From Paraspadella gotoi (lineage: Eukaryota; Animalia; Chaetognatha): a stretch of 64,000 nt of DNA. A program made the position numbers and the translations under genes. The stretch covers positions 2,973,256-3,037,255 of the forward strand of contig CM119265.1 of the NCBI GenBank assembly GCA_051294375.1. The letters run 5' to 3'. This document shows, one piece after another, positions 1 through 64,000 of the stretch. Within the stretch, counting starts at the first letter, position 1; every line of letters begins with the position of its first letter. The notes below the pieces were generated by a model. The model did not search any database. It had not been told where the DNA came from and worked only from the letters and a program-made list of their open reading frames with translations.

Positions 1-107
1 TGACGTGGCGTCTGTGACTACAACGGTGCCAACAGCGACTTTCTGCAACATAGATAATGAGCAATGCAACAACTCACCTTGAGATCGCTTCCTCATCGCA
101 TCCTCAC

Positions 108-343
108 CTTGAGATCGCCTCCACGCCTCCGGATGTTCGCAGTGTTTGACATGGACGACTCGAGTTTCAGAGGCGAAAACCGAAAAAGGGTTGAAGTCGG
201 CGTTGGCGTTTGATTGCCATCTGAAAATGGGGGGGGGAATTGATTGGTTGCTTGGTAGCTTGATTGGTTTCTTGGGTGCATGATTTTTCATCTTTCTTTT
301 TTCTATTGTGATTTTTTTTTTATTTCTTTCTTTGGGAATTTAA

Positions 344-388
<45 letters not shown>

Positions 389-1321
389 CTTATAGGCGAG
401 TGATCTCCATCAAACGGAATTGTCACGATTCTATCGTAGACGCATCCTTCTTTTCCCAAACAAGTTGATCGAGGATTCACATCGGTCGTGACGTTGAAGT
501 CGATTCTGGAACCAATCAATCAATCAAACAATCAATCAATCAATCAATCAAACAATTAATTAAATAAGGCACTCAGCTAACCAATCAATCTCATAAAATA
601 AAATTCCATCAATTCGATTTAATCAATCAATCAGTCAATCAATCAATAACCTGGACCCCACGTGAATCTTCTGCACGGCCAAAGGGACTCTTTTTCTTTT
701 CCCGCAAGTGTAGACGACGGGGTAATAAGTCAGCCTCACGACTTCCAAACTGAATCTAAAATGAAATGTGAGATTTATAGTATAAGTTAAGATTACATTG
801 AAGTTTAAATTTAATTAAAAGTAGTATAATTTATGGCATTATGAATTTTTAATTTTAAACGTTTCAACTTGACGACGTTACCTTTTTGAAACTAGAATTT
901 TTAATTACAATTAAAACAATTCATCTGAACTTTCTATATGCCATTTCGCTTGTAGACAATGTCTTCCGGGAGTGAATAAACGAAAAAAATCTTGCAGGAA
1001 CCTGCTATGACATTATCTTGTAAGTGTGATGAAGGCCTTAAACTGTCCTCCCCCCAACCCGCCCCCCCCCATCTCTCGCCTGTGAGTCTCGTTCTTTCTT
1101 CTCACATCCGGGAAACGAACTCTCAACGCTTCGTGACGCGGATCACGGATTTCCGTCCGCTGCACCGCGGAAGCAGTCGCCGCCGCTGGAGCGCAGTCGT
1201 CCGCTGCGGCTGCGGCGGAGGAGGAGCGGAAGTCGATGAGAGCGTCCTTGCTCGATGTTGTTGTTGTTGTAGCGGTGAAGTCGAAACAGTTGGTGACGAC
1301 GAGAAACAAAAGGCAAAACAT
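108..1321 (-). CDS. 5' part of a multi-exon gene for an unidentified secreted/membrane protein; runs off the left edge
   Basis: Exons 1080-1321 (upstream ATG at 1477 also possible), 651-755, 389-505 and 108-220 splice in phase: MFCLLFLVVTNCF...NETHR|FSLEVVRLTYYPVVYTCGK...|IDFNVTTDV...CLGKEGCVYDR...|WQSNANADF...KHCEHPEAWRRSQ. The N-terminus is hydrophobic. Intron 1 needs a GC donor (CAG|GCGAG). No family recognised. Confidence 0.65.
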
Positions 1322-1589
1322 GATGGGCGTGGCTTTGAAAGAGCAAAACGACGTCAAAGGCTTTGGCGTTGCGGACCAGATGGTCGAGTTTCGTCCGCAA
1401 ATTCGTGAAACGCAAAATCGCGAAGACGACGACGATGACGACGACGACGACGACGAAATCGACGATATGATTTTCATTTGTGATGTGATGTTTTACTACA
1501 GAAATCCTATTCGAAGATTTATGAACTATTTTTTTGAATTTTTTAAAGTCTCTCAGAAACGCATCACTTCATGAGAAGGATCGAGATTG

Positions 1590-1641
<52 letters not shown>

Positions 1642-2338
1642 TTCTTTCCCTCTCGCTCTCTCTCGCTCTCTCCCCCCTCTCTCTCTCTCTCTCTCTCTCT
1701 GCTCCGATCTTTCGAGATGGATTATATCAACGAACCCATGTTTCTTCTCGATCACCGTCGATAACCTATGAGGCCCTCGAAAATTAGATCGAGCATAGCG
1801 CTAAGGACGGTACGGGGCCCCGATAATAAAGCGGAGCTGGGAGTGGGGGAGTGAGGAGGCGTGGCTTGGCGTCAAATCTCAATTTGACGAGATTTAAACT
1901 TAACATTAAAACGAAAAAAAAACGATTCAAAAATAGTTTTTGAAAATCACTTTTCAAAAAAAAGCGAGGGATTATTTTTTTATGGCTAAGCCAAAACCGA
2001 GTTGTATAGTCAGAATTATGTTATAACTTATAAGTAATATAAATAAAGCTGCTCTTTCCCTTCTCTAGAAGTTCATATTGATAAACTCTTTTATTTCTTA
2101 TAACTGGATAATGTTTTGTAAAAAGAAAGACTAACCAAAGCGGTTGATGTTTTTATTTTAAATAAAACTTATGACTTTACGAAGAATTCAAGAGCGCTAT
2201 TAACTGTCGGAGAAGTATAATTAATCTATTCATATGCTGCAAGAATGAACTATGTAAGTTAAGAAAGATTATATAAAAAAATTCTACTTTAATAAATATA
2301 TTATGAAGATCGAACGCTGAGAAACAATTTATTTTTCT

Positions 2339-5300
2339 TCACTCCGCCTCCCCTTCGTTCGGCATCAAAACGTAATTATCGCCCGAATTTCCTTCCCTTT
2401 TGTTTCCCTCTTCCGGATTAATTCTCTTTTTCCCCGCCAGTTTCGTCTTAACGAAAAAGAGACAAATCATGCAAAGAAGAAAAAACAAAACGACAAGGGG
2501 CGCGGCCAACCAAACCAAATCGAAATAATCCCCGGATGTAATTGGGATCTGGGTACACTTTCTGCCCGGGAAACGAGAATCGCTCTCGTCGGCGAAATCG
2601 TCTTGGCAGCGACAGGAGAAAGATCCGATCGTGTTGACGCAGATGGCGTCGTTGGCGCAATCGTTGGTCCACGAATCGTCGCATTCGTCTTTGTCTCTCA
2701 ATTGGAAAAAATCCGAGTCGCGATTCAAATTCAAAGTCGAAAAATTGAAGAGAAGAAGATTTTGTTTGACTTCGAGTTTTAACTTTTCGATGTCGTTGTT
2801 GTCGTCGTTGTTGTCGCGAAAGAGAAAGGCGTCGAAAAGAGCGACGACGCTTCCGCGTTCGAAAGCGTTCACCGTCACCTTCGCGTTGCGAAACGAACTC
2901 GTGAGAGAATCCTTCACTTCTCCTTCGGTTTCACGATAAACCCGTGAATCCGAATCCTTCAGTTCCGCCGAAAACTCGTTGGTGAAACTCACCGAACCCG
3001 TGAGACTTAATCCGACGGAGCATTTGTTGGAATTGGTCGTCGACCGTTCGAGACCCAACCTGCAGTCGCATTCGAAAAATCCAGGAACGTTTCGACAAAT
3101 CTCGAGCGGATCGAGACAAAGATCGACGCCGATCGAACATTCGTCTACGTCGCGACACTCGGGCGCATGCGCGTTCCACGATGATCGCGTCGAATTGTCC
3201 GACTGGACACAAGCCACGAATCGCTCGCCGGGGACGCGACTGTGCAAGTAGAAGCCTTGATCGCAGAGTATAGTGCAGGAGGAACCGGGCTTGAAATCGT
3301 CGGTGCAGTCTAGACGACCGAAGGTCACGTTCTCTATGGGGTCGCACCATGACGGTTGTTCCGGACCCAAGACGATGAGACTTATGAAGGATTGTTTGAC
3401 GGCGATGACGTTTGTTTCGTCGTCGCGACGTCGTCGTCGTCGTTTCTCGCTGACACAACCTTCCTTGCATCTCGACAGAGAATCCCGAGGATCGCAGATC
3501 AAAACCTCGCAATGCAAGAAAACATTTTCTGATTCGGGTCGAAGTTGAAAACCGAGAAAAGAGAATCTTTTTTCGTTTCCTTCGCCGATGGAATAATTGT
3601 TCGACAAAATCTCATCGATCACGCATCCGTCTTGCAATAAATACCGTTCGTATTCGGAACTCTCGTTGCCGGTCGTCAACCACAGATTACGCACGGAGAT
3701 TTCAACGTCCTTTGCCGGAACGACAATCTGCAACCAGATCGGTTCCATCAAACGAATCACGAACGGAGGAGAAATACGATCGACGAACGCATTGGATCGA
3801 AAAATCTGCATCTCCACTCGAAAGTCTGCATCTTCGGAAAGGATCGGAACATTTGCAGATGGAACCGCAAACGAAATGGTTCCGACGCTGACGTCGCCGT
3901 AATTGCATCTCAATCGCCAAAGGCTTCGGTCCGTATTTTTCGGTGCCATCGAAGTTTCGTCTAAAATGAGCAAGTTTTCGTAAACGATTGATTCACCGGA
4001 GAATATCGTAGCCGTTCCACATTCGTTGGTTGGAATATCGAGGAACCAATTGGAGAAACCGTCGTTTTGGCGAGGATTCGAACAAGACCCGACGCTCACG
4101 GTTCTGTTAACTTCCAGCAACTTGGGAATTACGATCCTCATCAATGGATATCCATCTTTATCGTGAATGCAATCAATCGTAATGTCGACCCGATCTTTGC
4201 AGATTTTTGCCAACAAAACGTTTTTTATCGAAGCTAAAGAATAAATGTCGGTAACTTTGATAAATCTTGACTCGTCATTCCATACGGTCGTCGCGTGGTC
4301 GCCAATGGCAACCAAGTAAACAAATATTCCTCGTTCATTGGCTTCGTTCACAGTCGCGACCAGATCTTCTCCATTCTGTCGATCATTCGATAAAACAATT
4401 GCGTTTGTGGCGTTTCGATCTCTCGATCCCTTCGTCTCGAAATGCTCGACGGCCTTTGAAATGGCTCGTCCAGTGGTTCTTCCTCCGTCGTCATCGGCGT
4501 CGTGTTCGATCTTCACTATCTCCTCCATCAACTCGACTCGACTCTTCGTCGCCGAATCTTCAAAGGAGACGCTGATGTTGCTGCGGTTGTTGACGAGAAC
4601 TGCGAGGCGGTCGTCGTCCTCCAGCGAAGACAAGATTCCGACGAGGAAGTTCAGGGTTGCGTTGAAGGCGTCGCCGCTTTCGAAGATCACGTCGACGACG
4701 ATGAAGAGGTTCAGGGGGTTTTGGCGAGAGGGACAGGGGGATTCGGGTTGTGCAGTCGGAGCAGCTGGAGTTTCTGTGGTCATTGGAAGATCCATGAAAA
4801 TTGATGTTTTTGGTGAAAAGGATATTAAGGGTTCAGTGGATGATCGAAAATCTGAGAAAGATGTAGAAAGAGATGGATATGAAGTTAAGTCTAAAGTTGA
4901 AGTTAGTGAAATAGTTTTAAAGTTTGTTAATTGTGTTAAATTCTCTGAGAGCTGATTGCGGGAAGTTGTGAGAAATGAACTAATTTGAAATTCACTAAAG
5001 TATGTAAAATTTTCTGATAACTCGTTTCTTGAGGTTGGAGTAGGTTGGGTTATAATATCAAAGTCTTTCAAATTTGTTAAATTTTGAGAAAACCTACTGT
5101 CTGAAATTGTAAACTGTGAAGTGATATCAAATTCAGAGAATAATGTTAAATTATTTGAAAGTCTGTGGTCTGAAGCTGTTACCAGTGAAATACTACCTTG
5201 GAAGTCAGTGAAATACATCGAATTCTCTGATAACTTATTTTCTGAGGTCGTGGATAAACTGTTGTGTAAATTTGAGGACGAGGAAATGATACTTAAGTCT

Positions 5301-7364
5301 AAGAAATGTGAAGAATTCTTGAAAATCAATTTGTCTGCAGAACTTGACACAGAGTCCACGAGACTAAAGGAATAATTATTTGTGTAAGAAATTGACTCAA
5401 AATCTGTGACTGGAGGAAAATTGTATGATGAAAAAAAGCCCGAAGTCGGTTTAAAAACATTTGTTAACCCTGAGTTAAAGAAAGATGAGACAGAAAAATT
5501 AGATTCTGTCTTATGAGTGGTTGGGTAATTTGCGGTTAGAAAAACGTCTGAGGAATCAGAGTTTGAAGTTGTGACTAAAGAAGTGAATTGTGAAGGTGTG
5601 ACCAGTGAAAAGGTTTTAGATAAAGAACTATCTGAATTCATAGTGAGGAAGCTTGTAGTTAATGAAGAAACTTGATTTGTAAAGCGTAAAGATGTGGCTA
5701 TGGGAACATTTGTAGTGTAAGATGTTATTGCGTTTGAAGTTCTAAAAAGGTGACTAGAATTGAAAATAGCGACGAGGGGATTAAGATAAGCTGAACTTGT
5801 TTGAACAGCTGTGAGAAGTGATGATGTGACTGTTGAAGTAGCAAACAATGTTGTGATTGTCGGCAAAGAGTCTGAAACAGAAACAGAAAAATCCGAAGAT
5901 GAGACAGTGACTTTATTCTCATTATCCCTGGGAATACTAGGAGTTGCCTCTGAATAGAGTAGGACTGAGGTTGAATATAGTAGGACTGAGGTTGAAGAAT
6001 AAGTTTTTCTTGAGGTCGTGACGATCGCTACGGTGGAGTCGTTGTTGTGAAAAGTGGATTGTGAAGTGTGAGAGGTGACGATGGATGACGAGTCCAAGGA
6101 ATTACTGTCGCTGGACGAGAAGAGTTGACTTGAATCGCTGGTTGACGGCGTCATTGATCTTGTATTGTTTGCTGAAGGAAAAAAAAATTTAAATTGGGGA
6201 TCTCAATCATATTTCTCTAATTTATTTAGTTTTTGGTGATTTTTTTATAATTATTTAGAATAAATCGGTCATTCAGAATTATTTTCTCAATGTAAAACGA
6301 GTTTTTTATCTTTCATTGTCATCAAATTCTCTAATCTTGACTTTCCTAACTCCCTCCGAGATTGCGATTCTTACCTTACCCAAAACCTACCCCAAACTTA
6401 CCTTACCCAAAACCTACCCCAAACTTGCGCGCAGTCCGTTGATCCGGAGACGCAAAACCGGATATCGTCCTCGTTGACGTCCACGCCCCCGTAGTTTCCG
6501 TCGAAGGTGACGCACGTCTTGGCATCGGGGTCCGAGACGCTGGAGCAGCAAGGGCAGCGGCCGCGCTGACCCTCCCCGCCGTAGCAGGCGGCGCAGCCGG
6601 CGCGGGAGAAGGTGAAGAGGTCGAGCCTTTATTATTTTATTAGTTATTAATTAATTATTTATTAATTTAATTATTTATTTAATTATTCCTAAATCCATCA
6701 ATATTGAATGCGATGCCTCTTCAATAACTCAAAATTATATTTATAATAAAGGAATTCCAAAAAAATATTGACATTAATTTTCAAAAATGGAATCCCACCT
6801 GCAAACGTTCGTCGCTGGATCAGAGAGGCTGTAGCAAAAGTGTCCATGGAGACACTGGGTGATCCCGTCGGCCTCAACGCATTCGGCGCAGGCGGTCGCC
6901 GCCTCCGCCGCCGACGGTCGCGGATACGTGAAGGACAGTTTGGTGCAGAGGCTGCCGATGGGGGATGCGGTGTGGTCGGCGGCGTAATTGGGGAAGAGGG
7001 CGTGGTAGACAAAGGATTCCCCTGTGGGGAAGTCAGATGTGGTTTCTTGTTAAAATCTATTATTGATTGTAGAGAGAAATGGTATCAAATCATTATTACT
7101 ACAAAGTACAAAGTTTTGATAAAATTCTTCCTATAAAATAAATTTTCAAAAGATTTTACATTAGGACTGATTCGTTTGACAAAAACCCACATGCTCTATT
7201 TTATTACATTTACAGGTTTATTAAGTTTACAAGTGTAGCCAAACATTCTAAGTTTTGAATCCGAACTTTGTATATAACACTTTAACACTACCTGTAGTTT
7301 TCTCGTGAAAATTAAAGAAGACAATGTAGACGACTGACAAAAGAAAGCGAGACGAAGACGCCAT
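2339..7364 (-). CDS. Gene A: type I membrane protein; signal peptide, Cys-rich PAN/apple-like region, Ser/Thr mucin stalk, degenerate vWA, ZP, Sushi, EGF-Ca, SEA, EGF-Ca, TM
   Basis: Exons 7292-7364 (MASSSRFLLSVVYIVFF), 6799-7021, ~6418-6626 and 2339-6171 are phase-consistent; the exon 3 donor is uncertain. ZP signature RFSFLGFQL..VFLHCEVLIC..SRCKEGC followed by RRRRRR; DVDEC and DKDEC Ca-EGF starts; SEA motif FERGSVVALF; TM LVWLAAPLVVLFFLLCMICLFFV. Confidence 0.85.
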
Positions 7365-7772
7365 CTTGAATTTTGGTTTTGAAATGTATTAGATTAATAG
7401 ATTAATACATCTTTATCTCACTCACGAGTTCACTCAAGTTTTTCGTAGCGCACTTAGGACGAGACTTTCAGGGTTAAATGTGAGAGTTATTATCAAAATC
7501 GGAAAATTGAAATTTGTTCACTTAATACATATATCGTTTTTATCTTTGGGATTAATTTTTTTGAAAAAATTCGAATCTTTTTTTAAAATGTTTTACATTG
7601 GTCGGGATATTTTAAAATTTATTTCCGCAGTAAGTCTACGTAACTGTTCCAAAATATTTCAATAGGGAATCCCGCTCGAGTCAATATCCTACTCCTGAAA
7701 TATTGGTTATTAAATGTTGACGCCTGAAAGAAAAGAAAAAAAAGTTCAAGATGATTTTAAAACGAAGAACAC

Positions 7773-7849
<77 letters not shown>

Positions 7850-8499
7850 AGCCAAAAGTATAATTTCTTGATATAGGCTTTATAATAGTGTAAAGAAATA
7901 AAAGTTTTAATTTTATAAAAAAGACGGGGAAGAAGAGAGGGGAGGGAGGAAGAAAGAGAATGAGATATATATCATACATATTTATCATTCAACTATCGAG
8001 ATGTATATTAACTGAAGAATTCAAATAACTTCCTACACTAACCACTTTGACTCTGATCTCATAAAAGTTTTAAACTTTATTCCAACTTTATACAAAATTA
8101 TAAATGTCGTGATATCCATTACGAGAATATTTTCAAAATATTGTTTTTAATGTATCATCCATATGTATAATGACATGTGATCGTCGACAATAATAATACA
8201 ATAACAACAGTTCTTATACAATTTAAGGTTCTGACGAAGTGTAAAAAATGTTTCGATTAAATGAGAGAAACGTTTTTCTTTTGTATCATAGAATGATACC
8301 ATCAATAAATCATGATAAATAGTTTCTGTATTTCCAAACTAAGTATAAGCACAATTTTTAAAATTCAAAAAGCAAATATTTACAATATCACAATTATTTT
8401 ATCACCAAATGACCTTTCTGTTCTTGTTGCATTTGAAGCAAAATGATAGTCTTCTGCAATAGCTCTTCATTATTTCCAATTGATAACTCAGTCTTTTGC

Positions 8500-11150
8500 T
8501 CAATATCTGTTCGGGATTTCGTAATGTCCCGCCCGATTGCCTCCTCTATCCAGTGCCGAACGATTGCCTCCTCTATCCAGTCCCACCCGATTGCCTCCTC
8601 TATCCTGTCCCGTTTCTCTTTCTGATTCTTCTTCCAAATTTGAAAATGCATGATTGATTCTCGCTGCTCGATCGATCGCCATCTGCCGATCAGCCATTCC
8701 AGACTCGTCAAACCCGCGCGCCTCGATCGATTTTTTATACGCGTACTTTTTCTTGGCCACAAACAGCGACACCGGCAGAAACAGTGCGAGAATGATCAGA
8801 GTTGCAAAAGCGAAGGCCATCCAAACGTAATCCATGTAATTGTTGTCCTCTTCCGCTTCCTCCTTCACAACGCTCTCGTCGGCCTCGCAAATGCGTCCAG
8901 GGAATCGAGGAATTCCAACGTCTCGGAATCCCTTCTTGCACCGACAGGTAAAGGATCCAATATTGTTGAGGCAGACCGCCTCGGCGGAGCAATCGTTGTC
9001 CGCCGGATCCTTACATTCGTCAAGGTCGCCAATGCTAGTAAATCGCTCGTCCAAAATCGGGGTCAAGTTGGAAAATTTCGTCGTGCTTAACTTCTCCGCC
9101 ATCCTTTTTTGTATTTTGTCAATTTCGTTTTGAGTCATTGGGTCTTTGTCATCAAACTCATCGGCGTCGTGAAAGATGAAGATCTCATAGAAAACGATTA
9201 TGCTTCCTGAAAAGATTCCCGTGATTTTCATTTTGAAATTGAGAAGAGGGTTCGCCGCTTGAAAAACGTTACTTAGGGTCTCGATTAGAGAAGCGCGACT
9301 TGCTGAGTTTTCATCTTTCAAGTCGGGCGTCAAAGTGTTGTTGAAGGTGATCATCGCACCCATTCGATCCCCGCCGGAACATTTTTCCGGGTCAGTCTTC
9401 GATGGTTCAAACCCTTTTTTACAATCGCACTCGTAGGATCCTGGAATGTTTCTGCAGACTTTGGCTGCGACGCTGGCGCCCTCTAAACAAGGATCTCGAT
9501 CGCCGAGTTCACATTCATTGACGTCTTCACACAGCGGCAAAGATCCATTCCATTTAGAGGCGGAACCTTCGACCTGCTCACATAAAACGGATTTTTCTGC
9601 GTCAGGATCCTGAAAAGAAAATCCTTCACCACACGTAAAAGCGCAGTGAGATCCGATGGTATGACCATTGCAGCTTACGGTGCCATTGGTCAAATGGGTA
9701 ATGGGGTCGCAATCAGAGGCAAGGAAAAGAGGCCCCAGGGAAACTTGTTTTTTAGCGACAACATTTTCTAAAATCGCCCTTCGACGACGAATCCTTTCAT
9801 TCAAACATCCTTGCTTGCAACGAGAATGCGGGTTGCTTGCCTCACACAGTAAAATTTCACAATGAATATGTATCATGTCATAGGCGTCTTGAGTCTTAAA
9901 TGCCTCCAAAGAGAAGCGTCTTTGGTTCGGATTTTCAGCGCTATAGCTTCGGTAAGTACTATCCTCTGGACAACCATTACGAATGAAATATAAATTTTTT
10001 GGCAGAGACTCATTATTTGAAATGGATGGCCAACAGTTTTCAAAGAAAACTTCCAGTTTTTCCGACAATGTGCTCGCTTCCAAAAAGATGAGTTCATTTA
10101 ACTTCACAGTTATTGGAGGATCGAGAGGAACAAGAAACCTCGAAGAAGCGAACATTCTGAGATCAATGGAGATAGTTCCGTATTCGTCAATGTAGGGAAG
10201 TTTCCAAGACGGATTTCCAAATGAAACACTCAGTAAAGTCTTTTTGTTGTACATACATCTGAGACCGACCATATTACTTATGTCCTTTGGTCTTATGATA
10301 AACGGTTGTTCCGTATCATGGCCCGGCAACGATAGAATATTTTCATAAATGATGTAATTCTCCGAAGAGTTGCTTTTTGTACCACATTGATCGGCTCGAA
10401 ATTCAACGAATAGGTTGTTAGAATCGAAGGGGGTCTCAACGAGCTGCAGACTGGCGCACGAACCGATACTAACGTAACCACTTATCTCGAGCAACTTGGG
10501 GAAAATGACTTTGAAAAGTGGATATCCGTCATAATCCTGCGTGCAGTTAATGCGGATTCCGATCAAATCCTCGCAGACTTTCTCTTCCAGTTCATCTCTG
10601 AGATCATTGAGCATGGCCGTGCCGTTGACTTGGTAGATTCTCTCTGGGTCGTTGGTGATTAGATTTAACTCGCTATATTCAACGCCGTTTCCAATGGCAA
10701 TGGCATAGATCATAATGTCATCATTTCTTGCTTTTTTTGATGGTTCACTCACATCGTCACCGCTTTGACCATCAGTTAGTACAACAATGATGCGAACCCT
10801 ATCCTCATCGTTTTCAAACTGCTCCACGCCTTTTGATATTGCTTGACCCGTATTAGTACTTCCACTGGGGTAAGGAATAGCCATGATCTTTTCAGCCATT
10901 TTTTTTTCATCTAAACCCGCGGAATTGTTAAAGGATAAGCTGACAGTGACACTACCGCTGTAGACTATGACAGCGACCCTACTATTTTGGCTGAAAGAAG
11001 CGGCCATGCTGGCTGTAAATTCAAGAGCTTGCTTAAAACCATTGACGGTTATGCTCCCACTTCCATCAATGATGAATACCAAGTCCATATTTCTCTCCCA
11101 TGCGCTGCATTTGAATCCATTTGTTACAGTTGTTACTAGTTCAGTGGGTG
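8500..11150 (-). CDS. Gene B terminal exon: vWA (intact MIDAS), ZP, Sushi, EGF-Ca, SEA, EGF-Ca, TM, cytoplasmic tail
   Basis: ORF 8500-11088 extends to an acceptor at 11151. DLVFIIDGSGS / GSTNTG / VLTDG; ZP RRFSLEAF..IHIHCEILLC..SRCKQGC then RIRRRR; SEA FSGSIIVFY; TM VWMAFAFATLIILALFLPVSLFV. Confidence 0.9.
8517..8610 (-). repeat. Coding 27-bp tandem repeat x3 (DRGGNR) in the gene B cytoplasmic tail
   Basis: cgattgcctcctctatcc occurs three times; translation QDRGGNRVGLDRGGNRSALDRGGNRAG. Confidence 0.9.
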
Positions 11151-11270
11151 CTGAAATAATTGTTTTTTTTTTTGTTTATTATTATTAGCCACTTTAAAAC
11201 TTAAAACTTAAAACAAACTTATTAGAAAGTTATAGATACTAATTATAAATAATTCTCATTCTTAATATAC

Positions 11271-12127
11271 CTGAATAGTTTGATTCGCAGATAAAATTGG
11301 TGTTGCCCTCTTTGAAGACAGCCCACTTTCCCATGTCTTCTTGCTCCAACAGATAGACAAAGTCGCCGTCTGTCGTGTTGCGAGCGTCATCGTCATGCAA
11401 GAAATATTTGTAATTAACTGTTTCATTCGTGCCCACCCATTTAAGGAGCCTCGTGGGGCCTAAAAAGGTCCACTTAGCACCAATGATCCAGTGACCACCG
11501 TATAGCATGTGGGCGTGACCAGCTATGAATAGGTTCTCCTCTGGGGATTCGAGGGCAACCAAGTCAACGCCCTAAGAAAAAAAATTAGAAAAAAAAACAA
11601 CATTTTTTTAGGATATTCTGAAAAAAATTATGAATAAGCTGAATTAATGACGCGTAGAAAAAAAAATAAATGTGTAAAAAATAAATAATGAGATTATTCT
11701 ATTTATTTATTTATTATTTTAAAAACCCCTGAAATGCAAAGAATAATACGTTTATCGTACAAAATTGGACATTTCTTAGAATTCTCACCAAACTTCTGCA
11801 AAATTCTCTCGCCGACTCCCAAGAAACCTCCATCTTAACAAAGAGGTAGCAACTTCCTTCATGTTCTTTAAAGTCATAAACAAAGGAGCCGATTTCCCCG
11901 AAAGCCTTGAGACGATCGCAGGCGTCCGTGGAATTTGTCAACATCGACGGCAGCTTGTCGTCCGGCGAAGGCTCAGACGGCCAAGAACAATTCAAGAGAT
12001 CCAATCTGGGTTCCGAGGTCTCACCACGGAAATAGTAATAGTGAGGGTCACTTGGACCCAAAAAGTCATAGGGCATGAAGACCCATTGGGCTTGCGGTGA
12101 TTGGCTGTCGAGAGTTCTGACACAACC
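11271..12127 (-). CDS. Gene B exons encoding a C-type lectin-like domain
   Basis: Exon ~11788-12127 (EHEGSCYLFVKMEVSWESAREFCRSL) and exon ~11271-11572 (VDLVALESPEE...WIIG...LKWVG...KW...FICES), which ends in phase 1, matching the vWA exon. Confidence 0.75.
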
Positions 12128-12431
12128 TACAGGGAAAAAAAACGATTGTTGTAACTATAATTTGTTGTTACATTGTTCATTTATACTTTATAGCTTATAG
12201 GAAATTAAACTTAATTTTTCGATTTTGAAAAAAAAATGATATTCACGTTGCAATGTACATAAAGTAGCTTAAAACATTTTAAAATAAACTAATGTAATAA
12301 TTAATAACTAATTACAAATGACTGTGCAAAATGGATCCAAAAATTTTTTTTTTCCCAATTTTATTAACATTTAAAATAGAAAGAACACCGTGATTATTAA
12401 AAATTGATCAAGTACACTCATTCCAACGTCC

Positions 12432-15400
12432 TCAATCAGCCCTTGACTCACCAACGTGGTAAGCCCAATGAAGCTCGGTATGAACGGGATTATCCATTTT
12501 CGAGTAGTCTAACCCAATCTGCAGGTTATAGTCCATGCAATGAATGGTATACACGGAACCAGCTGGTATCGAGCTTGAATAGAAATGCAATCCGTTCCAG
12601 TCGTAAAAGCGAAAGATTTCCTTATCAAGTTCGTCAAAGAAGCTGGAATTACAAGCTCCTTCAACGACCGGGGCCAAGTCTGGACTTTGAAGACTGCGTG
12701 CAGCGTGGAGATCTTCGTCGATCAAACCATCGCAGTCGTTGTCTTCGCCGTCGCCATTTTTCCATAAATGTGGGGCGATGAGATAATCCACTGCGGGGAA
12801 TTAGAGAGTTCTTTAATTAATAAATATTATGCTAAAAAGGCGTTAAAATAGTAGGGAATAATCTGATTATTTCATCTCATTTTTTACTATTACTCCTTCC
12901 TTTATTCATTTTTTTACCATCTTTTATTTTACTTTATATTTATTTTTTTTACATTATGTTTTGTTAAATTTTAAATATTTTTCTTTATTCGCTATTATTC
13001 TTTTATCTCTAGCTTTTTACACCTTTTTGCTTTTTTTTCTCCTTCTTTTTATCTATTGTTTCTATTTTTCTGTTTCTCTTTCTTTTTTTTCTGTATTTTT
13101 TTCCTCCCTCTTTTCCTTTCTTTTCCTCCCTCTTTTCCTTTCTTTCCCTCCATCTTTTCCTTTCTTTTCTTCCCTCTTTTCCTTTCTTTTCCTCCCTCTT
13201 TTCCTTTCTTGTTCCTTCCCTCATTTCTTTTCTTTTCATCCCTCTTTTCCTTTCTTTTCCTCTTCCTTTCTTTCTTTTCCTTTCTTTTTCCTCCTCTTTT
13301 CCTTTCTTTTCCTCCTCTTTTCCTTTCTTTTCCTTTCTTTCCTCCTCTTTTTCTTTCTTTTCCTCCTCTTTTCCTTTTTTCCTCCCTATTTTCCTTTTCG
13401 TTCCTCCCTATTTTCTTTCTTTTCCTCCCTCTTTTCCTTTCTTTTCCTTTCTTTTCCTTTCTTTTCCTCCGTCTTTTTCTTTCTTTTCCTCCCTCTTTTC
13501 CTTTCTTTTCCTTTCTTTTCCTCCCCTATTTTCCTTTCTTTTCCTCCCTCTTTTCTTTCTTTTCCCCTATTTTCCTTTCTTTTCCTCCATCTTTTCCTTC
13601 TTTTTCCTCCCTCTTTCCTTTCTTCTCCCTTTTCCTCCCTCTTTTCCCTTCTCATTTCCTCCATTACCTCCACTTTTGTCCGCCGGAGTCTCGCATCCCG
13701 GCCGATATTCCGGCAATCTCCCGGCGGCGGAAAATTGCGCGAGGACGGTAGAGTGCGGCAGGCGACGTGAACGCCCTCGACGACGCTGAAGCAGCCGGAG
13801 ACTTGAAGGATGTTGACGCCAAAAGACGCAGACGGGGGAAGCGTGCTCCAGGTGGACGAGCCGATCGCCTGGGATGGAAGAAGAGAGGAAAGGAGAAAAA
13901 AGAGAAGTAGAGAGGAAAGTCGGAAGGAAAGTGAATAAAGAAAGATAATAAAAAAGTGATTAGGAAAAAAGAAGAGAGGGAAAAAAGAAAGAAGAGAGGA
14001 GAAGGAAAATGAGAGAAAGAAAGAAAAAAAAATAAATCGATTGTAAGAATGAAATCTACCACAAGCAGGTTTGATTTTGTGTTCCTATACTATTTGAATA
14101 AAATACTAGTAAAATATTTCATTTTTTTAAGAAAATTACCTTTCCGCACTTCGTATTTGAAGTTGACGTAATCTAAATGAGTCATCGAGGTCCAGTTTTG
14201 CGAGATTTCTCATGGTTGATGTAAAGTCCTTCCTACATATTTTTATATTCAACATTAAAATAGAAATAATCCGGCAGTATTTATCAGTCTCACATTAAAT
14301 ACCTATACAATCCTCTTTGATCACGATAGAGAGGACATAAAAATTGTCACTGTCCAACAAAACGTCATATTTGTAGGAAAATGAGGCTGTGGGTGGAAAC
14401 TGAACCCAATGAGTTAGAGATTTTGACCATATTTCGCCATAACGTGACACGGACTGGAGCACTTGATCTTTACAAAGCGCTGTCGCCTGGCGACGGTTCG
14501 GAAAGAGATAGCACTTTGGATCTCTCTGGATTCGACGCATAACAAATTTATCGTCCAGATGCAGACCTAAATAAACAAAAGAGTTTCAATTGTTCTGTTT
14601 ATTTGCTTTGCAACACATTCATTAAACAAAAATATTATCTATTGTCTATCAGAAATGTTAAATTAAACTACAAAATAAATATCATAACGCACATCGCGTT
14701 AATGTATTAGATTAAATATCTTAGTTAAAATCTACTTAAAGTTCCTTTTATTGGTTTTTTTTGTTAATGACAAGTCGCAAGAGATGGAAAAGTTTAGCTT
14801 TCGTTTTCAAAACGTGTCCAGGACAAATCAATTTTCTCCGCGAATCATAGTATTGAAAAATCTTTTTATTAAATCAATATAAAAAAATAAAAATATTATA
14901 CCATAAAGAATAGTTGCAAGGTTGATCGCGACAAATGACAAATAATTTCTACTCCACCATGAATCAATTCCACGATATGATCCTGGTGCCATAAATTTTT
15001 GCGGAAGAACTTGAAACGTAACCAGCAAGAGATTGCATGATAATTTCACCAAATAAGATTGAAATTTTGTAGACATTTGAATCCAAATCTGATTTAAAAA
15101 AAAAAGGTCATTGTTGTTATCATAAAAATAAAGGGAAACTGTCTCAGACACGGAAGTTACTTATTTTTCACATTTTCTTACCAGTAACATTTAAGGCGGC
15201 GTATTCAGAAGTACTGGTTGCGTTTGAATAACTCTCTCATTTCTTTTACAGATGTATTTGTTACTGGAATGAGACCATAACGCAAATTGTTAGCTGATAA
15301 AGCCCATGTGTTTCTTGGAATTGATATTTGTAGCCCTGTCATTTGTAACAGTTGTATTAATGATTTTTATGTTAATATAAGTTTTTACTACTTCTTAAAC

Positions 15401-16989
15401 CTGAACATCCATGGGAAGCAGATAAAGAAAGCCGTACTCCCCGGATTTGCTCTTGTAGTAAGCTAAGACCAAGATCTCTACAGGGGAGCTCAGTATAATG
15501 ATCAGGGTCCGTCCTCTGGTGAACTGCATTCGTTCATCCAAGTCGAAGTTGGATACCTCATCTATCATTGGCTGGAAAAGAAAATATTGTCACTTAGCTT
15601 TTACCACTGATGATGACTTAAAAAATAGGTCGAAATATTGGCAAAAAAATAACGTTTTTGTACTCGCGCACTGCCTCTCAATAGTGAAATTAGAATTAAT
15701 ACTTAAACTACTCACAGTGCATGTGATTACTTTAAAGAATTGTATCTATTTTTTAAAATAATAGATATCAATCAATTCTCGTTATGTAATAAATTTTGTA
15801 CATTACGCAGTACGCACCAACAGAATTTTTTGAAAATAATTCTCTATTCTGTTAAGGTGTATGAAATTTAATTGCAAAAATACTGGATTATTTTTTTTAT
15901 CGAGCCAGACGGAACCCTGGCCGCTATACTTAAAATTACTTCTTTGTGACGTAGTCGTCGTCGTCGTTGTCTCGTCGTGTCGTCGTCTGTCGTGCGTCAC
16001 GCTTTTTTATATAATAAACTACTACGCTTTTTATAGTTTCGGCTGGGATTTAGTTTTTTTAAATAAAAATAACTATGAATTACGATGAAATTTTTATAAA
16101 AGTGTGCGATCATAGTAAGTTATTTTAAAATAATGGTAATAGGATAGAACGAAATTAACTCATTGAAGTCTTATTGAAGCTGGTGTGGTGCCTGTCATTC
16201 GACTCTCATCCCAAAATTCTTGGGTTCTACATTTTGAACCAAAGCTCCGGAGACTGCTTATTAATTCATTTATTATTTATCATTAATTGACACCAATGTA
16301 TCTGTCTCTGTAGTAATAATCAATTGTATCAATTTATAACCATTACTTAACCACATCAACTTACACGTCACAGAGAAAATCTGCAACAATCCATCCATCT
16401 CTGTTGACCAAATGAAACGTTACAGTGACCAATTGGTTCGCATGCAACATGAACGTCCACAATTGATCGCAGAAACGCGGCACAAAATGTTCCGCCCCAA
16501 TAATTCCGACCGTTCCATGGCGTTGATCAACCGGTCCCGAGCAACGTGACTCGTCCAAAGTCGTTTTTTCTGCTGCCAGACCATTGAAGTAGAGTTTCAA
16601 TCGGATCTCTCTCCTCCCAATCATGAATCGATTCTTCGCAGGCGACTCAAGAAGTTTCGCTCGACGGCTCTCATCAAAACCCTGGCGCCAATCCGAGCCA
16701 AAAGGATGGTCCATTCTGCGCGGATCGAGGATCGAACCAGCGTCGCATGCAACTGGCGACGCAGGTCAGACCAACGGGCAAAAAACCGGGAAAGGGAATT
16801 ATTCTGGTAATCCATCGAATTTTGAGAGGATGTAAGGAACAATAAGAGGAGAGGGGCATGAGGTTCTTGCGGCGCCAAAGGAAGGATTCAAAGAGGGGAG
16901 ACCTTCGTCGATGAGGCCGTCGCAGTCGTCGTCGACGCCGTTTGCCGGGAAGGTAGCGGAATGATGAGGATCTTCAATGGTACATCTCT

Positions 16990-17034
<45 letters not shown>

Positions 17035-20000
17035 AAGAGATTTTGTCTCTTTGTGCTGCATATATAATTTTTAGAAATTTATTATTATACAAAAACAGTA
17101 TTGAAAATCAGAAAACATAAGAGTGTACAAAGAAAGAAAACGTATAGAAGNNNNNNNNNNNNNNNNNNNNNNNNNATTGCAAAAATAAATATTCATACGC
17201 ACATCGCGTTAATGTATTAGATTAAATATCTTAGTTAAAATCTACTTAAGTTCCTTTATTTGGTTTTATTTTGTTAATGACAAGTCGCAAGAGATGGAAA
17301 AGTTTAGCTTTCGTTTTCAAAACGTGTCCAGGACAAATCAATTTTCTCCGCGAATCATAGTATTGAAAAAATCTTTTTTATTAAATCAATAAAAAAAATA
17401 AAAATATTATACCATAAAGAATAGTTGCAAGGTTGATCGCGACAAATGACAAATATTTCTAGCTCCACCATGAATCAATTCCACGATATGATCCTGGTGC
17501 CATAAATTTTGCGGAAAAACTTGAAACGTAACCAGCAAGAGATTGCAATGATAATTTCACCAAATAAGATTGAAATTTTGTAGACATTTGAATCCAAATC
17601 TGATTTTAAAAAAAAAAGGTCATTGTTGTTATCATAAAAATAAAGGGAAACTGTCTCAGACACGGAAGTTACTTTATTTTTCACTTTTCTTACCAGTAAC
17701 ATTTAAGGCGGCGTATTCAGAAGTACTGGTTGCGTTTGATAACTACTCATTTCTTTTACAGATGTATTTGTTACTGGAATGAGACCATAACGCAAATTGT
17801 TAGCGAAGCCCATGTGTTTCTTGGAATTGATATTTGTACCCTGTCATTTGTAACAGTTGTATTAATGATTTTTATGTTAATATAAGTTTTTACTAGTTCT
17901 TAAACCTGAACATCCATGGGAAGCAGATAAAGAAAGCCGTACTCCCCGGATTTGCTCTTGTAGTAAGCTAAGACCAAGATCTCTACAGGGGAGCTCAGTA
18001 TAATGATCAAGGGTCCGTCCTCTGGTGAACTGCATTCGTTCATCCAAGTGAAGTTGGATACCTCATCTATCATTGGCTGGAAAAGGAAAATATTGTCACT
18101 TAGCCTTTACCACTGATGATGACTTAAAAATAGGTCGAAATATTTGGCAAAAAAATAACGTTTTTGTACTCGCACTGCCTCTCAATAGTGAAATTAGAAT
18201 TAATACTTAAACTACTCACAGTGCATGTGATTACTTTTAAAGAATTGTATCTATTTTTTTTTAAATAATAGATATCAATCAATCTCGTTATGTAATAAAT
18301 NNNNNNNNNNCATTTCCTCCATTACCTCCACTTTTGTCCGCCGGAGTCTCGCATCCCCGCCGATATTCCGGCAATCTCCCGGCGGCGGAAAATTGCGCGA
18401 GGACGGTAGAGTTACGGCAGGCGACGTGAACGCCCTCGACGACGCTGAAGCAGCCGGAGACTTGAAGGATGTTGACGCCAAAGACGCAGACGGGGGAAGC
18501 GTGCTCCAGGTGGACGAGCCGATCGCCTGGGATGGAAGAAGAGAAGGAAAGGAGAAAAAGAGAAGTCGAGAGGAAAGTCGGAAGGAAAGTGAATAAAGAA
18601 AGATAATAAAAAAGTGATTAGGAAAAAAGAAGAGGAGGGAAAAAAGAGAAGAAGAGAGGAGAAGGAAAATGAGAGAAAGAAAGAAAAAGAAAATAAATCG
18701 ATTGTAAGAATGAAATCTACCACAAGCAGGTTTGATTTTGTGTTCCTATACTATTTGAATAAAATACTAGTAAAATATTTCACTTTTTTCAAGAAAATTA
18801 CCTTTCCGCACTTCGTATTTGAAGTTGACGTAATCTAAATGAGTCATCGAGGTCCAGTTTTGCGAGATTTTCTCATGGTTGATGTAAAGTCCTTCCTACA
18901 TATTTTTATATTCAACATTAAAATAGAAAATATCCGCAGTATTTATCAGTCTCACATTCAAATACCTTACAATCCTCTTTGATCACGATAGAGAGGACAT
19001 AAAAATTGTCACTGTCCAACAAAACGTCATATTTGTAGGAAAATGAGGCTGTGGGTGGAAACTGAACCCAATGAGTTAGAGATTTTGACCAATATTTCGC
19101 CATAACGTGACACGGACTGGAGCACTTGATCTTTACAAAGCGGCTGTCGCCTGGCGACGGTTCGGAAAGAGATAGCACTTAGCGATTCTCTCGGATTCGA
19201 CGCATCAACAAAATTTATCGTTCCAGATGCAGACCAATATAAACAAAAGAGTTATATTTCATTCTACTTTACAATTATGTTCCATTTTTGTTTATTGTTT
19301 TGCGACCCATCTTAAACAAAAATGTATCTATTGTCTATGCAGAAATGTTAAAGTAATCCGGTTATTGCAAAATAAATATCATACGCACATCGCGTTAATG
19401 TATTAGATTAAATATCTTAGTTAAAATCTACTTAATTGTTCCTTATTGGTTTTATTTTGTTAATGACAAGTCGCAAGAGATGAAAAGTTTAGCTTTCGTT
19501 TTCAAAACGTGTCCAGGACAAATCAATTTTCTCCGCGAATCATAGTATTGAAAAAATTCTTTTATTAAAATCAATATAAAAAAAATAAAATATTATACCA
19601 TAAAGAATAGTTGCAAGGTTGATCGCGACAAATGACAAAATATTTCTAGTCCACCAGAATCAATTCCACGATATGATCCTGGTGCCATAAATTTTGCGGA
19701 AAAACTTGAAACGTAACCAGCAAGAGATTTGCAAGATGATTTCACAAATAAGATTGAAATTTTGTAGACATTTGAATCCAAATCTGATTTTAAAAAAAAA
19801 GGTCATTGTTGTTATCATAAAAATAAGGGAAACTGTCTCAGACACGGAAGTTACTTTATTTTTCACTTTTCTTACCAGTAACATTTAAGGCGGCGTATTC
19901 AGAAGTACTGGTTGCGTTTGATAACTCACTCATTTCTTTTACAGATGTATTTGTTACTGGAATGAGACCGTAACGCAAATTGTTAGCGAAGCCCATGTGT

Positions 20001-21668
20001 TTCTTGGAATTGTATTTTGACGCCTGTCATTTTGTAACAGTTGTAATTAAATGATTTTTATGTAATATAAGTTTTTACTATTTCTTAACCTGTAACATCC
20101 CATGGAGCAATGAGAGAAGAGCCGTACTCCCCGGATTTGTCTTGCGTAGTAAGCTAAGACCAATCTCTACACAGGGAGTCCAGTATAATGATCAAGGGTC
20201 CGTCCTCTGGTGAACTGCATTCGTTCATCCAACGTGAAGTTGGATACCTCATCTATCATTGGCTGGAAAAGGAAATATTGTCACTTAGCCTTTACCACTG
20301 ATGATGACTTAAAAATAGGTCGAAATATTTGGCAAAAAAATAACGTTTTGTACTCGCCACTGCCTGCTCAATAGTGAAATTAGAATTAATACTTAATACT
20401 ACTTCACCAGTGCATGTGATTACTTTTAAAGAATTGTATCTATTTTTTTAAATAATAGATATCAATCAATCTCGTTTAGTAATAAATTTTGTACATTACG
20501 CAGTACGCACCAACAGAATTTTTTGAAAATAATTCTCTTATTCTGTTTAAGGTGTATGAAATTTAATTGCAAAAATACTGGAATTATTTTTTTTATCGAG
20601 CCAGGACCCGGCGAAGCTGGTCCTGGCCCTATAACCATTCAAAATTACTTCTTTGTGACGTAGTCGTCGTCGTCGTTGTCGTCGGCGTCACGCTTTTTTA
20701 TATAAAAACTACTACGCTTTTATAGTTTCGGCTGGGATTTAGTTTTTTTTAAATAAAAATAACTATGAATTACGATGAATTTTTATAAAAGTGTGCGATC
20801 ATAGTAAGTTATTTTAAATAATGGTAATAGGATAGAACGAAATTACTCATTGAAGTCTTTATTGAAGCTGGTGTGGTGGCCTGTCATTCGACTCTCATCC
20901 CAAAATTCTTGGGTTCTACATTTTGAACCAAAGCTCCGGAGACTGCTTATTAATTCATTTATTATTTATCATTAATTGACACCAATTATTCTGTCTCTGT
21001 AGTAATAATCAATTTGTATCATTTATAACCATTACTTAACCACAATCAACTTACAGTCACAGAGAAATCTGCAACAATCCATCCATCTCTGTTGACCAAT
21101 GAAACGTTCACAGTGACCAATTGGTTCGCATGCAACATGACGTCCACAATCTGATCGCAGAAAATCGCGGCAACAAATGTCCGCCCCCAATAATCCGACC
21201 GTTCCATGGCGTTGATCAACGGTCCCGAGCAACGTGACTCGTCCAAAGTCGTTTCTGCTGCCAGACCATTGAAGTAGAGTTCAATCGGATCTCTCTCCTC
21301 CCAATCATGAATCGATTCTTCAGACAGGCGGACCAAGAAGTTTCGCTCGACGCCTTCATCAAAAACCCTGGCGCAACCGAGCTCAAAGGATCGGTCCATT
21401 TCTGCGGGATCGAGGATCGAACCAGCGTCGATGCAACTGGCGACGCAGGTCAGACCAACGGGCAAAAAACCGGGAAGGGAATTATTCTGGTAATCGCATC
21501 GAATTTTGAGAGGATTGAAGGAACAATAAGAGGAGAGGGGCATGAGGTCTTGCGGCGCGAAGGAAGGATTCAAAGAGGGGAGATCTTCGTCGATGAGGCC
21601 GTCGCAGTCGTCGTCGACGCCGTTGCCGGGAAGGTAGCGGGAATGATGAGGATCTTCATGGTACATCT
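12432..21668 (-). CDS. Gene B middle exons: DxDCDGLIDE (Cu-binding_MopE-like) motifs and a second IgGFc-binding-like module, present in duplicated and frameshifted copies
   Basis: DNDCDGLIDED (~12710-12745) and DDDCDGLIDE (~16905-16940, ~21580-21620). Exons at ~13668-13868, 14303-14567, 14830-15337, 15400-15572 and 16375-16988 recur at 18326-21668. CSSPCHV..FPPTASFSYKYDVLLD..FYVLSIVI parallels the 24130-24383 exon. Boundaries are approximate. Confidence 0.6.
13080..13652. repeat. Polypyrimidine low-complexity tract (ttttcctccctc-like units)
   Basis: Almost pure C/T for ~570 bp. Confidence 0.9.
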
Positions 21669-21670
21669 CT

Positions 21671-21710
<40 letters not shown>

Positions 21711-21830
21711 TTTAAAGACGATTTTGTCTCTTTTGCGGCATATATATTTTTTAAAATTATTATTAATACCAAAAACAGTATTGACAAAATCAGAAACAGT
21801 AAGAGTGTAAAAGACAAGAAAACGGTAAAG
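13653..21830. repeat. Near-identical direct duplication/triplication separated by N-gaps
   Basis: 13653-17149 matches 18311-21830, and 14667-15794 matches 17176-18300. Differences are mostly 1-bp indels. Confidence 0.9.
15601..15645 (+). ncRNA. Degenerate minimal hammerhead-like motif (copies at ~18107-18150 and ~20292-20335)
   Basis: ttacca CTGATGA t GACTT aaaaat AGGTC GAAA tat(t) tggcaa: core and stem II present, stem III truncated. Confidence 0.35.
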
Positions 21831-22069
21831 AAGTAAAAACTAAACTATTAAAATTCAACAAAAACAAAAGCCACTAAGTTTTAAAATGGAACCATTAATA
21901 AAATGTTATGAACAAGTAACGTTCAAGAACTTTCAAAGATCAGATGTCAAAATCATAAAAACCAGAAACAGTAAAAAACAAAAAACGTCAAGTTGATAAA
22001 ATGTTCAAAAATAATGCGTAAAAACAAAAACAAAAAATATGAAGGAAAAAAATTAAAAAATATGAGAAC

Positions 22070-22207
22070 AAAAACATTACTTTAATGTTGTAACCTTAAA
22101 ATAAAAACATTACCTTAATGTTGTAACCTTAAAATAAAAACATTACTTTAATGTTTTAACTTTAAATTAAAAACATTACTTTAATGTTGTAACCTTAAAA
22201 TAAAAAC
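22070..22207. repeat. ~33-bp minisatellite x4
   Basis: aaaaacattactttaatgttgtaaccttaaaat is repeated. Confidence 0.85.
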
Positions 22208-22587
22208 AAACTGATACAGTTTTAGCCGAACAAATGCAAATGACAAAGGTTACAATTAAGCAAATCTGTTATTGGTCTTCATAATTGTGTTTTTTTGTTT
22301 TTTTGTTTTTTTGTTTTTTTTTTATGGCTTCGGCTAAAACTTGAAACATTTTGATGTTTTATCACTGAAAATAAGCAAAAACTGGAGAAGCATTTTTAGA
22401 AAACTTTCGTTCATTCAAATTATTTCTTCACATTATATGAGAATTTTTCTAAATAAAATTTTTTACCCCACACGTTTTACTGGAATCTTTTTTTATATAT
22501 TGTTTTGAATGTGTTTTTAAAAATCCTTTATGATTCTACTTTTTTCTTTTCTTCCTGCGCTCTATTTACTTATCTTTTTAAACTTAC

Positions 22588-25500
22588 CTTCGATCACGGG
22601 TTCGCAATTGAAGATGTTTTTCGGAATTCTTCCGGCGCCATAGAATCGGTCGAGGATGGTCGAGTTTATGCAGGCAAAGCGGCGCCCAGTGACGCCGTCG
22701 TCGCAGCCCTCGTTCTGGAAGACGTTTACGCCAAAAACGGCGCGCGGGTTGGCGTGGCGAAGATGTAAGACGGAGGTGCCTGGCGTTAAGAGCGAAAGAA
22801 TTATATGTACCTTTTTCTTCGAAGTAAGATATTATTTCATTCATTTTATGGTGGGATGTATGTATGTATGTAAGCGTTTTATCAGCCTAAAAAGTTTGTT
22901 TAAAATTTATATGATCTTATGGCAACAGCCGGGTTGCCTGTGATGCCCATTGGATGGGGCATCTCACTGTTGGCTTTGGGGGCTTCCGACCCTCAGTGAC
23001 GCCTCAGTCACTGGCGCGGTTACCCTAGGACGGTCTCCGCTTTGCCAACGCTAGAGGGAAGTCGTTTAGGACTGTGGATGGAAACGCTACGCCTGGGATG
23101 GTGTCGTCCCCCTCTGAGCCAATGGATTTGGCTGACGGATGGTGAACGTGAGGCGGTGTGAATATACCGCCAACAGGATCCCCGGGCCAAGACATCACTC
23201 AGGTTCCTCAGCCTGAGAGGTGCACTTTTTACCAATAGTGGGAGAAGAGAGAGAGAGAGGCGCGAGTTTGTGGGGGCATAGCGTTTTGTCCGTAGCGTAC
23301 CCAGGGCATAGGCGTTTGTCGTAGCGTACCCGAGAAGTTGGCAGGGCATAGGCGTTTTCGTTCGAGCCGGAACTCGGTGCGTACCCTAGAAGGTTCGGTG
23401 TTTGATAGTAGGGCTCACGCAACTTATGGCAACAGCCGGGTTGCCTGTGATGCCATTGGATGGGGCATCTCACTGTTGGCTTTGGGGCTTCGACCCTCAG
23501 TGACGCCTCCAGTCACTGGCGCGGTTACCCTAGGACGGTCTCGCTTTGCCAACGCAGAGGGAAGTCGTTAGGACTGTGGATGGAACACTACGCCTGGATG
23601 GTGTGTTCCCCTCTGAGCCAATGGATTTGGCTGATGGATGGTGAACGTGAGGCGGTGTGAATATACCGCCACAATATTTTGTTTTTTTCTAATTTCAGAA
23701 TTTATGATTATATACATTTATTCAGTACGTTTGTTCGATAAACAAATTGTTGTTTCTTTCATAATTAATTACTAATTATTTGGCTTAACAGAAAAACTTT
23801 TTTACCAATATCGATTTCATGTTTGATGTTGACATAGTCGGTATTGTTTATAATCAATTCCATTGAATCTTCGATAAGGTGGCCATTTGCGTAAATTCCT
23901 CTCTGGAAATTTGTTAATTAACAGTAGGGAGTCCTAATCAGCAATCACTCTCTCTCTCTCTCTCTCTCTCTCTTGCTCTCTCTCTTAAAATAATATTTTT
24001 ATAACACAGATATTGTAGAATTTTATCAGGTTTATTTAAAATTAAAGTTAGACTTTCATATTATTCGGTAATGTTAAATTTGTTCTTAATTTTTGAACTA
24101 GAACCTGAATTATTCCCCAAATCGCTCACCTTGTCCTTAGCTAAAACGACGATAGAGACGACGTAAAATTCTCCCGGGTCCAAAACGATGTCGTACTCGT
24201 TCGCAAAAGCATCGATTGGAGAATGGAAGGAAAACCAATAAGAAAAATCACTGTCCCGGGTGAGAACTAGGCAAGGACTAGAACAATCGACCCACAACCA
24301 CTGATGTTGAATAGAAGATAAATGGGCCACATGCAAGCTTTCCGACGCGCCCACCATGAACGTTTCTCCGGTGGTCAAGGATCTGAATTTGGCGAGATAT
24401 ACATAATATGTATATATATATACTATTACAATACAACGTAGTATGCATCTCTGAAAGTACACAGAGGAATTCAATCTTTCCATCAGAGACATTCTGTCAG
24501 AGACAAAGCGTGAGAAAAGTGTTAAATTTAATCGGGTATTCACCTCACGGTGACGTTGCAATCCAAATCTGGGCAGGATACAACCACGTTCACCGAGTGC
24601 CAGAGAAACTTATCTTTTTCCACATCCAAACTGACAGCGATTTCGACCAGATGGAATTGATGCCATCTGTCGACGGGGAGAACTTGAAGTTGACGAGTCA
24701 TGGAATCGAATTGGACAACGATCGACGAAGAAGAAGCTTTGATCATCACAATCGGCAAATTCGGTGGAATTTCTGGAATGAGACGGAACGAGGCCCCCAA
24801 AAAATGAGATTTAGTTTTAGGTTCCCCCCTGGGACAATAGAATGTTTCGTTATAGTCGTGGTACAAAGGCTTAAGTTTACCAAGGTACCGGGTTAAATTA
24901 CTTTTACCCATTCTAGGACCAGGACTCATTCCTTTGCTGGGGAATTTACCGAGTCGTTACTGCGTGATAAAAGTTTCCCCATTTCGGATTAAAATAAGAA
25001 TTTAGTATGTTTTCATGTTTAAGCATTAGGGTTTAAATTAGGGATTTGGTTGGAAATTTTGTTAAGGATTAGGGCTAGGGATTTGGGGATAATGTTAGCG
25101 ATTTGGGTTAGGGATTAAGAATTAGGGTTAGGGACAAGGTTAAGGTTAGGTATTAGTATTAAGGATTAGACTCTGATATTGGTTTAAGTATTTAGTAAAA
25201 TATTAAAATTAAAATTAATGGAATCAGAATCAGAAATAGGGTGCTTTCAGAGCCCAAGAAAGAAGCAACTTAAGAGAACACAGATTCAGGGAGATTGTCT
25301 TTGCATTTCTCCCAAAGTCTCACTTTTCACTTGCTCACTCCCCTTAAACTCACCAACAGGTATTTTTTTTATTTCACCAGCGACGAGGTTTTCCTCCCAC
25401 GAATCTTCCCAATTGGAAACACTCACATTCACAGTCACAGATTCAATGGCGACGATGCGAATATCAGCATTTGTGAAATAACTCGTACCCTGTTTTAAAT

Positions 25501-26327
25501 ACAGTTAAGTTTGTGAAGACGATGATAAATATTGAATTAGAGCATTTATCCAGGAGCTACAAAGTACTAAATTATTATTATTATTATAATATTTAAAAGT
25601 AGCGCTTAGATAAAGGCTTCAAACTAATATTTAGTGATGTCCAAATGAAGCCTTCCATACATTATAATTAGTTTTAAATTTAAGTGTAAAAAAGGTTAAA
25701 AATAATTGTAAATAATTTGAATTTTTAAAAATTCGTCGGGAAAAAGTATCAAAAAAAATTATACAAGTAAAGTATCTAAAATTAAGTATTTTTTTGCGAT
25801 TTTGAAGTCTTAAAATTGTTCAACAACGATTTTATTTGTATAAATTTGAACAATTTTAAAACGTCCTTTATCATCTAAACACAACGAAACGAAAGGAAAT
25901 AACGATGATTTTGAAGTCATAAATTATTTCCTGAATTACCATACAATACTTTTTTTTCAGTTATATTTGAAATTTGCTTGCAATTAATAATTGAATTTTG
26001 AAATATCAAAATAAAAAAAATTACCACCAAGTATATTGCTAAATTCTGTGAAAAAGATTTTAAAAATTAGTTAAAGTCTAAAATCTGTATTAGGATTGCG
26101 GATCAAGACCTGACCTGCACGTCCATAGGGGCGAGGTAGTTCCAGTGAGATCCGCGCTCATAGAAGTTAGCGTGAACCAGAAATGATGAGAACGAACGCA
26201 GCCGAAGAAAGAGATAAGTGGAATTGTGGCAAGGGTGAGTACGATTCCAGCGGATGGTAAGTGACTCGGGATCCGGCTGATGGCAGGGGAAGGAGTGGAA
26301 TGTTCTTTCTTTCTTTCTTTCTTTCTT

Positions 26328-26363
<36 letters not shown>

Positions 26364-26619
26364 CTCTACTCTCTCCTCTCTCTCTCTCGTCTCTCTCTCT
26401 CTCTCTCGCCTTTTCGTTTCATTATTCAACTATTAGTTTCGCACTTACCCTAAACTCACTCATTTCCCCCGCTCCCTGCTGTTCCGTCAACACAGCCCAC
26501 GAGTCTCTGAAGAGGACAGCGAAGCCGACCACGTGGTCGCACGGGATGGACAACGCGAAAAGTCGCGTCCCCAGTAATCGGGCACGTCAACAGTGGATAT
26601 GGTGAGCTCTGCAGAGAGA

Positions 26620-26657
<38 letters not shown>

Positions 26658-27294
26658 TTGTTTTGATAATTTACTATAAATATTTATATGCTCATAACTC
26701 TCGTAATACTTTATTTATATCAGAAATATATATACTGTATTATGAAACCTTCTTTTCGCCTCTGCAATCATATGGCCAGAAGCTACTGAGCCTTAAAGTT
26801 TATTATTTGACAGTCAGGATTTAAAGCTGCCTCACTTCTGTCCGTACTTTAGCCTCGTCTAAATAGCTGACCAGGCTAAATCATCTCGTTTCATCCGTGC
26901 GTCCAGGGTTCAATCCCCGGGTATAGCGGTTCTGACTTAAATGTTATGGAGCCGGTCTAAACATGCCAGTGATAGGAGGCAGTCACTGAGGGTCCACAGC
27001 CCCTACGCCAGTTGGTGAGATAACCCGAGCCCTGAGTAACGCAAGTAATCCTCCCTTTACCCTAATATAACATATTGTCTACAAGTTTCAAATGATTCGA
27101 ACACGAGGAAAGAAAGTTAATCAGGCGCAACACCTTTCCTCATTTACTACTACGTCGCTATGCAAATAGCAATGTCGTTTGAGACTAATTCAGCCCATTT
27201 AATTGTTTCATTTTAAGTAATATACGAACTTACCTTGGGCGAAGGAGTCCGCTGAGAGGACGGCGATGACGACAAAGAAGATTCGTGATAACAT
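22588..27294 (-). CDS. Gene B 5' exons: signal peptide and FCGBP-type IgGFc-binding-like N-terminal domain
   Basis: Exons 27234-27294 (MLSRIFFVVIAVLSADSFAQ), ~26449-26608 (PDYWGRDF, one homopolymer frameshift), 26115-26276, 25354-25489 (GTSYF), ~24544-24931 (LQVLPVDRW), 24130-24383, ~23805-23902 and ~22588-22779 (HANPRAVFGVNVF). Splice phases are mostly consistent. Domain identity is from motif resemblance only. Confidence 0.65.
22969..23049 (-). ncRNA. Twister ribozyme, P5 permutation (3' LTR copy)
   Basis: GTTGGC aaa GCGG a GA CCG tcctaggg TAA CCGC GC CAGTGAC..GTCACTG A GGG T CGG AA GC CCC caaa GCCAAC. Confidence 0.75.
23475..23553 (-). ncRNA. Twister ribozyme, P5 permutation (5' LTR copy; one G missing in L4, possibly a sequencing error)
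   Basis: Same motif as 27543-27623, except L4 reads TCGAAGC. Confidence 0.65.
24965..25270. mobile_element. MITE-like element with degenerate TTAGGG-rich interior
   Basis: ccccatttc at the left, gaaatagggtg at the right, ttaggg/ttaagg-rich middle; related to 28160-28730 and 31097-31450. Confidence 0.4.
26855..27065 (+). mobile_element. tRNA-derived SINE-like element carrying a probably inactivated twister module at 26932-27011
   Basis: B-box GGTTCAATCCC at 26907-26917, then ATGT TA TGG agccggtc TAA ACAT GC CAGTGAT..GTCACTG A GGG T CCA CA GC CCC; tail ctttacccta; homologous to 53109-53260 (-). Confidence 0.6.
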
Positions 27295-27420
27295 TTTCTT
27301 ACTTTCTTGTCTAAATAGTGTCAATATGAATTACTTCAATACGTAATAATAATGATTAAAAGAAGTTTAGTTTAGGATTTGATGACAGATTACGCTCACA
27401 GACGAGATTTAATAGTATAT

Positions 27421-27677
27421 TGTGGCGGTATATTCACACCGCCTCTCGTCCACCATCATTCAGCCAAATCCATTGGCTCAGAGGGGGAACACACCATCCC
27501 AGGCGTAGTGTTCCATCCACAGTCCTAACGACTTCCCTCTGCGTTGGCAAAGCGAGACCGTCCTAGGGTAACCGCGCCAGTGACAGGAGGCGTCACTGAG
27601 GGTCGGAAGCCCCCAAAGCCAACAGTGAGATGCCCCATCCCAATGGGCATCACAGGCAACCCGGCTGTTGCCATAAG
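27421..27677 (+). mobile_element. Solo LTR of the twister-bearing element, with ATAT target-site duplication
   Basis: Reverse complement of 23423-23673. ATAT at 27417-27420 and 27678-27681; the reconstructed empty site AGT-ATAT-ACT is palindromic. Confidence 0.85.
27543..27623 (+). ncRNA. Twister ribozyme, P5 permutation; predicted cleavage between U27569 and A27570
   Basis: P5 GTTGGC/GCCAAC; P2 CCGC/GCGA (one C-A mismatch); conserved GA at 27556-57; T1 CGG/CCG; UAA; T2 GC/GC; P3 CAGTGAC/GTCACTG; P4 GGG/CCC; L4 U-CGG-AA-GC. Confidence 0.8.
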
Positions 27678-28159
27678 ATATACTTTAGAGATAGATAATA
27701 ATAATGAAAATAGTAATGAGATAGTAATGGATGAGTTAACAGACGGCGACAAAAAAGACAACGATTACAATGAATACGATGATTACAATTCTCGCTCGAA
27801 AACGACGCCGTTTGTATCCAAAAAGGTCAGTTTGTATCCAAAAAGGTCAGTTCCACATCCGGGATTCTCAAACTCTTAATTTCGGTCCAAACATTTTCAA
27901 AATATTAATTAAATCTTCTTTTCGTCTCATTCACAAAACGAACTAATTCATCAATACCAGTTTTTCCAGTAAAATAACAAAAATTGTTAAGCCACTTATT
28001 ATCCGTTGTAACACGTAAAGTACGACGACAACGACAACAACAACAACAACAACAACCAAAAAAACCGATGACGACATCAGGCATAAGCGGCATGAAAGAC
28101 GACGACGACGATTCGAAACACCGACCTTTAATGGAATCGTTCGCTCAATTAAGAAAAAA

Positions 28160-28503
28160 GGCCATATTTCTCAAAAGTGCCAGATTTCGGAATAAAGTAA
28201 GTTTTCAAGTTTAAAGATTAGGTTTAGGATTAAAGGTTTGGTTGAGGATTAAGATTAATTTTTGGGACTAAGGTTTATGGTTTAAGATTAGCGATTAGGG
28301 TTAGGGATTATATTAAGGTTATTTGTTAAGGATTGAATAATATAAATGCATAATGTAAATTTCCTCTTTCCTTCTTTCTCTCTCTCTCTCTCTCTGTCTT
28401 ACCATTTTCACTTCTTTTCACAACTTATTCTGTCTGTTCATAACTTTGACCTGTCCTCATCAGTTGACCACTGTCTTTTTTCAAATCTATGTTGGAAACT
28501 TTG

Positions 28504-28549
<46 letters not shown>

Positions 28550-28730
28550 ATCTCTCTTTCTCTCTTCCTTTACTCAAAAATTTGTCAATTTTTCAAAACC
28601 ACTTTTGGCGCTGAAGAAGGCTTGAATAAAAGTCGAAACATATACGTTGTTGAAATAAAAACAAATCGTTGTAGTAAACAAATCAAAGTTTCAAAATAGA
28701 AATGGGGCGGCCTCGGAAAATAGAGGGCGA
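28160..28730. mobile_element. TTAGGG-rich MITE-like element interrupted by a Penelope-like fragment (~28340-28690)
   Basis: Imperfect inverted ends (..aaaagtgccagatttc / gaaatggggcggcctcggaaaa..), degenerate ttaggg tract at 28215-28335, internal hammerhead motif. Confidence 0.4.
28607..28648 (+). ncRNA. Minimal type I hammerhead ribozyme motif (Penelope-like)
   Basis: GGCG CTGAAGA a GGCTT gaataa AAGTC GAAA CATA T A CGTT, followed by AATAAA. Confidence 0.55.
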
Positions 28731-28977
28731 AACAAATAGAAAAGTTTCTCTCCTGAGTCGTCACGCGATTGAATCATGATTCGTCGCGGACTCGTTGTCG
28801 CGGAATGACGGTGGAGGAAGGAAATGGGTTGGGGGAGGGGGCGGGAGGGAAAGGATGGGCACTTGGATCCCAGTCAACCAAAAGTTGGATACAAGATGGA
28901 CATTTGGATGAGGTTCGGATTTCTTATTTATTATATTGGTTGTACTGTACTGAGTCAATCCTCTCTCTCTCTCTCTC

Positions 28978-29040
<63 letters not shown>

Positions 29041-30183
29041 CTCTCTCTGTTATTCCCTATTTCAATGAATGAGCACTCGGAATCCGTGGACTACTGACGA
29101 GCCTCCCTTCACTCAACCGTTTAAAGTTGAAAAAGTCGATGTCGGAGTTTGAATTAAAAATTCATTTTCCGTTTGAGTAAGTTTTTCGTTCTAAAAATAG
29201 ATAACGTGACTCTGCTAGTTTATTTCTTTCCGAAAATAATGATGTATTTATCAGTATATTGTCAAATAGCCATAGATTTCTTCACTTAATACGAATGTTT
29301 TGAAATTTAAACAATACCAATTAGCAATTGCAAATACAAAAAGATGTGTGTGGTAATATTTACCGAATATAATTTTCATTTTATCTTAATAAAATCCTAA
29401 AATTGCTAAAATTATCATTGTGTATTTCGTGAAATTCTGAATACTTGTGAAACCAAGTCGAAAGAAAAGTTGAATTTAGAATTAAAGATTACGTTCGGAA
29501 TTTTAAATATCATAGAGACAGTCTCGCATCTCGTTTTAATCGAGCTCTCAATCTACTATGTATTAGGTACTAAGTATTTTTTTTTTAAATTACGTTGTCT
29601 ACAATCTTACCGACTAATAATAGGTTAAAAGAATCACTACTTTTACCAATTAACTTATAAAGGCTTTCAAAAGTCTCTTTTAAATATCATTCCATTTCAT
29701 TTTTTATCAAATTAACCATTTTTTTTATTAACGAGTTTAGTACTAACTTCTCCGGATTAATTTGCCGCCCCCTCCGCCTACTCCTTTAGCTCAATTGGAA
29801 TTCAAAGTACGCGATGTTGTTCTCATTGACCTGATTGTGTGTAATCCAACGTTTGGATCTTACATCCGCCACAGAGTTGTCATTTCCGTATGTGAACGAT
29901 TTATCATTTACTAAAAAGATAGCTTCTTGACCATAAAGACCGAAATCAGGCCCCTTTACCTTTACTGGTTTGTGAAAAGATAGGATTTAGAATTCATAAA
30001 TCAATCAACTAGATTATGAATATAAGGCACATCAGTTTATCTTCAAACTTCATGCATCGAACTGAAACTCTCTGATCTAATAACTGTGCGGCACAGTGTG
30101 CGACTTATCAGTTCAAAGGTCAAGACTGGCGACAGAAGTAAACTAGGATTACGTATCTTACGATCAATGCAGAACGAGAAATG

Positions 30184-30295
<112 letters not shown>

Positions 30296-30502
30296 CTTCT
30301 CTCCCCTTTTCTCTCTTACTCTCCTACTAAATTGATATCAGTAAAATAAGAACTCCTGAATGAAAAAGTTCCAATGCAAGCTGCTTGGTGCCAAGCAAAT
30401 CATGCTCTATTCGCTTAAAATTAAAATCACGTGGAAAAATGTGCTAATATCAACTTGGAAACTGATTTAGATTTCGGACGTTTTTATCTGTTTATCTAAC
30501 GT

Positions 30503-30538
<36 letters not shown>

Positions 30539-30923
30539 GCCTTGTCGTTTCAAAAAAGTTTGTTTTTCTTGTGGATTTCTGTGTCTAGTAAAAAAACGAT
30601 TAGTTTTAGAAATAACCGACTGAGAAATCAATATAATATTTCAAACTATTTTTTTATTTATTAATTTTTAAATAAGACGAACGAAAATGCGTTGAGATCG
30701 AAAGTCGGTATTATTAACTTCATAATACTAAATTAAAAACATTTTAGGGTGATTTAATTAAATTCTAAAACTCTAAAGGAAAAAACTTTTAATTCGTTGC
30801 AATTTTCGTTCAAATCCAAAACCAAAAAAAAAAAAGAAATCAAAATAAATTCTTGATAAACAAAAATATAAAATATATAAAAAACAAAACGTTGAGAAAA
30901 ACAAACAAAAGACAAAAACAAAG

Positions 30924-33900
30924 ATGGCCGCCGCCGGCGACGATTGGCGGGTGGCGAAATGGCGAGCAAAAACCGAAAAACTCGAAGAGGAAATAAAAAG
31001 ACTTAAAAATGACGTCGAATCAGAAAGAAATAACGCGAAAGAAATCCTGACGAGACACAGAGCGGAAGTTGCAGAGGTAAGAAATAAAAGCCAATTTCGG
31101 CTCTCTTTTCCAAAGGAGCCTCATTTCTGTATCTTCATCACTTAAATTAAGTTGAACCTTCATCTTCGACCCTGATCAGTTAATAAACAAAGAATCTAAT
31201 CTAATCTAATCTCATCCTTAATGCTTAATCCTTAACTCAAACCCTAAACCTTAATCTTTAACCCTTGACCCTAATACTAAATTTAAGTTACTGTCCTTAA
31301 TCCTATTAATTAATCTAATCCTTAACCCTACTCCTTAACCTAATCATTAACCTATTCTCAAACCTTAATATTTAACCTATATTTTTAACTAAAAAATTAA
31401 CCCAATTCTGAATATAAGATGAAATGGGGCGTTCTCGGAAAGTAAGCCCGCATTTATTTTGTATTTAAAGAGAGAGATTCTGGATAGGAATCTGGGTAGG
31501 TTCTGATATTATTATTCATTATATTTTTTGCCTATATTTCAATTTACGTAGCGGAATAATTTTTTATGGCAGTTAACTTAAAATTGTGAAACAAAATGTG
31601 AATGGAAATATTTCCAATATTTGGGGGGGAAAAAATAAAAAAAGTTTGGCAAGTAAACAGGACAAGGTTCAGAAAGAATACAAAGAATTTTATCTACCCA
31701 TTGCATTCGATGTCCTTACAACAAAGTTTACAAACAATTTATATTACTTTTTATATAATATTGTATCAAATCTCAAAAATATTATCTCCTTTCCAACTGC
31801 GGATTGATCACGTTCAAGCAATCGTTTTCTTTTGACCAAAATTTGGTCAAATCCGGATACCACTTGACGGGAAGACTTGCATTGTGCAACGCCGAGCAGA
31901 GATGACAAAAGGATTGAGCGACGTTGAGCCTTCGGTCGCCGTAGACGTAGTAATCCTTTCGCCAGTCGAAGTAGCTGTTGTAGAGTCGATCGTCCGCGTC
32001 TATCTCCTTCAACTTCATCGCCAACTCCTTCGGAGTCAGACCGTTGGCGTCGACGAAAGAGTTGGGCGGCCCGTCTTCCTCGTAGTCGGACCCGCCTCTA
32101 ACGACGGGCACCACCAACGCGTCCATCAGCATGGACCAATACTTGCAGGAAGAGTAATCCCGACAGATGGAGTTTTCGAAAGCCAAGTAGAACTTGTATC
32201 GTTTGGTCAGCAAGGCGTAGCAATCTGGTGATCCTATGTTTGTCGTCTTGGGACATTTAAACGTCCCGCATCCGCCGTAGACGTCAACGTCGATGAAGCG
32301 ACGAAGTATCTGCACGTATTTCTCCCTTTGACTGTGGGGATGACAGTGAGAAACGAACCAAGCGGCCAAACGCGTCTTGTTGCCAGCGTAGTTGATTTTC
32401 TTGGCGTGAGCGGCCAATCGTTCCTCCACTGGCCTGATCTTGTAGACGCCGTGAGTCATCGGAATGTCGCTGTCTTTGCGATAAGTCATTGTCCAGTTGA
32501 AGAGATTGTCGAATCGACGAAGAGGTAAGCCAGTGTAGATGGGCGATTCCTGCATGAAGAAGATCCACCTTTGATGCCTCCGTTTTGATTTTGGCATGTC
32601 GAAGCCTTTGACGATCGAGCCTCGGACGAATTTGGCCGTAACAGCGACGTTGCGACAATGAAAGACGACGGCGTCGGCTACGGCGAGTCGACTTCGGTCG
32701 CTCGTCGTCTCGCAGGCGCGCTCGGGGCATTCAGCGTCGACGAAAGGTTGGATGCCGAGATTGAATCCGTAGGGTCGCTTCTCGAACCCTTTCTCCCAGA
32801 GGAGGATGAGCTTGCGGCGCTGGCTGCGACGTTGCGGCTTTGACGGCTGCTGTCGATTGAGAGGACGAGGAATGGAGAGGCCGACGTCGCGTCCGTAGTT
32901 CCATTGGCTCATTCGCCAAATTTGCAAAACGGCGAAGAGGAAAATAATTAAGAGGAGGAAATACTGAAGTCCGCGGAAGACGGCGTCGCGCGTCATCGTC
33001 GATTGCTGAATGGCGGGAAAACAAAATACAAAATTGAAGAGACGGTCATAATTGTTATGAGTTAGTGACAGAACCGTTCCCGCCTGTTACACAGTGTTAC
33101 AGCCTGATCCGAAGCTCATAACAATTATTATTGTCTCTTCGATATACTGTTTCCTACCAACATACAAAATATCATCTCCATCCATTCATCCGTTTACAAG
33201 TAATTGGATACTAACGCTAAGCGGGGACGGACATACGGACGGAGGGACCGACGGACATAATTTTGTTTGCATAATTTATCATAATTCGATGTTCTAATTT
33301 AGGAGACTGATCGACCAAATTATAGGGGGGGGCGACCGACAGACTTACAAAGTGGATAATAGAGTCGGAATCTGCCATAGACAGATCCGATTAAAAATTT
33401 ATTTTGTTTCATTGCATATGAAAGTAAAAACATAGAAAAATCTTTTGGCACTTATTTTATTATAGTATCTCAAATCGTTAAGACAGGGCAGAACGTTAAG
33501 TTTTTTCCAGATATATGATCCCATCTCTGTATCTAAAAAAATTAGTTTTATACGCTCCGATTAGTATTTCTTAAAATAGTCTTTTTATTGTTTATATTTG
33601 ACAGTTACATGACAAGTCATGGAGGCAATACATGAAATATAAAAGTTCAATCATTTAATGAGTGAACGGAGGCTTCGTAGTCGGCTCAACAACAGACATG
33701 ATTTTTTTTTAGTTAACGGAATTTATTAGTGAATGGCAAAGTTTTTGATTTTTGCAACAAATTTTAATTTAACATAGAAACGGACATGTTTCGGCTTTGG
33801 ATGCAAGCCTTCATCAGCGTTTTTACAGTTTTTGCCATTCTCTAATAAATTCAAAACAACGAAAAACAAAGGATTAAATACACTATGTTAACGGAATTAA

Positions 33901-36900
33901 ATTTGTATATATTTAAAATAATTAAAAATGCTTTCAAAGATTGAGTTGGCAAGACAGAGAATTCATAGATATAGACTTTGAGACCGAGTTCCATGTATTC
34001 ATTCCTCTTTGGAGAAACAATTTTTGAAAAGGATTAAGTTGAAATCGCAAAAAAGTTGAAAAAAAAGATGACTTTAATTACATTTATTACTATGTATCAA
34101 TATTGCTACGTTTTCGTTTTAAAAATTGTTTTTGGCTCTAAATTCGAAAAGTCGTAACTCGAATGAGTCTAAAGTTTAAAGTCATCCGTTCGTTTTGGAA
34201 AATTAAACTGTTTCTTTTTTTTTACAAATTTTTTTTATTTTAGTTTTGAAAACATTTATTTCGGTCGCCATGACGACGGTGAACAGCAGATTTTCTCCAA
34301 GCCTAATTAAAAACGGAAAAAAAGCTTTAATAATCAGAGAAATTTTCCTTTTTCAATTTTTTTTTGGAAAAAGAAAAAGAAATCAAACTTATACAATAAT
34401 NNNNNNNNNNNNNNNNNNNNNNNNNAGAGAGAGATTCCTATTCCATCCTTCCTCCTATCTTTCCCGCCCGTCCCCCGCCCGCCCCTGTGAATTTTAATTT
34501 TTCTCCTTCCTCCCTTCCCTTTTTCCTTCTTCCCCCTTACTCCCCCGCCCGCCCTGCTAATTCTATTCTCCTTCCTCCCCTCCTTTTTTCTTCTTTCCCC
34601 CTTCCGCCCCCCCCGCTGCTAACCTTCTATTCTCCTTCCTCCACTCATCCTTTTTCCTCTCCCCCAGCGCCCGCCCGCCCCTGCAATTCTATTCTCTTCC
34701 TTCTTCCCCCTGCCCCGCCCGCGCCCCTGCGAATTTTATTCTCTTCTCCTCTCCTTTTCTTCTTCCCCTCCCCCACCGCCCGCCCCTGCTAACTCTATTC
34801 TCCTTCCTCTCCCTCTCCTTTTTTTCTTCTTCCCCCCTCCCCCGCCCGCCCCTGCTAATTCTATCTCTTCCTCCCTCCTCCTTTTTTCCTTTTCCCCCTC
34901 CCCCGCCCGCCCTGCGAATTTTATTCTCCTCCTCCCTCTCCTTTTTCCCTTCTTCCCCTCCCCTCCGCGATAAAAGTTGGGACGAGGAGGTAGGTTCGTC
35001 CGCAACCGACTATCCCTCCTCCACCCAGCGATCCGAAGCGCCTTCGTCGGCCCGGAAAAAAATCTTGGAGGAATCGAGCGGCCGCCGGGGTTCATTCCCG
35101 CGGGAAGAAGTATAGAAGGTTAAGGGAATGACTCATCGGTTTGATGAATGCAGAATGAATGAATAATGAAATGAATGAATAAATATATCATCAATCATTC
35201 ATAACTAGAATTCGCCAACACAACAAATTACACCAATGGTTATTTGAGTCACTAAAACATTTATTTGCAAGGTAGATCATCATTAATTTAATCAACATAT
35301 TTAACCGTAAACTAATGATAATCGGCAACAAGTCCATCGTCAACAACTTATAACCAAATTAGATAAAGGCATTAACGATATATAATGGGGATATTGTGGC
35401 AATCGTTTCTAAACTATTTGAGTATTTTTAAATAAATTTGGTAGCCGATCGATAGGAATTTAAATACTATCTATATGCAAAAAATATTTCATAAAATCGG
35501 ATAATCCGTTTCAAAAGTATGGCAATAAAAACAGATGCGAAATCGAGCGCTTCAATAGATCAGCTTTCACTTAAAATCGAAGCTCGTTTTTGATCCAATA
35601 AGGATTTGAACTACTGTAGTATGAGCTTTAAAACGATGATAGGCGATTATGCGCGAACCGGGCCCATAAGAGAAAAATAGAATAGCGAAGCCCGAAAAAA
35701 AGGAATCCTTACAAAATTAATCAACAAATACATAATTAATAACAGAATAAAAAAGGGAAAAAGACAAGAGAGCCAAAGAAGTAAAAATTGAAAAGTATAA
35801 TTGACTGATCTCACCAGCAAAACTAACTATTACACTAACTCAATTTAAATATCGTTAATTCAAGATTAAGAATTCACTATCGTCACTTCACGATTAAAAT
35901 TTTTCATTTTTTTGAATCAGTTTAATTTTAATGATAACAGATTTAATATGATAGCAATAAAACTATAAATTAAAAGATAATGATTGATAATGGTAAGTAA
36001 ATTGATGCAATGAATAAAATTAATTAAACTAATGATGAGACGCATAGTTTAATATCTAAAATTTGTCATATCTGAATAGGCTTAATTTTATTATGAAACA
36101 AGTTTGAGCAAACAATGTCGGATTTTGAATAAGAATAATTTAGCCAGTAATCAGTTAAAAAGTATGCAAGTTGAAAAAAAGATATGCAAGTTGAAAAAGA
36201 TAATGCAAGTTGAAAAAGATGTGCGCAAGTTGAAAAAGATATGCAAGTGGAAAAAAGTATGCCAATTGAAAAAGTATGCAAGTTGAAAAACAAAAATATG
36301 CATACTTTGAAAAAAGTATGCATACTTTGAAAAAAGTATGCATACTTTGAAAAAAGTTATGGCATACTTTGAAAAAGTATGCCATAATTGGAAAAAAAGT
36401 AGCATAATTGGAAAAAGTATGCATACCTTTGAAAAAAAGTATGCATACTTTGAAAAAAGTTAAATGCAAATTTTAAAAAAAGTAAATGCATACTTCAAAA
36501 AAGTATGCATATTTAAAAAAGTATGCATACTTCAAAAAAGTTTGGCATACTTTGAAAAAAAGTATGCATACTTTGAAAAAATGTATGCATAATTGGAAAA
36601 AAGTATGCATAATTAGAAAAAAGTATGCATACTTTTGAAAAAAGTATGCAATATTTTAAAAAAAGTATGCAATACTTCAAAAAAGTATGCATACTTTGAA
36701 AAAAAGTATGGATATTTTAAAAAAGTATGCATACTTCAAAAAAGTATGCATACTTTGAAAAAGTATGCAAACTTTAAAAAAAGTATGCATACTTTGAAAA
36801 AGTATGCATACTTGAAAAAAAGTATGCATACTTTTTCAGAAGGTATGCATACTTTTTTTGAAGTATGCAATACTTTTTTTAAAAATACGCATACTTTTTT

Positions 36901-39900
36901 CAAAGTCACGTCACGTCAATGAATGACTTATGCATCGCATCATGAATGATTATCATCCGATGTCAATGAAGGACTATCATCGCAATCAATGAATGGATTA
37001 TCAATCGCACAAATGAATGACTATCATCGCATCCATCATTTGGCTATCATCGCATCAAATCCTTCGGTTATCTTCGCATCAATATTTGGTATCATCGCAT
37101 CAATAATTTGGTTATCATTAAAAGTAGGCTCGATCCTATTGCTTTTAGATTTTATGAACGTTTTGTCACTATCACATAACAATATTAATGTCTCTTTCAA
37201 GAGATAAGATAAAGAGACTAACAAGGGAAAACGACGCCTAAGAAACGCCCAAATATCACAGCGTGAATTCAAAACATTTATACAGACTAACGTTCTAGAA
37301 ACGTAAAAATACGGTAAAGCCATGTTGAAATATGGTATTTATCTGGCCCGGATCGCGCATGATGCAAATGCTTATTTTTAATTGATGTCCTCATGGATAA
37401 CCTACGTCAACCATTTTCAATACAGACCGGAACGCGCTTAAATAAGCTTTTAGCGTGGCAAATACTTGATATCCTTTCTATTTTGTCTAAATTTAATAAT
37501 AAACTCTCTAAAATTTACCGGCCGGCTCTACCTGAAAACAGATAGTAAAAACAATACAGTTTCTTTCGATGGTCTTAAGAACAAAAAAAAATTGTAGGCT
37601 TGACTAATGCAGTTTTCACATAAAAAAACCAGTTCATTTGAATTGCTTTATCAAGCAATTCAAGATTGCAAGAATTTAAACTTTTTCTTTTTTTTTTATC
37701 TAGTAGAGAAGACAATAAGCTAATCCGAAACGCGTACTGATATGTATGATTGTTTCTATTTTACAAAAGATCAAGCAGGTTTTTTGGGAAAAGGGAAAAA
37801 ACGGTCTGACCAGTTTCATTAAATACCATTTTTGGGCATGATAAAATGGTATTTCGATCGCGCTCTACTGCGTTGGCTTCCCAAGACGCCAAGGCTTTCC
37901 GAAATCTACCATATTGATATAATTTATATGGGCCTTGACTATGCAGTTTTGAATAGAAAGTGAAATATAGGAATGCTTGATCGAACTTCGATTCGAACGA
38001 TGCGATGCACGATAATCAATCCATGGACCCATTCTTTCCTATTCCACCAACCTGCCTTTCTCCCCAAACCCCGCCCAAAGGTTCAAACCAATCCCCCCGC
38101 GCCTGCCCACTCCACCACTCCGGTCAATTGAGATTCCGCTCGAAATCACTCGCGAGTCAGAGACGGGCGATGATGGACGCGGCGCAGGGCGGCGCCGGAC
38201 GGGCGGCGCCTGCGTGAGGGAGGCGGGTCTGCGCGGCCTGGCGAGGCGGAGCTCGATTATTACAGGTGCGGAGAAAGGAGCGGGAACGTGTTGAGGAATA
38301 AATGGAGAATATCCGGAATTAAGTCAAGAAAAGGCAATGATTTTTTTATTGAATATTTTAGTAATACGCGTTTTAATTCGCATTTAAACGTTAGTGGGAA
38401 CGGACGAACTACCCGACCGCAATGAAAATAAAAAAATCCGGCTATCTATTCCCTAAAAGCGGAGGGTCCAAATTTTTGTTTCTTTAATCCTGATCTTATT
38501 TTAACCCAGAATATTTAATTATAAATAAATTACCAAAAACAAAACCACAAATCCCTAACCCCTAAAACCCTTAGTATACTCAACTTATTTCCAGTTTTTT
38601 TTCCTTTCTTTTTTTTTCTTTTTTTTTAGTGGGAGAGGAATAGGGAGGGAGTTTGGAAGCGGAGGGAATATCGGCGTTGTTTGTCCGAAACTCCCAGCCG
38701 TTTTAAAGGAATATAATTAGGTTGAGGGTTAAATATTAGGGTAAAGAGTTAAAGATTAAATACTAAGGTTAGGGGGTTAGGGATTGTGGTTTGTTTTTTG
38801 GTAATTTATTATTTAAATATTTGGGTTAAAATTAAAGAATCAGGGATTAAAGAACAAAAATGTGGCCGTTTAGAAATAGATAGCCGGATTTTTTTAAATT
38901 TTCATTTGGCGGTCCGGTTAGTCAATTGTCCTTTCCATCTTTACACTCTTACCGCTAATATTTACCTCAACTATATTATTCCTTTATTAAATCGGTGGAG
39001 TTTCGATCAACGCGATATATCCACTCGCCAGAACTCTCTCCCCTATTCCTCTCGCCTAAAAAAAACGACAAAAAGGAAAGGCCGAGAAGGGAAAAGGGAG
39101 GCTGCCACCGGTGCAAGACCGCGCATCCTTCCACGAAGAGCGCTCACTCCGCTAGAGTCATTCGCGCCAGAGTCGGGGGAAAGCGGCGCTACAGTTCCGC
39201 CTCCACGTCGGCCTCCTCGAGGTAGAGGGCGGGTGTCTGCGCCCGCGCGGAGGCGGAGAGCGTGGAGGAAGAAAGAGAGAAAGGAGAGAGGAGAGGAGAG
39301 AAGAAGAATCGAGGAGGAAAGAGCTGGAGAGGAAGGATCTCGTCGATCGATTCGATCCATGAAATCGGGAAGAAAGACGCCATCTTTGTTTTGGTTGGAC
39401 GGCGAAGGGAAGGAGGAGGGAGGAGGAGGAGGAGGGGGATGAAAATGTCGGGAGGAAGATGATGATGAGGCCGAAGAGTAGGAAAGGGGAGAAGAGAGGT
39501 AAAAATAGGAGAGAGGGTGAGGAGGGGGGGAGGTATTGTGAATATTATTTATTATTTTTTATCATTAGTTTTTTTTTCGTTCGTTGATCGATTTGGATTC
39601 GCGAAAATGTCATTTTTAACTCCCGGAATATTTTTTAAATGCAGAAAATGTAATTTAAACTTGCAAAAATGTCATTTCAACTTGCGAAATGTCATTTAAA
39701 GTCCCGAAATATTATTTAACACGCAGAATATGTAATTTAGCTTGCAAAACGTCATTTCAACTCCAAAAATTACATTTTTATTTGCGAAATATCGGTAGCA
39801 GTTCACTTTAAACCCGGTATAGCCATTTAGACGTATTATACTGTTACAGCCAATGGTTTATTCTCTAGCTATTTTTTTTTTAGACGCCTAGAAACTTCAG

Positions 39901-40854
39901 CTACGTCAAGAACCGGCAGGCAGACGCAACGTTGGTCAACGGCAGCCTCGACGACGGTCGACCGCCGCGTCGGCGACTTTAGCAGCGGCGACGACGTCAG
40001 CAGGCAGCGGCGAGGTTGGCAGAGCGCTGGCTGCTGACGAACTTAATGCCCAAATCGAGAGAGCTGAAGCGAATTGGGGAAATTATGGAATCGAGGCTGA
40101 TGACGGACGGGATGTGAGGTGAGGTTGAGTCAATTATTGTCAATTTAATCAAAGTTATATTGTTCAATTTTAGGGAATTATAGTAAATTTAGTCTGTAAT
40201 GATGTTATTTATGTTTTTTATGTTATATATAAATCTAGTTTTCCGGAACTTGTAGTTTTTTTATCGTCATTTGCATATTACAGGATTAAAGTTTACAGTT
40301 TAATTATAATTACAGATAATACGAAGGAAGTTAGATGGTACAAATGTAACAAATAAAGGATTTTTTTTCAGATTTAAATTTTAAATGCTGGGTTAGGAGC
40401 TTTACTAATTAGTAATTGTAATAAATTAATTTATCAGAACAAGAACAACTTTGGCCACGCCGCACCCGGATGAAGAATCGGAGAATCCCGTATAATCGTT
40501 AACCTCGAATAGGCTCGAACATTAAAACAGAAAATAATTGATAATTGATATTAGAAATATAATCACTTAATAAAGAATAAAGACTACGTAATGAGTTTAG
40601 TCTTGGCCTGCTTTTCTTTAGTTTAGATTTTAATTGTTAGTTAATAGAACTTTAATTTACTTTGTTTATTCATTAAGTTTTTTTTCTTCTTCTTGTTTTA
40701 TCTTCTCTTCTTCTTTAATTCTTTCTTTCTTTCTTTTCTTTCTTTTTTCTTTCTTTCTTTCTTTCTTTCTTCTATTCTATTCTCGTTCTCTCACTCTCTT
40801 TCTCTCCTCTCATCTTCTCTCTCTCTTACCTCCACTTCTTCGTCTCCGATCACT

Positions 40855-40901
<47 letters not shown>

Positions 40902-43900
40902 TCTCTCTCTCTCTCTCTCTCTCTCCCTCTCTCTCTCCTCTCCATCTTTCACCTCCAATCTCCTGGCGCCCTCCGACTTCGGCGGCCTCCACGACTCGGC
41001 GAAGATCCTCGTTCTTCCGTCGGTCGGTCACGACGATTCCATGGAGGCCTGAAGGAAGGGAGGAGAGAGGAAGGAGAGAGAGGAGAGGGAAGAAGAGGAG
41101 GGGAGAGGAAGAGGGAAGAGAGAAGAGAGAAAGGAGAGGAGCGAAGAAGAAGAATTTACTTTCAATCAAGCCTTCGACACTAATTCTTTCTTTCTTTCTA
41201 TCTCCTTCTCCTCCTGCTGCTGTTCCTCTTCCTCCTTTTCCTCTTCCTCTCGCTATATTTCTATTTCGACTCCGAAAACGAGTGATTCAGTCGTTTGAAA
41301 CTTTTTCTGTAACACTTTTCTTTATCCAATCTTCCCTTTTTTTGACTGACACCGACTCCCCTCCTCACCGGGTCTCACATTTGATCATCTTCACCAAAAT
41401 ATCACAATCCTGATTCACCTCCAAGGACTGACTGTCTCTCCCCTAACGTCCCTCAACTGTCGCTCGAGTCTGTTCCACGATCTTGATTGAAGATCGACGA
41501 CCGCTGGGCTTTCGACGCGTCGGGCGTCGACGAAGCGGTCCTGCTCCAGGTTCGGATTTTTGGAACGGAGGAAATTCGTCTTCGAGTCTGAAGCGTTTGG
41601 TGGGGGGGGGGGGGGGTTGGGGTAGTGGCGGAATGGAGTAGCTAGGTCGAGAACGTTGTGGGGCTAACAGATCAGAATTTGGGCAGCCTATTTTAACGAG
41701 AGCGCGCTCTTTTTGTTCCTCAATATTTTAATCTCGATATTGAATTCTAATCTTGTATTTAATTTTTGATCCTAATTCTTAGGCTCATCTCTGACATTAA
41801 CCAAATCCCCGAACCCTTGTCCCTGATTCGAATTTCTTACTCCAATTCAATAACTGCAGTATAACTTTTTAAAATCGATCCAATATGAACCTGAAATATA
41901 TTCAATGAACGTATTAGACAGGCTAGTAAAATTCAGAATTTGAGGCGTTTTTGGAAAAAAAGGGTCATATTTGTACAATTAACTACAATTTTCAGTTAAA
42001 CTCGAATCTCGTTCCAAAAAAAATTCACTGGTCTAAATACCTCACAAACCTCTGCAAGGCGTCTTCGTGCTCCCGCGGCCAACCTTCCATCTCCGCCGCG
42101 TGACTGCGCTGCAGCATCTCCCTCTGCTTCGTCCAATTCCTGCTGCTTCTCCAGCAGCAGCTGCGACCGCTGATCGCGACAGCATCACGTGGGCGCGGTC
42201 CTGTTCCTGACGTCGCACTAGTGAGGCGGGGGGGGGTGGGGTGCTTTTGTTTTTGTTTTGTTGTTTGTTTTGTTATTTTTTAGTGGTGTTTTTTTTTAAA
42301 TTCCGTAAATTGTTCCGTTTGCTCGTTAGTAAGTCGTTTTAATGTTCACGCTATGTATAGGTGCGACGTCAGGAACAGGACCGCGCCCACGTGATGCTGT
42401 GCGATCAGCGGTCGCAGCTGCTGCTGGAGAAGCAGCAGGAATTGACGAAGCAGAGGGAGATGCTGCAGCGCAGTCACGCGGCGGAGATGGAAGGGTTGGC
42501 CGCGGAGCACGAAGACGCCTTGCAGAGGTTTGTGGGTTATTTAGACCAGGAATTTTTTTGGAACGAGATTCGAGTTTAACTGAAAGTTGTAGTTATTGTA
42601 CAAATATGACCCTTTTTTTCCAAAAACGCCCGATTTCTGCTTAAATTCAGAATTAAGCAAATTTAAAAGGCAGTGTCTACGAAAAGCCTTTCTTAAACTA
42701 TTGATTTCAAACTATAAAAATTACTACTTTCTAGGGTTTCATTTAATTCTTCGGGTCATTCTTGATTTTAAAAATCGGTTTGGAATAGTTAATTTAGTTA
42801 TCTCTCTGTCATTAAGTTAAGCGTTGGGAATTGGAGTAAGAAATCGAATCAGGGACAAGGGTTCGGGATTTGGTTAATGTAAGAGATGAGGCCTAAGAAT
42901 TGGATAAAAATTAAATACAAGATTAGAATTCAATATCGAGATTGAAAATATTGAGGAACAAAAAGGACGGCGTCTCGTTAAAATAGGTGCCCAAATTCTG
43001 GATCTGTTAGCCCACAACGTTCTCGCACCTCCGCCACTCCCATTCCGCCTCCCCCCACCCCCCCACGCCCCCCACCAAAAGCGCTTCAGGACTCCGAAGA
43101 CGAATTCCTCCGTCAAAAATCGAACCTGGAGAGACGCTTCGTCGACGCCCGACGCGTCGAAGCCCAGCGGGTCGTCGATCTTCAATCAGATGTGGACAGA
43201 CTCGAGCGACAGTTGAGGGACGTTAGGGGAGAGAAGTCAGTCTTGGAGGTGAATCAGGAATTGTGATATTTTGGTGAAGATGATCAAATGTGAGACCGAT
43301 GAGGGAGGGGAGTCAATCTAAAAAAAAAGGAAGATTGGACAAAGAAAAGTACAGAAAAAGGTTTCAACGACTGAATCACTCGTTTTCGGAGATCGAAATA
43401 GAAATATAGCGAAGAGGAAGAGGAAAAGGAGGAAGAGGAACAGCAGCAGGAGGAGAAGGAGATAGAAAGAAAGAAAGAATTAGTGATCGAAGGGGCTGAT
43501 TGAAAGATAAAATCGTTTCTTTCTTCCGCCTCCCTCTCCCTCTCTTTCTCTCTTCCTCTCTTCCTCTCTTCCGCCTCCCTCTCCCTCTCTCTCTCTTCCT
43601 CTCTCCCTCTCTCTCTCGCGAGATAGCTTATTTATTTAATAAATTGAATAATTCTATAAATATGTATTGTTTGTAATGATAAAAGAGACGTCGGTTTGTC
43701 TTTTCACTCTATTGGTTCACATTCCACGAACGTCTGCAGCAACCCGACGGCATGCCACGGACGGCATTCGGATCCGCATTCATCCCTTTTCCCTACCGAT
43801 AAACCAATCAACCTGGCAGCTCGGATCTTCTCCGTGTCATCTCGAAACGCAGCTTCCCAAGACCTCCATTTGACGGTCCAGATATCACCACTCTTTCCGC

Positions 43901-44089
43901 GCCTCGCTTTCTTCGCCGGCCAACCGCAGCTTTCCCGCCGCGGTAGCGTCGCGGCGCGAAGGAAGAGATCGAGAGAGAGATCAGCAGCGAGCGAGTCGGA
44001 GGTCCTGAAAGAAGTTGGACGCAAGAGATACAGATGAGCGAAAGATGAGAGGACGAGAGAAGAGATGAAAAGAAAAGAAGAAAGAATGA

Positions 44090-44141
<52 letters not shown>

Positions 44142-47100
44142 ATATATATAGAAAAAAGCAGAAGATAAGACAAGAAGAAGATAAAAAAACAACTTAATGA
44201 ATAACAAAGTAAATTGAAAGTTTCCTATTAACTACCACATTAAAATCGTATAACATAAAAAGCAGGCAAGATACTAAACTCATTACGTAGTCTTTATATC
44301 TTTATTAAGTGATTGATTATTTCTAATCATTCAAAGTATCAATTATTTTCTGTTTTAATGCTTCGAGCCTATCGAGGATCTAACGATAATACGCGGGATT
44401 CTCCGATTCTGATGCCATTCACGCGGTGGGCGTGGGCCCGTAAAGTTGCTTTTTTGTTCTGATAAATTAATGTTATTACAATTACTAATTAGTTATTAAC
44501 TCCTAACCCAGTCATTTATACATTTAAATCTTGAAAAAAATCCTTTTATTTGTTACATTTGAAACCACAAGATCACTTCCCGGTTCGTATTATCTGTAAT
44601 TTATATCATAAACTTGGGTATCTGTGTGGGACCTAAAATCACAACGAATCGATTCATGGGGGACAAGAGCGACAAACGCTAGTCAGCGCGGCCCATTGGT
44701 GCGTCGGCCGCCGTGGGGCACGATGCGGCGGGGGCGTTTCGACGGAAAAGGCAAGTCATTCGCGCTACCCAACCGCAAAGGCTTGAGTCCGAACGTTTCA
44801 TATGCTCGCGTGGCTCGTGTCATTACAGACTAAAATCTTGACCCTATAACAGGATTGACCTTACAAAAATTGATAATACTGAATGAAATTGGTACAACCA
44901 ATATAAAAATTCATTCCATTCATCTTACAATAAAAGAAACACTTTGACAGGCTTTGTGTAGGGATTTTAAGGCCGTACTCACCTGTTTAGACGACAATAT
45001 AATAGGACACTAAGCAGAAGTCCCTGCAGGAGACTTTCTAAGTCAAGACTAGCTCATCAGCAGTCCCGTATATTTCACTCCCGAGCAGATACCGACGGCG
45101 CCGACTGGCTTCCCTATCATGAAGTGGATATATCAGTGGAAGTATAATTGATTATAATTGACAACGAAGTTGGAAGTCACATGAACCTGAGTCAAACATG
45201 ACCAGTTCGGTCATCAAAGCCTGCGATTACGAATAATTGTCCGAGCCAATTTGCTTTCCGGCTTCTCCGATTTGGGCATTAAAGTTTCGTCAGCAGCAGG
45301 CGCTCTGCCANNNNNNNNNNNNNNNNNNNNNNNNNTGCCAACCTCGCCGCTGCTGCTGACGTCGTCGCCGCTGCTGAAGTCGCCGACGCGGCGGTCGACG
45401 CCGTCGAGGCTGCCGTTGCCAACGTTGCGTCGGCTGCGGTTCTTGACGTAGCTGAAGTTTCTAGGGTCTAAAAAAAATAGCTAGAGAATAAACCATTGGC
45501 TGTAACAATAGTAACAATACGTCTAAATGGCTATTCGGGGTTTAAAGTGAACTGCTACCGATATTTTGCAAATAAAAATGTAATTTTTGGAGTTGAAATG
45601 ACGTTTTGCAAGTTTAAATTACATATTCTGCATTTAAATAATATTCCGGGAGTTAAAATGACATTTCGCAAGTTGAAATGACATTTTGCAAGTTTAAATT
45701 ACATTTTCTGNNNNNNNNNNNNNNNNNNNNNNNNNCCCTAAGGCTTAAACAAGTCCCCCCCCCCGCGCGGCGCTGCTCCACTCTCCCTCCCACCACTTCC
45801 GTCAATTTCAGAGGATTCCGCGTGTTCGAAATCAACTTCGCCGACGTCAGAGAACGGCGATTGCCAATCTAGGCGACGCCCGGCGCAGGCGTCGCCAACT
45901 CGCCGGACGAGGCGGCGCGCCTTCGTTGAGGGATAGGGCGAGGCCCCCGTGTGCCGTGCGGTGTCGTCCGAAATAAGGGATACCGGGGCCGCGCCATGGA
46001 TGTCGTTCTGGGCGCGGTCCTGGCGAACTGGCCGGAACGAAATAAAGGCCGGAGCTCGCGGATTCTTACTTAGGCAGTAGAAGCGTATTCGACTGGCGGG
46101 CCCCGGTTCCCTCCCTTAATTTCTCTTGCTGCTTTCTTTCCCCGTCTCTCTCTCGCTTGATGGAGTATAACTCTTCTTAGGCCTAATCTTTTCTCGCCTC
46201 TTTAATTTTTTATTCACCCAGTATTTCTTTCTTCGCGCCCGGGATAACCGGTCGCCTGGAGGTAAGCCTCAACAGATGAAGGCAAACAAACCCTACTAAA
46301 AATAGCTTATTACTTTCTGCTAGGAGAAATTCGGTTTGCTTATTAAATATTAACCCAATAACCTAAGCAAAAAAAAACAGAATGTCAACGCGGCTTGACT
46401 GCTATAATCAGTCCTGACTTATCTTGTTTATTCTTTTTCTATGAAATATTCTTTGCCCCTAATATTTACGGACAGTTCCTTTCCACAAGAAAACAGAGCG
46501 GCGGTTTTTATTCGCATATTATAAATTGTTTACTGTCAATTGGACACTAACTGGAATGGGACGGCCGGGACACCGTAAAGCTAACCTATCACCCTGAACC
46601 GCAAATGCAAAATTTAAAAAAAAAAGAAAAAAACATAACTATGCAAATTTCCGGCTATGCTTCATATCTTTATTTTTTTTCAACCCCTAAAACGACGATC
46701 GCCCCACCTCATTTCTCGTTCTTTACAATCTCCCTGCAATCTTCTAATTTTTAACCCTAATATTAATTATAAACTTAATCTCACCGGAAAACAAAAACCA
46801 CAATCCCTACCCTCCTTACCTAGTATAATCTCTCTAACTCTTTACTCCTAATATTTAACCTCAATCTCCTAATTATATCCTTCTAAAACGGGGGATCCAG
46901 TTTTGGGAAATCAACAAACCGCGATAATCCCTTCCGCCTACTTCCCCTATTTCCTTTCTCCTCACTTTAAAAAAAAAATACGAAAAAAAACAAAAAAAAA
47001 GGCATCAAAAAAAAGGCTGCGACGAAGGGATAACAGGTCTTCACATGGGCCGCCCTACCGGGTTTTCAGACCGGCGCTTTCTCTTCCACGCAATGAGCGC

Positions 47101-50052
47101 CACCGCGTCTCTTGTACTCGTCAATTCTCCGTCGCCCACTGTCTCTGCCGGCGACGCGGCGCTGACTCAGTTCCGCCTCCTACGTCTGGCCTCTCCTCTC
47201 TGACTTCTAGATCGGTGGCGGATTCTGCCCCGTCCGCGCGTGAGGCGGAGAAAGCGCTTGGTGAGGCTCAAGAACTGGACGAAGTCGAATACTGCGAACG
47301 TCGTGAGAGGAGAGAGCAGAGAAGAAGATCCGTAGGACGGGATAAGATAATGCTGCTGAGACGGTAAAGGACTCTCGTCGATTATCGATTTTTCGATTCC
47401 ATCAGAATAAGCTAAAAAAAAGCCCAAAAAATCAATAAATCTACATAAAAACATAACATCAAACTTTCTCTCTCTGCTTTTTCTTTGCAAATACAATTCT
47501 CTTCTCTCTCTGCCTCTCTCTGCTCGTCGTCTTCAACGGTCAAAAAATACTCGCTTGGAATTCAGGTCTAATCTTCTCTCATCCGTATCTCTCGACCTCG
47601 GCTGGAAGCTGCCGAAACAAAAGTCACGCCATCTTATTTTGGTTCCTGGACGGCGCAAGTGGGAGGAAAGCGAGGAGGCAGCGCAGACGGCTAGGGACTC
47701 CGGTGCGTCGGCGAAACCACGTGGTGGCGTGATGTGAAAAATGTCGGGGAGGAACGTGCATTGATGATGGAGGATCCGAAAAGATAAGAGTAGGAGAACG
47801 GCGGAGAAGAGAGGTTATTAGGAACAACATAGGATGAGAGGTGAGGAGGGGGGAGGTATTGTGAATATTATTTATTATTTTATTATTATTAATTATTTTC
47901 TTATTTCATCGTTTGATCGATTTGTTATTCGCCGACATGTCATTTTAACTCCCGATAAATTATTTAAATGCCCCCCCTCCTCCTCCTCCTCCTCCTCCCC
48001 TTCGCCGTCCAACCAAAACAAAGATGGCGTCTTTCTTCCCGATTTCATGGATCGAATCGATCGACGAGATCCTTTCCTCTCCAGCTCTTTCCTCCTCGAT
48101 CTTCTTCTCTCCTCTCCTCTCTCCTTTCTCTCTTCTTCCTCCACGCTTCTCCGCCTCCGCGCGGCGCAGAACCCGCCCTCTATCGAGGAGGCCGACGTGG
48201 AGGCGGAACTGAGCGCCGCGTCCCCGACCGTGGCGCCGAATTGACTCAGCGGGTGGCGCTCTTCGTGGAAGGAGCGCCGGTCTTGCCCGGGGCGCCCTTC
48301 CTTTTCCCTTCTCGCCTTTTCCTTTTTTTTTATCGCTTTTTTTTTTTAGTCGAGGAGAGCGGAATAGGGAGAGAGTTTGAGCGAGAGAGATTATCAGTGC
48401 GTGTTTTGTTTTTGAATACAGAAACTCCCTTAGACCTTTGTTAACGGATAATTTATTAGGTTGAAGGTTTTAAATTTAAAGGTAGAGTTAATAAGTACTT
48501 ATTGGCTAGGGTAGTTATAGTATTGGTTAGGGAATTGGTGGTTTTGTTTGGTACTTTATTATAATTAAATAATTTGGGTTAAATTTATAGTCAGCTTAAA
48601 TGGATTAGAAGGAGTACTCGTATAGAAAATGGTGGCGTTTTTTAGGAATTAGATAGCCGGATTTGATTTTATTAATATTTTAATTTGGCTGTGGTGCTTT
48701 TTTAGAGATAATAGTACGGAATCGATTCATAACGTTTGAAAAATGACGACATAACGCGTCGTACAAAAAATAGTGCAATACATGTTTCCTGTTCGCACGA
48801 TTACACATTGGCCATTTTTCTAATGATATTCTCTTTATTTAGTTGTTGCGCTAGTGCATCCCTTTGTTCCTAACCCCAATGCAAGTTTTCCCGCTCCTTG
48901 GTCCGAAAAAGACTTTTAGATTTTTACCAATTAAGGGTTATACAATTCAAGGCAAGCTTACACGGCCTTCTACTATCTCAGCCGGCAGCGCCGGCTCCTT
49001 GACCGAAGGGGCGCCGCCCGGGTCGGCGCCGGCCTTGCGCCGCGTCCCATCTCGAGCCGTCTTTCTGAACTCGCGAAGTCTTTCGAAAGTGGCCTCGCTT
49101 GCCGGAGGTGGGGGCTGGGCTGGCGCGGGGGGAAATTGTTTTTGAACACTTTGGCAGGGTGCGCGAAAAGTAGAGTGGTTGTGGAAAGATGAAAGCTCTA
49201 AGGTCAGAGTGGTAAAAGAGTACGTGCCTGAAACTCTAGGGTCAGTAACTGCCGGGGACCATGGATGGGAAATCATTAAGGCACTAATACTGATTAGGAT
49301 CGGTTAACTTGCCACTTCGGGTGGGTCAACAACTGGTACAGCGGCCTGAACGGGCGAGGGCTGGTGCGCACAGCGGCCCGCGTGCCATGAACACCATTGC
49401 TTCTAAATAGGTTTCAAGACAGTTGGAGTTTTCTCTCCGGAGACGGGAGGGCTGGCGTCTAATGCGGCAGCAATGCTTCGGACTGGGTGCCTGCTGGGCA
49501 CCTCTGGTTCTTTCTTTCTGTGCTTCTTTCTGGCGGCTGGCTGTCTTCGGCTGCTAATTGGTGTTAGCNNNNNNNNNNNNNNNNNNNNNNNNNCGAGATA
49601 GCTTATTTATTTAATAAATTGAATAATTCTATAAATATGTATTGTTTGTAATGATAAAAGAGACGTCGGTTTGTCTTTTCACTCTATTGGTTCACATTCC
49701 ACGAACGTCTGCAGCAACCCGACGGCATGCCACGGACGGCATTCGGATCCGCATTCATCCCTTTTCCCTACCGATAAACCAATCAACCTGGCAGCTCGGA
49801 TCTTCTCCGTGTCATCTCGAAACGCAGCTTCCCAAGACCTCCATTTGACGGTCCAGATATCACCACTCTTTCCGCGCCTCGCTTTCTTCGCCGGCCAACC
49901 GCAGCTTTCCCGCCGCGGTAGCGTCGCGGCGCGAAGGAAGAGATCGAGAGAGACAGCACAGCGAGTCGGAGGTCCGAAAGAAGTTGGAGTTAAACGCACA
50001 GAGATTACAGATTGAGCCAAGGGAGACGAGAGAAGAGAAAAGAAAGAAGAAA

Positions 50053-50109
<57 letters not shown>

Positions 50110-53100
50110 AACACCAAAGAAAGAAAGAAAAGAAAAAACAACTTAATGAATAAATTCAAACGTAAAATGAAAGTCCTGATTAACTCAGCATGTAAAATCG
50201 TATAACATGAAAAGCAGGCAAGGATACTAAACTCATTAGCGTATCTTCTATATCTTTATTAAGTGAGTGCGATATTCCTAAATCATTCAAAGGTATCAAT
50301 TATTTTCTGTTTTGAATCTGTCGAGGGCCTTTTCGAGATAAAACGATAAGGGATACCCGCGGGGGATTCTCCGATTCTTTGATATGCCACCCTGTTCAAC
50401 GCCGGGGGCGTGAGGTCGACCGTAAAGTTGCCTTCTTTTGTTCTGATAAAATTAATGTATATTACCAATTACTAATGTTATTAAGCTCCTAACCAGTCAT
50501 TTATACATGTTAATATCCTGAAAAAATATGCCTTTATTTGTTACATTTGAAACCATCAAGGATCCTTACCGCCGGGTTCGATATCTGTAATTTATATCAT
50601 AAACTTGGGTATCTGTGTGGGACCTAAAATCACAACGAATCGATTCATGGGGGACAAGAGCGACAAACGCTAGTCAGCGCGGCCCATTGGTGCGTCGGCC
50701 GCCGTGGGGCACGATGCGGCGGGGGCGTTTCGACGGAAAAGGCAAGTCATTCGCGCTACCCAACCGCAAAGGCTTGAGTCCGAACGTTTCATATGCTCGC
50801 GTGGCTCGTGTCATTACAGACTAAAATCTTGACCCTATAACAGGATTGACCTTACAAAAATTGATAATACTGAATGAAATTGGTACAACCAATATAAAAA
50901 TTCATTCCATTCATCTTACAATAAAAGAAACACTTTGACAGGCTTTGTGTAGGGATTTTAAGGCCGTACTCACCTGTTTAGACGACAATATAATAGGACA
51001 CTAAGCAGAAGTCCCTGCAGGAGACTTTCTAAGTCAAGACTAGCTCATCAGCAGTCCCGTATATTTCACTCCCGAGCAGATACCGACGGCGCCGACTGGC
51101 TTCCCTATCATGAAGTGGATATATCAGTGGAAGTATAATTGATTATAATTGACAACGAAGTTGGAAGTCACATGAACCTGAGTCAAACATGACCAGTTCG
51201 GTCATCAAAGCCTGCGATTACGAATAATTGTCCGAGCCAATTTGCTTTCCGGCTTCTCCGATTTGGGCATTAAGTTTCGTCAAGCAGCAGGCAGCTTCTG
51301 CCACCTCCGCGGCGCTGCTGACGTCGTCGTCAGCCAGCTGCTCGAAGGATCGCCGCCAGCGGGGGGCGGAGTCGACATGGCGTCGAGGCCATGCCGTTGC
51401 CCAAAACGTATGACGTCTGCTAGGCGGTTCTTGACGGTAGCGAGGCATGAAGTTCTATAGGTGTCTAAAAAAAAAATCAGGCAGAGAATAAACCATTGCG
51501 CTGTAAACAATAGAATACGTTAAATGGCTATACCGGTTGGTTTAAAGGAACTGTCTTAACCATAGTGACGGATTTCGCATATAAGAATCGTCAAGTTTTT
51601 TGATTGGAGTTGAGATATGACGTTTGTATGCATAAGGTTTAAAGTACATTCATAATTCTGTCTGATTTAAATTAATAATTTTCGTGGAGATTAAACTGAG
51701 CATTTTCGCAAGTCTGAAATGACATTTTGCATAGTTTGAAATTGACATTTTTTCTGTGCATTTTAAATAATATTCGGGGGTTAAATGACATGTTCGGCGA
51801 ATACAAAATCGATCAAACGATGAAATAAGAAAATAATTAATAATAATAAAATAATAAATAATATTCACAATACCTCCCCCCTCCTCACCTCTCATCCTAT
51901 GTTGTTCCTAATAACCTCTCTTCTCCGCCGTTCTCCTACTCTTATCTTTTCGGATCCTCCATCATCAATGCACGTTCCTCCCCGACATTTTTCACATCAC
52001 GCCACCACGTGGTTTCGCCGACGCACCGGAGTCCCTAGCCGTCTGCGCTGCCTCCTCGCTTTCCTCCCACTTGCGCCGTCCAGGAACCAAAATAAGATGG
52101 CGTGACTTTTGTTTCGGCAGCTTCCAGCCGAGGTCGAGAGATACGGATGAGAGAAGATTAGACCTGAATTCCAAGCGAGTATTTTTTGACCGTTGAAGAC
52201 GACGAGCAGAGAGAGGCAGAGAGAGAAGAGAATTGTATTTGCAAAGAAAAAGCAGAGAGAGAAAGTTTGATGTTATGTTTTTATGTAGATTTATTGATTT
52301 TTTGGGCTTTTTTTTAGCTTATTCTGATGGAATCGAAAAATCGATAATCGACGAGAGTCCTTTACCGTCTCAGCAGCATTATCTTATCCCGTCCTACGGA
52401 TCTTCTTCTCTGCTCTCTCCTCTCACGACGTTCGCAGTATTCGACTTCGTCCAGTTCTTGAGCCTCACCAAGCGCTTTCTCCGCCTCACGCGCGGACGGG
52501 GCAGAATCCGCCACCGATCTAGAAGTCAGAGAGGAGAGGCCAGACGTAGGAGGCGGAACTGAGTCAGCGCCGCGTCGCCGGCAGAGACAGTGGGCGACGG
52601 AGAATTGACGAGTACAAGAGACGCGGTGGCGCTCATTGCGTGGAAGAGAAAGCGCCGGTCTGAAAACCCGGTAGGGCGGCCCATGTGAAGACCTGTTATC
52701 CCTTCGTCGCAGCCTTTTTTTTGATGCCTTTTTTTTTGTTTTTTTTCGTATTTTTTTTTTAAAGTGAGGAGAAAGGAAATAGGGGAAGTAGGCGGAAGGG
52801 ATTATCGCGGTTTGTTGATTTCCCAAAACTGGATCCCCCGTTTTAGAAGGATATAATTAGGAGATAGGTTGAGGTTAAATATTAGGGTAAGAGTTAAAGA
52901 TTATGCTAAGGTTAGGGGGTTAGGGATTGTGGTTTTGTTTTCGGTAATTTATTATAATTAAATATTAGGGTTAAAATTAAGATCAGGGATTAAAGAACAG
53001 AAATGTGGCGTTTTAGGAATAGATAGCCGGATTATTTTATTTTCGGTCGGTTAGTCGTTCCGTCCCACTAACGTTTAAATGCGNNNNNNNNNNNNNNNNN

Positions 53101-56100
53101 NNNNNNNNGCTGGCGCACAGGGCTTTAGACCTACAGTGACCACCCCATGTAACTGGCGTTTTTTATGCCGAACCATCACATTTAACCAGCGTGACCGTGA
53201 AGGGATTAAACCGGAACTCACGGTTGGTGAAGGAGCACTTAGTCACTAAGTCCAAGCCAATGGGATGAAGCTGCGTTTCACTAAGCTATACGGGAGGCGA
53301 ATTTAGGATTTGCACCTATTTTTCCTGCATCCCTGCCTTCTATTTTTCCTGCCTGCCACCTTCCCTGCCTTCCCTCCTATATCACCACTTCCCGCTTCCA
53401 ATGTCATCCAATGTCACAAACGTTCCCCTTGTCATCCAAAGGTCTAGCGGTCGAAGGCCGATACGTCTTTGCCGACGGATTAGCAATGGACGACAAAGTC
53501 CGGCCCTATTGCTTGCAGCAGATGGACAGACGTTTCACACAGAGAGGGAGGACGGATTGAAACCGGCAGGAAGACTTTCTCTGACTGTTATCTCTCTCTC
53601 TCTCTCTCTTCTCTTCCTCCCTCACCCCATTTCCATTGCATCTCATCCATCAGGTCGATGTCAACTGACGAACAAAGACCCTCCCTCCCTCATCCCGCCG
53701 GCCACTATGATCCCGGGAACGGGTTCTTCGATCCGCGGACCAAGTTGATCGTCGACCCGGAGAAGCTACTCTTCAAGGAACACCCCAAGCCGGAGACGCA
53801 GAATTGGATCGCCAGGAATTGTCGGAAGGGTCGGTTAAGTTTTGTGGGGGGGTTAGTGGTGCGGATTAGGTGTCAAGGAAGTTTGGTTTTTTATTTATAT
53901 AATTATATATATTACTTTGTTTCTTTTTTGTTTATGTATTGTTTTATTTATTTATATATATTTATATTCGGCTCATGACTTTGGACCCTTGACGGTGGAC
54001 TCCTCTATCCCTCTTTACGAGGTAATAACATAGCTAGCTTAACATAGCAAGCTTTCTATCTAGACTCTCTCACAGTCCAAGCATATAAACTCCAGACTCG
54101 TTGGCCTGCCTGTAGTCGGGCATTGTATAAGTTCACCCTGCCTATAAGATTGACAACTTTAGTCGTGACCCGGTGGCTCAAGGAGTAAAGCCATCAGCTC
54201 ATGACCACTAGGTACCTGGTTCAATCCCAACCGGTCTCTACCCTGTGGGAAGTGTAAAAACCGCCTTAGGGCCCTGGAAAACCCTCAAGCCTGTTTTCAA
54301 ACCCAGGAAGCGTTCCCCCTTCCCCCGCCCGCCCCTGCTAACTCTATTCTCCTTCCCCCCTCCCTCTCCTTTTTCCTTCTTCCCCCTCCCTTCCCGCCCG
54401 CCCCTCTCCCGCCCCTAATTCTATTCTCTTTCCTTCTTCCCCCTCCCCCCGCCCGCCCCTGCGAATTTTATTCTCCTTCCTCCTCTCCTCCTTTCTCCTC
54501 CCCCCCTTACTCTCCCTCCTCCCCCCTTCCCCGCCCCCTCTACTCCCTTTTCCCCCGCCGTGAATTATTCTCTTTCCTCCTCTCCTTTTTCCTTCTTCCC
54601 CCTCCCCCCCCCCGAAAATGGTTGGGACGAGGAGGTAGGTTTCGTCCGCACCGACTATTCCCGTCTCACCCCAGCGATCGAAGCGCCTTCGTCGGCCCGG
54701 AAAAAAACTTGGAGGAAGTCGAGCTGCCGCCGGGTTCATTCCCGGCGGGAAGAAGTATAGAAGGTTCGGGAATGACTCATCGGTTGATGAATGCAGGAAT
54801 GAATGAATGAATGAATGAATGAATGATGAATATATATCATCAATCATTCAATAACTAGATTCGCCAACACAACAATTACACAATGGTTATTTGAGTCACT
54901 AAACATATTATTTGCAAGGTAGATCATCATTAATTTATCACATATTTAACCGTAAACTAATGATAATCGGCAACAAGTCCATCGGTCAAACAATTATAAC
55001 CAATTAGATAAAGGCATTAACGATATATATCAATCCATGACCCTATTCTTTCCAGAAAGAACCGATAGGTTTCGCCATCATGCACCGTTTCCTCATCATT
55101 TCTCCTCATCCTCCTCCCCCTCTCCCGGAGATCCAGGCTCGAGTCCAGGGTTTAGGTTTTTCATTCACGCTTTTTCCTCTCTTTCTCTCTCACCATCCCT
55201 CTCCCGTTCAGTCTCTGTTACCATTTTTTTTACCGCCGATTTAGCCGCTTACATTATATTTTCCTTTCCCACCATTTTCCCCCGTCTTTACTTACCTAGA
55301 TTTCAGTCAGACTTACCCGACCTTAGTTAGAGTGGCGCCCATGACGTCGCTCGAACCCCTTAACCACGAAAAACCCCGCTTTGAGTCCTGTGCTCGTTAC
55401 CCACTTTAAAACAAAAACAAGAAAATAACCTTGGCCTAGAGACCCAAAAAAAAAACAATTAAACAATTCCCTGACCCCGTCTTTTTCTCTCACCTACTTT
55501 TTCTCGCATCCTGGCCGAATTTTTTTTCGCCGCATCCTTGGACTAAATTTTTTTTCTGCGCCCTGGATTACTTTTTCTCCGCCCTTGGACTAATTTTGTG
55601 ATCACCGAAATTTTTTTCGTCTTCATCGACAATCCTTTTCACTCTCATCTCTCTCTTTGACCTACTGTTTGTTCACCTTTCCCTATAAACTTTCCTGTCG
55701 TTTCACCAAAATAAAAAGAACCCTGTGAAATTAACGTGACATTATCATAAACATTCTAAAGAAAATCTTTTTCTGTCTAAGTAAACAAAAAAAACAAAAA
55801 AAAAAGAGAACAAAACAAATAAACATTTCAAACTTTAAAAATAAAACTAAGACTTAACTAAGACTCCCCGCCCCCCTCACTAAAAGCAACTGCTCCGACG
55901 GCGATAAGTTTCTTCTTTCCACTTTTCGGTTCCCCTTTATCTCGGAAGAAATCATAAATTGCTGAGGAATTCTGACACCGACCTTGTTTTGAAAAAAGAG
56001 AAAAGAAAAGATCAATTTGTCACGAAAGAAACTTAAGAACAATAAAACAAAAACTTTAAAAAAAATCAAACCCTAACAAGTTTAATAACATTGAAAACAA

Positions 56101-59100
56101 AAAAAATAAGAGAAAGAAGACAAACCTTTTTGTTTAACTAAATATTAACTTTGAGAGATTCCATCGTACTTTTTCTCAAATCCTTCGTCATTCCAATATC
56201 TTTCTTTCAATTTCTCTCTCCCTGAATTTATGACTCAATTCTTTTCGCTCATCTCTCCGATGGAGAGGATTAATCGCTTGCGCCTTGCTCGAGTTTTCGC
56301 TCACTGGCTAACGAACGCCCCGACCGCACCTGCCGACGAGGACACCTCCGCCCAAGACGCCGCCCTCTCCTATCAACGGGACCCGGATTACCTCCCCACC
56401 GGCGTTGACTACAAAATAACCACTACGACCGAGGTCCGATACGACGGGTCCAGCGAAACTGTCTACTCCTTTCACAATAGGGGTGGTCAGGTGAGGGTCG
56501 CGATAAACAGTGAGGAGAGCACCCCTAACCCTCTTCTCCCCCCTGATTTCCCCAAAATTGCCCTTGTTCGCCCGACAACCTCGCCCCTAAGTTCCCGCCG
56601 AATCTGTTTACAGTAACACTTGTTACGTGTCTTTTTTCAAAAACGAAGGCCCCATTCATAATTTTTTGTCGTTGTTGCCCCATTGAGCACCCCAAAACTC
56701 CCGTTCGTTAACTCTGACATTCTAAAACAAAAAAAACAAAAAAAAAAAACTCGAGCCCCTCTCCCAAACAGAATATTTCTGAAATAAGAGTTAAAAACTA
56801 ATGAAAAGAATTTAAAAAAACAAAAAAAAGAGGATAATAAAAAAAAAAACGCGACCAATCCTACTAAACTCGAATACTAACTTTTAACTAATGTAGAATA
56901 ATTTGGAGACTAACTGATTTAATTAATTAATTAGTCTATTAATTAATTAATTAATGAACTGATTAAGGACTGCCTTCAATAAACTTTTTCTTCTCTGATT
57001 CGACGAACCTTGAAAATCTCTTCTCTCTTTCCCTCCTTCTTTTTCACCCAATCAATCAATTGACCAGCCATGCCCTATGACCTAGTAGATGCGCTGAACA
57101 ATTTCTTTAAACGAGTATCCAACCTAAGATCTATTAGCTTTCTTACTTCCGCGATCCTTCCCATTAATCAAACACCCTGACCCTGAAACGGAACCGCTCG
57201 TTGTCTCATCCCCCGGGCAATCACCTAAAAACCCACCCACCCCTTTCTTCCCTAACCACGTTTATCAAACCCCTAAGCGACAACAAATCACAATCACCGC
57301 CAGATCACTGACCTTCCTCAGAGACCCACTAAATCAAATCCTTTCCTTCTGTCCTTCAACTTCAACTCTAAAGAATCTAAAGCTAAAACTTGGCAGGAGA
57401 AAGTAAAACGTAAAACTTGATAGGAGAAAGTAAAACTAAATCTCGGCAGGAGAAAGAAATTTAAAAAGTAACAAAAACGATAGAAATTCAAATTTTAAAA
57501 ATCCGTCAGAAAAGTAATACTTTTTTTCCAAATCGAAATCATCCCTAAACTCGATCGCGATTTTATTCCTCAAACAAAAAAATATAAAAAAAAAAACTTG
57601 ACCTTAAATTTGTCCTCAAATCAAAACAAATCGAGAGAAATTCTTTTCTCCGCTTCCCCATTCCTTTTTTTTTGTCTGAACAAAGATTTAAGACATGTTC
57701 TTAGAACATTGAAAGTAAAGATTTCCCGGCTACTCCCATCCAATCCGCCACTTACACCCACCCCGAAACACCAGCCCCTCCTTCCGCCCAACACGATAGC
57801 GTCGTTGGCGAGGACAAATGATATTTATGAATATGTTTAAAGCAACGGCGACTAGATAGAAAAAAATCGGCTCTGCCGCCACCTGTTTGTCAGAGTGGAA
57901 TTCCTCTTCCCCACCCCCATTCAAAAAAAACTTATAACAAAAAAAATAAAAAGAAAAGAGAAAGTTTTTTTTCTCTTCCCTCTCGTCTTTTCCCCTTCTC
58001 ACTAAATTGAAACAAAATCGTTTCCTTTGCAAATTAAAATATAAAAAAATTATTAAAAGAAAACTCGAACTTAAGTCTTTGATTAATTTTGAAAACTGTA
58101 AAAACTAAGTTTAACTTTCCCTACCATCGATCCCCCACCTCCACTCTCACCCTCAGCCCGCCTCCCTTCCCGCCCTGTCCCACGAATCCCTCTGTTGATC
58201 AAAGCCGCGAAAGATACCTTTCTTTCTCTCTTATAGAAAGGTAAAACCTTTCCCCTTTTCCTAGCAAAAAAAACAAAAAACAAAAAAAAAAATAGAAAAG
58301 AAAAAAGAACCTAAATACTGAAACTTTAGCTAACTACGAAAACCAAAATTACGAGATAGAAAATTTTCTTGATATTTTCGTTTCTTTTTTTTTCGCCCCC
58401 CCCTAATAAAAAAAAAAAGAGAAAAAAGGATTAGTGAACCAATAGCTTCAAAAGTATAAAAACAAGAAACTAATAAAAGAAAACTAAACAAATAATTGAT
58501 TACAACAATAGACCAAACATTTAAAATTAAGTTTAAAAACCTTTTCCGTCGACAACCCCTCCGCCCCGGCGCCCCACTCCCCCTATACTCCCCGCGGCCC
58601 CAAAGACGAGTGATAAAAATGAGTGAACTAAGCCGTTCAACCGCGAGATCGACGACGATCCCGGAGGCAGAGAAAGAAGGCGAGGAGACAGGCGCCCGCC
58701 CGCGCGCGCGTTCAAGGTCGAGGTCATTAGATTATAGTAGATCTACAATGCGCAGAGCGAGATCAAAGTCAAGAGATGATGCTCAGGATCGAAACCCGAC
58801 TCATAGCCAAAGTCAAAATCACCCACCTCCCGAATCCTGGGCCTCCCTCCCCCAATTTCAAGCGCGTAGGGATACTCCACCCCCGATAGACTCAGACTCT
58901 AGTGACGACGACGACGACGCCGTCAGCCTAGCAGGCCTGAAACAGATAGAAGTGTCGGGAGATGCCTCACACCCCGGGCATCGCACATTGCAATACTATG
59001 ATACTTTATTTGTGACAGGGAATGTGGCCAGCGCAGCAAGCGGGGAAGGTAAGCAGCTTGGAAGCAGTGAAAGAAAGAAAGTATTTTAGAGATAATAACT

Positions 59101-62100
59101 GTACTGGTGACTATAACAATTTCGGGGCCTTGAAAACCCTCAAGCCTGGTTCCAAGCCTCCAGGACCCATTCCATAGCTGCTAGAGAGGGTTAAAGAAAT
59201 TGCGGATATTACTTTTCAGCCCACTCATCCACAACCCCCTTTCCCTCCCGCATCCACAAAACCACAACCTTTCCTCCACTCGCCCACGAACTGTCCTCCA
59301 TTTCGAAAGGTGATCTTTCCGCTTCCGTGGAACATCCCGTCGCGGAATTCCCCGTCGTAGACGCTGCCGGTGGGGAACGCGTAGACGCCTTAACAGCGAG
59401 GGGTCATCGTCATAATCATAGTTGTCGTCATCATCGTCGTCATCATCATCATCAAATCCGATATTCCCCCAGCTTCCCTTTCCCTTCCTCTTGTTGTCAC
59501 CTTTCCCATGCATCCGTCTGTCCTTCATGCTCCCCTTGTACTTGCTTCCCGACAAATCCATTTTCTCCACGGATCGACGGATTGATGAATCGACGGACCG
59601 AAAGAATCCAATCTCACTCTACGAAATTTTCCCGCGCGATTTCGAACGCGGGAAAAAAAGGCGCGAAAAAGAGAAAAAAAATGTCGATTTCGTTAGTTTT
59701 TTTTTTTCTAATACAAAAATTCTAAGATGAGATTTTATGAAATAAAGCTCGATATGTCTACGATTTTCTTTTGAGTGAAGAAATGAGACAAGACAAGACA
59801 AAAAATGATACAAAAATTATTTAAAAAAAATTATAACAATTATAATTTTTTATAAAAGTACTATAGAAGACGAAATTAGCGTATGAAAAAGTTTACCAAA
59901 AAAAATATTATAAACATCATCGTATACCCCTAAATGTTGACCTATAAAATTTAAAAATTCTTTAATGTTTCAACTTATTCGTCTGTCTTTAAGATCTACA
60001 TATATAAGAATCCAATGAAAAATAATAGACTTAGAAAATGAAGTATATAGTACCGTACTGTATATTGTAAACTGTATACTGTATAAGTGTATATTGTATA
60101 TTGTATAATTCCGGATTAAAGGTCAACCGGGCCGGTCCTCCTTGACCGCTAGATGGCCACCAGGCTGGAACTGCAAACTAATATTCCATATTATATAATA
60201 ATACAAAACTACTTAGTACTTATGCAAACAACATCATTACTAATATCTTGCATCTCAATCCTACTCCCGTTCTAAAAACAGGCGAGCCGTCGCCAGGTGA
60301 AGCGCCTGTTGGCCGAAACCAAATCCAAAGATCGAATTATCTCTCGGATGCAGAAAGATTTAGGCGCCAAAATGGGAGAGACGATACAAGCTGAGTTGGA
60401 GAAGGTTAGTAGAGGGAGGGAAAGATTTAGATTTACAATGCAAATTTCAACCTCAGACTAAGTTATGACAATAATTTGTGCGCATACTCTTGAGTCTTGA
60501 GTCTTGAAACGTTCATGAGGTCATGCCTCAGATTTCTAAATCCTTTCCAGGAAGCCGCTGAGCGTCTGCTCGAAATATCAACAGACGGCGTCGCCTCGTC
60601 CGCCCGACCAACGCCGCCGACGACGCCGCCGACTCGCGACTATGAAGCCGGATCGAACTCCAAAACGCCGGCGCCGCGACGATCTGAAAAGACGCCGTTA
60701 TTTTCTCACAACGTTCCCAAACCGGCGTCGTTGTCTTCGTCTTCTTGGACGCCGAGACGAACGACTCCGTTGAAGGCGACGCCGCTGTCTTCGTCGACGC
60801 CGAAGACGACGACGACGAATCCGAATCGGAGATCCTGGCCGCGAGCGAATCCCAACCCTGTCTTCAAGGGACAGAGTCGTTCCGTTACGAGGGAGAGCTC
60901 CTTCAGCAGCGAGAAGTCGACGCCTACGAGAGAGACGACGCCGCGGGGGAAGACGACAACAACAACGACGAACGGGGTAGAAATTGGTTCTGGGGGGAAG
61001 GGAATCGAAGTACTTTATTATTTATTAGTATTTATTATTTATTATTAATATTGGTTCCCAGGCATTTCGTGAACGAAAATAATTTTAAATAATCTTTTTT
61101 TTTTTAAATTAAAAAATATGCTTTCACTTCATCAAAGCAAAATCTGAAAATTCGGTTCAAAAATTTTGGTCTAATTTTTTATACGCAATATAAACAAATA
61201 TGTCGTCATCTACCGGATGAGAGCTTTAATCTGAACCCACTCTCTACGCTAATGAAAATTAGTGACAATAAAACTCAATTTATTGCAAGAATAAAATATT
61301 ATCTTATATTTTAAAAAATTTACTGTTCATGTTCACTGTATAGTGATTTTTTTTCTATATTTCACATGTCAGTTTATACTTATAGAAACTCATTATCGCC
61401 TTCAGAAGCAGCGGTTGACCAAAGCCGCCTCAGCAGACGCGGCAGCGACAGCGGGGACGCCGCGGCGTTCCTCTTCGGCGACGAGAGCTTCCGCGCCGGT
61501 TTTGCGAACGGCGGCGCGGTCGGCGTCGCGGGAGAAAAACAGAAGAGCAGCGGAGGAAAACGGCGCCGGGAAAAAAGAGGGAAAAGAAAAAAGAAAAAGC
61601 GTCGACGACGACGACGACAACAACAACGACAAAAGCGTCGGTACTTCGTCGGCCAAATCGACCGACAAAATGGACGTCCTCGAGGCGATGGGCGTCAAGA
61701 TGACCGACGCTCGATCCCCGTCGGTCGAGGAGGCGACGGTGATGCCGACGGATGCAGCCGTCGCTGCAGCGCCGCCATCGGTTGGAGCGACAGCAGCGGC
61801 GGCGGCGGCAGCGCGGGAAGATGATTTATTAAGGAGTCGATTGAAAGAGGCGGAGATCGAGGTAAATATGATAGTGATGATGATAACGATGATTGACAAT
61901 GATACGGAATTTTTTTTTTTAAGCTTCAGATCACTTTGGTCTCGTTTTGTTTTTCTGTTTTTGTCAGTGATATTTATTTTTTTGTTAAATATTTATAAAA
62001 AATTTCAGCATTTAGCTCAAAATTGCATTCATGTTTCAACATACTCGTAAAGATTCTCCCTCTATTCCTCATGAGGACAACACAAATGGAATATCGCTTA

Positions 62101-64000
62101 AATTCAAAAATATATATTTATTGGGTAAAAATAAAAAAAATAGAAATAAAATAATTAATCATTATCTCTAATATATATCTCTGGGAGTGAATAAACGAGA
62201 GTGTGAGAGAGTCTTGATTGAAAGCTTGAAACCCCCAAAGCCTGTCCAAAGTAAGGGGCAAGATGGCTTATTTATTAAATGAATGGATAATTTTTATTTT
62301 GGTTGTACCAATTTCATAAATATTTATTATCTTCCTTTTTCAGATCCTCTTCCTCTCCGAATCTCTTTCCATCGAACGCCGCACCGCCGCTGCTCTGCGG
62401 AGCAAAGCGGAGGCGGCGATGGCGGACGCGGAGGTGCTGAAGAGGGAATTGGGCGACGCTCGGCGGGAAGCGGCGGCGGCGGCGAAGGAGGCGGCGAAGG
62501 AGGCGGATGATCTGACCGTCAAAATGGAGGTCTTGGAAAAGCTGCTGTTCGAGACGGACACGGAGAAGATCGAGCTGCAGGTGAGGTTTATGGTAAGGTA
62601 AGGGAGATGCCGTCGAATGCCGTCGGATGCCGTCGGATGCTGCAGACGTTGTGGAACCAATAGAGTGAATAGAAAAACGAGGCGTCTCTTTTATCATTAC
62701 AAACAATATTTATAGAATTATCAATTTATTAAATAAATAAGCTATCTCGCCCCTGGCCTCCATCCCTCTTACAACGTACTTACATAGCAATAAATTAATA
62801 AACAGTTAAAACTGAACTGTCAAATTTTAAAAATATATCTAAATTTTATTGAAATTTTAAAAATATTCAAATTCCTTTTTTTAAGTTTTTAAACAATTTT
62901 TTTTTGGTTTGTTTACTTTTCGTTTCTAGGAGACGGTAGAGGAGCTTCGATCGCTTATCGACGCCGACGCAAAGTCCGACCTTCCGACGAAACTCCGAGC
63001 GGATTCTCCGATGCAGTCACGTGACGAATCGGCGATGCAGTCACCCGATCGCACGGCCATGCAGTCGCGTTACTACGACGCGATGCAGTCCTTTGACGAT
63101 GAGTTGCAGTCCGAGGATGTGACCAAGTTACAATCGAATGAGTCGGAGATGCGATCGAAGGCACTCGAGTCGTTCGTCGACTCCTTCGTCCACGCAGCCA
63201 TCGACGGCGCGTTGGAGGACATCCGGGTGGCGATCGAAGAGATCGAGAAAGAAGACGACGACAACGACAACGAATTGATGGCGGAAAGCAACGACAACAA
63301 CAACAACAACGACAACTTCGCGACCGGTTGGTCTCTGGGCAAGATCGAGGAGCTCTTGCAGGAATCTTCCGTCGGCGACGCCGTCGACGCCGGTTCGAGG
63401 AACAACAACAAAGACGCCGGCGACGAGGAAGACGATGACGTCGCCGCCACGACGCCGTCTTATCTCGATCTCCAAAAGCGGCGCGATTCTGAGCAGCTGC
63501 GGCGCCTCAATATGAATCTGCAGACGGCGCTCTTTGATTTGCGGAGAGAGAGAGAGGAAGCGGAGAAGACGAGGGAGAGGATGAAGGAGGCGGAGGAGGA
63601 GATGGAGAAGACGAGGGAGAGGATGAAGGAGGCGGAGGAGGAGATGGAGAAGGCGAGGAAGAGGGCGAAGGAGTTGGAGGAGGAAATGAAGAGGAGGGAG
63701 AAGAAGAGGAGTGAGAGGGAGGAAGAGATGGCGGAAATGGTGAGAGAATTGGAGAAAGAGGTGGAGAGGGAGAGGAGGGAGGGAGAGGGGTGGAGGGAGG
63801 AAGCGAAAGAGGAGAAGGAGAGGAGAAAGAGAGAGGAAGAAGGGAGGAAAGAAAAGAAAGAAGGAGAAGAGAAAATTGTTCAAAATGGAATTAATTGAGA
63901 AAAGTGGAGAAGAATTATCCGATATAGAAAAGAAGATGGAAATAATGAAGAAAAGAGATGAAGAAAGAGAAGAAGAAATGGAAGAGATGAAGAATCAAAT
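30924..64000 (+). CDS. JAKMIP (Janus kinase and microtubule-interacting protein)-like coiled-coil gene, incomplete and disrupted by mis-assembly
   Basis: Exons 30924-31076, 42361-42527, ~43090-43248 (noisy), 60282-60404, 60551-60976, 61406-61861, 62344-62580 and 62930 to the window end. RRQVKRLLAETKSKDRIISRMQKDLG resembles JAKMIP RDIRRLMDEIKGKDRVILALEKELG (from memory). The exon TDRRKNEDLRRVVEAA is found only inverted at ~40953-41048. The E/K-rich frame continues past the 63898 stop in another frame, suggesting an indel error. Confidence 0.7.
31097..31450. mobile_element. MITE-like element with CCCTAA-rich interior and imperfect TIRs
   Basis: ggctctcttttccaaaggagcctcatttc ... gaaatggggcgttctcggaaagtaagcc are imperfect reverse complements. 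Confidence 0.5.
31782..32996 (-). CDS. Intronless alpha-1,3-fucosyltransferase (GT10 family), type II membrane protein, nested antisense in intron 1 of the JAKMIP-like gene
   Basis: N-terminal TM; ADAVVFH; QRWIFFMQESP; FNWTMTYRKDSDI; AAWFVSHC; VDVYGGCG; YKFYLAFENSICRDY; VVPVVRG; YNSYFDWR; FCHLC. Confidence 0.95.
   Translation of the reverse strand: MTRDAVFRGLQYFLLLIIFLFAVLQIWRMSQWNYGRDVGLSIPRPLNRQQPSKPQRRSQRRKLILLWEKGFEKRPYGFNLGIQPFVDAECPERACETTSDRSRLAVADAVVFHCRNVAVTAKFVRGSIVKGFDMPKSKRRHQRWIFFMQESPIYTGLPLRRFDNLFNWTMTYRKDSDIPMTHGVYKIRPVEERLAAHAKKINYAGNKTRLAAWFVSHCHPHSQREKYVQILRRFIDVDVYGGCGTFKCPKTTNIGSPDCYALLTKRYKFYLAFENSICRDYSSCKYWSMLMDALVVPVVRGGSDYEEDGPPNSFVDANGLTPKELAMKLKEIDADDRLYNSYFDWRKDYYVYGDRRLNVAQSFCHLCSALHNASLPVKWYPDLTKFWSKENDCLNVINPQLERR
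33095..33400 (+). mobile_element. Possible non-autonomous Helitron/Helentron-like short element
   Basis: ggac/gacg-type micro-repeats at 33225-33258 and a 3' hairpin tcggaatctg..cagatccga before an A-run. Confidence 0.3.
33778..33822 (-). ncRNA. Minimal type I hammerhead ribozyme (Penelope-like) with GUC cleavage triplet
   Basis: AAACG CTGATGA a GGCTT gcatcca AAGCC GAAA CATG T C CGTTT: stem I AAACG/CGTTT, stem II GGCTT/AAGCC, palindromic stem III ACATGT. Confidence 0.8.
34426..35380. repeat. C/T-rich ~60-bp degenerate tandem repeat plus unique flank, duplicated at ~54315-55030
   Basis: cccccgcccgcccctgctaattctattctcc units; the downstream sequence matches 54620-55030 with indels. Confidence 0.8.
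36157..36903. repeat. ~20-bp minisatellite with palindromic core AAAGTATGCATACTTT
   Basis: Units aaaaagtatgcaagttga grade into aaaaagtatgcatactttga; orientation flips near 36830. Confidence 0.9.
36917..37118. repeat. ~22-bp minisatellite (atgaatgactatcatcgcatca-like)
   Basis: Repeated tatcatcgcatc cores immediately after the palindromic array. Confidence 0.8.
41130..43560. repeat. Large fold-back inverted duplication centred near 42290
   Basis: 42047-42215 is the reverse complement of exon 42361-42527; 41130-41830 mirrors 42830-43530 with many indels. Confidence 0.85.
43617..52860. repeat. Nested duplications of error-rich sequence
   Basis: 43617-45300 matches 49594-51290 (direct); 46870-47920 matches 51810-52860 (inverted, near-identical); 43617-43960 is a garbled reverse complement of 62455-62750. 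Confidence 0.85.
53109..53260 (-). mobile_element. Second SINE-like copy with twister module (53110-53189), truncated by a gap
   Basis: B-box-like GGTTTAATCCC, then CTGGT taa ATGT GA TGG ttcggca TAA aaaac GC CAGTTAC..GTCACTG t AGG T CTA AA GC CCT gtgc GCCAG. Confidence 0.55.
53442..53835 (+). CDS. MORN5: MORN repeat-containing protein 5, exons 3-4 (with 1-bp indels)
   Basis: GLAVEGRYVFADGL...YC...DRRFHTEREDGLKPAG | RCQLTNKDPP..IP.GHYDPGNGFFDPRT...WIARNCRKG matches the MORN5 C-terminus as recalled. Confidence 0.8.
54166..54240 (+). mobile_element. tRNA-derived SINE head or tRNA pseudogene
   Basis: A-box TGGCTCAAGGAG, B-box GGTTCAATCCC, acceptor-like GACCCGG/CCGGTC; the anticodon stem does not pair. 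Confidence 0.55.
55035..59100 (+). mobile_element. Possible truncated Ty3/gypsy-like LTR element: PBS, long A/C-rich leader, short ORFs
   Basis: TGGCGCCCA (tRNA-Lys-like PBS) at 55333-55341; ~3 kb of strand-biased A/C-rich sequence; ORFs 56230-56616 and ~58619-59089 (RS-rich then acidic). No RT or integrase motifs seen. Confidence 0.3.
59269..59570 (-). CDS. MORN5: MORN repeat-containing protein 5, exons 1-2
   Basis: Exon 59501-59570 (MDLSGSKYKGSMKDRRMHGKG) and exon 59269-59388 (VYAFPTGSVYDGEFRDGMFHGSGKITFRNGGQFVGEWRK). The phase-1 end fits the exon at 53442. Confidence 0.85.

What the first reader, a model, noticed from the sequence alone, without database searches (positions are those of the whole stretch)
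22916..23673. Miniature LTR element with a twister ribozyme in each terminal repeat (candidate animal twister retrozyme)
Seen: two ~255-bp direct repeats around a 247-bp non-coding interior, with an ATAT-type target duplication. Each repeat has the twister elements in P5-permuted order: P5-P2'-GA-T1'-P1-UAA-P2-GC-P3-A-P4-U.NNN.AA.GC-P4'-P5'. Known: retrozymes are non-autonomous retroelements whose repeats carry hammerheads; tandem self-cleavage releases a monomer that circularises. Inference: cleavage at the two U|A sites (23527 and 23022) would release a ~505-nt unit RNA, so this may be a twister-based LTR retrozyme mobilised in trans. I am not aware of this architecture being well described, but have not checked the literature. 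It lies sense to the gene B pre-mRNA, so host transcription would run through both ribozymes.
Basis: partly seen in the sequence, partly recalled or inferred. Interest (0 to 1): 0.92.

Follow-up and report, generated by a model that had tools for sequence, protein, structure and literature searches.

The report
Twister ribozyme in miniature LTR retrotransposon
A small, non-coding, much-repeated jumping element of an invertebrate animal carries in each end repeat a tRNA-like promoter motif followed by a twister-type RNA fold, which likely cuts the element's transcript into one unit that would circularise and be copied back into the genome, a design I found described only for plant elements that use a different ribozyme.

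Summary
The feature is real. 22916-23673 is a 758-bp non-coding LTR element on the minus strand: two ~255-bp LTRs, a tRNA-Trp-like primer site behind the first, a G-rich tract before the second, TG start, ATAT target. An empty allele exists in another run, and a solo LTR with a perfect ATAT duplication lies at 27421-27677. Each LTR holds a P5-permuted twister fold; the U|A sites are 505 nt apart. Rfam does not call it, but a structure descriptor does (0 hits in 7.7 Mb of shuffles), and a second abundant subfamily (26806-27066) keeps the fold through four double-sided pair changes. Caveats: the two assembled LTRs each carry 6-7 one-base indels that damage the motif (probably assembly error), the duplication here is only AT, and cleavage, circles, Pol III use and the Gypsy partner are untested. 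Best reading: an animal twister LTR retrozyme; no such combination found in seven paper searches.

The parts
22916..23673 (-). Full element, subfamily A: LTR - 247-bp interior - LTR, non-coding
   Evidence: empty allele joins 22913 to 23674 (X2 record 9)
23423..23673 (-). 5' LTR (251 bp as assembled), starts TGTGGC, ends GCCATAAG
22916..23175 (-). 3' LTR (260 bp as assembled)
23610..23620 (-). Pol III A-box-like motif in the 5' LTR
23578..23586 (-). Pol III B-box-like motif in a T-arm-like hairpin, 5' LTR
   Evidence: hairpin checked on the solo copy
23475..23553 (-). Twister fold, P5-permuted, 5' LTR; predicted cleavage between U23527 and A23526; one T1-loop base missing as assembled
22969..23049 (-). 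Twister fold, P5-permuted, 3' LTR; predicted cleavage between U23022 and A23021; one extra base before the GA as assembled
23528..23535 (-). 8-nt self-complementary P1 segment (same at 23023-23030)
23407..23422 (-). Primer-binding site, tRNA-Trp-like; the window copy has two single extra bases that most contigs lack
   Evidence: table 4; loose ends; (PBS figure of PMC10886601)
23176..23190 (-). G-rich tract before the 3' LTR, weak polypurine-tract candidate in this copy
   Evidence: a longer G-run before a B-type LTR in X11
23674..23677 (.). ATAT target sequence on the 5'-LTR side; only AT (22914-22915) is repeated on the other side
23022..23526 (-). Predicted 505-nt unit RNA between the two cleavage sites
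   Evidence: inference
27421..27677 (+). Solo LTR, subfamily A, perfect ATAT/ATAT duplication, intact twister descriptor (27543-27623), A box 27474, B box 27510
26806..27066 (+). Older solo LTR, subfamily B: A box 26864, B box 26908, twister fold 26932-27011 with U at the general-base position in this copy
22780..23802 (-). Host-gene intron that contains the element

Best explanation
This is a miniature, non-coding LTR retroelement whose end repeats each carry a tRNA-like promoter motif and a twister ribozyme fold; it is likely transcribed from its own first repeat, is predicted to cut itself once in each repeat to release a 505-nt unit RNA that would be circularised, and is likely copied and inserted at ATAT sites by a Gypsy partner. 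Shown: LTR-PBS-interior-G-tract-LTR layout, sharp ends, ATAT target, empty allele, solo LTRs, high abundance, twister fold conserved between two subfamilies. [quoted passage not shown]
For: Layout and ends; loose ends in X2, X5 and X10 show a TGGTGAGCC start directly behind the LTR end, 11 of 13 bases like the tRNA-Trp site of Gypsy-32_NVi; CsRn1 Gypsy elements are defined by a Trp primer site and 4-bp duplication (PMC3630058). Flank consensus at LTR ends is AT-rich and unlike between contigs (agreement 0.40-0.57) with ATA/TAT next to the end. Mobility: empty allele. Abundance: summed contig depth over the LTR about 1.8 million against 164 in the flank in X2 (not a copy number). Twister: the solo copy has 24 of 25 core pairs (P5, P2, T1, T2, P3, P4), the GA, UAA, junction A and U-NNN-AA-GC loop; descriptor hits 0 in 60 shuffled windows (7.66 Mb) and 0 in 20,000 LTR shuffles. 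Subfamily B differs on both sides of 4 core pairs (2 in P2, 1 in T1, 1 in P5) and keeps them paired; at the general-base position 97% (X2) and 99% (X5) of contig depth reads G, and one X10 contig carries all these letters in phase. P2 mismatches and an A-to-C change at the trans A-A pair are tolerated in tested natural twisters (PMC11662667). Promoter: A+B box pair in 3 of 4 LTR copies, 7 of 10,000 shuffles; T-arm hairpin kept in both subfamilies. Plant precedent for the cycle, including solo LTRs from a circular template: PMC4918200.
Against: No RNA evidence, cleavage assay or partner element. Rfam twister-P5 gives no match at E<=10. Both LTRs of the full element fail the strict descriptor as assembled, and the 3' LTR also fails the A/B-box scan. 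The monomer's lowest-energy nested fold is non-native, 10 kcal/mol below the twister fold without pseudoknots, with P2 and P4 pair probabilities near 0.02. The predicted circle is only 55% paired and 5 of 60 shuffles fold as well, below the >70% reported for retrozyme RNAs. The target duplication here is 2 bp, the LTR ends in AG rather than CA, and this copy's G-tract is a poor polypurine tract. The loose A/B pattern also hits 3 places in the window outside the LTRs. Covariation rests on two related subfamilies only.
Confidence: 0.58

Rival explanations
1. Same element and active twister, but a linear cycle: the ribozyme mainly forms the RNA 3' end in the second LTR, replacing a Pol III terminator, while the first copy often stays uncut, leaving a ~100-nt terminal repeat for ordinary strand transfer.
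For: No run of four T on the transcribed strand; the A box lies ~100 nt upstream of the cut, which would define a usable R region; the monomer tends to misfold, so cutting may depend on context; the circle is not unusually structured; Cassandra-type TRIMs use a short R made by Pol III (PMC10886601).
Against: The two LTR ribozymes are the same sequence, with P5 and P3 local and stable; absence of T4 is not significant (858 of 2000 shuffles); a self-complementary P1 would favour cutting both sites together.
Confidence: 0.2
2. A TRIM that captured a tRNA-headed, twister-bearing SINE-like piece in its LTR; the fold is inherited or only weakly active and is not part of the LTR cycle.
For: Kojima proposes SINE insertion as the origin of Pol III TRIMs; Pol III SINEs with ribozymes are known in schistosomes (PMC6765202); C-A mismatch in P2 of subfamily A and non-native lowest-energy fold; no Rfam call.
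Against: Four double-sided pair changes and retention of GA, UAA and T2 between subfamilies whose LTRs have otherwise diverged widely point to continuing selection on the fold.
Confidence: 0.13
3. A Penelope-like (pseudo-LTR) derivative, i.e. a two-unit non-LTR retrozyme with a twister in place of the hammerhead.
For: Animal retrozymes derive from PLE pseudo-LTRs (bioRxiv 10.64898/2026.07.22.740005); palindromic short stems and dimer cleavage are PLE traits; unchecked earlier notes report twister folds lacking a first helix in Naiad PLE repeats.
Against: Metazoan non-LTR retrozymes lack PBS and PPT and have larger duplications (PMC7229834); here there is a Trp-like primer site, a G-tract, a TG start, a unique interior, sharp ends and a 4-bp ATAT duplication. 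A PLE origin of the ribozyme itself is not excluded.
Confidence: 0.06
4. The paired repeat is an assembly duplication or two chance neighbouring solo insertions.
For: Many one-base indels between the repeats and an imperfect duplication.
Against: Both LTR-interior junctions and the interior are covered by contigs in four independent runs, and the empty allele lacks the whole 760 bp.
Confidence: 0.02

Closest known systems
Plant LTR retrozymes (Cervera et al. 2016, PMC4918200; passages seen)
   Same: Non-coding element, ribozyme in each LTR, PBS and PPT, 4-bp duplication, solo LTRs, presumed Gypsy partner, unit RNA between the two cuts
   Different: Animal host; twister instead of type III hammerhead; Trp-like instead of Met primer; smaller (758 bp, 505-nt unit); internal A/B-box motif; circle not shown and predicted fold less paired
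Helenus / TRIMp3 (Kojima 2024, PMC10886601; parts 1-4 of 6 of the text, supplement parts 1, 6, 10 and one six-term search seen)
   Same: TRIM under 1 kb with tRNA-derived A and B boxes in the LTR, 4-bp duplication, Gypsy-type PBS (Trp in one wasp group), solo LTRs
   Different: In the Helenus LTRs I saw, the tRNA-like part lies near the 3' end and is followed by a short T-rich tail and CA; here it lies in the 5' half, is followed by ~150 nt with a twister, has no T run and the LTR ends in AG/AT/CT. No ribozyme is described for Helenus.
Twister ribozyme, type P5 (review PMC5408937, passages; Rfam twister-P5 model searched; Roth et al. 2014 not held)
   Same: Termini in P5; P2, P3, P4, T1, T2, GA, UAA and L4 motif in the expected order
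   Different: No Rfam P5 match; P1 only 2 bp plus a 4-nt loop, self-complementary; C-A pair in P2 of subfamily A
Twister variants at the 5' end of Perere-3/RTE non-LTR elements (PMC8501958, abstract and sections 3, 17; PMC7761336 passage)
   Same: Twister linked to a retroelement in an invertebrate
   Different: Those are P1-type, single, at the 5' end of autonomous non-LTR elements; here paired, P5-type, inside LTRs of a non-autonomous LTR element
Dimeric hammerheads of PLEs, newts and axolotl retrozymes (PMC6765202, PMC7229834; passages)
   Same: [quoted passage not shown]
   Different: Different ribozyme class; twister P1 is dispensable in vitro, so dimer dependence is not expected by default

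Membership tests
TRIM (non-autonomous LTR retrotransposon) | Two LTRs, under 1 kb, no coding capacity | tested here: met
   758 bp; only stop-to-stop frames without a mobility domain-sized ORF
TRIM (non-autonomous LTR retrotransposon) | Primer-binding site directly behind the 5' LTR | tested here: met
   11 of 13 bases like a Trp PBS; host tRNA-Trp itself not available (one search found no tRNA in the window)
TRIM (non-autonomous LTR retrotransposon) | Polypurine tract before the 3' LTR | tested here: inconclusive
   Short G-run in the window copy; longer G-run in one X11 contig of subfamily B
TRIM (non-autonomous LTR retrotransposon) | 4-6 bp target duplication | tested here: inconclusive
   Perfect ATAT at the solo A copy, 3 of 4 at solo B, only AT at the full element
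TRIM (non-autonomous LTR retrotransposon) | TG...CA ends | tested here: not met
   Starts TG; ends GCCATAAG, with AT or CT endings in other copies
Twister ribozyme type P5 | P2, P4, T1, T2 pairings and conserved GA, UAA, L4 bases in P5-permuted order | tested here: met
   Met in the solo A copy and by the majority contig letters of subfamily B; not met letter for letter in the two assembled LTRs of the full element
Twister ribozyme type P5 | Match to the Rfam twister-P5 model | tested here: not met
Twister ribozyme type P5 | Covariation of helices | tested here: met
   4 double-sided changes between two subfamilies, none breaking a pair in B; only two lineages
Twister ribozyme type P5 | Self-cleavage at U|A | not testable with these tools
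   needs an in vitro assay
LTR retrozyme | Hammerhead (type III) in each LTR | tested here: not met
   No hammerhead family matched; the fold is twister
LTR retrozyme | Abundant circular unit RNA | not testable with these tools
   All served runs were contigs, none on record as RNA
LTR retrozyme | Ends, PBS and PPT shared with an autonomous Gypsy family | not testable with these tools
   No host genome held; only a PBS likeness to a wasp Gypsy
Helenus / TRIMp3 | tRNA-derived A and B boxes in the LTR | tested here: met
   3 of 4 copies, 7 of 10,000 shuffles; canonical GGTTC in B, TGTTC in A; ARAGORN calls no tRNA
Helenus / TRIMp3 | Sequence kinship with a described Helenus family | tested here: inconclusive
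   Six-term search of the supplement found no shared PBS or twister core word; sequences could not be aligned, and only 3 of 11 parts were read
Helenus / TRIMp3 | Pol III transcription | not testable with these tools
   needs start mapping or inhibitor test
Non-LTR (PLE-derived) retrozyme | Head-to-tail tandem units without PBS/PPT, duplications longer than 4 bp | tested here: not met
   Unique interior, PBS, 4-bp ATAT

The most novel reading that the evidence does not exclude
The first animal LTR retrozyme and the first twister-based one: a Pol III-driven TRIM whose two twisters cut only as a strand-swapped dimer through a palindromic P1, so that only two-LTR transcripts are processed into a circle, and whose circle is reverse-transcribed directly into the many solo LTRs.
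Probability: 0.22. Interest if true: 0.9.

Novelty: new variant of a known kind. Interest (0 to 1): 0.76.

Why it matters
It would extend the LTR retrozyme cycle from plants to animals and from hammerhead to twister, showing that the design (a self-cleaving RNA in each LTR, a circular template, a borrowed Gypsy machinery) arose more than once. It gives twister ribozymes, which have few assigned roles, a concrete and cheaply testable one, joins two separately described LTR oddities (Pol III TRIMs and retrozymes) in one element, offers a natural candidate for a dimeric twister, and shows that Rfam models miss abundant animal twisters. Sense insertions in introns, as here, are polymorphic and could cut host pre-mRNA.

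Tried and rejected
No host genome is held, so copy number, duplication consensus and partner search could not be run. Pattern scans: metagenome contigs gave 7 loci, all 7 chance matches in GC-rich prokaryote-like DNA with no twister context; viral contigs 0; prokaryote genome contigs 0. No RNA holder listed among 11 runs; two runs only guessed as RNA; not used as evidence. Summed contig depth is not a copy number, so the LTR-to-interior ratio (roughly 20-35 to 1 in X2) is only suggestive of a solo excess; overlapping short contigs inflate it. Absence of T4 runs on the transcribed strand is not significant (858 of 2000 shuffles; at most one T3 run in 95 of 2000). Whole-ribozyme folding z-scores are weak (-0.5 to -1.8). 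The dimer model: swapped native dimer -58.4 kcal/mol against -43.0 for two native monomers, but still above two misfolded monomers (-63.2) and the dimer minimum (-68.4), all without pseudoknots; chance of a palindromic 4-nt loop is about 0.06 per subfamily, 0.25 if the loop must be C-N-N-G, so this is a lead only. Three hairpin rows (the two 3' hairpins of A and the one of B) were entered out of register and were dropped; the 5' hairpin row of B (4 of 6 paired) was not counted. A pair count on alignment A3 failed on a length slip and was not repeated because the alignment misregisters the B copy. Host gene domains: only a sub-threshold MopE motif. Earlier-finding look-ups by sequence, place and LTR words gave nothing relevant. 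Roth et al. 2014 is not held, so the original P5 alignments and any tandem or palindrome remarks there were not seen; Repbase was not searchable, so the family may be catalogued there without the ribozyme.

Full report
OBSERVATION. Two direct repeats lie at 23423-23673 and 22916-23175 around a 247-bp interior. They differ by 3 substitutions and 11 one-base indels. The ribozyme-like motif reads on the minus strand, with U|A at 23527/23526 and 23022/23021, 505 nt apart. The element sits in an intron (22780-23802) of a minus-strand gene, sense to it. The host is an invertebrate animal; no genome is held.

IT IS A MOBILE LTR ELEMENT. A third copy, a solo repeat at 27421-27677, is flanked by ATAT on both sides and fixes the ends as TGTGGC...GCCATAAG. 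Laying public contigs on the locus (4 of 11 listed runs) gave an empty allele in X2 (one contig, 324 and 262 letters on the two sides, joining 22913 to 23674), contigs across both repeat-interior junctions, and many unlike AT-rich flanks at the repeat ends. Against the empty allele the full element repeats only AT, not ATAT. Directly behind the repeat end, contigs of X2, X5 and X10 continue with TGGTGAGCC, 11 of 13 bases like the tRNA-Trp primer site of Gypsy-32_NVi (supplement of PMC10886601); a Trp primer site and 4-bp duplication mark the CsRn1 Gypsy lineage (PMC3630058 passage). The window's primer site has two single extra bases that most contigs lack (table 4). Before the second repeat lies a short G-run, longer in one X11 contig. 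Summed contig depth over the repeat is about four orders of magnitude above the flank; the tool warns that this is no copy number, so I take it only as 'at least hundreds'. Three insertions in 64 kb agree with that.

THE TWISTER FOLD. Rfam gives 0 hits at gathering and no twister-P5 match at E<=10; only partial twister-P1 matches of 15.0, 13.5 and 19.4 bits. A descriptor written from the published domain order (PMC8501958 section 17; PMC5408937 passages) matches the solo copy and nothing else in the window, with 0 hits in 7.66 Mb of shuffled window and 0 in 20,000 shuffled LTRs. The solo copy has 24 of 25 core pairs; the exception is C-A at the first P2 pair. The two LTRs of the full element fail: one lacks a T1-loop base, the other has an extra base before the GA. 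Each differs from the solo by 6-7 one-base indels, 11 of 13 in runs, and contigs mostly lack these indels (table 4); for a polymorphic, young insertion this pattern is most simply uncorrected assembly error (inference), but true decay is not excluded.

A SECOND SUBFAMILY GIVES COVARIATION. 26806-27066 is a diverged solo copy, homologous over both halves (0 of 500 shuffles reach the score). It is itself abundant in X2 and X5, ends in the same way, and has primer-side and G-tract junctions in other contigs. The window copy has U at the general-base position, whereas 97% and 99% of contig depth reads G; one X10 contig covers 26851-27013 with 17 differences and no gap and carries the majority letters in phase. 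With those letters all 24 core pairs form. Four pairs differ from subfamily A on both sides and stay paired: two in P2, the middle of T1, one in P5. B has CA in place of AA in L4; that change and P2 mismatches did not reduce cleavage among tested natural twisters (PMC11662667, passages and section 32 part 1; PMC5113685 part 1). Against activity: the nested twister fold of the monomer is 10 kcal/mol above a non-native fold when pseudoknots are ignored, and only two lineages were compared.

(a) Upstream of the ribozyme, 3 of 4 LTR copies carry an A box and a B box 34-44 nt apart; 7 of 10,000 shuffles do, and 3 unrelated places in the window also match the loose pattern. The B box sits in a T-arm-like hairpin in both subfamilies. 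This is the defining trait of Helenus/TRIMp3 (PMC10886601), but in the Helenus LTRs I read the tRNA-like part is near the 3' end and followed by a T-rich tail, whereas here a twister follows and the transcribed strand has no T4 run (not significant alone). (b) P1 is an 8-nt segment that can form only 2 pairs as a hairpin (+2.7 kcal/mol) but pairs with a second copy of itself (-11.0). Subfamily B has a different central tetramer that is also self-complementary. A strand-swapped dimer is 15 kcal/mol better than two native monomers but not better than the misfolded state. The parallel is the dimeric hammerhead of PLEs and newts (PMC6765202, PMC7229834 passages). P1 is dispensable for twister cleavage in vitro, and a C-N-N-G tetraloop would explain most of the symmetry, so I rate dimer dependence at about one in three.

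MECHANISM. Most likely (0.58): Pol III (or host read-through) makes an RNA through both LTRs; both twisters cut; the 505-nt unit, holding one rejoined LTR, the primer site and the G-tract, is ligated to a circle; a CsRn1-type Gypsy copies it from tRNA-Trp and inserts it at ATAT. In the plant model a circular template yields solo, full and multimeric products (PMC4918200), which would fit the apparent excess of solo LTRs, though the depth ratio is soft. Component odds: LTR-type non-autonomous element 0.92, active twister 0.8, Pol III 0.6, circle as the main template 0.55-0.6. The predicted circle is only 55% paired and 5 of 60 shuffles fold as well, which counts against a viroid-like fold. Rivals: linear cycle with the twister as terminator (0.20), passenger ribozyme (0.13), PLE-derived tandem unit (0.06), artefact (0.02).

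COMPARISON AND NOVELTY. It works like a plant LTR retrozyme but is not a member by the defining hammerhead; it meets the TRIM layout except the CA end; it meets the Helenus promoter trait without shown kinship. LTR retrozymes are described from plants with hammerheads, animal retrozymes as non-LTR (bioRxiv passages); twisters are linked in print to RTE/Perere-3 non-LTR elements. Seven full-text searches (listings and abstract starts only, then the passages named above and) showed no twister in an LTR or TRIM, no animal LTR retrozyme and no natural dimeric twister. Subscription journals, Roth et al. 2014 and Repbase were not available, and bioRxiv supplements are closed, so a prior mention cannot be excluded. 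Unchecked earlier notes of this scan report twister folds in Naiad PLE repeats and a P5 twister missed by Rfam; they suggest a possible source for the ribozyme but are not support.

VERDICT. Observation partly confirmed (core real; duplication and motif imperfect as assembled). New variant of a known kind. Interest 0.76; the dimer, Pol III, circle version has probability about 0.22 and would merit 0.9.

Noticed in passing
window 27421-27677 (+): Solo LTR of the same family about 125 bp upstream of a signal-peptide-like first exon of the minus-strand host gene; an X2 contig stops matching at 27418 with 30 further letters, so it may be absent in that sample.
   Followed up: partly
window 26806-27066 (+): Older solo LTR of a second abundant subfamily, shared with samples X2 and X5 at this place; both bases of one T1 pair differ from the majority yet still pair.
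   Followed up: yes
window 23290-23395: The interior holds three to four imperfect repeats of a ~20-40-nt unit and a (GA)n run; contig joints show unit number varies between copies (table 5c).
   Followed up: no
window 13653-21833: Tandem segmental duplication (3.6 kb, 92%) of the 3' exons of the host gene with frame differences between copies and N gaps; fits an assembly with uncorrected indels.
   Followed up: no
window 2339-6202 and 8500-11175 (-): Two long single-frame genes; the second has VWA, ZP, Sushi and EGF domains and both end in a hydrophobic segment, uromodulin-like surface proteins.
   Followed up: partly
window 31782-33086 (-): Single-exon alpha-1,3-fucosyltransferase; best named hits are chelicerate and crustacean proteins at about 40% identity, so the host is an invertebrate animal, perhaps an arthropod, not further placed.
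   Followed up: partly
window 38000-55000 and 62450-62750: Cluster of nested direct and inverted repeats of 0.3-2.2 kb at 75-97% identity, not examined.
   Followed up: no
window 22034-22231: 33-bp tandem repeat, five to six units, internally palindromic.
   Followed up: no
window 36150-36906: AT-rich tandem array that is also its own inverted repeat, MITE- or foldback-like.
   Followed up: no

Follow-up and report, generated by a model that had tools for sequence, protein, structure and literature searches.

A high-copy tRNA-headed repeat in Paraspadella gotoi carries the motif of a type-P5 twister with a loop-less, self-complementary P1

The window analysed here is a stretch of 64,000 nucleotides from the chaetognath Paraspadella gotoi, and its open reading frames (ORFs) mark it as animal DNA. 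Two adjoining uninterrupted ORFs on the reverse strand (2339-6202 and 8500-11175) encode the VWA, ZP, Sushi and EGF domains; another uninterrupted ORF on the same strand (31782-33086) encodes a glycosyltransferase of family 10 (fucosyltransferase). A unit of 2.2-2.5 kb with exon-like pieces occurs three times at 14672-20315 and is likely a tandem gene family, and an array at 36268-36869 is built of a 19-21 nt unit that contains the palindrome GTATGCATAC. We also noted a perfect inverted repeat of 1072 nt (46864-47935 / 51794-52865) together with identical direct repeats ~6 kb apart (43619-44890 / 49594-50881), which reflect either a recent duplication or an assembly artefact.

Our attention was on a tRNA-headed element at 26821-27066 (~246 nt), a decayed member of a family present in high copy number (Table 1). 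An original prediction, made from the letters alone, had placed a twister-bearing, tRNA-derived SINE at 26855..27065; this is the same element, although its start lies ~34 nt earlier, at 26821. The sequence ATAACATAT stands directly 3' of the element (27066), and the tail loose ends of contigs terminate in GTTGCCATA(A)G. No clear target-site duplication flanks this one old copy, the longest word common to both flanks being 6 nt long and located away from the ends. The spacing from A box to B box is 31 nt and thus tRNA-like, and both the A box and the T arm improve when the family letters are used. These three parts, the A box, the B box and the T arm, are the only clear ones in the head, for which neither ARAGORN nor the Rfam tRNA models called a tRNA ancestor. 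No T4 stop occurs within the element, and the first TTTT is at 27211. The leader of the family begins 43 nt upstream of the A box, and, given the start-site geometry of RNA polymerase III (Pol III), a transcript is unlikely to include a leader located that far 5' of the A box of the same copy. Elsewhere in the window, a further tRNA-like head was seen at 54167-54237 on the forward strand (A box TGGCTCAAGGAG, B box GGTTCAATCCC, CAT in the anticodon-like loop), with no ARAGORN or Rfam call and with no twister module 3' of it.

Table 1. Coordinates of the tRNA-headed copies, their predicted parts and the neighbouring repeated unit, numbered from the first letter of the window
Feature	Position	Strand	Details
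Whole decayed tRNA-headed copy	26821..27066	+	In three listed contigs from three runs the match begins at 26821, with differing sequence upstream
Leader, 5' of the tRNA-like head	26821..26851	+	Retained in other copies: loose-end consensus before 26851 in 4/4 runs (14, 6, 2 and 1 contigs)
Pol III A box	26864..26875	+	Family letters give TGGCTGAGCAGG
T-arm-like hairpin with B box	26903..26919	+	B box GGTTCAATCCC at 26907-26917; 5 bp in the family
Type-P5 permuted twister layout	26932..27011	+	P5a 26932-36, P2b 26941-44, general-base site 26945, T1b 26947-49, P1 26950-57
Type-P5 twister layout, continued	26932..27011	+	TAA 26958-60, P2a 26961-64, T2 26965-66, P3 26967-88, P4/L4 26990-27003, P5b 27007-11
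Loop-less self-complementary P1	26950..26957	+	Reads TGCCGGTA in the family; intermolecular pairing predicted
Predicted cleavage site	26958..26959	+	U^A of UAA, by position in the Rfam twister consensus
3' tail common to both families	27012..27066	+	Family hairpin GATACCC/GGGTATC at 27019-25/27034-40, broken in the flagged copy
Older tRNA-headed copy, the second with this design	53109..53304	-	GA intact, A at L4 position 6; an N gap ends the copy after P5b
Solo copy of the 257-nt unit	27421..27677	+	Intact twister motif 27544-27622; P1 TCCTAGGG; tail hairpin GATGCCC/GGGCATC; ATAT on both sides
Two units around a 248-nt spacer, arranged as a partial tandem or like LTRs	22916..23673	-	Twister motif in both units, with single-base indels

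Downstream of the head, the strand order is that of the type-P5 permutation, with the termini in P5. The original prediction had put a twister layout ~15 nt behind the B box, and we found all of its named pieces in place, with P5a (26932) starting 14 nt after the B box. In the flagged copy P2 (ACAT/ATGT) pairs at 4/4 positions, T1 (CCA/TGG) at 3/3, T2 (GC/GC) at 2/2, P3 at 7/7, P4 at 3/3 and P5 (CTGAC/GCCAG) at 4/5. The UAA at the cut site (26958-60), which supplies the general-acid A, is preserved, and no variant of it is listed in the contigs. As predicted, the conserved GA reads TA in this copy (26945-46), which places a T at the general-base site. When the general base of natural twisters was changed from G to U, mean cleavage dropped from 0.76 to 0.34 (PMC11662667, in part), hence the flagged copy would be at best weak; the earlier label 'probably inactive' is fair for this copy, but in those twisters cleavage was lowered rather than abolished. 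A descriptor of the P5 order, composed after the sequence had been seen and with the catalytic G left free, matched twice in the window (the flagged copy and 27552-27613), compared with 0.067 loose and 0 strict matches per window in 60 shuffled windows. Rfam twister-P1 matched only the 3' half of the flagged copy, weakly (19.4 bits, E 0.093, cut-off 67.2), and the 257-nt unit at 13.5 bits against the same cut-off; Twister-P5 (RF02684) did not match the flagged copy, and the gathering score of RF03160 or RF02684 was not reached. An Rfam scan of the whole window returned 24 weak matches, none of them to a ribozyme. The hammerhead families gave no match in the Rfam scans, and the twister stands in the place of a hammerhead.

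Ten public sequencing runs contain the stretch or a part of it. From four of these, belonging to four studies, all contigs were aligned to the element: 497 matching contigs in run X1, which may be the source of the window, 159 in X6, 39 in X9 and 1 in X10. The repeat nature and an intact family motif were visible in all four runs. None of the ten runs is recorded as RNA, and X9 and X10, which can be taken for RNA by guess alone, were left out of any reading of expression. In X1 the core had a summed depth of 24,000-553,000 and the flanks one of 74-90, a difference that marks a high-copy repeat and is not to be read as a copy number. The family is short (246 nt), non-coding and dispersed in many copies. 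At 26945 it carries the general-base G in 98.1, 99.0, 99.4 and 100% of the depth (49, 27, 7 and 1 contigs), and at 26935 a G in 94-100% of the depth, by which P5 becomes 5/5; the P5 letters quoted in the original prediction were present but imperfect. Further family letters mend the flagged copy at 26973 (C, in P3), at 26865 and 26871 (G, in the A box) and at 26905 (C, in the T arm; 97.7% of the X1 depth). Thus, the majority letters repair the copy at precisely its functional positions. T1 in the family is CCG/CGG (26947 C and 26996 G, 94-100% of the depth), and the CCA/TGG of the flagged copy represents two CpG-type transitions private to it. The single X10 contig, labelled as another organism, unites in one molecule all 17 family letters of the stretch 26861-26996. 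In the consensus drawn from the contigs, the GA and the T1 and T2 pairings are all present, as the original prediction required, and likeness to the neighbouring unit extends beyond the P3 hairpin.

Position 6 of L4 (26997), normally a conserved A that belongs to the A.A pair of T1, departs from the twister consensus. It is C in the flagged copy and in the family, where no variant is listed at the 5% level, and A in the Rfam consensus, in the 257-nt unit and in the 53 kb copy. Changes here lowered mean cleavage from 0.76 to 0.42; A-to-U was tolerated and A-to-G was not, and A-to-C is not mentioned in the available sections of that paper (PMC11662667). The 53 kb copy scored 57 for the twister, compared with 15.1 ± 2.6 for shuffled sequences (reached by 0/500), and its head score was reached by 11/500 shuffles.

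Upon inspecting the junctions between copies, we found at least two tail-to-head joins among the 696 contigs aligned, the flagged copy itself being a monomer. An X6 contig runs from 27017 back to 26847, and an X9 contig has the tail directly before 26873. The contigs also show a ~20-fold step in depth near the cut site; this was not taken as evidence that copies start there, since short-contig depth falls where the flagged copy has diverged most. In each of X1 and X6, four contigs join another upstream sequence to the same ribozyme core just before 26948; these have ATGC at P2b and an intact GA, and likely represent a third head on the same module. Scans with the family pattern returned 0 loci in viral contigs and 0 in metagenome contigs, and two loci in prokaryote genomes were rejected as chance hairpins without the rest of the motif.

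The window also holds three copies of a repeated unit of 251-259 nt, one as a solo copy of 257 nt and two in a single element (Table 1). In the solo copy the twister motif has P2 at 3/4, P4 at 3/3, T1 at 3/3 and T2 at 2/2 pairs, and the general-base G is present. The original prediction took this unit for an LTR, a reading that fails on three hallmarks. All three copies start with TG and end with TAAG, so the CA end is absent; neither a primer-binding site after the unit nor a polypurine tract before the second unit was seen in the one element that has both, where TTGCGTGAGCCC follows and CCCGGGGATCC precedes (judged by eye against the TGG rule). Primer-binding sites of LTR elements follow a TGG-type rule. 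The 5' base is identical in both insertions. The solo copy is flanked by ATAT/ATAT and the two-unit element by ATAT/ATCAT, possibly an AT target, and all three right-hand insertion ends run into AT-rich sequence (ATAT-, ATCAT- or ATAAC-). A tRNA-like head in the unit was rejected, since 141/500 shuffles did as well. We noted that the 5' half of the solo copy (27425-27544, forward strand) is strongly folded into two hairpins and a three-way junction (z = -3.67 for the whole unit), with no notable Rfam match. In the spacer (23175-23422, reverse strand), ACGC(C)TATGCCC is repeated three times, a CT run is present, and ATTGGTAAAAAG lies ~55 nt before the second unit; by eye the spacer could be a Pol II promoter.

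Comparison of the two families bears on the fold and on how they are related. Between the SINE family and the 257-nt unit, paired double changes occur in P5 (one pair), P2 (two, one of them a C.A pair in the unit), T1 (one), P1 (two) and the tail hairpin (one), which bears out the covariation claimed in the original prediction. The T1 example holds in a corrected form: its quoted letters, CCA/TGG, are decay specific to the copy, but the middle pair of the family's CCG/CGG is flipped relative to the unit and thus still compensatory. The heads of the SINE and the unit are unrelated (their scores reached by 141 and 481 of 500 shuffles), and the ribozyme 5' half of the flagged copy resembles that of the unit no better than shuffles do in primary sequence (318/500). 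By contrast, P3-P4 is 87% alike, the likeness of the flagged copy's decayed tail to that of the unit was reached by 2/500 shuffles only, and the last bases of the unit match the loose-end consensus of 25 X1 contigs at 23/30 letters (hand count), both ending in GTTGCCATA(A)G. On this sequence evidence, both families share a 3' module of ~135 nt up to a common end, its fold kept over a long divergence. The original prediction had proposed that a ribozyme cassette was exchanged between a SINE and an LTR-type element. This is not supported: the likeness runs from P3 through the tail hairpin to the common 3' end, which is the pattern expected of passengers of one partner enzyme rather than of a swapped internal cassette, and P1, P2 and T1 have diverged with compensation, which argues for long separate descent rather than a recent swap. 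Elements of the Naiad and Chlamys type form partial tandems with pseudo-LTRs (pLTRs) at (TA)n targets, and these pLTRs have been mistaken for LTRs (PMC8557442, in part); the non-autonomous MRC1 was initially misread as an LTR element (PMC8557442 and PMC8969392, both in part). For the 257-nt unit, a Penelope-type pseudo-LTR is the likelier reading, which would make it a fellow passenger of one partner and not the donor of a ribozyme cassette.

The stem closest to the cut site, P1, was not part of the original prediction, and neither was the shared tail. P1 is 8 nt long in both families, has no loop and is self-complementary at 4/4 positions, so that all four pairs are possible only between two molecules. 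In the SINE family it reads TGCC GGTA (26950 T in 82-100% and 26957 A in 93-100% of the depth), and in all three units TCCT AGGG. The predicted energies are -10.9 (SINE family) and -11.0 (unit) kcal/mol for the duplex, compared with +5.0 and +2.7 kcal/mol for a forced 2-bp hairpin. In the window, 1235 of 63,783 8-mers (1.9%) are self-complementary; the two palindromes are not independent draws, because the families share ancestry. The 53 kb copy has seven decayed letters at P1 and is uninformative on this point. The stem occupies the place of P1 in the Rfam models, directly after T1b and ending directly before UAA, where the models have 8 bp and a loop. For comparison, we collected 27 phage loci by a P5 pattern that allowed 4-24 nt at P1 and fixed T1 as GGG/CCC, several of them near-duplicates. 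All 18 loci with 4/4 P2 pairs have 15-22 nt at P1, and Rfam Twister-P5 matched 17 of the 20 loci scanned. With P1 fixed at 8 nt, the P5 pattern found 8 viral and at least 119 metagenome loci; among the 127 listed, four have at least three P2 pairs and 3/3 in T1, and P1 is palindromic in none of those four.

Penelope hammerheads have a short palindromic stem III and cleave as dimers (PMC6765202 and PMC7229834, both in part). By this analogy and the modelled energies, the P1 of both families likely points to a dimer-pairing twister. P1 is, however, dispensable or tolerant of change in the twisters that were tested (PMC5408937, in part; PMC5113685; PMC11662667, in part), hence a monomer may cut without pairing; pairing may instead speed folding, join RNAs or serve copying rather than be required.

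That a SINE promoter should be followed by an intact ribozyme is puzzling, since self-cleavage would strip the promoter off the RNA destined for copying (PMC5786205, in part); the family nevertheless keeps head and ribozyme together. The simplest explanation, by analogy with Schistosoma elements and retrozymes, may be their read-through route, which the leader upstream of the likely Pol III start and the missing T4 stop would favour. Pol III would read through head-to-tail copies, and the ribozymes would cut at U^A, probably aided by two copies pairing via their loop-less P1. The product would be a permuted unit RNA that runs from the 3' half of the ribozyme through tail, leader and head to the ribozyme's 5' half; it might be circularised, and a Penelope-type reverse transcriptase might copy it from the shared 3' tail. 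No reverse transcriptase family was found in the 20 of 88 window ORFs that were scanned.

The leader may have a second role. A GCCTC lies in the leader of the flagged copy, and the SINE, the 53 kb copy and the unit all have one close to the 5' end; it is complementary to the P3 loop and can pair with it. In predicted ensembles, the probability of P3 fell from 0.99 to 0.07 in the flagged copy and from 1.0 to 0.43 in the solo unit when the leader was included, whereas unit a kept 0.88. This pairing was found post hoc and is borderline, being reached by 4, 108, 113, 28 and 98 of 2000 background windows. If the models hold, it may account for the near-invariance here of P3, an optional stem in twisters.

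Our interpretation, on which we are evenly divided, is that the flagged element belongs, as a decayed copy, to a high-copy family of tRNA-headed, non-coding repeats that carries a complete P5-twister motif and likely spreads like a retrozyme with the help of a Penelope-type reverse transcriptase. Of this, the family, its motif, the covariation, the common tail and the P1 without a loop were observed, whereas Pol III transcription, cleavage, pairing as a dimer, a circular or tandem template and the nature of the partner are inferred. A fuller version seems rather doubtful as a whole: that a Pol III SINE and its pseudo-LTR sister carry a strand-swapped dimer twister with a palindromic P1, silenced by the leader in unit-length (circular) RNA, and are copied by a hammerhead-less Penelope-type element.

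Possible, though we think it somewhat unlikely, is an ordinary SINE with a passenger ribozyme: the 3' end of a twister-bearing autonomous retroelement would have acquired a tRNA head, target-primed reverse transcription would copy monomer transcripts, and the head would escape loss because the ribozyme is weak or kept in check. The flagged copy is indeed a full monomer with C at L4 position 6, its leader is predicted to abolish P3 in this decayed copy, and a SINE head followed by an active ribozyme would be truncated (PMC5786205, in part). Such a SINE would, however, leave unexplained the conserved upstream leader and the absent target-site duplication; it also has to accommodate the two tail-to-head contigs and the retention of all catalytic and pairing positions but one, which holds for the family as well as for a second, diverged subfamily.

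It is improbable that the 257-nt unit is a true LTR, that of an animal LTR-retrozyme or TRIM, which exchanged its ribozyme module with the SINE by template switching. The TAAG end and the missing primer site and purine tract speak against an LTR, and a shared part that extends to the 3' end of both elements, together with the compensated divergence of P1, P2 and T1, speaks against an exchange; two direct repeats around a 248-nt spacer, the TG start and the closely similar P3-P4 beneath unrelated heads would fit, and the identical 5' base of two insertions with ATAT on both sides of the solo copy fits an LTR better than random 5' truncation. Very improbable, in our judgement, is a bipartite SINE derived from an RTE LINE, the twister being its 5' ribozyme joined to an RTE tail. 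Perere-3 RTEs are headed by twisters and end in GTAA repeats (PMC8501958, in part), comparable to the TAAG end here, and SINE bodies built from RTE 5' and 3' parts are known (PMC5786205, in part). Those ribozymes are nevertheless 5'-terminal, with copies beginning at the cut, whereas here both halves of the P5-permuted ribozyme are internal, and a single TAAG stands in place of a repeat run, with no target-site duplication.

To return to the retrozyme-like reading, two of its counterparts carry hammerheads. The SINE-like Sm-alpha elements of Schistosoma likewise combine a Pol III-type head and a self-cleaving ribozyme in one short repeat, and cleavage would free units from multimeric transcripts such that the promoter would then lie 3' in the cut unit (PMC6765202, in part), as we propose here; theirs is a hammerhead, whereas the present element has a predicted type-P5 twister and evidence mostly of monomers. 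The minimal dimeric hammerheads of Penelope-like elements (PLEs) and the non-LTR retrozymes of animals (PMC6765202, PMC7229834, PMC7761336 and bioRxiv 10.64898/2026.07.22.740005, all in part) also consist of short non-autonomous repeats with the ribozyme close to the 3' end, have a closing stem reduced to a palindrome that can pair only between copies, and show a partial-tandem layout like that of the sister unit. They differ in ribozyme class, and the tRNA-derived head is a feature of the present element; in the available portion of the bioRxiv text, 'twister' and 'tRNA' occur 0 times.

With type-P5 twisters (RF02684; PMC5408937, in part) the element shares strand order, P2, P4, T1, T2, UAA and GA. 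In these, P1 is a hairpin of 6-9 bp, whereas the element has a loop-less 8 nt, other T1 letters and, in the SINE family, C at L4 position 6, and the model does not match it. At the family level it is thus twister-like by all but two sequence criteria, and its membership as a ribozyme is a prediction. The T-variant twisters of Perere-3 likewise reside in an animal retroelement, but are 5'-terminal, truncated and of type P1 (PMC8501958, in part), in contrast to the internal P5 permutation near the 3' end described here. Naiad and Chlamys PLEs and non-autonomous forms such as MRC1 also have LTR-like partial tandems, (TA)n targets and no canonical hammerhead (PMC8557442, in part). The module is absent from the published Naiad tails searched or inspected, and the link to the present element is one of architecture: the Naiad consensus file (PMC8557442 supplement) gave no match to module words, which line breaks in the file can split, except TTGCCATA at one tail end, and none of the 8 of 54 tails inspected by eye has such a module. 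Four of those eight tails bear a palindrome of 8-10 nt right after CGGGTG, a motif unlike the one here (PMC8557442 supplement, in part).

In the mostly open-access literature, as far as its texts were available, twisters in retroelements appear only as the 5' T-variants of the RTE Perere-3 and in a remark on enrichment in plants, and no paper was found that combines a SINE, a head of tRNA origin and a self-cleaving twister. Within the accessible portions of that literature, a short repeat with a tRNA-type promoter and a dimer-type ribozyme was thus found described for hammerheads and not for twisters. If the dimeric reading is true, a 'cut only in tandem' design would have arisen by convergence in ribozyme classes that are unrelated, hammerhead and twister, and pairing of P1 between copies and masking of P3 by the leader would be possible ways out of the promoter-loss puzzle. 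If right, it would also mean that twisters have a dimeric form in nature and a part to play in the RNA circles of retroposons, and would suggest a substitute for the hammerhead in those Penelope-like clades reported without one (PMC8557442, in part).

Follow-up and report, generated by a model that had tools for sequence, protein, structure and literature searches.

The window analysed here, i.e., the whole stretch of 64,000 nt, contains GT-AG introns and codes for VWA-ZP-EGF proteins and a fucosyltransferase, the best matches of the latter being about 36-43% identical and coming from several invertebrate groups. Two adjacent long, intron-free ORFs of the minus strand (2339-6202 and 8500-11175) encode VWA-ZP-Sushi-EGF membrane proteins. 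Gene B, also on the minus strand, has a signal-peptide-like first coding exon at 27234-27294; no Pfam family was found for the ORFs of its exons. One contig of run X9 (see below) exactly matches its exon at 22588-22780, which adjoins an intron harbouring an element with two long terminal repeats (LTRs). A single LTR begins at 27421, and the 127 bp that a sequence-only reading of this locus had counted between it and the gene B start codon (MLSRIFFVVIAVLSADSFAQ on the minus strand) are confirmed. This solo LTR lies on the plus strand, pointing away from gene B.

Four runs of assembled contigs (X1, X4, X5 and X9) were aligned to positions 26750-28000. Nearly all of the contigs on this stretch (12,658 in X1, 8,552 in X4 and 3,045 in X5) fall on repeats. 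The summed depth is 0.3-2 million on the LTR versus 12-177 on its flanks, values which overcount overlapping contigs and do not give a copy number. At least 198 distinct flank-type right ends were found in one run, which indicates a family of hundreds of copies or more. Run X9, which we guess to be RNA, contains many repeat contigs. Its depth is higher 3' of the predicted twister cut, an excess to which no weight is given, since the depth of contigs informs neither on expression level nor on RNA ends or circles. Two of its contigs, of 1,998 and 3,737 nt, carry diverged LTR parts and are possibly derived from an autonomous helper or from host transcripts.

The solo LTR is real and young, but was mis-bounded in the sequence-only reading, which had given it TG...AAG ends and a perfect ATAT duplication within a palindromic AGT-ATAT-ACT target. 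In run X1, 96 + 102 contigs pass from ...GCCATA into AT-rich flank (the next letters being C, or A without a following G, so that the flank starts C-TAT or A-TAT), and 26 contigs continue from ...GCCATA into AG and a sequence resembling a primer-binding site (PBS). The right end of the family is thus ...GCCATA, and AG is the spacer ahead of the PBS. The left contig ends of the repeat mirror this right-end pattern. The site before insertion is given by one X5 contig, which fuses position 27418 to 27678 and reads AGT-ATATAT-ACT instead of the palindrome proposed. The net insertion is therefore 259 bp (255 + 4) and not 261, which sets the LTR (TGT...ATA, 255 bp) at 27421-27675, with ATAT on its left (27417-27420) and AGAT on its right (27676-27679), where the AG of the LTR-PBS spacer replaces the first two target bases. 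ATAT does stand at both 27417-27420 and 27678-27681, but the duplication around the 257 bp first delimited is not perfect (ATAT/AGAT). A 255-bp LTR and a 4-bp duplication with AGAT as its right copy fit all three lines of evidence, i.e., the contig ends, the empty allele and the right junction of the two-LTR element. For the solo site alone, a change in the length of the AT run since insertion may alternatively account for the observations.

The same picture holds for the family, whose duplications were judged from contig ends and not copy by copy. ATAT is the commonest 4-mer at both repeat ends among the contigs at the two-LTR site, and the insertion ends are compatible with TA-centred 4-mers. 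The integrase-type insertion initially proposed is supported, with a TA-centred target; the ends of other copies fit a 4-bp duplication, and they are ATA and not AAG. The spacer AG is found at the right junction of both young insertions of the window (27676-27679 and 22914-22917), and most family ends lack it.

The insertion is polymorphic, as the empty X5 contig demonstrates. Judging from record lengths, a 28-letter overhang in X1 and a 30-letter overhang in X4 would match the same empty allele, and the solo allele is thus missing at full depth from three DNA samples, directly in X5 and by this deduction in X1 and X4. It follows that the solo LTR is not a fixed, domesticated part of the gene B promoter. 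The promoter effect first suggested is so far unsupported; any effect on gene B would be a possibility at the level of the allele, not a function.

The window has three near-identical LTR copies, of which two enclose a stretch of 250 bp, as well as two older relatives bearing a twister. An older copy, from a related high-copy subfamily, lies at 26834-27045 on the plus strand, in intron 1 of gene B. It contains a twister ribozyme fold with different P2 and T1 pairs and without the G of loop L1, a loss which, according to the contigs, is private to this copy and not a trait of its subfamily. A decayed third relative, at 53109-53270 on the minus strand, retains a twister core and is cut by an assembly gap.

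The two LTR copies that flank 250 bp belong to a 756-bp element at 22918-23673 on the minus strand, which lies in an intron of gene B, in sense with this gene, in an indel-rich part of the assembly. This element is 3.7 kb from the solo LTR, and comparing the window with itself confirms that the two form an inverted pair. Both of its LTRs are about 95% identical to the solo LTR, which they match at 23673-23423 and 23172-22916: the 5' LTR (23425-23673) shares 244 of 249 aligned bases with it, and the 3' LTR (22918-23174) ends in the right junction AG-AT. They differ from each other by 5 substitutions and 10 single-base gaps, most of which are absent from the reads, so that the gaps are likely assembly errors. 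The internal region (23175-23424, 250 bp) is non-coding, the two overlapping ORFs tested having no match in Pfam, and opens with the AG spacer and a tRNA-Trp-type PBS (23411-23424), which carries extra letters in the window copy. As polypurine tract (PPT) it has just a short GGGGA before the 3' LTR, in an error-prone stretch. Many contigs share parts of this region, namely its PBS and PPT sides and a repeated motif, and in one X4 contig an LTR end is followed by a PBS variant, 36 letters and the repeated motif. Among the contigs listed, none spans the internal region, where 23236-23299 is almost uncovered; direct LTRs around a short non-coding region are thus seen whole in one copy only. The repeated motif, a short sequence at 23300-23335, has a very high copy number and is arranged in tandem in other copies of the element; it is a candidate packaging or dimerisation signal.

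This second site is also empty in X1 and X4, in a comparison that covered one LTR and one flank. Flank contigs match up to 22915 without a gap and continue with about 296 letters unlike the LTR. The element ends AG-ATCA, and the X1 and X4 contigs of the empty allele have the C of this junction, again without a gap.

The solo LTR had been described as tiled with hairpins, and selection for a compact, structured RNA had been suggested. All six hairpins are exact reverse complements where they had been placed. Three of them, together with an enclosing stem and a 4-bp hairpin at 27521-27533, make up a 5' cluster (27424-27540), and two others lie near the 3' end (27629-27672). The solo element folds at -94.8 kcal/mol, with a z-score of -3.67 (1 of 200 shuffles folds equally well), its minus strand reaches -2.52, and none of 30 GC-matched segments of the window (out of 39 available) attains -3. 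The variants listed for the family of the solo LTR avoid the stems: 2 of 136 paired positions are variable versus 16 of 119 unpaired ones (Fisher p 0.0003, or 0.006 if three further unlisted variants were all in stems), and both stem variants retain a G-U pair. The twister core has 1 variable site in 74 versus 15 in 122 for the 5' part, again among the variants listed. Selection on RNA structure is thus supported, as family variants sit in loops.

The twister fold proposed for the solo LTR is supported by a complete order of elements at 27543-27623 and by covariation. Compared with a consensus taken from the Rfam models and Table 1 of PMC8501958, the sequence can be read as a twister open at P5 (P5-permuted), in the order P2, L1 GA and T1, P1, UAA, GC, P3, P4 and closing P5, which agrees with that table as well as with the P1 core in Rfam. 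The model consists of P5 (27543-48/27618-23, 6 bp), P2 (27552-54/27573-75), the L1 GA (27556-57), the T1 pseudoknot (27558-60/27604-06), a P1 of 2 bp (27561-62/27567-68), the UAA (27569-71), the T2 pseudoknot (27576-77/27609-10), P3 (27578-84/27592-98) and P4 (27600-02/27611-13), whose loop is GUCGGAAGC. The conserved loops UAA, GC, GUNNNNAGCC and GA are all present in the correct order, and cleavage is predicted between 27569 and 27570. P3, P4 and P5 can all pair, P1 has only its 2 bp, and P2 forms 3 of 4 pairs, with a C-A mismatch beside the active-site loop.

Five copies from three subfamilies, of which three are nearly identical, were available for covariation. Double-sided changes affect 7 of 28 pairs, two of the four in P2 and two of the three in T1 being among them, and 89.8% of cells pair versus 23-40% in slid controls. 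All three T1 pairs form, two with double changes, and T2 is invariant. Both partners of one T1 pair of the 26.9-kb relative (26947 and 26996) moreover differ jointly between the reads and the window copy. No variant falls on the unpaired catalytic-loop positions among those listed for the solo LTR family. A twister descriptor, written after the sequence had been seen, has two matches in the 64 kb, the solo LTR and the 26.9-kb copy, and none in 100,000 shuffled LTRs; both LTRs of the intronic element escape it owing to their indels. A pattern of the twister stems has three matches in the window and none in metagenome or viral contigs.

The Rfam scores of this fold are weak. Scanning the window with Rfam yielded no twister or hammerhead match at gathering level. 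The twister-P1 model scores 13.5 bits in the solo LTR and 19.4 bits at 26954 (E 3.2 and 2.2), where the gathering score is 67.2, and the twister-P5 model does not match. If only nested pairs are allowed, the probabilities of P1 and P4 are near 0 and that of P2 is 0.02-0.38, and forcing the nested twister helices (with P4 one base off) costs 9.5 kcal/mol. Altogether, the modelled fold quite likely cuts its own RNA at 27569^27570.

Upstream of the ribozyme, the solo LTR has an A-box-like (27474-27485) and a B-box-like (27510-27518) motif, each with one mismatch to the A/B-box consensus. Boxes as good are found in 44 of 3000 shuffles for the solo LTR, in 5 of 3000 for the 26.9-kb relative (A box at 26864 and a perfect B box at 26908, plus strand) and in 309 of 3000 for the 53-kb relative, the last not being significant. 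The boxes of the solo LTR lack the YGG and GGTTC of Helenus elements, and neither ARAGORN nor Rfam finds a tRNA match. TTTT is absent from the LTR, as it is from 1235 of 2000 shuffles, so that its absence is not significant. These boxes might be weak Pol III-like motifs.

Several element classes do not agree with this structure. An errantivirus with AGT...ACT ends was rejected, as the letters flanking TG...TA differ from copy to copy and the usual errantivirus primers do not fit the PBS. Direct LTRs, a PBS and the 4-bp gain argue against a tyrosine-recombinase (DIRS/Ngaro) element. Two LTRs, a PBS and the lack of a tail exclude a SINE, and a unit made of direct repeats around a PBS excludes a MITE or DNA transposon.

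The closest agreement is with the CsRn1 clade of Gypsy elements. According to PMC2582038, CsRn1-like elements have TGT...AAA or TGT...ATA termini, a tRNA-Trp PBS reading TGGTGA(G/C)CCCG(T/A) and 4-bp duplications. The chaetognath element shares with PwRn1 and AgCR the TGT...ATA termini, the first 10 letters of the PBS and the 4-bp duplication (PMC2582038), the assignment to tRNA-Trp being a match to the published motif and not to a host tRNA-Trp gene. It differs from them by its TA-centred target, no preference having been found for CsRn1 elements, and by being non-coding, whereas they possess a gag-pol with a CHCC Gag (PMC2582038). As it encodes nothing recognisable, it is at most a dependent of the clade and not a member. 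No autonomous partner was seen, and no report of CsRn1 together with a ribozyme was found in the papers searched.

The layout is reminiscent of plant LTR retrozymes, which, according to PMC4918200, are likewise non-coding, with two LTRs, a self-cleaving ribozyme motif in each LTR, a 4-bp duplication, a PBS adjoining the 5' LTR, solo LTRs and a presumed Gypsy helper, and which form RNA circles. The plant elements have type III hammerheads and a Met PBS, while the chaetognath one, in an animal host, has a twister open at P5 and a Trp-type PBS; it is also smaller (a 255-bp LTR and a unit of about 505 nt, compared to 600-1000 nt in plants), carries Pol III-like boxes unlike them, and its cleavage and circles are predictions (PMC4918200). 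Because Rfam matches no hammerhead in it and a twister fold stands in its place, it is not a strict LTR retrozyme: it would work like one, but is outside the class by the hammerhead criterion. As far as the sources available go, LTR retrozymes are mainly from plants with type III hammerheads, animal retrozymes are without LTR, PBS and PPT, retroelement twisters are assigned to RTE/Perere elements, and one review refers to insect elements, as yet unpublished, that bear type III hammerheads.

Other ribozyme-bearing animal elements are less similar, as far as they are described in the available parts of the sources. The Schistosoma Perere-3 RTE twister and its T-variant (PMC8501958) share with the chaetognath element a twister core in a retroelement and a short or weak P1. 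These twisters are nevertheless of the P1 type, with one per non-LTR element, at its 5' end, whereas here the twister is open at P5 and inside the LTR (PMC8501958), hence present at both element ends. Metazoan non-LTR retrozymes (PMC7229834; bioRxiv 10.64898/2026.07.22.740005) are also animal, non-coding and ribozyme-bearing, with proposed circular intermediates, but they are tandem repeats with type I hammerheads and without LTR, PBS or PPT, tied to Penelope-like elements. We found no twister-bearing LTR element in the literature outside subscription journals and Repbase entries, nor in the available parts of PMC6765202, PMC5680766, PMC10085705 and bioRxiv 2022.07.19.500677.

A further relationship is with Helenus/TRIMp3 (PMC10886601), short TRIMs of animals which, in the portion available, have A/B-box motifs in the LTR, a 4-bp duplication, a Gypsy-type PBS and a size range that includes ours. 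At 756 bp, with a 4-bp duplication and a Gypsy-type PBS, the chaetognath element agrees with the Helenus definition of a TRIM below about 1.3 kb. The boxes of Helenus are tRNA-derived and its B box is followed by a T-rich stretch and the LTR end, while the boxes of the chaetognath subfamily of the solo LTR are eroded, without any tRNA similarity found, and are followed by about 155 nt with the twister (PMC10886601). The main text of PMC10886601 mentions ribozymes in a reference only, and in its available part no ribozyme is reported in Helenus. Helenus-2_SyJa and Helenus-2_SyUm, from gall wasps, are the only Trp-PBS families that a term search found in the available part of its supplement (PMC10886601 DataS1.fa). 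By eye, the B box of each of their LTRs (Helenus-2_SyJa-LTR and Helenus-2_SyUm-LTR) is immediately followed by a complete hammerhead of type III, the loops of which are complementary (PMC10886601). No hammerhead was seen, by eye and term search, in the other animal entries of that part of the supplement, in which line wraps may hide matches. The gall-wasp Helenus-2 LTRs are probably insect LTR retrozymes.

We consider, with somewhat more belief than doubt, that the solo LTR derives from a high-copy, non-coding and polymorphic mini-element, whose twister is likely self-cutting, whose RNA of about 505 nt is likely circularised and whose helper is of the CsRn1 type. The steps following transcription are modelled here on published plant retrozymes. 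(i) Transcription would start in the 5' LTR and run through the element, perhaps by Pol III via the A/B boxes upstream of the ribozyme, a step which seems to us as apt to be wrong as right. (ii) According to the fold model, the twisters in both LTRs would cut, releasing an RNA of about 505 nt that ends in a 5'-OH and a cyclic phosphate. (iii) By analogy with plant retrozymes, a host ligase would rather probably close this RNA into a circle. Ordinary LTR reverse transcription depends on a terminal redundancy, which is lost when both LTRs are cut, so that circle ligation would restore the template. (iv) Priming by tRNA-Trp and integration would very probably be carried out by a CsRn1-type reverse transcriptase and integrase, (v) the integrase inserting the cDNA at TA-centred 4-mers. 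(vi) The solo copy would be the product of a recombination between LTRs or of a short cDNA, and the AG at its right junction would be a 2-base cDNA overhang left unremoved and fixed in gap repair, the chances of these two holding together being about even. Alternatively, an AG junction of identical sequence would result if the end were left unprocessed and joined with a narrower stagger.

The twister could instead serve an ordinary TRIM, perhaps Pol III-driven and Helenus-like, with a linear RNA: it would trim read-through or form the RNA end, uncut transcripts would be the templates, and circles would be unneeded. The weak P1 and P2 could slow cleavage, and the RNA of the unit is not unusually structured: 503 of the 505 nt from one cut site to the other, folded in the indel-rich copy, are no more stable than their shuffles (z -1.04). 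There are also precedents in the available parts of the literature, as twisters at RTE 5' ends are trimming devices (PMC8501958) and some animal TRIMs have internal Pol III promoters without any ribozyme having been reported in them (PMC10886601). A ribozyme at both ends would however remove the terminal redundancy, the twister core is conserved across subfamilies and among copies, and plant elements of the same layout make circles (PMC4918200, available part). We regard this alternative as rather unlikely.

It is improbable that the family is an autonomous, full-length CsRn1-type Gypsy with a twister in its own LTR, of which the 756-bp copy would be a one-off internal deletion. A single short two-LTR copy is seen whole, internal cover is patchy, and the X9 contig of 3,737 nt starts in the LTR, with a further 3.6 kb of unseen sequence behind it, all of which would suit such an element. 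Against it, the PBS side, internal motif and PPT side of the short region recur in many contigs, and the X4 contig joins LTR end, PBS variant, 36 letters and repeated motif. Furthermore, as the short copy is itself a polymorphic insertion, it has likely moved as such. A twister-like part devoid of activity, captured along with tRNA-like boxes from the head of a SINE or RTE and keeping its structure for packaging or stability only, is very improbable. Sub-threshold Rfam scores, the P2 C-A mismatch and the one relative without the L1 G speak for it, but the pseudoknot pairs covary, the catalytic-loop positions are free of variants among those listed, and the L1 G loss is private to the 26.9-kb copy.

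An animal LTR element with a twister, as in the circularised mini-element that we favour, would break two rules, namely that LTR retrozymes are plant elements with type III hammerheads and that retroelement twisters are found at RTE 5' ends. One broader possibility, which we put forward tentatively and with more doubt than belief, is that of an animal LTR-retrozyme class, Pol III-driven, tRNA-Trp-primed and riding CsRn1-type Gypsy machinery via RNA circles, in which the place right behind the B box would be taken by an interchangeable ribozyme, a P5 twister in the present family and a type III hammerhead in Helenus-2 of gall wasps. An animal LTR element with a twister would also give twisters a testable natural role in making genomic RNA circles, and would show that ribozyme classes can be exchanged within one retroelement design. 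Given the abundance and polymorphism of the family, a single species suffices for testing cleavage, circles, promoter type and helper. The wasp hammerheads further suggest that curated TRIM collections could contain other unnoticed cases.

Further repeats lie elsewhere in the window. Downstream of gene B, 13653-21833 contains tandem duplications of about 3.5 kb and 1.1 kb, with 92-96% identity and DDDCDGLIDE-type motifs. An inverted repeat at 46707-53008 comprises 1,072 nt at 100% identity, among nested duplications at 38-52 kb, and is either a recent duplication or an assembly artefact. Finally, a self-complementary unit (AAAAAAGTATGCATACTTTG-like) of about 20 bp is repeated in an array at 36157-36906.
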